A stretch of DNA of 30,789 nt from an uncultured Ruminococcus sp. (GTDB taxonomy: Bacteria; Bacillota; Clostridia; UBA1212; UBA1255): contig CACZOW010000065.1 of the NCBI GenBank assembly GCA_902782885.1, forward strand, positions 1 to 30,789, in the 5' to 3' direction. Below, one piece after another: positions 1 to 30,789 of this stretch (positions are counted from its first letter, which is position 1; the number at the start of each line of letters is the position of its first letter). The notes beneath the pieces were generated by a model. It ran no database searches and had not been told where the DNA came from. It was given only the letters and a program-made list of their open reading frames with translations. The translations under genes and the position numbers were made by a program.

Positions 1-53
1 ACTTTTTTAATAGTTTTATACCAGAGGAGCCCGAAAAAAATGAGCGAGAACGC

Positions 54-168
54 GGAGCGGCCGGCGAGATCCCGGCCGCGGATCGGGTCAGATGGAGCGG
101 CCGACCTCATCGAGCGTGAAATCCCGGCCGCGAATCGGGGCAAATGGAGCGGCCGACCTCATCGGGCG
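54..168. repeat. Imperfect GC-rich tandem repeat, 52-bp period
   Basis: 69-116 and 121-168 are 48-bp copies identical at 44/48 positions. GGAGCGGCCG occurs at 54, 94 and 146. Confidence 0.85.
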
Positions 169-307
169 ATCCCAGCCAGCGCGGCAGGCAGGGCGCCTCA
201 AGCCGGGGAAAGGACCTTACCGTCAAATGCCTCCCGGAATATTGGCACCGGCAGAACAAATCGAAAAGTTAACGTAAAGTTAAATCCCGCCCGCCTTAAA
301 AAATAAC

Positions 308-336
308 TTGAACAAGTTCAGTCTTGATGATATAAT
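308..336 (+). promoter_or_regulatory. Sigma-A-type promoter of the hydrogenase operon
   Basis: TTGAAC (308-313), 17-bp spacer, TATAAT (331-336) with an extended TGn. AGGAGG RBS at 368-373 precedes ATG 382. Confidence 0.75.
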
Positions 337-381
337 AACCAGAGTGCTTGTGGCATTACAAAACATTAGGAGGTTATCAAC

Positions 382-861
382 ATGGGTGTGGATTGCGGAT
401 GCTGCTCTGACGAGAGAAGCAAGAAGCTGCTTGAAGTAATTGAAGCCGAAAAGAACAACCCGGGCTCCCTCATCAAGATCCTGCATGAGGCGCAGGAGAT
501 CTACGGGTATCTACCCATCGAAGTACAGCAGTTTGTATCGGATAATACCGGCATTCCTCTGGCGGAGATCTACGGCGTTGTTACGTTCTACGCACAGTTT
601 TCACTTAAGCCGAAGGGACAGTACAAGATCAATGTTTGTCTCGGAACGGCCTGCTACGTTAAGGGCGCCGAGGGCGTGCTTGACAGACTTAAAAAGGAAC
701 TTAAGATGGACGTGGGCGATTGCACCGAAGACGGAAAATTCTCCCTTGACGCCTGCCGCTGCGTTGGCGCCTGCGGACTTGCCCCGGTCATTATGATAAA
801 CGACGACTGCTACGGCCGTCTTGTGCCTGACCAGATCCCCGGGATCCTGGCTAAGTACTGA
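382..861 (+). CDS. hydC: NuoE-like [2Fe-2S] subunit of multimeric [FeFe]-hydrogenase (HydC/HndA)
   Basis: GVVTFYAQF motif; Cys pattern VCLGTACYVKG...CRCVGACGLAPV; strong RBS; operon context. Confidence 0.93.
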   Translation: MGVDCGCCSDERSKKLLEVIEAEKNNPGSLIKILHEAQEIYGYLPIEVQQFVSDNTGIPLAEIYGVVTFYAQFSLKPKGQYKINVCLGTACYVKGAEGVLDRLKKELKMDVGDCTEDGKFSLDACRCVGACGLAPVIMINDDCYGRLVPDQIPGILAKY

Positions 862-872
862 TACCGTTTCGC

Positions 873-1433
873 ATGCTCAGAGATATTTCACTGCACATTC
901 ACGACCTCAGCGAGAATTCCATCACCGCGGGGGCAACGCTGATCCGGATCTCGCTCTCCGCGGAGGACGGCATCCTGACGTTCAGGCTTTCGGACAACGG
1001 CAAAGGCATGAGCCCGGAACTGCTTGCCCGTGTGGAAGACCCTTTTACCACCAGCCGCACAGAGCGCAAAGTGGGTATGGGGATCCCGTTCTTCAAGCTG
1101 GCGTGCGAGCAGACCGGAGGCGCTTTCAAGATCGAGTCTGAGCCCGGCAAAGGCACGGTGCTCACCGGAAAACTCGTGATCGGAAATATTGACCGCATCC
1201 CGCTGGGAGACGTGGGGGAGACCGTATCGATGCTGATACTGGAGAGCCCGGACACGCGCTTCGTAGTGGAACTTGCCGCCCGCGGCGATTCTTTCGTGCT
1301 GGACACGGATGAAGTGCGGGAACAGCTGGACGGTGCGCCGATCAGCGATTTCGAGATACTGCAGTGGATAAAAGAATACGTTAACGAAGGTGTCCTTAAT
1401 ATATTCGGAGGTGTACTAGATGAAATCACTTGA
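873..1433 (+). CDS. Stand-alone histidine-kinase-like ATPase (HATPase_c/GHKL) protein
   Basis: N-box DLSENS, G1 DNGKGM, F-box DPF, G2 GMGIP, G3 GKGT. No HisKA or sensor domain is visible. Confidence 0.85.
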   Translation: MLRDISLHIHDLSENSITAGATLIRISLSAEDGILTFRLSDNGKGMSPELLARVEDPFTTSRTERKVGMGIPFFKLACEQTGGAFKIESEPGKGTVLTGKLVIGNIDRIPLGDVGETVSMLILESPDTRFVVELAARGDSFVLDTDEVREQLDGAPISDFEILQWIKEYVNEGVLNIFGGVLDEIT

Positions 1434-1788
1434 GGAACTGAGAGCCCTGAAGGCTAAAGTTAAAAATGATATGACTTTGAGAGACGGCGGCGAAGATACG
1501 AGAGTCGTTGTCGGCATGGCTACCTGCGGTATTGCCGCCGGTGCGCGTCCCGTCATGAACGCTTTCCTCGAAGAAGTCAGCAAACGCAACATCAAAAACG
1601 TCCAGGTCACGATGACCGGCTGCATGGGACTGTGCAGACTTGAACCCATCGTGGAAGTCATCGACAAAGACGGCAACAAAGTTACGTACGTAAAGATGAA
1701 CGCCGAAAAAGCGGTGCGCGTCGTTGCGGAACACCTGGTCAACGGTCAGGTAGTAAACGAATATACCATCGGAGCGGTTGCTCAGTAA
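1420..1788 (+). CDS. hydD: Thioredoxin-like ferredoxin subunit (HydD/HndB)
   Basis: VGMATCGIAAGA...TGCMGLCRLEP...VTYVKM; GGAGG RBS inside the upstream gene, which it overlaps by 14 bp. Confidence 0.85.
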   Translation: MKSLEELRALKAKVKNDMTLRDGGEDTRVVVGMATCGIAAGARPVMNAFLEEVSKRNIKNVQVTMTGCMGLCRLEPIVEVIDKDGNKVTYVKMNAEKAVRVVAEHLVNGQVVNEYTIGAVAQ

Positions 1789-1803
1789 TTTGGAGGGAAG
1801 ATT

Positions 1804-3597
1804 ATGCAAATCTACAGATCACACGTATTGGTTTGTTCCGGTACGGGATGTACTGCTTCGGGTTCCGCCGGCCTGTTCGATGAGTTCGAAGCCCAGCTCA
1901 AAGCGCAGGGCCTTGAGAACGAAGTCAAAGTCGTAAAGACCGGCTGCTTCGGCCTTTGCGCCAAGGGACCTATCGTGGTTGTGTATCCGGAAGGTTCCAT
2001 GTATTGCCAGGTCAAGAAAGAAGACGTGGCCGAGATCGTTTCAGAGCACCTGCTCAAGGGCCGCATCGTGAAACGTCTGCTGGAGAGCAACAGCGAAGAA
2101 CAGAATGTTCAGGCGGATGCCGAAAAGACGGATTTCTTCAAAAAACAGCTCAGGATCGCGCTGCGCAACTGCGGCCGGATCAATCCTGAAAATATCGACG
2201 AGTACATCGCTCAGGACGGTTACGAGGCTCTCGGCCGCGTGATCACCAGCATGACTCCCGAACAGGTCATCGACATCATGCTGAAGTCGGGACTGCGCGG
2301 CCGCGGCGGCGCCGGTTTCCCCACCGGACGCAAATGGGATTTTGCCCGCAAGAGCGTGTCCGATAAGAAGTATGTATGCTGCAACGCCGACGAAGGCGAC
2401 CCCGGTGCTTTCATGGACCGTTCCGTTCTGGAAGGTGATCCGCATGTAGTGCTGGAAGCTATGGCTATCGCCGGCTACGCCATCGGATCTGACCAGGGTT
2501 ATATCTACGTCCGTGCCGAGTATCCCATCGCGGTCAAGCGTCTTGAGATCGCTATCGCGCAGGCTAAAGAGTACGGCCTCCTGGGCAAAAATATCCTGGG
2601 CACCGACTTCTCCTTTGATATCGAGCTCCGCCTCGGCGCCGGCGCCTTCGTGTGCGGCGAAGAGACCGCGCTGATGACCTCCATCGAAGGCCATCGCGGC
2701 GAGCCCAGACCCAGACCTCCGTTCCCGGCGGTCAAAGGTCTGTTCCAGCAGCCCACGATCCTCAACAACGTCGAGACTTACGCCAACGTGCCGCGCATCA
2801 TTCTGAACGGTCCCGAATGGTTCTCCTCCATCGGCTCCGAAAGATCCAAAGGCACCAAGGTGTTCGCGGTCGGCGGTAAGATCAACAACACCGGTCTTGT
2901 CGAGATCCCCATGGGCACCACGCTGCGCGAAGTCGTTTACGATATCGGCGGCGGCATCCCCAACGGCAAGAAATTCAAAGCCGCCCAGACCGGCGGTCCT
3001 TCCGGCGGCTGCATTCCCGCCAGCCTGATCGATACCCCCATCGAATATGATACGCTGATCGAGATCGGATCCATGATGGGTTCCGGCGGTCTGATCGTTA
3101 TGGACGAAGATACCTGCATGGTAGACCTGGCCAAGTTCTTCCTTTCCTTCACGGTAGAGGAGTCCTGCGGCAAATGCCCGCCGTGCCGTATCGGTACCAA
3201 GCGCATGTACGACATCCTTGAAAAGATCACCAGCGGCAAAGGCGAACTTTCCGATATCGACGACCTGTACGCCCTGGCCAGCGCGATCAAAAACTCCGCG
3301 CTGTGCGGCCTCGGTCAGACAGCACCGAACCCGGTGCTCAGCACGCTGCGCTACTTCAAGGACGAGTATATTGCCCACGTCGTGGACAAAAAGTGCCCCG
3401 CCGGCGTCTGCAAGAATCTGCTTCAGTACAAGATCATTGCCGACAAGTGCAAGGGCTGCAGCGCCTGCTCCAGAAAGTGCCCCGTGAACTGCATCAGCGG
3501 CGAGCTCAAGAAGCCTTTCGTCATTGACCAGTCCAAGTGTATCAAGTGCGGAACCTGTATGGATACCTGCAAGTTCGGCGCTATCGTTAAGGAATAA
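1804..3597 (+). CDS. hydB: NuoF-like FMN/NADH-binding diaphorase subunit (HydB/HndC)
   Basis: GLRGRGGAGFPTG, NADEGDPGAFMDR, GAFVCGEETAL, GGPSGGC, ESCGKCPPCRIG; N-terminal [2Fe-2S] Cys set; two C-terminal [4Fe-4S] motifs (CKGCSACSRKCP, CIKCGTCMDTC). Confidence 0.95.
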   Translation: MQIYRSHVLVCSGTGCTASGSAGLFDEFEAQLKAQGLENEVKVVKTGCFGLCAKGPIVVVYPEGSMYCQVKKEDVAEIVSEHLLKGRIVKRLLESNSEEQNVQADAEKTDFFKKQLRIALRNCGRINPENIDEYIAQDGYEALGRVITSMTPEQVIDIMLKSGLRGRGGAGFPTGRKWDFARKSVSDKKYVCCNADEGDPGAFMDRSVLEGDPHVVLEAMAIAGYAIGSDQGYIYVRAEYPIAVKRLEIAIAQAKEYGLLGKNILGTDFSFDIELRLGAGAFVCGEETALMTSIEGHRGEPRPRPPFPAVKGLFQQPTILNNVETYANVPRIILNGPEWFSSIGSERSKGTKVFAVGGKINNTGLVEIPMGTTLREVVYDIGGGIPNGKKFKAAQTGGPSGGCIPASLIDTPIEYDTLIEIGSMMGSGGLIVMDEDTCMVDLAKFFLSFTVEESCGKCPPCRIGTKRMYDILEKITSGKGELSDIDDLYALASAIKNSALCGLGQTAPNPVLSTLRYFKDEYIAHVVDKKCPAGVCKNLLQYKIIADKCKGCSACSRKCPVNCISGELKKPFVIDQSKCIKCGTCMDTCKFGAIVKE

Positions 3598-3609
3598 TGG
3601 AGGCCGATC

Positions 3610-5364
3610 ATGAATACAGTAAATATTAAAATCGACGGTGTTGCTCTGACTGTGCCGGCCGGCATTACCGTGCTGGAAGCCGCCAGAATGGCCAACATCA
3701 CTATCCCGACCCTTTGCTTCCTGAAAGACATCAACCAGATCGGCGCCTGCCGTATGTGCGTGGTGGAGATCAAAGGCGCCAGAGCGCTGCAGGCAGCCTG
3801 CGTATATCCCGTGTCTGAAGGCCTTGAAGTCATCACGAACTCGCAGAAGGTGAGAGACGCGCGCAAAGTAACGCTGGAACTGATCCTGTCCAACCACGAC
3901 CGTCAGTGCCTTACCTGCGTGCGTTCCGAGAACTGCGAACTGCAGAAGCTGTCCAAGCAGCTTAATGTGAAGGATATCCGCTTCAAAGCGCTCACCGATA
4001 AAGAGACGCTGCCCGTCGACAATAGTTCCGCGAGCATCGTGCGCAACAACAACAAGTGCGTGCTCTGCCGCCGCTGCGTCGCCGTCTGCCAGAAAGTACA
4101 GACCGTGTCCGTTATCGAGACCATCGAGCGCGGCTTCCGCACCCGCATCGGCTGTGCCTTCGACAAGCCTCTGGGTGAAACGTCCTGCGTCAACTGCGGC
4201 CAGTGCATCGCGGTCTGCCCCGTGGGCGCGCTTACCGAAAATACGCACATCCCGCAGGTTTGGGACGCAATCGCCGATCCCGACAAATACGTGGTGTTCC
4301 AGACCGCTCCCGCGGTGCGCGCCTCCATCGGCGAAGCTTTCGGCCTGGCTATCGGCGAACGCTGCACCGGCAAGATGGTATCCGCGATCCGCAGACTGGG
4401 CGTGGACAAAGTGTTCGACACCGATACCGGCGCCGACCTTACGATCATGGAAGAAGGCACTGAACTGCTCAACCGCATCAAGAACGGCGGCAAGCTGCCT
4501 CTCATCACTTCCTGCAGCCCCGGCTGGATCAAATTCTGCGAGCACAACTACCCCGACTTCCTTGACAACCTTTCTTCCTGCAAATCTCCTCACGAGATGT
4601 TCGGCGCGGTGCTTAAAACCTACTACGCGCAGAAGATGGGGATCGATCCCGCGAAGATGTTCGTTGTCTCCGTAATGCCCTGTACCGCCAAGAAGTTCGA
4701 GGCGCAGCGCGAAGAAATGAAGAACTCCTCCGGGTACGTGGACGTTGACGCCGTGCTCACCACCAGAGAACTGGCCAGAATGATCGAAGAAGCCGGAATC
4801 GACTTTAAGGCTCTGCCCGATACCGATTTCGACGATCCTATGGGCAACGCTACCGGCGCCGGCGTCATCTTCGGCGCTACGGGCGGCGTAATGGAAGCCG
4901 CGCTGCGCACCGTTGCCGACGTGCTCACCGGCGAGTCCGCTCCCATGGAGAAGATCGACTACCATGCCGTACGCGGCATCGAAGGCATCAAAGAAGCCGA
5001 AGTCGAAGTCGCGGGCATCAAAGTCAGACTCGCTGTCGCCAGCGGGCTGGGCAACGCGCGTAAGCTGCTCGATTCTATCCGCGCCGGCAAGGCACAGTAT
5101 GATTTCATCGAGATCATGGCCTGCCCGGGCGGCTGCGTCAACGGCGGCGGCCAGATCATCCAGCCCTCCAGCGTACGCAGCTGGACCGATCTGCGCACCG
5201 AACGCGCGAAGATCCTTTACGATGAGGATAAAGCGCTTCCGCTCCGCAAATCGCACGACAACCCGATGATCAAGGAACTGTACGCCGAGTTCTACGGAAA
5301 TCCCGGCAGCGAGAAGGCGCACCACGATCTGCACACGCATTACATTGCGAGAGGCAAGTATTGA
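3610..5364 (+). CDS. hydA: [FeFe]-hydrogenase catalytic subunit, group A (probably A3)
   Basis: H-cluster motifs TSCSPGW, MPCTAKKFE and EIMACPGGCVNGGG; N-terminal [2Fe-2S]; His-ligated HDRQCLTC...C; two [4Fe-4S] motifs (CVLCRRC, CVNCGQC). Confidence 0.96.
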   Translation: MNTVNIKIDGVALTVPAGITVLEAARMANITIPTLCFLKDINQIGACRMCVVEIKGARALQAACVYPVSEGLEVITNSQKVRDARKVTLELILSNHDRQCLTCVRSENCELQKLSKQLNVKDIRFKALTDKETLPVDNSSASIVRNNNKCVLCRRCVAVCQKVQTVSVIETIERGFRTRIGCAFDKPLGETSCVNCGQCIAVCPVGALTENTHIPQVWDAIADPDKYVVFQTAPAVRASIGEAFGLAIGERCTGKMVSAIRRLGVDKVFDTDTGADLTIMEEGTELLNRIKNGGKLPLITSCSPGWIKFCEHNYPDFLDNLSSCKSPHEMFGAVLKTYYAQKMGIDPAKMFVVSVMPCTAKKFEAQREEMKNSSGYVDVDAVLTTRELARMIEEAGIDFKALPDTDFDDPMGNATGAGVIFGATGGVMEAALRTVADVLTGESAPMEKIDYHAVRGIEGIKEAEVEVAGIKVRLAVASGLGNARKLLDSIRAGKAQYDFIEIMACPGGCVNGGGQIIQPSSVRSWTDLRTERAKILYDEDKALPLRKSHDNPMIKELYAEFYGNPGSEKAHHDLHTHYIARGKY

Positions 5365-5413
5365 TCCGATCATACATCTGATCGCAACGCGCCCTCGGAT
5401 CATTGACTAAAAC

Positions 5414-5445
5414 AAAACCCCGGAGATCTTTTCTTCGGGGTTTTT
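5414..5445 (+). terminator. Intrinsic terminator of the hyd operon, possibly bidirectional
   Basis: AAAACCCCGGAGA-loop-TCTTCGGGGTTTTT stem followed by a T-tract, 50 bp after the hydA stop. Confidence 0.85.
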
Positions 5446-5479
5446 CTAAAACCGCACGGGCATGACAGAGGAATTGACA

Positions 5480-7246
5480 ATGATAAACAAGAAAACTGCT
5501 CACGATAAAATTACTGTTGCCGCCGCGCTGCTGCTGGCGGTGCTGATCGCCATCCCGCTTTTTGCGCCTGTGACCGGACGGACAGCCTTCGCCGCGGATA
5601 CCGGACGGCGCATGAGTGTGTCGAAGACCGAATTTGAGTACGGGGAACCGATCCTGATAACGGCCGAAGGGACCGGGAAGGACTGGGTCGGACTGTACCG
5701 GCCCGACGGCAAAGCATCGCTGCTGTGGGTGTATATCGACCGCGCCGCAGGGGGCGTCGGTTCCGGAACGGAATTTGACATATTGACCGAAGGCGTGATA
5801 AACGACGGCTCGGAGTATGTTGACGTTACGCCCGGAAAATACGTCCTTCGCCTGATGCCGGATGATACGTCCGACCTGTCGCGGGCGATCAAAACGGTCG
5901 AGATAACCGTAATAGAGAAAAGCGGTGCGCCGGCGGCTCCGGCAGTCATCGAATCGGCGGAATATGCGCCTTCCGGTGCGGGCTTCGGCGGCGGGACGCT
6001 AACCGTAAAGCTGGAAGACGGCACTTCGGCAGCGGCGGTAGTACCTTACTGGGCAAACGACAGCGGCATTCTGGAAGACTATACTTCGCTTCCGAAATTC
6101 AGGATCCGCGGCGGCAAAGCAGCGTACACGTATCCGGAGTCGATGATAATACCGGCCGGCGCCACCGAACTGCGTTTATTTACCGCGGATAAGAAGGGCA
6201 AACTCTCCGAAACATTTTATTCAATACGGCTCCCCGAAGGCAGCGCGTTCCGGCTGCCCGAAACGGAGCCGCTGGAATTCCAGGTCATCAGCGATATCCA
6301 TATAACCAAAAACGACGCTCACATACACAACACTCATTTCCTCGGAGTAATGACAGACATCGCGATATTGTCCCCGAAAAGCAAGGGCATATTCGTGGTA
6401 GGCGATATGGCGGACACGGGCAGTGAAGAAGAGTATGCAAAAATGAAGCAGATCCACGACGCTGTGAAGGACCTGCCGCCGCTGTACCTCGCCATAGGCA
6501 ACCACGATCTGTACGGAGGCTCGCTTCAGGACCAGAATGAGCTTTTTCTGAAATATGCCGTACTGCCCGGCGGCGGCCGGCCGGGATCGGTCCATTATGA
6601 CTTCCGGCTCGAAGGCTATCATTTCGTGTTTTTAGGCAACGACGGTCTCGAGAGGGGTGTCGATACCACCCTCGGCGAAAACACGCTTAAATGGCTCAGG
6701 AAGACCCTCGACGAGGGCCGTAACAAGTCGCGGCCCGTGTTTCTGTTCATTCATCAATCGCTATACGACACCGTCGCGGGAAGTCTGCCGGGGCAGGGCT
6801 GGAACGGCGTGGTCAATGACGCCGAATTCCGCGACATCCTGTTCCGTTATCCCGAAGTGATAATGTTCAACGGACACAGTCACTGGACGATGGATTCCGA
6901 AAGCAATATGTGGCACGAACCGGACAGACCGTACATTTTCAACACGGCGTCGACCGCCTATCTCTGGACGAGCTACAATATTGTCACCGGCGAGAATCTC
7001 GACGGCAGCCAGGGGTATTACATATATTTGTATGAGGACATGGTCGTTGTCCGCGGGCGCGATTTTGCCTCGGGGAAGTGGATCCCCGCGGCGCAATACT
7101 GCCTTACGGGCTATACGGGCGGAAGCAAAACACCGCATGCCCGCACGCGGAACCTGACAATAATAATCATCTGCGCGGCAGCCGCCATTGCAGCGCTTAC
7201 CGCCGGGATTATAATGGTTGCATTCAGGAAGCGAAAAAGAGTATAA
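5480..7246 (+). CDS. Exported, C-terminally membrane-anchored calcineurin-like metallophosphoesterase
   Basis: All five MPP motifs present (SDIH, GDMAD, GNHD, IHQ, GHSH). N-terminal signal peptide; C-terminal hydrophobic helix followed by RKRKRV. Start placed at ATG 5480 after GAGGAA, not at 5462. Confidence 0.85.
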   Translation: MINKKTAHDKITVAAALLLAVLIAIPLFAPVTGRTAFAADTGRRMSVSKTEFEYGEPILITAEGTGKDWVGLYRPDGKASLLWVYIDRAAGGVGSGTEFDILTEGVINDGSEYVDVTPGKYVLRLMPDDTSDLSRAIKTVEITVIEKSGAPAAPAVIESAEYAPSGAGFGGGTLTVKLEDGTSAAAVVPYWANDSGILEDYTSLPKFRIRGGKAAYTYPESMIIPAGATELRLFTADKKGKLSETFYSIRLPEGSAFRLPETEPLEFQVISDIHITKNDAHIHNTHFLGVMTDIAILSPKSKGIFVVGDMADTGSEEEYAKMKQIHDAVKDLPPLYLAIGNHDLYGGSLQDQNELFLKYAVLPGGGRPGSVHYDFRLEGYHFVFLGNDGLERGVDTTLGENTLKWLRKTLDEGRNKSRPVFLFIHQSLYDTVAGSLPGQGWNGVVNDAEFRDILFRYPEVIMFNGHSHWTMDSESNMWHEPDRPYIFNTASTAYLWTSYNIVTGENLDGSQGYYIYLYEDMVVVRGRDFASGKWIPAAQYCLTGYTGGSKTPHARTRNLTIIIICAAAAIAALTAGIIMVAFRKRKRV

Positions 7247-7325
7247 TATAATTTGGTAGTCAGCAGGGCATTGCGATATGCCTTGCCGCGGTATACCGGG
7301 AAACGTTTGAACACAGGAGGTGGGA

Positions 7326-7955
7326 ATGATGAAAAAAACGGCAGCAGAAGCCGGACTTTCGCCGAATTTGGCCAAAGAGACGCTGAAGCCTTCCGCGTTT
7401 TTGAATCCTGTTCCCGTCGTCATGTGTTCTGCGCAGCACGCGGGTATATCCGATATCATTACGGTGGCCTGGTGCGGCACGGTCAATTCCGATCCGCCCA
7501 TGATCTCCGTTTCTGTCAGGAAGAGCCGTTTTTCCTATGATCTGATCAAAAACAGCGGCAAAGTCTGCGTCAATCTCGTTTCGGAAGCGCTGCTCGGCGC
7601 CTGCGACCTGTGCGGCGTCAAGTCCGGCAGAGACGTCGACAAATTTGCCGCGACCGGGCTCACTCCGGTCAGTTCGCCGATCCACGGGATACCGATGATA
7701 GGCGAGGCACCGGTGAATCTGGAGTGTTCCGTTGACCGCGTTATCGAACTGGGCTCGCACGACATGTTTCTGCTTAACGTTGACGGCGTATATGTTTCAA
7801 GATCGATCATTGACGCCGGGGGCAAAGCGGATCTCAAAAAAGCGCGGCTGGTGGCGTACTGCCACGGCGAGTACTACGCACTGGGTAAAATATTGGGATT
7901 TTTCGGTTATTCCGTCGCGGGCGCGGACGCGCTGGCCCGGCGGACAAGAAGGTAA
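7326..7955 (+). CDS. Flavin reductase-like / flavoredoxin-family FMN-binding protein
   Basis: NPVPVVMC, ITVAW..VNSDPPMISVSVRKSR.SY, CG..SGRDVDKF, LEC.V...ELGSHDMF. AGGAGG RBS at 7315-7320 favours ATG 7326. Confidence 0.85.
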   Translation: MMKKTAAEAGLSPNLAKETLKPSAFLNPVPVVMCSAQHAGISDIITVAWCGTVNSDPPMISVSVRKSRFSYDLIKNSGKVCVNLVSEALLGACDLCGVKSGRDVDKFAATGLTPVSSPIHGIPMIGEAPVNLECSVDRVIELGSHDMFLLNVDGVYVSRSIIDAGGKADLKKARLVAYCHGEYYALGKILGFFGYSVAGADALARRTRR

Positions 7956-7973
7956 AGCATAGAGGTATCACAA

Positions 7974-9086
7974 ATGAAAAAGGGTATCATCGTAAAACTG
8001 ATCTTACTGGTTCTGACGGCTGCGGCAGTGCTGGCCGCCTCGGGCTGCGGACTGTTCCCGAAGGAAGACAACATCAAAGCGCCCGCACTCAAAACGCCCA
8101 AGCCGGTGGAATATAACTTCTATCAGGTCGTAAAGGGCAACATCATCAAAGGCTCTTCCGGCACCGGCAGCATGACTTCGATATATTACTACAAGCATGC
8201 GTTCCCGTCTTCCGGCGGCATCATCAGAGCGATCCATGTTTCGCTGGGTCAATACGTGAACAAAGGCGATCTGCTGGTGGAGACCGACAATTCCTCCCTG
8301 GAACTGGATTATCTGGAGGCGACGATCGCATACACCGAATCCAAAGAGAAATTCGATGCCATCGCGGCCCGCTACAACCGCGGCGAGGTGGGCGAGACGG
8401 AGTTCCGCATCGAACAGCTTAAATTCCAGTATGTCGAGACGAAGTACAGGAATCTCAAGAACGCGTACGAAAATACCAAACTCGTCGCGCAGGTGTCCGG
8501 AAAAGTCGTATATATCAACACGGAGTATACCACCAACACCAACAAGGAGATCGTAGCGGGCGAGACCATCGTCGCCATTGACTCCGCCGACGACAAATAC
8601 ATGTTCCTGGTGTTCGACAAATCCGTCGAGGCCATGAACGATTCCTCCGCTACGCCGCAGCAGTTCCGCGTGGGAACTGTATTGACGCTGTCGCTCAATC
8701 CTTCCAAGACCGATCCGGATCCCATCAAATTCGAAGGCGTGATCGTGGGCACCGATCATATCATTAAAGACACCGGCATCGGTTATATCGATACGGCAAA
8801 ATATTACTGCAAACTCACGTCGTACCCCGATTACGGCGGCGACGAATCCAGACAGATCTCCACCGGTACGCTGATCCGATACACATATGTGGAGGATTCC
8901 CGTGAAGACGTGCTCATTATCCCGCTCAGCGCGTGCTACGAGTACAACGGCAAGCACTACGTGTACATGCTGGACTACTCCACCAACCTCAAAAAAGAGG
9001 TCTACGTAGAGCTCGGTCTGGCCAACGAAACGTACGTTGAAGTCGTATCCGGTCTGCACAAAGGCGACCGCATCATTACCGGCTGA
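7974..9086 (+). CDS. Efflux periplasmic adaptor (MFP/MacA-like) lipoprotein
   Basis: Lipobox AASGC; lipoyl-like halves VSLGQYVNKGDLL and LVAQVSGKV flanking an alpha-hairpin; C-terminal VLIIPLSAC...VELGLAN..YVEVVSGL..GD. Confidence 0.85.
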   Translation: MKKGIIVKLILLVLTAAAVLAASGCGLFPKEDNIKAPALKTPKPVEYNFYQVVKGNIIKGSSGTGSMTSIYYYKHAFPSSGGIIRAIHVSLGQYVNKGDLLVETDNSSLELDYLEATIAYTESKEKFDAIAARYNRGEVGETEFRIEQLKFQYVETKYRNLKNAYENTKLVAQVSGKVVYINTEYTTNTNKEIVAGETIVAIDSADDKYMFLVFDKSVEAMNDSSATPQQFRVGTVLTLSLNPSKTDPDPIKFEGVIVGTDHIIKDTGIGYIDTAKYYCKLTSYPDYGGDESRQISTGTLIRYTYVEDSREDVLIIPLSACYEYNGKHYVYMLDYSTNLKKEVYVELGLANETYVEVVSGLHKGDRIITG

Positions 9087-9132
9087 GCCGCGCTCCTGAA
9101 CTTTCAGCACGGCTTCTTGGAGGATTTGCTAA

Positions 9133-11967
9133 ATGATAAAGTCAGTTCTCAGTAAAATGGCGAATAATATATGGCTGTTTATCTGTCTGACTCTGGGTTC
9201 GCTTTTGATCACCTCAGTTCTTTCGAGCATACCGATCTATACCGACGGCGCGCTGAGAAAGATGCTGAATTCCGAGCTGGTGAATTTCCAGTACGATACA
9301 GGCAAGACCGCGGGCGGGTACTACACCAGGATCAATCTCGCCAGCGACTACAGTTCCGTCGGAGCGCTCGATCTTTTCGACACGGCCCGGGACAAGCTAC
9401 ATTACGCCTTTGAAAATAATGACATCCCGTATACGGATTCCTACGAGAGCGGCATCCTGAGACTGATCAGCCAGCGCGGCAACGGCATGCTGTTTACGTC
9501 GCAGTATCAGATGCGCTACATGACCGGAATGCTCAACCACATCGACATCATTGAAGGGCGCCGCTACCGCGATTCCTTTGACGGCGTATATGAGGCGATC
9601 ATTTCGGAGCAGGCTTATAATTCCAACGTTATCCATCTGAATCAGGTATATTATTTCGGTCTGCCGCTGATACACGGCGACAGTACGCCGGTTATCGCGA
9701 TCCGCTTCGTAGGCGTCTTCCGCATGCACGGCGATGCCGCGGGATATTTTTACGGATCCGACGAAGGCTATCCGCTGGATTTCTTTGTGTCCCCCGAGAG
9801 CTTTAAAGCCGGGATGTATACATACGCCAACGCTAAATACGTCACTTCGATCGAATTCTACCATAACGTCGAATTCCGCGATATGGACCGCAAGGATCTC
9901 AACCGTTTCAGCAATGTGCATAATGAGATCCGCGCATATCTGAAAACTTTTGAATCCGGCCATAAGGAACTTGTGTTCCCGCTGAACAAGACCATCGAGA
10001 ACTTTGTCGGCAAAGGCTGGGAGATGGAACTCACCATGTGGGTGTTCAACGCGCCGATAATCATCATGCTGGCGTATTACCTGTTCATGGTCTCCAAACT
10101 GATCATTGAGGAGGACCGGAACGAGATATCGTCGCTGCGCAGCCGCGGCGCTACGTCCCGCCAGATATTCTCCCGTTATATCATCGAATGCGGGATAATT
10201 ATCGCGTTCTCGCTGCTGCTGGGACCGCCTCTGGGCCTGGTGCTGGCGCAGGTGATAGGCAGCGCCAACGGTTTCCTGGAATTCGTGAACCGCTCCGGTC
10301 TGGTGCTCCGGCTGGTGCCGGCGGCATATCTGTACGCTGTGCTGGCCGGGCTGCTGTTCATGGTGATGGTGCTTATTCCCGCGTATTCCGCCACGCGCAG
10401 CACGATAGTGCAGCACAAACAGAAAAAAGCGCGCAAGAATCAGAAGCCGTTCTGGGAAAAGGCTTTCCTGGATTTCATTTTCCTGGGTGTTTCGATCTAT
10501 CTGCTGATCACGTACACCAGCCACGGCGACATGGTGCTGAAGTCCAGCGGCAGCGTCGACCCGTCGATCTATTTCATATCCACACTGTTTATAATATCCG
10601 CCGGCATGGTCTTCCTGAGGATCTATCCGTATATTCTCAAGCTCATCTTCGGGATATTCAAACGCCGCATGTCGCCGCCGGTCTATGCTACTTTCGTTCA
10701 GGTCTCGCGTGGCAGCAACGACAACCGCTTCCTGATCATGTTCCTGATCATGACGGTGTCAATAGGCATCTACAGTTCCGCTTCCGCCCGTATCATCAAC
10801 AACAACGTCGCGGAAGTCGCCGCCTACAAATGCGGCGCCGACCTGGTGATCTCGCCCGACTGGGGAAATCTGGAAGATGATACTTCCGCCAAGACCACGT
10901 CTTCCGATATTACCCGCATACCGCTCTCGGATTACATGTCCATCAGCAGCTTTGAAAACTTCACGCAGGTCTCGGAGGTGCGCTACGCCACCGTAAAAGG
11001 GCTGTACGATTTTGAATGGTACGACGGCATCCGGGTGATGGCGATCCAGCCGTATGAGTTCTCGCAGGTGGTGGATTTCCGTTCGTCGCTGTTGGATACC
11101 GAGGCCAAGGACGTCATCCACTGGTACCACTACATCAATCTGATGCAGGATTATCCCACGGCCGTGCTGGTGTCGCGGGGGATTGCCGACATGTTCGATC
11201 TGGTAGTAGGGTCAACGCTGGAAGTTGACATCAACCCGTGGGGCACGCCGGAATCGCAGAAAGTTCCGGTGATGAACTGCTACGTGCTGGCGATCATAGA
11301 TTACTGGCCCAACTATTACGACGGCGCGGTCAATACCGACGTCGTAAACCAGCTGGTCGTCATGAACTACTCCTACCTTAATTCCGTGAAAGCTAACGCC
11401 ACTTTCGATATGTGGATCGATCTCAAAGAGGGAACGACCAAAGACGAGGTGCAGAAGGCGCTCGCGGAACGGGGACTGGAAGACGGTATCTCCGCGATTC
11501 GCTACAAGACCGAATTTATCAGCCGCGGCAAGGGCGATTCTACGACGATGGCGCTGAACGGCTCGCTTTCCATGGGCTTCGTGGCGACAATGATGATCAC
11601 CCTGATCGGGTTCCTGCTTTACTGGATCATGAATATGCGCAAGCGCAAGCTTCAGTTCGGTATCCTGCGGGCAATGGGTCTCTCCCGCGGCAAGACGATA
11701 TTCATGCTGACCCTGGAGCAATTGCTCACCACCGGCGTGGCCGTGCTGGTTGGCATCTTCCTGGGCATACTGGCCACGCGCCTGTTCATGCCCATCCTGA
11801 GCCAGACCTACATCAGCCTGCTGCCGCTGCACCTGACTTACAGCATTGTCGACACGCTGCGCATCCTGGCTGTGGTGCTGGTGATGATCGTCATCGGTCT
11901 GATCGTGCTGGGCGTATTTATACGGAAGCTGAAGATCAACGAAGCGGTGAAGATTGGAGAAGAGTGA
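9133..11967 (+). CDS. FtsX/MacB-like ABC permease with two fused permease repeats
   Basis: EDRNEISSLRSRGAT and RKLQFGILRAMGLS coupling motifs; two large extracytoplasmic domains; multiple hydrophobic helices. Confidence 0.88.
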   Translation: MIKSVLSKMANNIWLFICLTLGSLLITSVLSSIPIYTDGALRKMLNSELVNFQYDTGKTAGGYYTRINLASDYSSVGALDLFDTARDKLHYAFENNDIPYTDSYESGILRLISQRGNGMLFTSQYQMRYMTGMLNHIDIIEGRRYRDSFDGVYEAIISEQAYNSNVIHLNQVYYFGLPLIHGDSTPVIAIRFVGVFRMHGDAAGYFYGSDEGYPLDFFVSPESFKAGMYTYANAKYVTSIEFYHNVEFRDMDRKDLNRFSNVHNEIRAYLKTFESGHKELVFPLNKTIENFVGKGWEMELTMWVFNAPIIIMLAYYLFMVSKLIIEEDRNEISSLRSRGATSRQIFSRYIIECGIIIAFSLLLGPPLGLVLAQVIGSANGFLEFVNRSGLVLRLVPAAYLYAVLAGLLFMVMVLIPAYSATRSTIVQHKQKKARKNQKPFWEKAFLDFIFLGVSIYLLITYTSHGDMVLKSSGSVDPSIYFISTLFIISAGMVFLRIYPYILKLIFGIFKRRMSPPVYATFVQVSRGSNDNRFLIMFLIMTVSIGIYSSASARIINNNVAEVAAYKCGADLVISPDWGNLEDDTSAKTTSSDITRIPLSDYMSISSFENFTQVSEVRYATVKGLYDFEWYDGIRVMAIQPYEFSQVVDFRSSLLDTEAKDVIHWYHYINLMQDYPTAVLVSRGIADMFDLVVGSTLEVDINPWGTPESQKVPVMNCYVLAIIDYWPNYYDGAVNTDVVNQLVVMNYSYLNSVKANATFDMWIDLKEGTTKDEVQKALAERGLEDGISAIRYKTEFISRGKGDSTTMALNGSLSMGFVATMMITLIGFLLYWIMNMRKRKLQFGILRAMGLSRGKTIFMLTLEQLLTTGVAVLVGIFLGILATRLFMPILSQTYISLLPLHLTYSIVDTLRILAVVLVMIVIGLIVLGVFIRKLKINEAVKIGEE

Positions 11968-11968
11968 C

Positions 11969-12676
11969 ATGGAAACAGGCGAATTTATTTTGCGCGCGGA
12001 AAATGTTACACGGGATTTCTACCGCAAGTCAGAGGTCATTCACGCGGTACGCGGCGTCAACGTAAATATAAAACGCGGCACGTTCAATATTCTTTGCGGC
12101 CGTTCCGGTTCGGGCAAGACCACGCTCATCAACATGCTGGCTGCGATCGATACGCCGACCTCCGGTCAGATCTTTTTCGAAGACGTGAACGTTTCGCTCT
12201 TGAATGAGCGCAAGCGCGACGAACTGCGCCGCAGGAATATCGGCATCATTTTCCAGAATACCGCGCTGCTGGCGCAGATGTCCGCGGTAGAGAACGTGGA
12301 ATTCTCGCTCTCGGTATCCGGGAAGAAAATCAAAAACAAGCGCGACCTCGCTATCGAGTGGCTGGATAAGCTCGGCATACGCGAGCGCCGCAACCACATG
12401 CCGGCGGAGATGTCGGGCGGCGAGCAGGCGCGCGTTGCCATCAGCCGGGCCCTGGTGCACAGTCCCAAACTTGTCCTGGCGGACGAACCTACGGCGGAAC
12501 TGGATTCCAGAACGTCGTTCAGGGTCGTCGACCTGTTCCGCGAACTGGTGGACAAGCAGGGATTGACCATCGTAATGACTACCCACGACGTCAACATCAT
12601 GGACGTTGCCGACACGATCTATACAATGGAGGACGGTGTAATTGTCAGTGAAAGAAAAGGAAACAGATCTTTATAA
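11969..12676 (+). CDS. ABC ATPase, LolD/MacB family
   Basis: GRSGSGKTT, IFQ, MSGGE, LVLADEP, TH. ATG 11969 after GGAGAAGAG preferred over TTG 11954. Confidence 0.9.
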   Translation: METGEFILRAENVTRDFYRKSEVIHAVRGVNVNIKRGTFNILCGRSGSGKTTLINMLAAIDTPTSGQIFFEDVNVSLLNERKRDELRRRNIGIIFQNTALLAQMSAVENVEFSLSVSGKKIKNKRDLAIEWLDKLGIRERRNHMPAEMSGGEQARVAISRALVHSPKLVLADEPTAELDSRTSFRVVDLFRELVDKQGLTIVMTTHDVNIMDVADTIYTMEDGVIVSERKGNRSL

Positions 12677-13808
12677 TTCCATCGGCGATACCACCGGACT
12701 TAGCAAAAAAGAACGGGCCGAACTTATAAAACGCGCAAAGCAGGAAGCCAAAGAGGCTGCCATGCGCAAGCGTACCGAAGAACGCGAAGCCGCGGAAAAG
12801 GTCAAAGCCGCCAAATTCGAGACCGAGCGCAAGGCCGGCAAGCATAAAACGCTCGCCGAGATCACCGAAGGCAAGGACGATTACGAACAGGACTTCAAAG
12901 TGCCGGAAGGCGTGGTCGTTTACTGCGAAAACCTTATAAAGCTCTATAAGGTCGGGGATATCGAGGTAATGGCGCTGCAGGGCCTGGATCTTTCCGTAAA
13001 AGACGGCGAGATGGTGGCTATCATCGGCAACAGCGGCAGCGGCAAATCGACGCTGATGAATATCATCGGCGGACTTGACCGTCCTACCGCGGGGCGCATC
13101 TACGTCAACGGCATCAACCTGCTCAAACTGGACGACAATCAGATGCTGCAGTACATGCGCGAGACCGTGGGCTTCGTTTGGCAGAACACCGCGCGCAATA
13201 TGATACCGTATCTGAATGCCCTGGACAATGTCAAGCTCGTCATGCAGATGGCGGGCAGACTTGACTCCAACCGCGCCAACGAGCTGCTGGAGATCGTCGG
13301 ACTGGAGCACCGCAAAAAGAGCAAGATGCATGAGCTTTCGGGCGGCGAGCAGCAGCGCGTTGCCATCGCCATCGGCCTTGCCAACAAACCGCGTATACTG
13401 CTGGCGGACGAGCCCACGGGCGCCGTTGACACCCGCACCACCGCACAGATCATGAGCGTGTTCCACAAGCTGAATACCGAGATGGGCGTCACGATCATCA
13501 TCGTTACCCATGACCGGCAGCTCTCTCATATGGTGCCGCGCGTCGTTACGATCAGCGACGGCCGTATCGGTACGGAATTCATCCGCCGCGAAGAAATAGA
13601 TGTAAACAGCGATGAAATGATGAACGCCACCGCCGGGCATGATTCCGGATCTCATATCGAGTACGGGTTTATCGACGGCCGCCGGCGTCTGTTCATACCC
13701 GAATATTATCTCTCTAAAGTAGGTCTGCATGAAAAGTGTAAAGTAGGCATAGACGTGAAAGATGACCGCCTTGAGCTTTTCAAGCCTGAGGATGAAAATA
13801 TTAAATGA
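12642..13808 (+). CDS. ABC ATPase, LolD/MacB family, with charged N-terminal extension and AbrB/SpoVT-like C-terminal tail
   Basis: GNSGSGKST, LSGGE, ILLADEP, TH; Lys/Glu/Ala-rich N-terminus of about 85 aa; C-terminal IDGRRRLFIP..L..VG..segment. TTG start after GGAGG is likely but not certain. Confidence 0.88.
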   Translation: MSVKEKETDLYNSIGDTTGLSKKERAELIKRAKQEAKEAAMRKRTEEREAAEKVKAAKFETERKAGKHKTLAEITEGKDDYEQDFKVPEGVVVYCENLIKLYKVGDIEVMALQGLDLSVKDGEMVAIIGNSGSGKSTLMNIIGGLDRPTAGRIYVNGINLLKLDDNQMLQYMRETVGFVWQNTARNMIPYLNALDNVKLVMQMAGRLDSNRANELLEIVGLEHRKKSKMHELSGGEQQRVAIAIGLANKPRILLADEPTGAVDTRTTAQIMSVFHKLNTEMGVTIIIVTHDRQLSHMVPRVVTISDGRIGTEFIRREEIDVNSDEMMNATAGHDSGSHIEYGFIDGRRRLFIPEYYLSKVGLHEKCKVGIDVKDDRLELFKPEDENIK

Positions 13809-14461
13809 AGCTTCGAACAATTCCGGCACTGCTGGTATTAATCTTATTGATCGCATCCGCCGGCTGCACCGATATGAGCAACCGCAACCCGATCGTTACG
13901 TTCACGCTGGATCCGGACGTGAGCTCTCATATCGGCGGCACGTTCGTGGTGGAACTGTTTCCGGACAAAGCGCCGAATTCGGTCAACTATTTTATCGATC
14001 TGGTCGTGAACGGATACTATAACAAATTCAATGTTTCGCAGGTGCATGAAGATTCGATGGTGGTGTTCGGCGATCCCTGGTACAAGGGCGGCAACAACCG
14101 CGTGATAAAAGGTGAGTTCGCGGACAACGGCTTTACGCAGAACGACGTTGACTTCGTACGCGGTACGGTGGGACTCGCGCTGGACGAGGGCGATCCGGAC
14201 TCGAATTACGGCGATTTCTTCATTGTCCTCGACGATGCCGCGAAAGATTCAATGAACGGCAAATTCTGCGCGATCGGCCGCGTTACCGAAGGTCTCGAGA
14301 TCCTGGATGAGATCAGCCGGCTGCAGACGACCTCATCGCTTAAATACCAGCCGTACGCGTCGGTGCGTACGCTTACCGCTACTGTAGAATTAAAAGGACG
14401 CGTATACCCCACAGCGGAAACGCTGGAGCGGAAAAATAAACCCGGTTACTGGGATGAATGA
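13805..14461 (+). CDS. Cyclophilin-fold lipoprotein with a degenerate PPIase active site
   Basis: NPIVT, ELFPDKAPNSVNYF, IKGEFADNGF, RGTV, FFI, GRVTEGLEILDEI; lipobox SAGC; ATGA overlap with the upstream ATPase. Confidence 0.82.
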   Translation: MKLRTIPALLVLILLIASAGCTDMSNRNPIVTFTLDPDVSSHIGGTFVVELFPDKAPNSVNYFIDLVVNGYYNKFNVSQVHEDSMVVFGDPWYKGGNNRVIKGEFADNGFTQNDVDFVRGTVGLALDEGDPDSNYGDFFIVLDDAAKDSMNGKFCAIGRVTEGLEILDEISRLQTTSSLKYQPYASVRTLTATVELKGRVYPTAETLERKNKPGYWDE

Positions 14462-14485
14462 CCCCCGACAGAGGAGGAGTTTTTT

Positions 14486-15790
14486 ATGAGAACAAAAAGC
14501 GCATTTACGCTTAAAACACGGCTGCTGTTGATGCTGCTCGCGCTGGTGATGGTATTGCCCGCCTCGGGCTGCACCGGAGGCGGCGACCCAGAAAGCACAT
14601 ACCGGCCCGGCATGGAAGTCGATGAAAAATACGCCAACAGCTACCAGCCCGTCTTCGACGGTAAATCCGTGCTGAATATCGAAGTCACGCTCAACGCGGG
14701 CCATTACGCCGAGATCCTGGAAGCGCCCGAAGCCGAGCAGTTCTACAGCGCGGACATTAAACTGGGCAGCGACACGGTCAGCAAAGTCGGATTCCGCACT
14801 TCGGGCAACACCGATCTGTCCGAGTATTCGGGCGACGTGGGTGACCGCTATAATTTTAAAGTGAAATTCGACAAGTACGTGGACAAGCAGAAGTACCGCA
14901 AGCTTGACGAGATGTACCTGCTCAACTTCAACGGCGACCCGTCCTATATGCGCATGTTCCTCGCGTTCGGCGCGTTTCGCGCGATCGGCGGTGCCGCGCC
15001 GCTGTGCACCTACGCCACGCTTTCCATCAACGGCAAATCGCAGGGCCTGTACCTGGCGGTGGAGAGTATCGACGACGCGTTCCTGAAGCGCGTTTTCGGA
15101 GACAACAACGGCGTGAATCTCTACAAAGCGGGCGAAGGTACGGATCTGCTTACCACGGCTTCGCTTGCGCTCCTGGATCAGAAAAACGGCGATGATACGA
15201 CTAAAGACGACGTCGACCGCCTTATCCGGGTGCTGAACACGATGCCGGACGGCGGAAAAGGCGATATCGAGAGCGTGCTGGATGTGGACAGCGTGCTGCG
15301 CTATATCGCCGTGTGTACCGGTCTGGGAATCTACAAGAGCTACCTTGCCAAGAATCCGGACAACTTCTATCTCGCGGCCAAAGACGGCAAGTTCACCATC
15401 GTGCCCTGGAAGACCGTGAGCGCGTTCGGCGGCGCCAGCAAGGACAACGGTGCGACTGCCGAATTGTCCCCGTACGAGCCCGTTTACCGCGTAACGATGG
15501 CGGAGCGTCCGCTCGTATCAAAGCTGCTGGCTGTTGACGAATACGTCACGCGCTATGAAGGTTACGTTACCGCGGTGCGCGAATACCTCGACGGCATCAG
15601 CGCGGCCATCGACACGCTGGACGGACTCATCGGCGACATCATCAAGAACGATCCCGCGCCGTTCTACACTTACGAGCAGTATCAAATCGCCATAGGCAAG
15701 GCGGACGGGCAGGGCAACACCACCGGCATCATCTCCGCCGCCGAATACGCCTCGCTCCGCGCGGCGTACCTCAAGGGGCTGAATTTCTGA
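14486..15790 (+). CDS. CotH-kinase-family lipoprotein, probable pseudokinase
   Basis: VGFRTSGN, FKVKFDKY, DPSYMR, INGKSQGLYLAVE, NLYKA, DVDSVLRY, NFYL, IVPW; lipobox ASGC; GAGGAGG RBS. Confidence 0.82.
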   Translation: MRTKSAFTLKTRLLLMLLALVMVLPASGCTGGGDPESTYRPGMEVDEKYANSYQPVFDGKSVLNIEVTLNAGHYAEILEAPEAEQFYSADIKLGSDTVSKVGFRTSGNTDLSEYSGDVGDRYNFKVKFDKYVDKQKYRKLDEMYLLNFNGDPSYMRMFLAFGAFRAIGGAAPLCTYATLSINGKSQGLYLAVESIDDAFLKRVFGDNNGVNLYKAGEGTDLLTTASLALLDQKNGDDTTKDDVDRLIRVLNTMPDGGKGDIESVLDVDSVLRYIAVCTGLGIYKSYLAKNPDNFYLAAKDGKFTIVPWKTVSAFGGASKDNGATAELSPYEPVYRVTMAERPLVSKLLAVDEYVTRYEGYVTAVREYLDGISAAIDTLDGLIGDIIKNDPAPFYTYEQYQIAIGKADGQGNTTGIISAAEYASLRAAYLKGLNF

Positions 15791-15841
15791 TCTCAGCGCC
15801 GAAAAATCGCGAAAAATCGCGCAAAACAGCATCTCCCGCGC

Positions 15842-15870
15842 TTGCCGAAACCGGCGCGTTGTGGTAGAAT
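15842..15870 (+). promoter_or_regulatory. Sigma-A-type promoter of pta-ackA
   Basis: TTGCCG, 17-bp spacer, TAGAAT with an extended TGn. Confidence 0.65.
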
Positions 15871-15917
15871 ATCCGGCGGATTTTTTATCCGCCACTTATT
15901 GTGAAAGGAAATGATAG

Positions 15918-16913
<996 letters not shown>

Positions 16914-16925
16914 GGAGGTCTCCCG

Positions 16926-18143
16926 ATGAAGATACTCGTTATCAACTGCGGCTCCAGCTCTCTTAAATATCAGCTCATCGATATGAGCGATGAATCCGTC
17001 ATCTGCAGCGGTATCTGCGACCGCATCGGCAATCCCGCCTCCAGCAGCATCAGCTACAAGGCCAAAGGCGAGAAGTGCAAGATCGAAGTGCCGTTCCCGA
17101 CACATACCGAAGCGTTCCTGAAGCTCGTGGAACTCATGACCACCGGCGACACCGCGGTGATCGCGGACAAGAGCGAGATCGATGCCATCGGCCACCGCAT
17201 AGTCCAGGGCGCCGAATTTTTCAAGCATTCGGAACTGGTCAACGAAGCGGTCATTCAAAAGATCGACGAGATCTCTCCGCTGGCGCCGGTGCACAACCCC
17301 GCCCACGTGCAGGGTCTCCGCTGCGCCGAGCAGATCTTCGGTGACGTGCCGAACGTCGTGGTTTTCGATACCACGTTCCATCAGACCATGCCGCCCAAGG
17401 CTTACATGTTCGGTATTCCGTACGAGTATTATGAGAAATACCACATCCGCCGCTACGGCGCGCACGGCACCAGCCACAAGTATGTCGCCGGCATTGCGTC
17501 CGAACTGATGGGCCGCAAAGACCTTAAGATCGTCACGTGCCACCTGGGCAACGGTTCCTCAATTTCCGCAGTCAAGAACGGCAAGTGCATTGACACCTCC
17601 ATGGGCCTCACGCCTCTGGGCGGTGTGACTATGGGCACCCGTACCGGCGACCTTGACCCCAGCGTAGTGTGCGAGATCAGCAAGATCACCGGTCTTGCGG
17701 GCAACGACCTCAGCAACTACCTCAACAAGCAGTGCGGCTTCCTCGGCATGACGAAAGGCTTCTCGTCCGATAAGCGCGATCTGGAGCTCGCGGTCGCGGA
17801 TCCCGACGATCCGCACAACGAACTCTCCACCATCGCCAGCGACGTGTACGATTACCAGATCAAAAAGTATATCGGCGCGTACGCGGCGGCAATGGGCGGC
17901 CTTGACTGCGTCGTATTCACCGGCGGTATCGGCGAGAACGACATCAACGTCCGCAAAGACGCCTGCGAAGATATGGAATTCCTGGGCATCAAGATCGATC
18001 TGGAAAAGAACAATCGCAAGGCCAGAGGAGAAATCCTCGACCTGTCCGTTCCCGGATCCCGCTGCAAAGTGTACGTCATTCCCACTAACGAGGAACTGGC
18101 GATCGCCCGCGAGACGCAGGAACTGGTCCTCGGCGGCAAATGA
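16926..18143 (+). CDS. ackA: Acetate kinase
   Basis: LVINCGSSSLKY, GHRIVQG, APVHNP, VFDTTFH, YGAHGTSH, CHLGNGSS, DTSMG.TPL.G..MGTR.G, FTGGIGEN, IPTNEE. Confidence 0.97.
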   Translation: MKILVINCGSSSLKYQLIDMSDESVICSGICDRIGNPASSSISYKAKGEKCKIEVPFPTHTEAFLKLVELMTTGDTAVIADKSEIDAIGHRIVQGAEFFKHSELVNEAVIQKIDEISPLAPVHNPAHVQGLRCAEQIFGDVPNVVVFDTTFHQTMPPKAYMFGIPYEYYEKYHIRRYGAHGTSHKYVAGIASELMGRKDLKIVTCHLGNGSSISAVKNGKCIDTSMGLTPLGGVTMGTRTGDLDPSVVCEISKITGLAGNDLSNYLNKQCGFLGMTKGFSSDKRDLELAVADPDDPHNELSTIASDVYDYQIKKYIGAYAAAMGGLDCVVFTGGIGENDINVRKDACEDMEFLGIKIDLEKNNRKARGEILDLSVPGSRCKVYVIPTNEELAIARETQELVLGGK

Positions 18144-18186
18144 TCTGCCGGTCCCGTCAGATCTGCGCGGCTGCAAAAAAATGTTG

Positions 18187-18215
18187 TTGACACGGAGCCG
18201 AACATACTGTATAAT
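18187..18215 (+). promoter_or_regulatory. Consensus sigma-A promoter of the rpmF operon
   Basis: TTGACA (18187-18192), 17-bp spacer, TATAAT (18210-18215). Confidence 0.88.
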
Positions 18216-18267
18216 ATCTCGGTCTGTGTAAGACAAGGGCGTTTAGGCGCACAGGAGGTGTATACAA

Positions 18268-18450
18268 ATGATTTGTCCTAAGAGAAGATGGTCCAAAGCC
18301 AGAACGCGCTCCAGAAGAGCGAACTGGAAACTTGAGACTCCGAATATAGTGAGATGTCCGCATTGCCATGAGTTCAAGCTGCCCCATACCGTATGCGGAA
18401 ACTGCGGCTACTATAAGGGACGCGAAGTCGTTGCGATGGGCGAAGAATAA
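18268..18450 (+). CDS. rpmF: 50S ribosomal protein L32, Zn-binding form
   Basis: PKRRWSKARTRSRRA...CPHC...PHTVCGNCGYYKGREV; AGGAGG RBS. Confidence 0.95.
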   Translation: MICPKRRWSKARTRSRRANWKLETPNIVRCPHCHEFKLPHTVCGNCGYYKGREVVAMGEE

Positions 18451-18468
18451 TACTGCTTTTTCTTCACT

Positions 18469-19803
18469 ATGAAAAAAGGGTTAATAAGTTACGTGGAACC
18501 CGGCAGTGCTGCCTACGATGGCGGCATATTGCCGGGTGATCGTTTATTGTCCGTTAACGGCCGGAAGATCAAAGATATATTCGATTACCGCTTTTACACG
18601 TCGGAGGAGAACGTTTCGCTCGAGCTGGAAGACGCGGACGGGGAGGAATATATCGTTGACATCGAGAAGGATCCGGACGAAGACCTGGGCATTAGCTTTG
18701 CTGAGCCGCTGATCGACGCGGACCGGGGCTGCTGCAATAACTGCGTTTTCTGCTTTATTGACCAGATGCCGCCCGGAATGCGCGAGACCTTGTATTTCAA
18801 GGACGACGATACGCGGCTGTCGTTTCTGACGGGCAATTATGTGACCCTTACCAATATCGGCTACGCCGAGCTTGACCGGCTGGTCAAATACCGGCTGTCG
18901 CCGATCAACGTATCCGTACATACCACCAATCCCGAACTGCGCTGCCGTATGCTGCGGCACAAGGGCGCGGGGGACATCCTGAAAAAGCTGGACGTGCTGC
19001 GAAAGGGCTGTATTACCGTCAACGCGCAGATCGTGCTTTGCCCCGGCATCAACGACGGCGCCGAACTTGAACGCACGCTGGATGATCTGCTGTCATTTTC
19101 GGAGTGCGTTGCCAGCGTTTCCGTCGTGCCGGTAGGTCTTACGAGATACCGCGAAGGGCTCCCTGAACTGAGATTGCCCACGCGCGAGGATGCGCTCGCC
19201 GTGCTGGACACCGTAGCCCGCTTCCAGCAGAAAGCGCTCGTCAAAGCGGGCACGCGCTTCGTTTACGCCGCGGACGAATTTTATATCTACGCGGGCCGTG
19301 AACTGCCGGAATATGAGGAATACGAAGAGTTCCCGCAGCTGGAAAACGGCGTGGGAATGCTGAGACTGCTGGATTTTCAGGTATGCGAGTACTTGCGTTC
19401 CGACGGCCGGCGGCTCCGCAAAAAGCTGGGCGAAGGTTTTAAGCGGGATGTGGACGCGGCTACCGGCGTCGCGGCTTATGACTTTATAGAAAAACTTTGC
19501 CGCTACGTCGAGCGGGAGTTTCCGGGGCTGAACGTCCGGGTACACCGCATCGTCAACGATTTCTTCGGTCACTCGGTGACCGTGTCGGGATTGATCACCG
19601 GCGGCGATCTGGTGGCGCAGTTAGAGGGCAAAATGCTCTCCCGCGAACTGCTGATAACTGAGAACATGCTGCGCAGCGGCGAGACCGTGTTCCTGGATGA
19701 CGTGACGATGGAACAGGCCGCGGAACGGCTGAACATTAATATCACGCCTGTGCCGGACAGCGGCGCGGCGTTCGTAAAAGCACTTTTGGGAGTAACGAAA
19801 TGA
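18469..19803 (+). CDS. PDZ + DUF512 putative radical-SAM-like Fe-S protein
   Basis: N-terminal PDZ-like GILPGDRLLSVNG; CCNNCVFCFIDQMPPGMRETLYFKDDD.RLSFL.GNYVTLTN; PQLENGVG; typical position upstream of der. Confidence 0.88.
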   Translation: MKKGLISYVEPGSAAYDGGILPGDRLLSVNGRKIKDIFDYRFYTSEENVSLELEDADGEEYIVDIEKDPDEDLGISFAEPLIDADRGCCNNCVFCFIDQMPPGMRETLYFKDDDTRLSFLTGNYVTLTNIGYAELDRLVKYRLSPINVSVHTTNPELRCRMLRHKGAGDILKKLDVLRKGCITVNAQIVLCPGINDGAELERTLDDLLSFSECVASVSVVPVGLTRYREGLPELRLPTREDALAVLDTVARFQQKALVKAGTRFVYAADEFYIYAGRELPEYEEYEEFPQLENGVGMLRLLDFQVCEYLRSDGRRLRKKLGEGFKRDVDAATGVAAYDFIEKLCRYVEREFPGLNVRVHRIVNDFFGHSVTVSGLITGGDLVAQLEGKMLSRELLITENMLRSGETVFLDDVTMEQAAERLNINITPVPDSGAAFVKALLGVTK

Positions 19804-21134
19804 GCAAACTGCCAGTGGTCGCCGTGATCGGACGGCCGAACGTAGGAAAATCGTCATTCTTCAATTTCGTCACCGGACGACGTATCTCCATCGTGGAAGA
19901 CACGCCCGGGGTGACGCGCGACCGCATTTACGAAAAAGTAGAGTGGCGGGGCAGATATTTTACATTGATCGATACCGGCGGCCTTGAAGTAGGGTCGGAC
20001 GACCCCATCACCGTGCAGATGCGGCGGCAGGCGGAAGTCGCGGCTGAACTCGCGGACGTGATACTGTTCATGGTTGACGGACAACAGGGCCTCACCGCCG
20101 GCGATCATGAGATCGCAACGCTGCTCCGGCGCGTGCAGAAACCCGTGCTGGTGGCAGTCAACAAAGTTGATTCGGTCGGCGACGTTCCCCCCGAAGTATA
20201 CGAGTTTTACAATATGGGATCGGGTGAGTTATATCCGATATCTTCCGCGCACGGCCTCGGCATCGGAGAGATCCTGGACGCGATATTCGAAGTACTTCCC
20301 GAGCCCGGGGATGCGGACGCGGACGAAGACTGCGTGAACGTGGCTATTGTAGGCAAACCCAACGCGGGCAAATCTTCGCTGGTCAATAAGATCCTGGGCG
20401 AGCAGCGCGTGATCGTCAGCGACGTGCCGGGCACGACGCGGGACGCGATTGACACATATACGGAAGTAAACGGGCAGAAATACTGCATTATTGACACCGC
20501 GGGCCTGCGCAAACGCGGCCGCATCTCGGACAACATCGAAAGATACAGCACGATGCGTAGCCTGGGCGCCGTTGACCGGTCACAGGTCGTGGTGCTGATG
20601 ATTGACGCCGTTGACGGCGTGACTGAGCAGGACACCAAGATCGCCGGCTACGCGCTCGAGCAGGGCAAGGCGATGATCATTGCCGTCAATAAATGGGACC
20701 TCGTGGAAAAAGACACGAATACCATGGAGAAATACCGCCAGGAAGTGCTGAATAAATTCAATTTCATCATGTTCGCGCCCGTGGTGTTCTTCTCCGCGCT
20801 CACCGGTTCGAGAGTGAACAAACTTTTCGATACGATCATCAAAGTCCGCGACGCCGCGGCCCGCAGGATTTCCACCGGTATGCTCAACGATTGTCTGGCG
20901 GAAGCCATGATCACCCAGCAGCCGCCCTCCGACAAAGGCAAGCGCCTGAAGCTTTACTACATGACCCAGATCGGCGTCGAACCGCCCACTTTCGTGATAA
21001 AATGCAACTCAAAGGCGCTGTTCCACTTCTCATATCTCCGCTACCTGGAAAATCAGCTGCGCAAAAAATTTGACTTTACAGGAACGCCGATTAGGTTTAA
21101 AATTAGGGAGAAGGATGAGGAAAGCGGGGATTAA
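19800..21134 (+). CDS. der: Ribosome biogenesis GTPase Der (EngA)
   Basis: Tandem G-domains: GRPNVGKSS/DTGG/NKVD and GKPNAGKSS/DTAG/NKWD; C-terminal KH-like domain (GTPIRF). Confidence 0.97.
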   Translation: MSKLPVVAVIGRPNVGKSSFFNFVTGRRISIVEDTPGVTRDRIYEKVEWRGRYFTLIDTGGLEVGSDDPITVQMRRQAEVAAELADVILFMVDGQQGLTAGDHEIATLLRRVQKPVLVAVNKVDSVGDVPPEVYEFYNMGSGELYPISSAHGLGIGEILDAIFEVLPEPGDADADEDCVNVAIVGKPNAGKSSLVNKILGEQRVIVSDVPGTTRDAIDTYTEVNGQKYCIIDTAGLRKRGRISDNIERYSTMRSLGAVDRSQVVVLMIDAVDGVTEQDTKIAGYALEQGKAMIIAVNKWDLVEKDTNTMEKYRQEVLNKFNFIMFAPVVFFSALTGSRVNKLFDTIIKVRDAAARRISTGMLNDCLAEAMITQQPPSDKGKRLKLYYMTQIGVEPPTFVIKCNSKALFHFSYLRYLENQLRKKFDFTGTPIRFKIREKDEESGD

Positions 21135-21137
21135 GCC

Positions 21138-21818
21138 ATGGATTGGCTGATAATATGTCTTGCGGCCGGTATAGGCTACCTGCTCGGGAGTCTGAACGGC
21201 GCCGTAATTATTTCCAGAGGAATTTACAGATCAGATATTCGCGAACACGGCAGCGGCAACGCGGGCACCACCAATATGCTCCGCACCTTCGGCAAGGGCA
21301 GTGCGCTGCTTACGCTGGTGTTCGATTTCGTCAAAGGAATTCTCGCGTGCGTGCTGGCGGGGCTGCTGGTCAAATACTGTTCCGGACGCTTCAGCTATTT
21401 TGACGGCGTATGCACCGGCGGTCTGTTTGCGGTCTTCGGCCACAACTGGCCCGTATATTTCGGTTTCAAAGGCGGCAAAGGCGTATTGACCGGCTTTGCG
21501 GTCATGCTGATGATATCGCCGTACGCGGCGCTGTGCGCACTGGGCGTGTTTATCGTTATCGTCGCCGTCACCCGTTACGTTTCGCTGGGATCGATCCTGG
21601 CCGCGTTCTCGCTGCCGCTGTTCGTGCTGATGTTCCGGCTTTTAGAGCATAAGACCGCGTTTTCATATTCAGTGGCAGTAAGCATTATTTTCGCGGTTCT
21701 GATAATAGTCCGTCACCGTGCCAACATCGGACGGCTGATTAAGGGCAGTGAGTCCAAGCTCAGTTTCAAATCAGGCCCAAAAAGTGATCAGACTGAGGAG
21801 CAGGGGAAAAAGCCATGA
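21138..21818 (+). CDS. plsY: Glycerol-3-phosphate acyltransferase PlsY
   Basis: GYLLGS, DIREHGSGNAGTTN.LR, GHNWP...FKGGKGV, RHRANIGRL..GSE. Confidence 0.95.
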   Translation: MDWLIICLAAGIGYLLGSLNGAVIISRGIYRSDIREHGSGNAGTTNMLRTFGKGSALLTLVFDFVKGILACVLAGLLVKYCSGRFSYFDGVCTGGLFAVFGHNWPVYFGFKGGKGVLTGFAVMLMISPYAALCALGVFIVIVAVTRYVSLGSILAAFSLPLFVLMFRLLEHKTAFSYSVAVSIIFAVLIIVRHRANIGRLIKGSESKLSFKSGPKSDQTEEQGKKP

Positions 21819-22828
21819 TTATAATGATCAGAAAAGGCGCCGAACCGGAAAAGATCGAAGCGCTTAAACAATGGCTCTCCAGATATGACGTAAGCGTTGA
21901 CTCCGCGACCATTTGGGGCAGCGTCGTGATCAGGCTCGAAGGCGACCTGTCAAAAGTTGACACTTCACTTATCAAGCGGTTCGATTGCGTGGCGATGGTC
22001 ACCAGCACGGAGGAGCCGTATAAATACGCGTCCCGCCGGAACTATCCTGACAATACCGTCATACACGTTGGAAACCGCGTGATCGGCGACAATAATTTTA
22101 CCGTTATCGCGGGACCCTGCTCCGTGGAATCTCCGGAGCAGATCTGCGAAGTCGCCATGGCGGTAAAAACCAGCGGCGCGTCTATCCTGCGCGGCGGCGC
22201 GTTCAAACCGCGTACGTCGCCCTACGCGTTTCAGGGGCTAAAGAGCCGCGGGATCGAGATGCTGCTGGAAGCCAAGAAACTGACCGGCATGCCTATCGTG
22301 TCGGAGATCGTGGATATCTCCGCATTGCCGTTTTTTGAGAATGTAGATATCATACAGGTGGGCGCACGCAATATGCAGAATTTTGAGCTGCTCAAGGAGC
22401 TCGGTCAGATACGCAAGCCCATCCTGCTTAAACGCGGCCCCGCCAACACTATCCAGGAATTTCTGCTGAGCGCGGAATACATACTGGCCGGAGGCAACAA
22501 AGACGTTATCCTCTGCGAACGCGGCGTCCGAACGTTTGAAACGATGACGCGCAATACTCTCGATATTTCTGCGATACCGCTGTTAAAGAGATTGACGCAT
22601 CTGCCGGTTTTTGCCGATCCCAGCCACGCCAGCGGGATCTCCGACGTCGTGCCGGATATTGCCCTTGCGTGTGCGGCGGCGGGTGCCGACGGTGTCATGA
22701 TCGAAGTCCACAACGACCCGGTCAACGCGTTTTCCGACGGTGCGCAATCCATTACGCCGGAGAGTTTTGCGGCAATTATGCCTAAATTGTCCGCTATATG
22801 CGGCATCCTGGGCAAATCCCTCGGCTGA
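21815..22828 (+). CDS. aroF: DAHP synthase type I-beta with N-terminal regulatory domain
   Basis: IAGPCSVES, RGGAFKPRTSPYAFQG, QVGARNMQNF, LLKRG, CERG, DPSH, IEVH. Confidence 0.94.
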   Translation: MIIMIRKGAEPEKIEALKQWLSRYDVSVDSATIWGSVVIRLEGDLSKVDTSLIKRFDCVAMVTSTEEPYKYASRRNYPDNTVIHVGNRVIGDNNFTVIAGPCSVESPEQICEVAMAVKTSGASILRGGAFKPRTSPYAFQGLKSRGIEMLLEAKKLTGMPIVSEIVDISALPFFENVDIIQVGARNMQNFELLKELGQIRKPILLKRGPANTIQEFLLSAEYILAGGNKDVILCERGVRTFETMTRNTLDISAIPLLKRLTHLPVFADPSHASGISDVVPDIALACAAAGADGVMIEVHNDPVNAFSDGAQSITPESFAAIMPKLSAICGILGKSLG

Positions 22829-22861
22829 GTCCGTTTTACGATCCTACCTTATAACGCATAT

Positions 22862-22902
22862 AAAAACGGGACCTCCAAAATTACTTTCCGAGGTCCCGTT
22901 TT
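22862..22902. terminator. Bidirectional intrinsic terminator between convergent aroF and mgtE
   Basis: AAAACGGGACCTC...GAGGTCCCGTTTT, a perfect 13-bp inverted repeat with A/T tracts on both flanks. Confidence 0.88.
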
Positions 22903-22946
22903 GCGATTTTTGATCTGATACGTATCTGATATTGATGCTTATTGCG

Positions 22947-24350
22947 CTATATGCCCAGCAGCCACTTCGCGACGCTGAAGTAGATCAGCAGCGATACGGC
23001 GTCAACGATGGTGGTGATGAACGGGCTCGCCATTACCGCCGGGTCAAATCCGATCTTCTTTGCGAACAGCGGCAGCGTGCAGCCGATGAACTTCGCGATG
23101 ATGATGGTGAAGCACATGGTGATGCAGACGACCAGCGCGACCGTGATCGACACATGCTCGTGCAGCAGCAGGTTGTTGATCAGAAGGATCTTCAGGAACG
23201 TTGCCACCGCCAGCGAAATGCCGCACAGAATAGATACGCGGGATTCCTTCCAGATGACCTTGATGATGTCTCCGAATTCGATCTCGCCCAGCGAAATACC
23301 GCGGATGATCGTAACGGAGGCCTGGCTGCCGGAGTTGCCGCCGGTGTCCATCAGCATGGGAATGAACGCGGTCAGAACTACCTGCGCCTGCAGCGCGTTC
23401 TCGAAACCGGAAATTATCATTCCGGTGAATGTGGCCGATACCATCATCAGCAGCAGCCAGGGGATACGGCTCTTCCAGATATTGAACACGGAAGTCTTGA
23501 GGTACGGCTTCTCCATAGGCGTGATAGCGGCCATTTTTGCGAAGTCTTCTTCCGCCTCTTCCTGGATGACGTCGATGGCGTCATCGACCGTTACGATACC
23601 CACGAGCCGGTGTTCGCGGTCGACGACGGGCACCGCCAGCAGGTCGTATTTCTCGATCAGTTTCGAAACGTCTTCTTTGTCCGAATCGGTGGTGGTGTAG
23701 ATGACGTTCTCATCCATTATGTCCGAGATCACCGCGTCCTGTGGGGAGGTGAGCAGCGTCATAACGGTGACCAGACCCAGCAGTTTGCGGTTGCGGTCGA
23801 TCACGTAACACGTGTATATCGTTTCTTTGTTAAGACCCGTCTCGCGGATCTTGTCGAACGCTTCCTTCACCGTCATGCTTTCGGTAAGGTCGACAAATTC
23901 GATCGTCATTATGCTGCCCGCGCTGTCTTCGGGATAGTGCATAATGTCGTTGATCTTGGCGCGGCGTTCGGGGGAGATGCTGCGCAGGATACGGCGGACA
24001 ACATTTGCGGGCATTTCTTCGATGATATCGATAGTATCGTCAACGAACACGTCGCTCATGACCCGCTCCAGTTCTTCGTCGGAAAACGCGCGGATCAGCA
24101 CTTCCTGCTGATCGCTGTCCATTTCCACGAAGGTGTCCGCGGCCAGTTCTTTGGGGAGTATCCTGAAAATGAGAGGCACGTTTTCAATAGGTACCTCTTC
24201 GAGCATCATTGCAATGTCTGCCGGTTCCAGATCTTCCAGCAGTTCTTTTAGTTTGGAGTAATCCTTTTTTTCGATCAATTCGTAAGCGTGCTCGATCTTT
24301 TCTTCCAGCATGTCTTCGGCTTCGTTTACGAATTCATTATCCTCCTGCAT
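22947..24350 (-). CDS. mgtE: Magnesium transporter MgtE
   Basis: Acidic N-domain; CBS pair (YPEDSAGSIMT, LVGIVTVDDAID); RIPWLL, DTGGNSGSQ, DPAVMASPFITTIVD. Start moved to ATG 24350 behind AAAGGAAGG. Confidence 0.95.
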   Translation of the reverse strand: MQEDNEFVNEAEDMLEEKIEHAYELIEKKDYSKLKELLEDLEPADIAMMLEEVPIENVPLIFRILPKELAADTFVEMDSDQQEVLIRAFSDEELERVMSDVFVDDTIDIIEEMPANVVRRILRSISPERRAKINDIMHYPEDSAGSIMTIEFVDLTESMTVKEAFDKIRETGLNKETIYTCYVIDRNRKLLGLVTVMTLLTSPQDAVISDIMDENVIYTTTDSDKEDVSKLIEKYDLLAVPVVDREHRLVGIVTVDDAIDVIQEEAEEDFAKMAAITPMEKPYLKTSVFNIWKSRIPWLLLMMVSATFTGMIISGFENALQAQVVLTAFIPMLMDTGGNSGSQASVTIIRGISLGEIEFGDIIKVIWKESRVSILCGISLAVATFLKILLINNLLLHEHVSITVALVVCITMCFTIIIAKFIGCTLPLFAKKIGFDPAVMASPFITTIVDAVSLLIYFSVAKWLLGI

Positions 24351-24600
24351 AGGCTCTTCCTTCCTTTCGTTCCGGGCTTGCCGGTGATTAAGTAAAGGGG
24401 GCAGACTGTGCATACGGACCCTGTGATTATGTTTCAGATCGCGGGAAAATGTTCAGAAAGATTTCGCAAAGTGAAACAAATCTGAGCATGGGTGATAAGC
24501 GGTGTCGTTGTCAACACTACTTCGCCCGGGTACCGCACTACTACCTCCGGTATCCATTTGTTTCACCTCACGATATAATTGGATTTCACGGATTGACCGC
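24351..24600 (-). promoter_or_regulatory. Long structured 5' leader of mgtE, candidate cis-regulatory RNA
   Basis: About 250 nt between promoter and start codon. An 18-bp helix (24556-24573 with 24464-24481, three G-U pairs) encloses two hairpins; a further hairpin can occlude the mgtE SD. Confidence 0.6.
24453..24557 (-). CDS. Putative 34-aa leader peptide (MDTGGSSAVPGRSSVDNDTAYHPCSDLFHFAKSF)
   Basis: GAGGTG SD 6 nt before the ATG, within the mgtE leader. No recognisable homology; may not be translated. Confidence 0.3.
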   Translation of the reverse strand: MDTGGSSAVPGRSSVDNDTAYHPCSDLFHFAKSF

Positions 24601-24607
24601 TTTCAGA

Positions 24608-24637
24608 ATTATAAACTATTTATTATTTTTGTGTCAA
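24608..24637 (-). promoter_or_regulatory. Sigma-A promoter for the mgtE leader
   Basis: Minus strand TTGACA (24637-24632), 18-bp AT-rich spacer, TATAAT (24613-24608). Confidence 0.8.
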
Positions 24638-24662
24638 CCCCCTGTTTTTGACGGCGCGCGTA

Positions 24663-24671
24663 TGGTATACT
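24663..24671 (+). promoter_or_regulatory. Extended -10 element upstream of the ABC-DUF1854-ABC operon
   Basis: TG-G-TATACT about 45 bp upstream of ATG 24716. No correctly spaced -35. Confidence 0.45.
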
Positions 24672-24715
24672 ATCTTTTGACCGGCGCGGATAAGGCCCAC
24701 GGCAGAGCGGAACGT

Positions 24716-27004
24716 ATGATCGAGATTTCCAAATTCAGAGCAGAAGCGAAAACAGCACTCATTAAGCACGGTATAAGACCGGAGGATATTGTCATCTTTG
24801 CCGAGACAGATCTTTCGATGGAACTTGACCATGCCGCGGTCTATATCGTCCTCACCGAGGAGCGGCTCCATATTATCGAAGGCCAGCTCATGATCTCCGG
24901 CAGACCCGGTAAAATGCGCAGAAGCGCCGCGGTCGCCCGTACGTTCATCGAGACCGATTCCCGGGAATACGAACGGGACAAGATAAAAGCTCCCGCGGTG
25001 GAGGAACTGATCTCCGCCGGGTATCTGACCGCGGAAGTGGACGGCAATACCCTCCGACTGGCGGCCATGACCCGTACGGCAATGCGCGACGTGCGGCTTT
25101 TCGTGAAGTACGCGGGCAAGTATCTTTCCGACGGCAGCACCGAGACGGATTCTGATGATTTTAAGGACGAAAGATTCTGCCCTAAATGCGGCCGCCGCTA
25201 CCCGGATCCGAACCGTAAGATCTGTCCCGGCTGCATGGAAAAAGCCGGCATTTACAAACGGCTGCTGGCGTTTTCAAAGAAGTACAGATGGCAGATGCTG
25301 GCGGTGCTGCTCTCGATTACCGCATTGTCGGCGCTGGGCGTGATCGCGCCGTACGTGTCCACGTCGTTCTTTTATGACAAGGTATTGACCCCCGGGAGCG
25401 GGTGGTTCGGCCACATTTCCTTCGTGCTGATACTGATCGTCGGGCTGCGCCTGATGAGCGCGCTCGTAAGTTCGCTCACGGGAGTTATTTCCGCCCGCGT
25501 TTCCGCGTTCGTGACGTATGACCTGAAACGGACGATCTTCACCGCCATCGAACGGCTCTCGCTGTCGTTTTTCACGGCGCGCCAGACCGGCGGACTGATG
25601 AATCAGATCAACAACGACGCCAACACGATATACTGGTTCTTCTGTTCGGGCGTGCCGGAGTTTTTAAAAAATGCCGTGCAGCTTATTGCGGTCTTCGTGA
25701 TAATGTTTATCATGAATCCGGCGCTGGCGGGCTTTTCCGCGGTGATATTGCCGCTGTTCGCGTACACGGTTTGGCGGATCAACCGGCTCATGATGACGCT
25801 CCATCAGCGGAGATACGCCAGTTCTCGGTCAATGAACAGCGCGCTCTCCGACGCCCTCTCGGGATTCCGGGTCGTCAAGACCTTTGCCCGTGAAAAAGAG
25901 GAGACAGCACGCTTTGACAAACGTTCCCGCCGGCTTGCCTACGACGGCCGCAACGTGACGATCTTCAACAACACGGCGTTTCCTTTTGCATCGTTTATTA
26001 TGTACCTGTCGAACATCATCGTGTGGGCGATCGGCGGCTGGATGGTGATCTCCGGATACGGCGGCATGACGTACGGAAAACTGATGGCGTTCATCGCTTA
26101 TGTGGGCCTGATGAACCAGCCGATGTTCATGTTCGTGGATATGATATACTGGTTCTCCGACTGCACGAACGCGGCGGGCCGGCTGTTCGAGATCGCCGAT
26201 GCCGAACCGGACGTAACCGAACCGGAGCAGCCGGTCATTCTGGGAGAGATGCGGGGCCGGGTCGAGTTTCGCGACGTAGAGTTTTCGTATGACAAAGCGC
26301 GGAAGGTGATCGACGGCGTTTCGTTTACCGTGGAGCCCGGCGAGACGCTGGGACTGGTGGGCCATTCCGGCGCGGGCAAAAGTACGCTGGCCAATCTGCT
26401 GATGCGGCTCTACGATGTGAACGCGGGCGAGATACTGATCGACGGGGTCAATATCAAGGATCTGTCTTTTGCCGAACTGCGGGCGGGCGTGGGCATCGTT
26501 TCCCAGGAAACATATCTGTTCGTCGGCACCATTGCGGACAATATCCGCTACGCGCGGCCCGAAGCCTCTTTCGAGGAGGTATTGACCGCCGCGCGGATCT
26601 CCGGCGCGCACGATTTCATCGTTAAACTGCCGGACGGATATGACACGAAGATCGGGTTCGGGTACAAGGATCTGTCCGGCGGCGAACGCCAGCGGCTGTC
26701 CATTGCCCGCGCGGTGCTGCTGAACCCCAGGATACTTATCCTGGACGAGGCCACGGCGGCAATGGATACCCAGACCGAGCGCCGCATCCAGGATGCGCTC
26801 ACGCTGCTCTCCAAAGGCCGCACCACCATAATGATCGCACACAGATTGTCCACGTTAAGGGACGCGGGCAAGCTCGTTGTCATCGAGAACGGAAAAGTAC
26901 AGGAGACCGGCACCCACAACGAACTGCTGGTCAAAAAGGGAACATACAGCAAACTGTACACGCTCCAGCTGGAAGCGCTCAAAAACATAGGAGTGGAAGA
27001 ATAA
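24716..27004 (+). CDS. Type IV ABC exporter (TMD-NBD) with N-terminal soluble domain and Zn ribbon
   Basis: GHSGAGKST, VSQ, LSGGE, ILILDEAT, AHR; multiple TM helices; CPKC-x11-CPGC just before TM1. Start at ATG 24716, because 24449 overlaps the mgtE leader and promoter. Confidence 0.9.
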   Translation: MIEISKFRAEAKTALIKHGIRPEDIVIFAETDLSMELDHAAVYIVLTEERLHIIEGQLMISGRPGKMRRSAAVARTFIETDSREYERDKIKAPAVEELISAGYLTAEVDGNTLRLAAMTRTAMRDVRLFVKYAGKYLSDGSTETDSDDFKDERFCPKCGRRYPDPNRKICPGCMEKAGIYKRLLAFSKKYRWQMLAVLLSITALSALGVIAPYVSTSFFYDKVLTPGSGWFGHISFVLILIVGLRLMSALVSSLTGVISARVSAFVTYDLKRTIFTAIERLSLSFFTARQTGGLMNQINNDANTIYWFFCSGVPEFLKNAVQLIAVFVIMFIMNPALAGFSAVILPLFAYTVWRINRLMMTLHQRRYASSRSMNSALSDALSGFRVVKTFAREKEETARFDKRSRRLAYDGRNVTIFNNTAFPFASFIMYLSNIIVWAIGGWMVISGYGGMTYGKLMAFIAYVGLMNQPMFMFVDMIYWFSDCTNAAGRLFEIADAEPDVTEPEQPVILGEMRGRVEFRDVEFSYDKARKVIDGVSFTVEPGETLGLVGHSGAGKSTLANLLMRLYDVNAGEILIDGVNIKDLSFAELRAGVGIVSQETYLFVGTIADNIRYARPEASFEEVLTAARISGAHDFIVKLPDGYDTKIGFGYKDLSGGERQRLSIARAVLLNPRILILDEATAAMDTQTERRIQDALTLLSKGRTTIMIAHRLSTLRDAGKLVVIENGKVQETGTHNELLVKKGTYSKLYTLQLEALKNIGVEE

Positions 27005-27005
27005 T

Positions 27006-27560
27006 ATGGACAATGCTCTCTCCGACGTAGTAAAGCTCGAATATCTGGATCCCGAAAAAGCGGAATTTATGCTGAAGAACGGCTATATCGCGCTGAAACT
27101 CGAGCGGCCGGAAAACGATCCCGCCGGGGAGGAAAACGATCCCGAAGGGACGGAAAGCGAATACGACCGCGTGTTCCTGCACCGCTGTTTTCCCAACGAG
27201 TTTACGGAAGAATATATTTCGGTGCTGGACCGGGACGGAAATGAGCTCGGCGTGATCCGGAGCATCGGCGATTTTCCGGAAGCGGCGCGGGAGATCCTCA
27301 GGGGCGAGCTCAGGCGTAAATATCACATTTTCACCATCAATGCGGTGCTCTCGATCAATGAAAAATACGGTTACTCGTACTGGAAGATCAGGGACAGCGA
27401 GGGCGAGCGGGACTTTACCGTGCGGGATACGTACCGCAGCATCAACCGGATAGGCACCGACCGGGTGACGGTGACGGACGTCGACGGCAACCGTTTCGAG
27501 ATACCGTCGCTGGCGGCGCTTGACCGCAGAAGCAGAAGAAAAATAGAGATGTATCTGTAA
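27006..27560 (+). CDS. DUF1854-family protein
   Basis: RVFLHRCFP....EYISVLD.DG.ELGVI...L..ELRRKY..F.I..V......YGYSYW....GER.F...DVDGNRFEIP...LD..S; lies between two ABC exporters, the usual context for this family as I recall it. Confidence 0.8.
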   Translation: MDNALSDVVKLEYLDPEKAEFMLKNGYIALKLERPENDPAGEENDPEGTESEYDRVFLHRCFPNEFTEEYISVLDRDGNELGVIRSIGDFPEAAREILRGELRRKYHIFTINAVLSINEKYGYSYWKIRDSEGERDFTVRDTYRSINRIGTDRVTVTDVDGNRFEIPSLAALDRRSRRKIEMYL

Positions 27561-27596
27561 TTATCCGCAGTCGGGTATTCAGTGTCGAAAGGCGAT

Positions 27597-29903
27597 ATGG
27601 GCAGATTCGAACGCGTACTTAAACGCATATTGAAAAAAGAGAAGCGAAAGACTCCGGCGGAGATACGGCGGACATTGTTTGCTTCGCTGCCTCACGACGG
27701 ACTGGAAGGAACGCCAATCACGGCATTTGCGTATAATGTTGACAACGATGGGCGCCGCATCGACGGCGCGGTGCTGATAACCGACAAAGCGCTTTCGGTC
27801 TACGCTGATAAAAAAGAGATCGCCCGCTATGTGATCGGCCGGTGTGAAAAGTTTGAATACCGGGCGCTGGTGGGTGCCTGCGAGATCTCCGTGACCGACG
27901 AAGGCGGCGAACATATCATTTGCCGCGGCGACAGTTCGAAATGTGAGTTGTTTGCCAAGAACACCCGCAGGCTTGAGCGGCTCAGGGAGACCGGCGAATA
28001 CTCCGATGACGAGACACTGGAAGTGTACCGTGTCTGCCCGAAATGCGGCCGCAAGCTGCCCCGCGGCATGCAGAGCTGTCTGCATTGCGCGGATAAAAGA
28101 TCCATGTTCAAACGGCTCTTGGAGATCGCAAAACCGTACCGCTGGTATATTTTCGTATCCGCGCTGCTGTTTTTTGTCAGCTTCGCGCTGCAGCTGCTGG
28201 GACCGTATGTCAACAAACTGCTGGTGGACGGTTATATTGACAGCAGCGAGGCCAAAGCGCAGGCGGCCGCGGGCGGCGCGGCGTCGGGCATCGTCATGCG
28301 GGGCTTTCTGCTGACGATCCTTCTGATGCTGGGACTTAGGGTAGCTACATATATTATCACCGCACTGCGCAACCTCTCCGTGATGCAGGCCGGCACCGGA
28401 TTTATTATCGACCTGCGCAGGAAAGTGTTTGAGAAGATACAGGAATTGTCCGTACGCACGGTATCGAAGCGCACGTCCGGCGAGCTTATGCGCCGCGTGA
28501 CCGGCGATACTTCACATCTTGAGAATTTCATTGTCGGACAGCTTCCCAACATTATAGAGCAGACTGTGCTGCTGGTCTCCATCACGGTGATACTGATCGT
28601 GTACGACCCGCGTCTGGCGCTGCTGATACTGCTGCCGATGCCGGTGTGCCTGGTGGGCTGGCGGCTGCTCCGGCGCTTTTTCCATCGGATGTACGGCAAG
28701 CAGTGGGAGGCGGAATCCCGCACCGGAACCGTGCTGTACGACATCTTTTCGGGCATCCGCGTCGTCAAGGCGTACCGGACCGAGAAGAAGGAGTTTGACC
28801 GGTATGACAAAGCGGCGTATGAGGAAAAGCAGATCGCGGTCAAAAATGAGACCGTGTTCAATATGATCGATCCGCTGTTCGGGTTTATTTTGAATCTTGG
28901 CGCGATGTTTCTGCTCTACTATACCGGTACCCGCATCCTGAGCGGCTTCATGTCGCTGGGCGATGCGGCAATGCTTTCGTCCTATGTTTCGCTGCTGTAC
29001 GGCCATATCGGCTGGGTGGCCAATCTGCCCCGCATCATCACCCGGGCGTTTACGTCAATGGTGAAAGTGTTTGACGTTATTGACGAGAAGGCGGACGTTG
29101 CCGACGCGGCGGAGGCGGTGGACGCGGAAATACGCGGTGATATTGACATCGAAGACCTGACGTTCGGTTACGAAGAGGGGACCGACGTGCTGAAAAAAGT
29201 AAACCTCCACATTCCCGCGGGCAAGATGGTCGGCATCGTGGGCAGATCCGGCGCCGGTAAATCGACGCTGATCAATCTGATAATGCGCCTGTACGATCCG
29301 GACAGCGGGCGGATACTTATTGACGGGAGAGATATTAAAAATATCTCGCAGAATTCTCTGCGTTCCCAGATTGGCGCGGTGCTGCAGGAGACATTTTTGT
29401 TCAAGGGCACGGTGTACGACAACATTGCCTACGCGCTTCCGGGTTGTTCCCGGGATCTCGTGCTGTCCGCGGCCAAAGCGGCGGGCGCCCATGATTTTAT
29501 AATTAAACTGCCGGACGGTTATGATACGGTGATAGGCGAGAACGGCCACACGCTTTCGGGCGGGGAACGGCAGCGAGTATCCATCGCCCGCGCGCTGCTG
29601 CGCGATCCGCGAATCCTTATTCTGGATGAGGCCACCGCGTCCCTTGATACCGAGACCGAAAAAAATATTCAGGATACGCTGGCAAAACTGATCAGAGACC
29701 GTACGACTATAGCTATCGCGCATCGGTTGTCAACGCTTCGGAACGCGGATTTTCTGGTGGTGCTGGATAAGGGTACGGTGGCTGAAGTAGGCACGCATGA
29801 ACAGCTTATGCGCAATAAAGGCATCTATTACGGGCTGGTAATGGCGCAGCGGCAGATGTCCAGCCGTTCGGGCAGGCAAAACGAAGGCGGGTCCGCCAGG
29901 TAA
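27597..29903 (+). CDS. Type IV ABC exporter (TMD-NBD) with N-terminal soluble domain and Zn ribbon
   Basis: GRSGAGKST, VLQ, LSGGE, ILILDEAT, AHR; CPKC-x10-CLHC before TM1. ATG 27597 after GAAAGG preferred over GTG 27582. Confidence 0.9.
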   Translation: MGRFERVLKRILKKEKRKTPAEIRRTLFASLPHDGLEGTPITAFAYNVDNDGRRIDGAVLITDKALSVYADKKEIARYVIGRCEKFEYRALVGACEISVTDEGGEHIICRGDSSKCELFAKNTRRLERLRETGEYSDDETLEVYRVCPKCGRKLPRGMQSCLHCADKRSMFKRLLEIAKPYRWYIFVSALLFFVSFALQLLGPYVNKLLVDGYIDSSEAKAQAAAGGAASGIVMRGFLLTILLMLGLRVATYIITALRNLSVMQAGTGFIIDLRRKVFEKIQELSVRTVSKRTSGELMRRVTGDTSHLENFIVGQLPNIIEQTVLLVSITVILIVYDPRLALLILLPMPVCLVGWRLLRRFFHRMYGKQWEAESRTGTVLYDIFSGIRVVKAYRTEKKEFDRYDKAAYEEKQIAVKNETVFNMIDPLFGFILNLGAMFLLYYTGTRILSGFMSLGDAAMLSSYVSLLYGHIGWVANLPRIITRAFTSMVKVFDVIDEKADVADAAEAVDAEIRGDIDIEDLTFGYEEGTDVLKKVNLHIPAGKMVGIVGRSGAGKSTLINLIMRLYDPDSGRILIDGRDIKNISQNSLRSQIGAVLQETFLFKGTVYDNIAYALPGCSRDLVLSAAKAAGAHDFIIKLPDGYDTVIGENGHTLSGGERQRVSIARALLRDPRILILDEATASLDTETEKNIQDTLAKLIRDRTTIAIAHRLSTLRNADFLVVLDKGTVAEVGTHEQLMRNKGIYYGLVMAQRQMSSRSGRQNEGGSAR

Positions 29904-29917
29904 ACTGACTGTAGAGC

Positions 29918-29955
29918 CGGGAAATATCGGGAAATACCGGGAAATCGGGAAATAT
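29918..29955 (+). repeat. Four direct copies of CGGGAAAT(A)
   Basis: Copies start at 29918, 29928, 29938 and 29946. Confidence 0.85.
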
Positions 29956-29956
29956 A

Positions 29957-29985
29957 TTGTACGGCGTTAACGTGACCTGTATAAT
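29957..29985 (+). promoter_or_regulatory. Sigma-A-type promoter of the prepilin peptidase gene
   Basis: TTGTAC, 17-bp spacer, TATAAT (29980-29985). Confidence 0.65.
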
Positions 29986-30024
29986 CCCGGTCGGACGAAA
30001 AGAGATTCCGACCGGGAGGTTTTT
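29985..30024 (+). terminator. Terminator-like hairpin overlapping the downstream RBS
   Basis: TCCCGGTCGGA (29985-29995) / TCCGACCGGGA (30007-30017), a perfect 11-bp stem followed by GGTTTTT. Confidence 0.65.
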
Positions 30025-30507
30025 ATGGTCATTAAAGTTGTGTATTATGTATTACTTACGGCGCTGCTCTCCGCGGCGGCGGCGACGGATATACGTAAAA
30101 GAACGATCCCGAATATGATCCCGCTGCTGATCCTGGCGGCGGGCGCGGCGCGGGTCGCCGCGGGGATCATAAACGGTGAGAATACTGCGCGGACAATGTT
30201 GTCGGCTGCCGGCGGCGCATTCATTGGCGCCGCACTTATGATCCTGCCGGCGCTGAAAAGCAAGTTGGGCGGCGGTGACGTGAAATTGTCCGGCGCGGCG
30301 GGCCTGGGGATCGGTTTTCCGTATATATTGCATTTTTTGCTGATCTCATTGACGCTGGCCGCGCTTTACGGCATCTTGCGCGTGATAAAGGCGCGCAGAA
30401 CCGGTAAGGCGGGCAATGCGTCGGAGACAACGCTGCCCCTGGCGCCTTTCATGCTGTGCGGCGCCGTGTGCATGCTGGTAAATTGCGCAATTCGGCTGTT
30501 TCTCTGA
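30025..30507 (+). CDS. Short A24-family prepilin peptidase (TadV/CpaA type)
   Basis: Both catalytic Asp motifs present (TDIRKRTIPN, LGGGDVKL); C-terminal LPLAPF; highly hydrophobic; no N-terminal Zn/methylase domain. Confidence 0.85.
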   Translation: MVIKVVYYVLLTALLSAAAATDIRKRTIPNMIPLLILAAGAARVAAGIINGENTARTMLSAAGGAFIGAALMILPALKSKLGGGDVKLSGAAGLGIGFPYILHFLLISLTLAALYGILRVIKARRTGKAGNASETTLPLAPFMLCGAVCMLVNCAIRLFL

Positions 30508-30713
30508 TCGTATATAAAATAAGCGCTCGTTCGACCGCATTCTCGCTCGTTTTTACACGGCAATTTTCGATTTTCTTAACAAAAAACGCAATATCTGTTT
30601 TTTTGTGCCATTTCATGCTCATTTTTCAACTCGCGGAAGACATGCACGAGATCAATTATGGTCAATTTCCTCATTTTGAACCACTTTTCCGGCCTTGGGG
30701 CACCTTTCTCGCA

Positions 30714-30776
30714 CTTCAGAGGCGCTTCGGGAAGCTTAAGAGGCGCTTCAGAGAGCATCAGAGGCGCTTCAGATAG
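30714..30776. repeat. Three tandem 21-bp imperfect repeats
   Basis: CTTCAGAGGCGCTTCGGGAAG / CTTAAGAGGCGCTTCAGAGAG / CATCAGAGGCGCTTCAGATAG, with invariant core AGAGGCGCTTC. Confidence 0.85.
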
Positions 30777-30789
30777 ATTTCAATGGACT

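Follow-up and report, generated by a model that had tools for sequence, protein, structure and literature searches.

A run of tightly packed genes in the window (the whole 30,789-nt stretch of DNA that was analyzed, from an uncultured Ruminococcus sp., a rumen member of the Clostridia) encodes an adaptor lipoprotein, a permease, two ATPases, and two lipoproteins with the folds of a cyclophilin and of the CotH kinase. An earlier note, made from the sequence alone, described these six genes as a type VII ABC locus and proposed an asymmetric envelope machine in which the two apparently dead enzymes are scaffolds, cargo or substrate-presenting partners. The locus raises two questions: what kind of transporter it encodes, and whether the degenerate lipoproteins belong to that transporter or share an operon with it. 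To our knowledge, every characterized type VII ABC system (MacB, LolCDE, FtsEX, YbbAP, BceAB, HrtBA) uses a single ATPase type.

Organization of the gene cluster

The six open reading frames of the earlier note were all confirmed at their positions on the + strand, co-directional and tightly packed (Table 1). Along the order adaptor, permease, ATPase1, ATPase2, cyclophilin-fold lipoprotein (CypL) and CotH-fold lipoprotein (CotH), the first two genes are 46 nt apart, the genes at the next three junctions overlap by 14, 35 and 4 nt, and 24 nt separate the last two. The set lacked a seventh member of the cluster, an equally conserved gene for a flavin-reductase-like protein (FlavRed) that lies 18 nt upstream of the adaptor gene.

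We sought + strand terminators inside the cluster and found none that was convincing; hairpins and a promoter-like site are confined to the 130 nt between CotH and pta. Judged from the sequence, the cluster genes are probably co-transcribed. The three lipoboxes (LAASGC in the adaptor, IASAGC in CypL and LPASGC in CotH) were also borne out and are conserved across orthologues. Lsp was found in the window's genome and Lgt in four relatives or congeners; a search for Lgt in the window's genome, which is 70.7% complete, gave no match.

Table 1. Features of the cluster, in window coordinates.
Feature	Position	Strand	Evidence
Flavin-reductase-like cytoplasmic protein (FlavRed), 211 aa	7320..7955	+	Pfam Flavin_Reduct, E 3e-31
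Putative MacA/HlyD-type membrane-fusion adaptor, lipoprotein, 370 aa, Cys25	7974..9086	+	Biotin_lipoyl_2, TIGR01730, lipobox LAASGC
Fused pseudo-symmetric YbbP-like type VII permease, 944 aa	9133..11967	+	Pfam FtsX x2, AF2 model, Foldseek
ATPase1, MacB/LolD/FtsE-clade nucleotide-binding protein, 240 aa (235 aa if ATG at 11969)	11954..12676	+	ABC_tran, E 1.9e-31
ATPase2, second distinct nucleotide-binding protein, up to 388 aa	12642..13808	+	ABC_tran, E 1.1e-32
AbrB/SpoVT/MazE-like swapped-hairpin domain, ATPase2 C-terminus (~residues 338–385)	13653..13796	+	AF2 model and Foldseek ranking
CypL, cyclophilin-fold lipoprotein, 218 aa, Cys21, degenerate PPIase site	13805..14461	+	Pro_isomerase, E 1.9e-25
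CotH-fold lipoprotein, 434 aa, Cys29, without conserved CotH kinase motifs	14486..15790	+	CotH, E 4.9e-43

A fused type VII permease and its predicted adaptor

The transporter is a type VII (MacB/FtsX-superfamily) system, as the earlier note had proposed. Pfam detects two FtsX stretches in the permease (E 7e-21). An FtsX-type module comprises four TM helices with a large extracytoplasmic domain (ECD) between TM1 and TM2, and the AF2 model of the permease (pLDDT 71) contains two of them in the arrangement TM1-ECD1-TM2-4, TM5-6, TM7-ECD2-TM8-10, with 10 predicted TM helices and two unlike extracytoplasmic domains (~residues 37–297 and 557–806). The best Foldseek match of the model is Escherichia coli YbbP (9ge6_A, E 3e-19 over 941 columns), followed by BceB, Spr0695, MacB and LolC/E; HrtB is also among the matches.

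The adaptor matches the RND_mfp model TIGR01730 with E 2e-20 and 73 bits, under the cut-off of 94.9. It matches the MacA model over the C-terminal 60 residues only (E 1.3e-9, under the curated cut-off) and Biotin_lipoyl_2 with E 1.8e-6 and 28.1 bits (cut-off 29.8). In 69/76 related loci an adaptor gene was detected next to the permease gene.

Two unlike ATPases, one with an AbrB-like tail

ATPase1 and ATPase2 share 32% identity. Both retain Walker A, the signature motif, Walker B with its Glu, and the H-loop, and the motifs are intact in 63/64 orthologues of ATPase1 and 59/59 of ATPase2, so the claim of two distinct, motif-intact ATPases stands. Each protein has its own orthogroup, and both orthogroups are conserved in all lineages examined. 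In NCBIfam the highest-ranking models of both proteins are LolD, FtsE, DevA, MacB and YbbA (for ATPase1 the best are LolD, DevA and FtsE), all scoring below the equivalog cut-offs, and no specific orthology is implied. Both genes start with TTG; the exact start positions are uncertain.

ATPase2 is the most conserved gene of the cluster (72–98% identity within the order). It has a Lys/Glu-rich N-terminal extension that is genus-specific and a C-terminal extra domain that is conserved family-wide, Paenibacillaceae included. The AF2 model of this tail has the order β-β-β-α-β-β (pLDDT 76–84), and 15 of its top 16 PDB hits in Foldseek are AbrB, SpoVT, MazE or a related histone-like protein (rmsd 1.2–4.2 Å), with E values of only 0.2–2.2 because the domain is short. 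Pfam searches of the tail at relaxed thresholds gave weak MraZ and MazE hints alone, and we base the assignment of an AbrB-like fold on the AF2 model and the Foldseek ranking. A fused asymmetric permease served by two different ATPases, both conserved and competent and one of them AbrB-tailed, would extend the known architectures of the superfamily.

Comparison with characterized transporters

The closest structural counterpart, YbbAP-TesA, is an E. coli type VII ABC transporter (PDB 9GE6–9GE8) with a single fused 10-TM pseudo-symmetric permease (PMC12646458). The window's permease is likewise fused and pseudo-symmetric, with two FtsX-type halves, two linker TM helices and two outer-face domains, although its sequence identity to YbbP is only ~11%, and in both cases a gene for an exported protein adjoins the transporter genes. 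The ATPases differ: YbbAP contains two copies of one ATPase (a YbbA homodimer), whereas two different ATPases, one AbrB-tailed, are encoded here. A putative MacA-like adaptor is encoded here and absent from YbbAP. The YbbAP partner is an active SGNH hydrolase; the neighbors here are a degenerate cyclophilin and CotH, and a Pfam search of the cluster proteins found no SGNH lipid hydrolase domain of the TesA kind.

The combination of an adaptor (here a putative one), an FtsX-type permease and a MacB/LolD-clade ATPase is shared with MacAB-TolC, Spr0693-0695 of Streptococcus pneumoniae (PDB 5XU1) and YknXYZ of Bacillus subtilis. MacB and Spr0695, however, are homodimeric 4-TM permeases served by a single ATPase type (fused to the permease in MacB), in contrast to the fused halves and unlike ATPases of the window. 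A search for OEP/TolC (PF02321) gave matches in control genomes and none in the window's genome, which is only 70.7% complete.

LolCDE, which acts on lipoproteins, is another asymmetric machine of type VII, and its two permease halves differ. Its asymmetry resides in two separate permeases, LolC and LolE, with one ATPase type (a LolD homodimer), whereas here there is one fused permease and two ATPases; LolCDE also requires LolA and an outer membrane, and the window's cluster has no carrier gene. FtsEX, with its partners EnvC, PcsB, CwlO and RipC, is likewise an ABC system of type VII; it acts by changing the conformation of a partner at the outer face, and it is the model behind the machine of the earlier note. 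Unlike the window's system, it has a 4-TM FtsX homodimer, coiled-coil hydrolase regulators as partners, no adaptor and one ATPase type.

The earlier note did not recognize the gene set as a characterized system. Our searches turned up no characterized member of the family, and the full-text literature, searched with incomplete coverage, yielded no description of a heterodimeric type VII system or of a link between a cyclophilin and FtsX; the gene set itself had to be enlarged by FlavRed.

Degenerate active sites in CypL and CotH

CypL matches PF00160 with 90.4 bits (cut-off 21.7) and, in the PDB, PPIL1, PPIL3 and PpiA/B. It has the fold of the canonical Gram-positive lipoprotein cyclophilins (Pfam 90 bits) but not their R55, F60, Q63, N102 and Q111. 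Alignment to PPIL1 gives the substitutions R55Q, F60S, Q63V, N102E, Q111D and H126F (human CypA numbering). In most CypL orthologues R55 is replaced by Q, E or K (two retain it), almost none has F60 or Q111, and Q63 is retained in one genus (g5). The window's genome has its own cyclophilin, on contig C233, with the canonical residues. CypL is under purifying selection (dN/dS 0.07–0.11), and its start codon overlaps the stop codon of ATPase2 by 4 nt, an ATGA start/stop overlap that is kept in several genera. Without the PPIase residues, CypL most likely has a binding or chaperone-like role.

The CotH-fold lipoprotein matches PF08757 with 148.3 bits (cut-off 23.8) and PDB 5JD9 with E 2.1e-7. It has the same fold as the B. 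subtilis/B. cereus CotH kinase (5JD9; Pfam 148 bits) but has Lys at both positions equivalent to B. subtilis D228 (the catalytic Asp) and D251 (a metal-binding Asp). Mutants D228Q and D251A of B. subtilis CotH are reported to be inactive (PMC7821199). In an alignment with 5JD9 and 119 homologues, RTKGN has become RTSGN, SYMREY has become SYMRMF, NYDSY has become IYKSY, and PWD has become PWK. The gene is under purifying selection (dN/dS 0.03–0.18) and is one of eight CotH genes in the window's genome.

For the window's genome, then, the degenerate catalytic residues claimed for both folds are confirmed. The picture of CotH as a dead enzyme applies to the window's genus (g1), the only one in which all four catalytic motifs are lost, and does not extend to the orthologues of other genera, which retain most catalytic residues; those of g3 keep the Asp residues and the Glu.

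Distribution of the cassette and its neighbors

The four-gene cassette (adaptor, permease, ATPase1, ATPase2) is widespread in Bacillota, in Oscillospirales-like MAGs, other Clostridia, and Paenibacillus and Cohnella. Its presence in the last two, which are cultivable, makes the cassette experimentally testable. The genes that trail it in the Paenibacillaceae encode SBP_bac_1 lipoproteins (35 loci) or GH10/GH43 xylanases, with non-lipoprotein xylanases among the products. The cassette occurs alone in family f5 (genus g13, 8/8 genomes) and in other Clostridia.

The earlier note had called for a survey of gene neighborhoods. CypL proved to be conserved downstream of the cassette, in five genera of two families (g1, g2, g3, g5 and g8), whereas CotH follows CypL in three genera only (g1–g3) and is unlinked in family f6. 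FlavRed lies directly upstream of the adaptor in families f1 and f4. The order FlavRed-cassette-CypL persists down to 44–49% permease identity across five genera and two families. In genus g4 the cassette and CypL have been lost together.

FlavRed also adjoins CypL where there is no cassette, in f2 (4/4, with a 4-bp overlap) and f6 (2/2), and the CypLs of these families are equally degenerate lipoproteins. From this adjacency in the two sister families, the cassette would lie within a gene pair that is probably older. Degenerate CypLs form a clade of their own in the CypL tree, set apart from canonical lipoprotein cyclophilins with 100/99 support; within it, the cassette-linked sequences (99/97) and the unlinked ones (93/88) each form a clade, so that a single change of arrangement suffices. 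It follows that the linkage of CypL to the cassette is a single inherited event and was not repeatedly assembled. With two sister clades in the CypL tree, insertion of the cassette into the FlavRed-CypL pair and its deletion from between them each take one step, and the unresolved backbone of the FlavRed tree does not choose between the two. We sought a chimeric ATPase2 remnant in FlavRed C-termini and found none.

Cassette-specific recombination was considered when dS between the window and genome G004 appeared higher for the ABC genes. It was dropped after a sliding-window comparison, which revealed a general mosaic of 80–99% identity with no breaks at the cassette borders.

A proposed composite operon and alternative readings

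We favor, with moderate confidence, a composite operon of separable modules in which neither CypL nor CotH is an obligatory part of the transporter. The first module would be a self-sufficient type VII ABC cassette, consisting of the adaptor lipoprotein, the single 10-TM permease and an ATPase1/ATPase2 heterodimer. By analogy with MacB, LolCDE and YbbAP, ATP binding and hydrolysis at its two consensus sites would be coupled by mechanotransmission along the long TM helices to the domains on the outer face, and an amphipathic or hydrophobic substrate may be extracted or expelled from the outer leaflet, with the adaptor as the putative conduit for exit from a cell that lacks an outer membrane; this mechanism and direction of transport are modeled on relatives at only 11–16% identity. 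The second module would be the older, order-specific pair of cytoplasmic FlavRed and CypL, a surface lipoprotein presumably derived from a cyclophilin, with the cassette placed exactly between the two. The third would be a lipoprotein of the CotH family, acquired downstream of CypL in three genera and, from its residues, a predicted pseudokinase in the window's genus. Co-expression is the sole coupling between the modules that the data support. A tight operon can mislead: relatives reveal the pseudoenzyme lipoproteins and the transporter as separable modules.

Some observations run against the composite operon. The persistence of FlavRed-cassette-CypL in five genera exceeds that usual for unrelated neighbors, the cassette and CypL were lost jointly in g4, an exported protein repeatedly trails the cassette across the wider family, and the gene context points to no particular substrate. 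Since exported proteins trail the cassette and known type VII systems have outer-face partners, a partner role of CypL for the transporter is plausible by analogy.

In a machine of the kind proposed in the earlier note, CypL (and CotH where present) would be a physical partner of the transporter, docked on one of the two unlike extracytoplasmic domains as a scaffold, substrate presenter or regulated effector. Docking on the outer face has parallels in TesA on YbbP, in EnvC, PcsB or RipC on FtsX, and in LolA on LolC. We nevertheless consider such a machine unlikely. The cassette occurs without CypL in f5, other Clostridia and Paenibacillaceae, and CypL occurs without the cassette, beside FlavRed, in f2 and f6; of the idea that the two lipoproteins are transporter parts, it is their co-inheritance as neighbors that survives. 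The gene order, which is conserved across g1, g2, g3, g5 and g8 along with the 4-bp overlap that couples ATPase2 and CypL in translation, agrees with a machine, as does the joint loss in g4, but a single evolutionary event underlies the linkage. Loss of catalysis under purifying selection fits a binding role, but the degenerate site is common to unlinked orthologues, and degeneration therefore did not arise with cassette association. CypL, CotH and the adaptor are predicted to share one membrane face through their lipid anchors, other lineages too have exported proteins behind the cassette, and TesA with YbbAP shows that a type VII transporter can have a partner at the outer face (PMC12646458); CotH, however, joined late, in three genera, and its catalytic Asp residues are intact in g3. 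In complex predictions of mature CypL with the two isolated extracytoplasmic domains of the permease (alignments supplied, three runs), the median score was 0.02 against a mark of 0.32, with one of the three runs at 0.36, an outcome that speaks for binding no more than against it.

A fuller version, which we regard as quite unlikely, is that the YbbP-like transporter with its ATPase heterodimer represents a new class of asymmetric type VII machine, in which each of the unlike outer-face domains would have its own job, the dead-cyclophilin lipoprotein (and in some genera also a CotH pseudokinase), recruited in this order, would be docked to present or receive substrate, and the AbrB-like tail would provide cytoplasmic control. 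If true, the docked-pseudoenzyme reading would describe a transporter-pseudoenzyme complex without a described counterpart.

It is very unlikely that FlavRed, CypL and CotH are neighbors and nothing else, transcribed independently and with no regulation or function in common with the transporter. Related genomes do contain the modules separately, and the window's genome has many CotH genes. Weak promoter-like matches lie within the cluster (e.g. at 12648–12677 and 13426–13453), but these internal matches fall in coding sequence and the overall count is modestly above chance (18 found, 10.4 ± 3.5 expected). The 4-nt CypL/ATPase2 overlap is conserved, FlavRed-adaptor gaps are 6–53 nt in all loci examined, and internal terminators are lacking, all of which speaks against independent neighbors.

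A Lol-like system, in which the cassette extracts lipoproteins (CypL and CotH, or the SBP-like proteins of Paenibacillaceae) from the outer leaflet and passes them through the adaptor to the wall or surface, is highly improbable. LolD models score best for the ATPases, LolC and LolE are among the structural matches of the permease, and trailing genes often encode lipoproteins. The LolD scores (199 and 213 bits), however, stay far under the 307.75 required of an equivalog, and in structure the permease is closer to YbbP and BceB than to LolC/E. The cluster encodes no carrier resembling LolA or LolB, f5 has the cassette on its own, the products of trailing genes include non-lipoprotein xylanases, and CypL occurs without the cassette. 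Membership in LolCDE itself was rejected on the one fused permease, the two ATPases, the sub-cut-off LolD scores and the missing carrier gene.

Outside the order, the closest matches of CypL are canonical lipoprotein cyclophilins with no FlavRed neighbor, and the order-specific pairing of FlavRed with a dead-cyclophilin lipoprotein is a small unexplained association in itself.

Gene content and layout of the locus

Seven co-directional genes occupy the + strand from 7320 to 15790 (Table), separated in gene order by 18, 46, −14, −35, −4 and 24 nt. A search for + strand terminators within this cluster found none that was convincing; downstream of the CotH gene lie a 130-nt spacer with hairpins and a promoter-like site, then pta and ackA. 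The signal peptides of the adaptor, the cyclophilin-fold protein (CypL) and the CotH-fold protein end in LAASGC, IASAGC and LPASGC. For lipoprotein processing, a signal peptidase II gene is present in the window's genome (a 70.7% complete MAG) and Lgt genes in four relatives. Open reading frames, domain matches, the terminator scan and signal peptides confirm the gene content, co-direction, tight spacing and lipoboxes described in the earlier note; its six genes are all present, but the flavin-reductase-like gene (FlavRed) upstream of them had been overlooked.

Table. Genes of the + strand cluster
Product	Position	Strand	Remarks
Flavin-reductase-like protein (FlavRed)	7320-7955	+	Flavin_Reduct E 3e-31
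MacA/HlyD-like adaptor	7974-9086	+	
Permease, 944 aa	9133-11967	+	two FtsX stretches
ABC ATPase1	11954-12676	+	
ABC ATPase2	12642-13808	+	
Cyclophilin-fold protein (CypL)	13805-14461	+	90 bits
CotH-fold protein	14486-15790	+	148 bits

A type VII ABC transporter with two different ATPases

As modelled by AlphaFold2 (mean pLDDT 71), the permease contains ten TM helices and two extracytoplasmic domains (ECDs) in the order TM1-ECD1-TM2-4, TM5-6 and TM7-ECD2-TM8-10. The closest solved structure, matched along the whole length, is Escherichia coli YbbP (9ge6_A, E 3e-19, 941 columns), followed by BceB, Streptococcus pneumoniae Spr0695, MacB, LolC/E, YtrF and HrtB; no NCBIfam model matches the permease. 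YbbAP-TesA has a pseudo-symmetric fused type VII architecture with a stoichiometry of 2 YbbA : 1 YbbP : 1 TesA (PMC12646458). The model suggests that the window's system shares this pseudo-symmetric fused permease architecture but differs from YbbAP in having two unlike ATPases. A TolC-family gene was sought in the 70.7% complete window genome and none was found.

ATPase1 and ATPase2 are 32% identical. In each of them Walker A, the signature motif, the H-loop and Walker B, catalytic Glu included, are intact; their NCBIfam matches (LolD, FtsE, MacB) are all sub-threshold. A permease-alignment scan of species-representative genomes, onto which the window's proteins were mapped, yielded 76 loci in rumen and gut Clostridia MAGs, Paenibacillus and Cohnella. 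One four-gene set (adaptor, permease and orthologues of ATPase1 and ATPase2; the cassette) occurs throughout, in the order ATPase1-adaptor-permease-ATPase2 in Paenibacillus and Cohnella, and the catalytic motifs are complete in 63 of 64 ATPase1 and 59 of 59 ATPase2 orthologues. Because the set recurs throughout the 76 loci with motifs intact in nearly all orthologues, the two-ATPase arrangement is, judged from sequence comparison, an old and defining trait of an uncharacterised transporter family. Full-text literature searches found no description of this family.

The C-terminal segment of ATPase2 (residues ~338–385, window 13653–13796) is conserved family-wide, Paenibacillaceae included, and is modelled as a beta-beta-beta-alpha-beta-beta unit (pLDDT 76–84). 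Fifteen of its 16 top Foldseek matches are AbrB, SpoVT, MazE or a related histone-like protein (rmsd 1.2–4.2 Å), with E values of only 0.2–2.2 for this short domain, and the model points to an AbrB/SpoVT/MazE-like swapped-hairpin domain. A single copy, on one ATPase of two, is odd, since the fold normally dimerises; candidate partners are DNA, a protein or the other ATPase.

At its other end, ATPase2 carries a Lys/Glu-rich extension of ~65 aa (residues 1–~65, window 12642–12840) seen only in the window's genus; family f5 of the order instead has an acidic N-terminal extension of ~60 aa on ATPase1 (L019:5939–6200). The motif SLAE[IL]T.GKDDY...F..PE, directly N-terminal of the ATPase2 core, is conserved order-wide.

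Genes found 3' of the cassette differ between lineages. At 35 loci in Paenibacillaceae it is followed by SBP_bac_1 lipoproteins of ~512 aa, and at four loci by GH10/GH43 xylanases that are membrane-anchored and carry CBMs; in several Clostridia no related gene trails it. The SBP_bac_1 lipoproteins of Paenibacillus and Cohnella are orphans that trail the cassette singly or in pairs (trailing genes include L053:12763–14259, L085:12765–16039, L046:12803–17131 and L090:12768–15965); the flanks examined contained no recognisable type I importer permease genes.

The cassette lies within a probably older gene pair

The window's order comprises only 46 species genomes, from six families. FlavRed, the cassette and CypL keep the window's gene order in family f1 (the window's genus and genera g2, g3 and g5) and family f4, at identities down to 44–49% for the permease and 40–49% for CypL, and in several genera the stop of ATPase2 and the start of CypL overlap as ATGA. 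CotH lies 3' of CypL in the window's genus, g2 and g3 only. In family f5 (genus g13, 8 of 8 genomes) the cassette stands by itself at a different location; only FlavRed is present in genus g4 and in family f3. None of the four f2 genomes and neither of the two f6 genomes has the cassette; in all of them FlavRed is directly followed by a CypL orthologue (4-bp overlap in f2) that is likewise a lipoprotein with a degenerate active site. Since FlavRed adjoins CypL in these families without the cassette, we infer that the cassette is nested between two genes of an older FlavRed-CypL pair.

When the CypL tree is rooted on canonical lipoprotein cyclophilins, the degenerate proteins fall into a single clade (support 100/99), within which a cassette-linked (99/97) and an unlinked (93/88) clade separate. 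One event, an insertion or a deletion, suffices to account for all cassette-CypL linkage. Outside the order, CypL is most closely related to canonical cyclophilins of the FHR...FMIQGGDP type that have no FlavRed gene beside them.

The FlavRed-CypL pair is tight and conserved in families that lack the transporter (L099, L100, L102, L103, L104, L110), so that the gene of a cytoplasmic flavin-reductase-like protein adjoins that of a surface pseudo-PPIase. Two same-strand genes with overlapping or short spacing follow it in f6 (L099:3618–5956, L100:3762–6100), encoding products of 304 and 467 aa with N-terminal signal-like sequences.

CypL and CotH have degenerate active sites

Relative to PPIL1, CypL carries R55Q, F60S, Q63V, N102E, Q111D and H126F; the window genome's own cyclophilin (contig C233) is canonical. 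At position 55 the CypL orthologues have Q, E or K, apart from two that retain R. F60 is lost, nearly all have Asp in place of Q111, and g5 keeps Q63. PPIase activity has probably been lost or strongly reduced.

CotH was aligned with 119 homologues and Bacillus cereus CotH (5JD9). Where the family has RTKGN, SYMREY, NYDSY and PWD, the window's protein reads RTSGN, SYMRMF, IYKSY and PWK. The two Asp positions lie 23 residues from each other in 5JD9, the spacing of D228 and D251 in Bacillus subtilis CotH, a kinase inactivated by substitutions at these residues (PMC7821199). Among operon-linked orthologues, loss at all four motifs is confined to the window's genus; CotH of g3 keeps the Glu and both Asp but not the Lys, and in the g2 orthologue a D is replaced by N. 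By these motifs, CotH of the window's genus is a genus-specific pseudokinase.

Across unsaturated and moderately saturated pairs, dN/dS is 0.07–0.11 for CypL and 0.03–0.18 for CotH. Both are under purifying selection and are, on this measure, working proteins, not decaying genes.

In the congener G007, CotH has an apparent frameshift, with two overlapping pieces in different frames (L004:3121–4331, equal to L021:10146–11356). Either a frameshift or a misassembly would explain this split, which hints that CotH may be dispensable there. Seven more CotH-family genes occur in the window's genome (contigs C117, C74, C142, C263, C34, C261 and C138), mostly within larger open frames of 397–1295 aa.

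A composite operon or one machine

The locus encodes a type VII ABC transporter whose heterodimeric ATPase pair is conserved and which has an AbrB-like tail on ATPase2; next to it are a pseudo-cyclophilin lipoprotein specific to the order and a CotH pseudokinase specific to the genus. The data favour a composite operon of separable modules, a reading to which we give about an even chance. Comparison of gene neighbourhoods suggests that the cassette functions elsewhere without CypL or CotH, and CypL without the cassette; CotH is, by its distribution, a late and lineage-restricted addition. The same separability and late arrival make it unlikely that CypL and CotH are physical partners of the transporter, yet points for a functional tie remain: the long persistence of the FlavRed-cassette-CypL order, ATPase2/CypL translational coupling, joint loss of cassette and CypL in g4, the recurrence of exported proteins 3' of the cassette across lineages, and the precedent of YbbAP-TesA. 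The earlier note had proposed a six-gene envelope machine; the genes, layout and lipoboxes on which it drew stand, its interpretation finds partial support, and the machine itself is no more than a proposal.

For the transporter module, distant structural relatives suggest that the heterodimeric ATPase pair would drive mechanotransmission through the transporter, and that an amphipathic substrate would be expelled or extracted via the lipoprotein adaptor. The family merits experiments and is present in cultivable Paenibacillus.

Compared with its closest congener (G004, locus L024), window 2400–21000 is a mosaic of 77–99% nucleotide identity, with near-identical patches at 6000–6600 and 14100–16200 (the latter half of cypL, then cotH and the beginning of pta), a pattern that points to recent homologous exchange among members of the genus.

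Follow-up and report, generated by a model that had tools for sequence, protein, structure and literature searches.

What does the leader of mgtE, the gene for a Mg2+ channel, do in an uncultured Ruminococcus sp.? In the stretch of DNA analyzed here (contig CACZOW010000065.1, 30,789 nucleotides, called the window below), about 250 nt separate the promoter from mgtE, and a preliminary description had proposed that this segment forms an undescribed Mg2+- or ribosome-sensing switch. We consider it reasonably probable that the segment is a cis-acting, ribosome-coupled regulatory leader of mgtE. The features on which the argument depends are listed in the order of transcription.

24637-24632 (TTGACA) and 24614-24609 (TATAAT), minus strand: promoter, sigma-70-type, agreeing with the consensus at 12/12 positions
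~24604-24601, minus strand: predicted transcription start
24589..24601, minus strand: 5′-terminal hairpin GCGG-UCAAU-CCGU, from the consensus fold
24556..24573, minus strand: 5′ arm of helix P1, where the uORF Shine-Dalgarno sequence (SD) GAGGUG (24569-24564) lies and the uORF AUG begins
24453..24557, minus strand: uORF1, 34 codons plus stop, MDTGGSSAVPGRSSVDNDTAYHPCSDLFHFAKSF, AUG at 24557-24555, from the ORF list
24528..24555, minus strand: hairpin P2 (GG-A-UACCG ... CGGUA-C-CC) with loop GAGGUAGUAGUG, from the fold; doubles as segment "X," complementary to the C-rich block
24490..24527, minus strand: hairpin P3 (GGGCGAAGU ... inner stem GUGUUG/CGACAC ... CCC), from the fold
24464..24481, minus strand: 3′ arm of P1, through which uORF1 reads, stopping 8 nt beyond
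24394..24417, minus strand: C-rich block CCGUAUGCACAGUCUGCCCCCUUU, anti-SD/anti-start segment, containing AUG 24413
24372..24384, minus strand: small hairpin CCGG-CAAGC-CCGG, inside the anti-SD:SD helix
24348..24367, minus strand: ribosome-binding site of mgtE, AAAGGAAGGAAG (24367-24356), followed by the AUG start (24350-24348), conserved in the genus
22947..24350, minus strand: mgtE, Mg2+ channel gene, 467 aa, with Pfam domains PF03448, PF00571, and PF01769 (MgtE_N+CBS+MgtE)

Both promoter hexamers are kept in the alignment of 7/7 sequences from the genus. An RNA-library contig matches 24352-24617 exactly, and nothing mapped to 24624-24870 in four runs. This contig is at most a weak hint of leader transcription; because its depth is 2 and it extends past the −10 box on the upstream side, it cannot locate the start site or serve as proof of transcription. 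The true start of mgtE is supported as AUG 24350 by the homologues, which begin MQ(D/E)..., by the 467-aa length and the Pfam domains, and by the SD at 24367-24356. AUG 24413, in frame with mgtE, opens a 488-aa ORF (extension 24351-24413, minus strand); the database representative of a near-identical cluster (P0003, 96% identity) is also 488 aa long, and thus gene callers use this AUG. It was rejected as the mgtE start in view of the homologues, the SD at 24367-24356, and a frame that is not conserved in sister species. On the plus strand, an ABC-transporter ORF of 851 aa stays open for ~89 extra codons over the whole mgtE leader (24449-24715). Its ABC_membrane domain starts only at residue 290, a likely start (MIEISK) lies near 24716, and the upstream extension is probably spurious. 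The leader thus misleads gene callers twice: they extend mgtE to 488 aa by starting at the upstream AUG, and on the plus strand they call an ORF of 851 aa.

Firmicute mgtE is a textbook target of the M-box riboswitch. A scan of the window against Rfam 15 gave no family at the gathering score and none real at E ≤ 10 in 24250-24750, the sole match at E ≤ 10 being a chance one to RSV_PBS (15.6 bits versus a cut-off of 47). Neither the M-box (RF00380, cut-off 44 bits) nor the Mg_sensor (RF01056) covariance model matched the leader; the same tool recovered M-boxes in the two positive controls, L055 (104.4 bits) and L075 (93.5 bits). The earlier judgment that the leader is not an M-box is borne out by these searches. 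The element published as the "mgtE motif" is not this one and is restricted to Thioalkalivibrio (PMC11109978), and no description of the present device was found in the literature searched or in Rfam, Pfam, and NCBIfam.

The minimum-free-energy (MFE) structure of the 118-nt stretch 24577-24460 is a three-way junction composed of the closing helix P1 and two inner hairpins. In P1, UCGUGAGGUGAAACAAAU (24573-24556) pairs with AUUUGUUUCACUUUGCGA (24481-24464) over all 18 nt, with 15 Watson-Crick and 3 G-U pairs. The junction reached −46.1 kcal/mol, compared to −28.1 ± 3.5 kcal/mol for 200 dinucleotide shuffles of the same stretch (z = −5.15), none of which was as good (0/200). The whole leader, folded as 266 nt, had ordinary stability (z = −1.0); only the 5′ domain is unusually stable. 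Hence, the 18-nt pairing and the junction of the preliminary description were reproduced with every element in place, as was its placing of the GAGGUG SD and the AUG of a 34-codon ORF in the 5′ arm of P1, with the ORF running through the 3′ arm. The length of the helix fared differently. The full 18 bp are present in G000 and otherwise peculiar to G004, in which an A-U pair is replaced by G-C as a compensatory change, whereas genus-wide only the inner 13 bp, GGUGAAACAAAUG/CAUUUGUUUCAYY, are kept.

To this structure we fitted an alignment of 11 sequences. P1 is represented in the model by 12 pairs, with 96.9% of cells paired and compensatory changes in 4 pairs. The 5′-terminal hairpin, which is probably a 5′-end stabilizer, showed compensatory changes in 3/4 pairs with 100% of cells paired. 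P3 differs between species in sequence and length; compensatory changes were seen in 4/11 of its pairs and 81.6% of cells were paired, in a part where the alignment is unreliable. P2 is nearly invariant in sequence, and its pairing is imperfect, with several broken pairs and little covariation. Taken as a whole, 91% of cells were paired versus ~42% when the partners were slid, and 12 pairs carried compensatory changes, a number reached by 0/500 shuffles; having been obtained from an alignment fitted to the structure model, these figures lean towards structure.

The uORF is introduced by GAGGUG-AAACAA-AUG and in G000 has the N-terminal peptide MDTGGSSAVPGR. Its conserved residues are Asp2, Gly4, Pro10 (24530-24528), Gly11 (24527-24525), and Arg12, encoded by CGA (24524-24522). 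The peptide consensus is M-[DE]-[ATS]-G ... P-x(0-1)-G-R, aligned as M-D-(A/T)-G-(G/S/N) ... (V/K/D)-P-(x)-G-R, and residue 2 is Asp or Glu in all aligned peptides. Across the uORFs, Ala/Thr3, Gly4, and Pro are each encoded by 3 to 4 synonymous codons. Moreover, the sole indel in the genus is 3 nt long, and a strong SD (GAGGUGA) lies 6 to 9 nt ahead of the uORF AUG in nearly all leaders. Coding selection on the uORF is supported by this pattern, and because the peptide is conserved with synonymous codon changes, we infer that the uORF is translated. The conserved Arg is CGA in ~26/31 uORFs, compared to 4.8% of Arg codons in the long ORFs of the window, where CGA is the rarest Arg codon, and 7.3% in mgtE genes of the class; the invariance of GGG-CGA could be an RNA constraint at the base of P3 rather than a codon effect.

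Conservation of the peptide is limited to the first ~12 to 15 residues, and the remainder varies in sequence and length (21 to 48 aa). The reading frame stays open beyond the 3′ arm of P1, though the frame across the arm differs between species. Since, in addition, the peptide after the Arg is not conserved, the 3′ arm is conserved as RNA. The uORF peptides matched no Pfam or NCBIfam family. In the subgroup formed by L054 and L055, the motif takes the form V-P-R-R, with CGA used twice in a row (CCC CGA CGA and CCG CGA CGA), resembling the PLPRRR stretch of enterobacterial MgtL.

The leader, whose hosts are uncultured rumen Clostridia, was found in 6/7 other species of the genus; the seventh had no leader and no mgtE match either. 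The blocks conserved in the genus are the promoter, the 5′ hairpin, the SD and AUG with the first ~15 uORF codons, the P1 3′ arm CAUUUGUUUCA, the 24-nt C-rich block, and the mgtE ribosome-binding site, while P3, the linker, and the small hairpin vary. Conservation and covariation in relatives, which the preliminary description had put forward as a check, were thus both found. An exact-pattern scan of genome contigs returned 6 rumen MAGs and 2 chance matches, and a scan of metagenome contigs returned 4 contigs, three scoring like the known sequences and one a near-variant, so that little diversity was gained. In a neighboring genus of the same family, mgtE is 55 to 57% identical and lacks the leader; there (L027, L028, and L029; genus g3), the gene is preceded only by a terminator and an SD.

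Outside the genus, the distribution depends on the means of detection. Over the 25 genomes of the family and the 46 of the order, covariance models R1 and R2 located the element in no genus but its own, and in 150 genomes of the class they gave no real match; the single class match, L056, lies inside a coding region and was discarded as a false positive. A weak match was obtained in G023. On metagenome contigs, MgtE homologues with 60 to 73% identity have the same module upstream, and R1 detects it in L043, L046, L048, L050, and L052. R2 does not detect L054 or L055, in which the peptide motif persists. No MgtE like those of the leader-bearing relatives L046 to L055 was seen in the 46 genomes of the order, and the distribution suggests either joint horizontal transfer of mgtE with its leader or paralogy of the two genes.

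We also searched 31 leaders, independently of the alignment, for duplexes between the SD/AUG segment and the downstream part of each uORF. A start-hiding duplex was present at z < −2 in 23/31 leaders (median z, −3), with the 3′ partner mostly ending 0 to 20 nt ahead of the uORF stop. The P1 arms of different lineages are wholly different yet complementary, as in GUGAAAAGAAUGG/CCGUUCUUUUCAC (L048) and GACCGAAUGG/CCGUUCGGU (L055). Furthermore, a sample of 401 genomes of the class contained mgtE in 231, and among the 26 best loci examined (58 to 64% identity) a uORF was found in 20, starting with AUG in 17 and with GUG or UUG in 3; of the rest, 1 had an M-box only and 5 showed neither M-box nor uORF. 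A narrow DNA motif pattern gave 9 matches in the 401 genomes versus 0 for the reversed control, and 8/9 were directly upstream of mgtE. All of these sequences are kin, so conservation counts overstate their independence.

Two of the related leaders have a layout of their own. In L055, the uORF module lies between an M-box (759-930) and mgtE, the order over 759-1201 being M-box, terminator-like hairpin, uORF AUG at 1021 (MDTDSPSMTAVPRR...), and mgtE; these are two different sensors in series on one leader. In the long leader of L052, a run of repeats resembling GATCCGAAAAGATC/GATCAAAAAAGATC (940-1010) follows the uORF and precedes an intrinsic terminator (~1105-1150).

How the state of the uORF could reach mgtE was addressed by folding. 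The 24-nt C-rich block is identical in 7/7 genus genomes, wobble positions included, and both the MFE and the consensus fold pair it with the mgtE SD and AUG in an imperfect helix. In the whole-leader MFE structure, the CCGG/CCGG hairpin is enclosed by pairing of CCUUU with AAAGG of the mgtE SD, just as first described. The stem of this small hairpin varies by species (CCGG/CCGG, CCGU/ACGG, or CGC/GCG) yet stays a hairpin. The complementarity of block and mgtE SD is no better than composition predicts (z ~ −1). We also considered whether the mini-ORF that opens at AUG 24413 in the mgtE frame (MHSLPPL...) is a proline leader peptide. It was rejected as a conserved coding frame because its wobble positions are invariant, it has only 7 codons in G002, it loses the mgtE frame in G006, and L043 shows a 2-nt shift of the block.

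When either arm of P1 was blocked in the folding, the G-rich P2 strand paired with the C-rich block. The mgtE AUG then became more accessible, its predicted unpaired probability rising from 0.46 to 0.76-0.90 in G000, from 0.28 to 0.43-0.80 in G004, and from 0.34 to 0.49-0.84 in G002. This rise was clear in 3/7 genus members, absent in G003, and mixed in G007 and L043. The duplex between the P2 strand (X) and the block has −22.6 to −24.8 kcal/mol in six genus members (L043 left out); as an "anti-anti-SD" pairing, it is energetically strong but no better than in shuffled sequence (z ~ −0.9). With the segments under a ribosome footprint forced single stranded, equilibrium folding gave no clear switch and no consistent opening, and the mgtE SD was ~0.3 unpaired in every state. 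The in silico coupling of uORF state to the mgtE ribosome-binding site is therefore weak. With regard to termination, the leader has no intrinsic terminator in this genus, Rho is encoded in this genome, and the linker has a C/G ratio of 1.1 to 1.75 (C>G). Other lineages carry intrinsic terminators (e.g., L052) or compact SD hairpins directly after the uORF stop, which argues for a shared sensor with differing expression platforms.

On these grounds, we propose the following model. The mRNA would start with a small stabilizing hairpin, followed by the translated 34-codon uORF. Since the uORF SD and AUG constitute the 5′ strand of P1 and the 3′ strand lies near the uORF end, initiation and the folded junction are mutually exclusive; the preliminary description had said the same of translation and the helix, and for initiation versus P1 this is clear-cut. 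Each ribosome translating the uORF must unwind the whole junction and finish on or just past the 3′ arm of P1. Its progress would be sensed at the conserved Met-Asp-(Ala/Thr)-Gly ... Pro-Gly-Arg(CGA) segment, either through destabilization at the acidic N terminus or through a pause at Pro-Gly-Arg(CGA), and the outcome would depend on cytoplasmic Mg2+, by analogy with MgtL, CorL, and MgtQ. Meanwhile, the mgtE SD and AUG lie in the predicted imperfect helix with the invariant C-rich block. Two relays are equally possible: once the junction opens, the G-rich P2 strand could compete for the C-rich block, or Rho-dependent polarity could act on the ~80- to 110-nt C>G linker, as for MgtL. A relay through reinitiation at AUG 24413 may also operate.

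In this model, the leader is probably a Mg2+-responsive attenuator in the manner of MgtL/mgtA, CorL/corA, and MgtQ/mgtB. We infer Mg2+ as the signal, as well as the stalling point and the path and sign of the coupling; what points to Mg2+ is that the gene regulated is mgtE and that L055 has an M-box in tandem. The uORF peptide is not proline or acid rich like MgtL, which counts against this model. Of the two kinds of switch named in the preliminary description, the ribosome-sensing one is favored: a sensing ribosome is likelier than an aptamer that binds a ligand, because conservation of the uORF peptide, with synonymous codon changes, extends well past the lineages that the RNA models can recognize.

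The main competitor of ribosome sensing is a true riboswitch, in which the junction would be an aptamer binding Mg2+ or another ligand that stabilizes P1, and the uORF would be the expression platform or incidental. The junction is indeed compact and very stable; P1, P3, and the 5′ hairpin covary; and the unpaired junction and loop nucleotides (GGAGGUAGU and CCCGGGCGAAGU) are highly conserved. The sign would also make physiological sense for a Mg2+-stabilized fold hiding the uORF start, provided that translation of the uORF opens the mgtE site in the way seen with MgtQ (PMC8092293). On the other hand, the conserved "unpaired" nucleotides vary chiefly at third codon positions with the amino acids kept, and the peptide motif persists in L054, L055, and the class loci, where R1 and R2 fail. 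Moreover, P2 is almost devoid of covariation, and in L055 direct Mg2+ sensing is already provided by the M-box upstream of the module. A riboswitch thus appears unlikely, though it is the strongest of the alternatives.

Two further explanations do without a ribosome-coupled switch, and we regard both as highly improbable, the second marginally more so. The uORF could encode a trans-acting small protein, e.g., a MgtE partner or regulator, with the helix merely tuning its synthesis. MgtS, MgtR, and MgtU act in this way on other Mg2+ transporters. The conserved N terminus and the strict linkage of the uORF to mgtE would fit such a protein, and there is a parallel in Mycobacterium tuberculosis, where a small, conserved ORF with no assigned function is under M-box control (PMC12810186). 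However, only the short N terminus is conserved, and the remainder differs in sequence, length, and even frame across the P1 3′ arm; its composition follows from a U-rich strand pairing with the purine-rich SD, and no Pfam or NCBIfam family matches. Alternatively, there may be no switching at all: a stable 5′ element would set the mRNA half-life, and the mgtE ribosome-binding site would be constitutively weak. This would agree with modeled ribosome states that hardly alter SD accessibility and with a whole leader that is not unusually stable, but it accounts neither for selection at the peptide level and a rare codon close to fixation nor for the covarying start-hiding helix and the recurrence of the element before mgtE across many families.

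Returning to the ribosome-coupled leader, we put forward a bolder version tentatively, at somewhat short of an even chance. Met-Asp-x-Gly ... Pro-x-Gly-Arg(CGA) would be a new kind of Mg2+-sensing nascent chain, with CGA as a programmed decision point and the junction setting how frequently the uORF is read, and the ribosome would be the Mg2+ sensor of mgtE in a large part of the Clostridia, replacing or backing the M-box. Among the closest clostridial homologues sampled, most have a predicted translated device, not an M-box, ahead of mgtE, and abundant gut and rumen lineages are represented. If the ribosome does sense Mg2+ here, such sensing would have a wide distribution and more than one origin, many clostridial mgtE genes without an M-box would be accounted for, and the element would offer a compact natural model for nascent-chain and rare-codon effects.

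To our knowledge, leader-peptide control of Mg2+ import is known only from the enterobacterial mgtA, corA, and mgtCB. The closest parallels are MgtL/mgtA of Salmonella and Escherichia coli (RF01056) and CorL/corA, where, as here, the leader of a Mg2+ importer gene has a short uORF within its first stem-loop. How efficiently mgtL and corL are translated depends on intracellular Mg2+ and, by way of Rho, decides the fate of mgtA and corA (PMC11552253). An N-terminal Met-Asp/Glu is common to MgtL/CorL and uORF1, and a C-rich leader segment and Rho are also present here. In contrast, the leaders share no sequence or covariance-model similarity and come from different phyla, and the gene regulated here encodes the MgtE channel instead of a P-type ATPase or CorA. 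MgtL is rich in Pro and acidic residues, while uORF1 has P-(x)-G-R with a fixed CGA. Furthermore, uORF1 is longer, its 34 codons spanning a three-way junction, and the output of the mgtE leader includes predicted SD/AUG sequestration, unlike that of MgtL/CorL.

MgtQ-mgtB of Salmonella is instructive for the output: Asp2 and Glu5 of mgtQ destabilize the ribosome, which releases the ribosome-binding site of mgtB (Choi et al. 2021, PMC8092293). uORF1 likewise has Asp at position 2, which is essential in MgtQ, and the ribosome-binding sites of both mgtB and, by prediction, mgtE reside in an inhibitory helix. Destabilization of the uORF ribosome decides the release of the mgtB site, and our proposal likens the mgtE leader to this. 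On the other hand, mgtQ has 8 codons, sits between two genes, and directly overlaps the inhibitory stem, whereas uORF1 ends ~100 nt before mgtE, so that release would need a relay such as the P2 strand versus the C-rich block. The M-box (ykoK leader, RF00380) occupies the same place in Firmicute mgtE leaders and presumably serves the same physiological purpose; it is, however, an untranslated aptamer of ~170 nt with direct Mg2+ sensing, and an intrinsic terminator usually comes after it, while the conserved core here is a predicted translated ORF. Translation attenuation of the ermC type resembles the mgtE leader in its short leader ORF, alternative pairings, and sequestered downstream SD, but its signal is an antibiotic in the ribosome tunnel, the start of its leader ORF is normally free, and it has no link to ion transport. 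Altogether, the element is best grouped with leader-peptide control of Mg2+ importer genes, as a new form of it.
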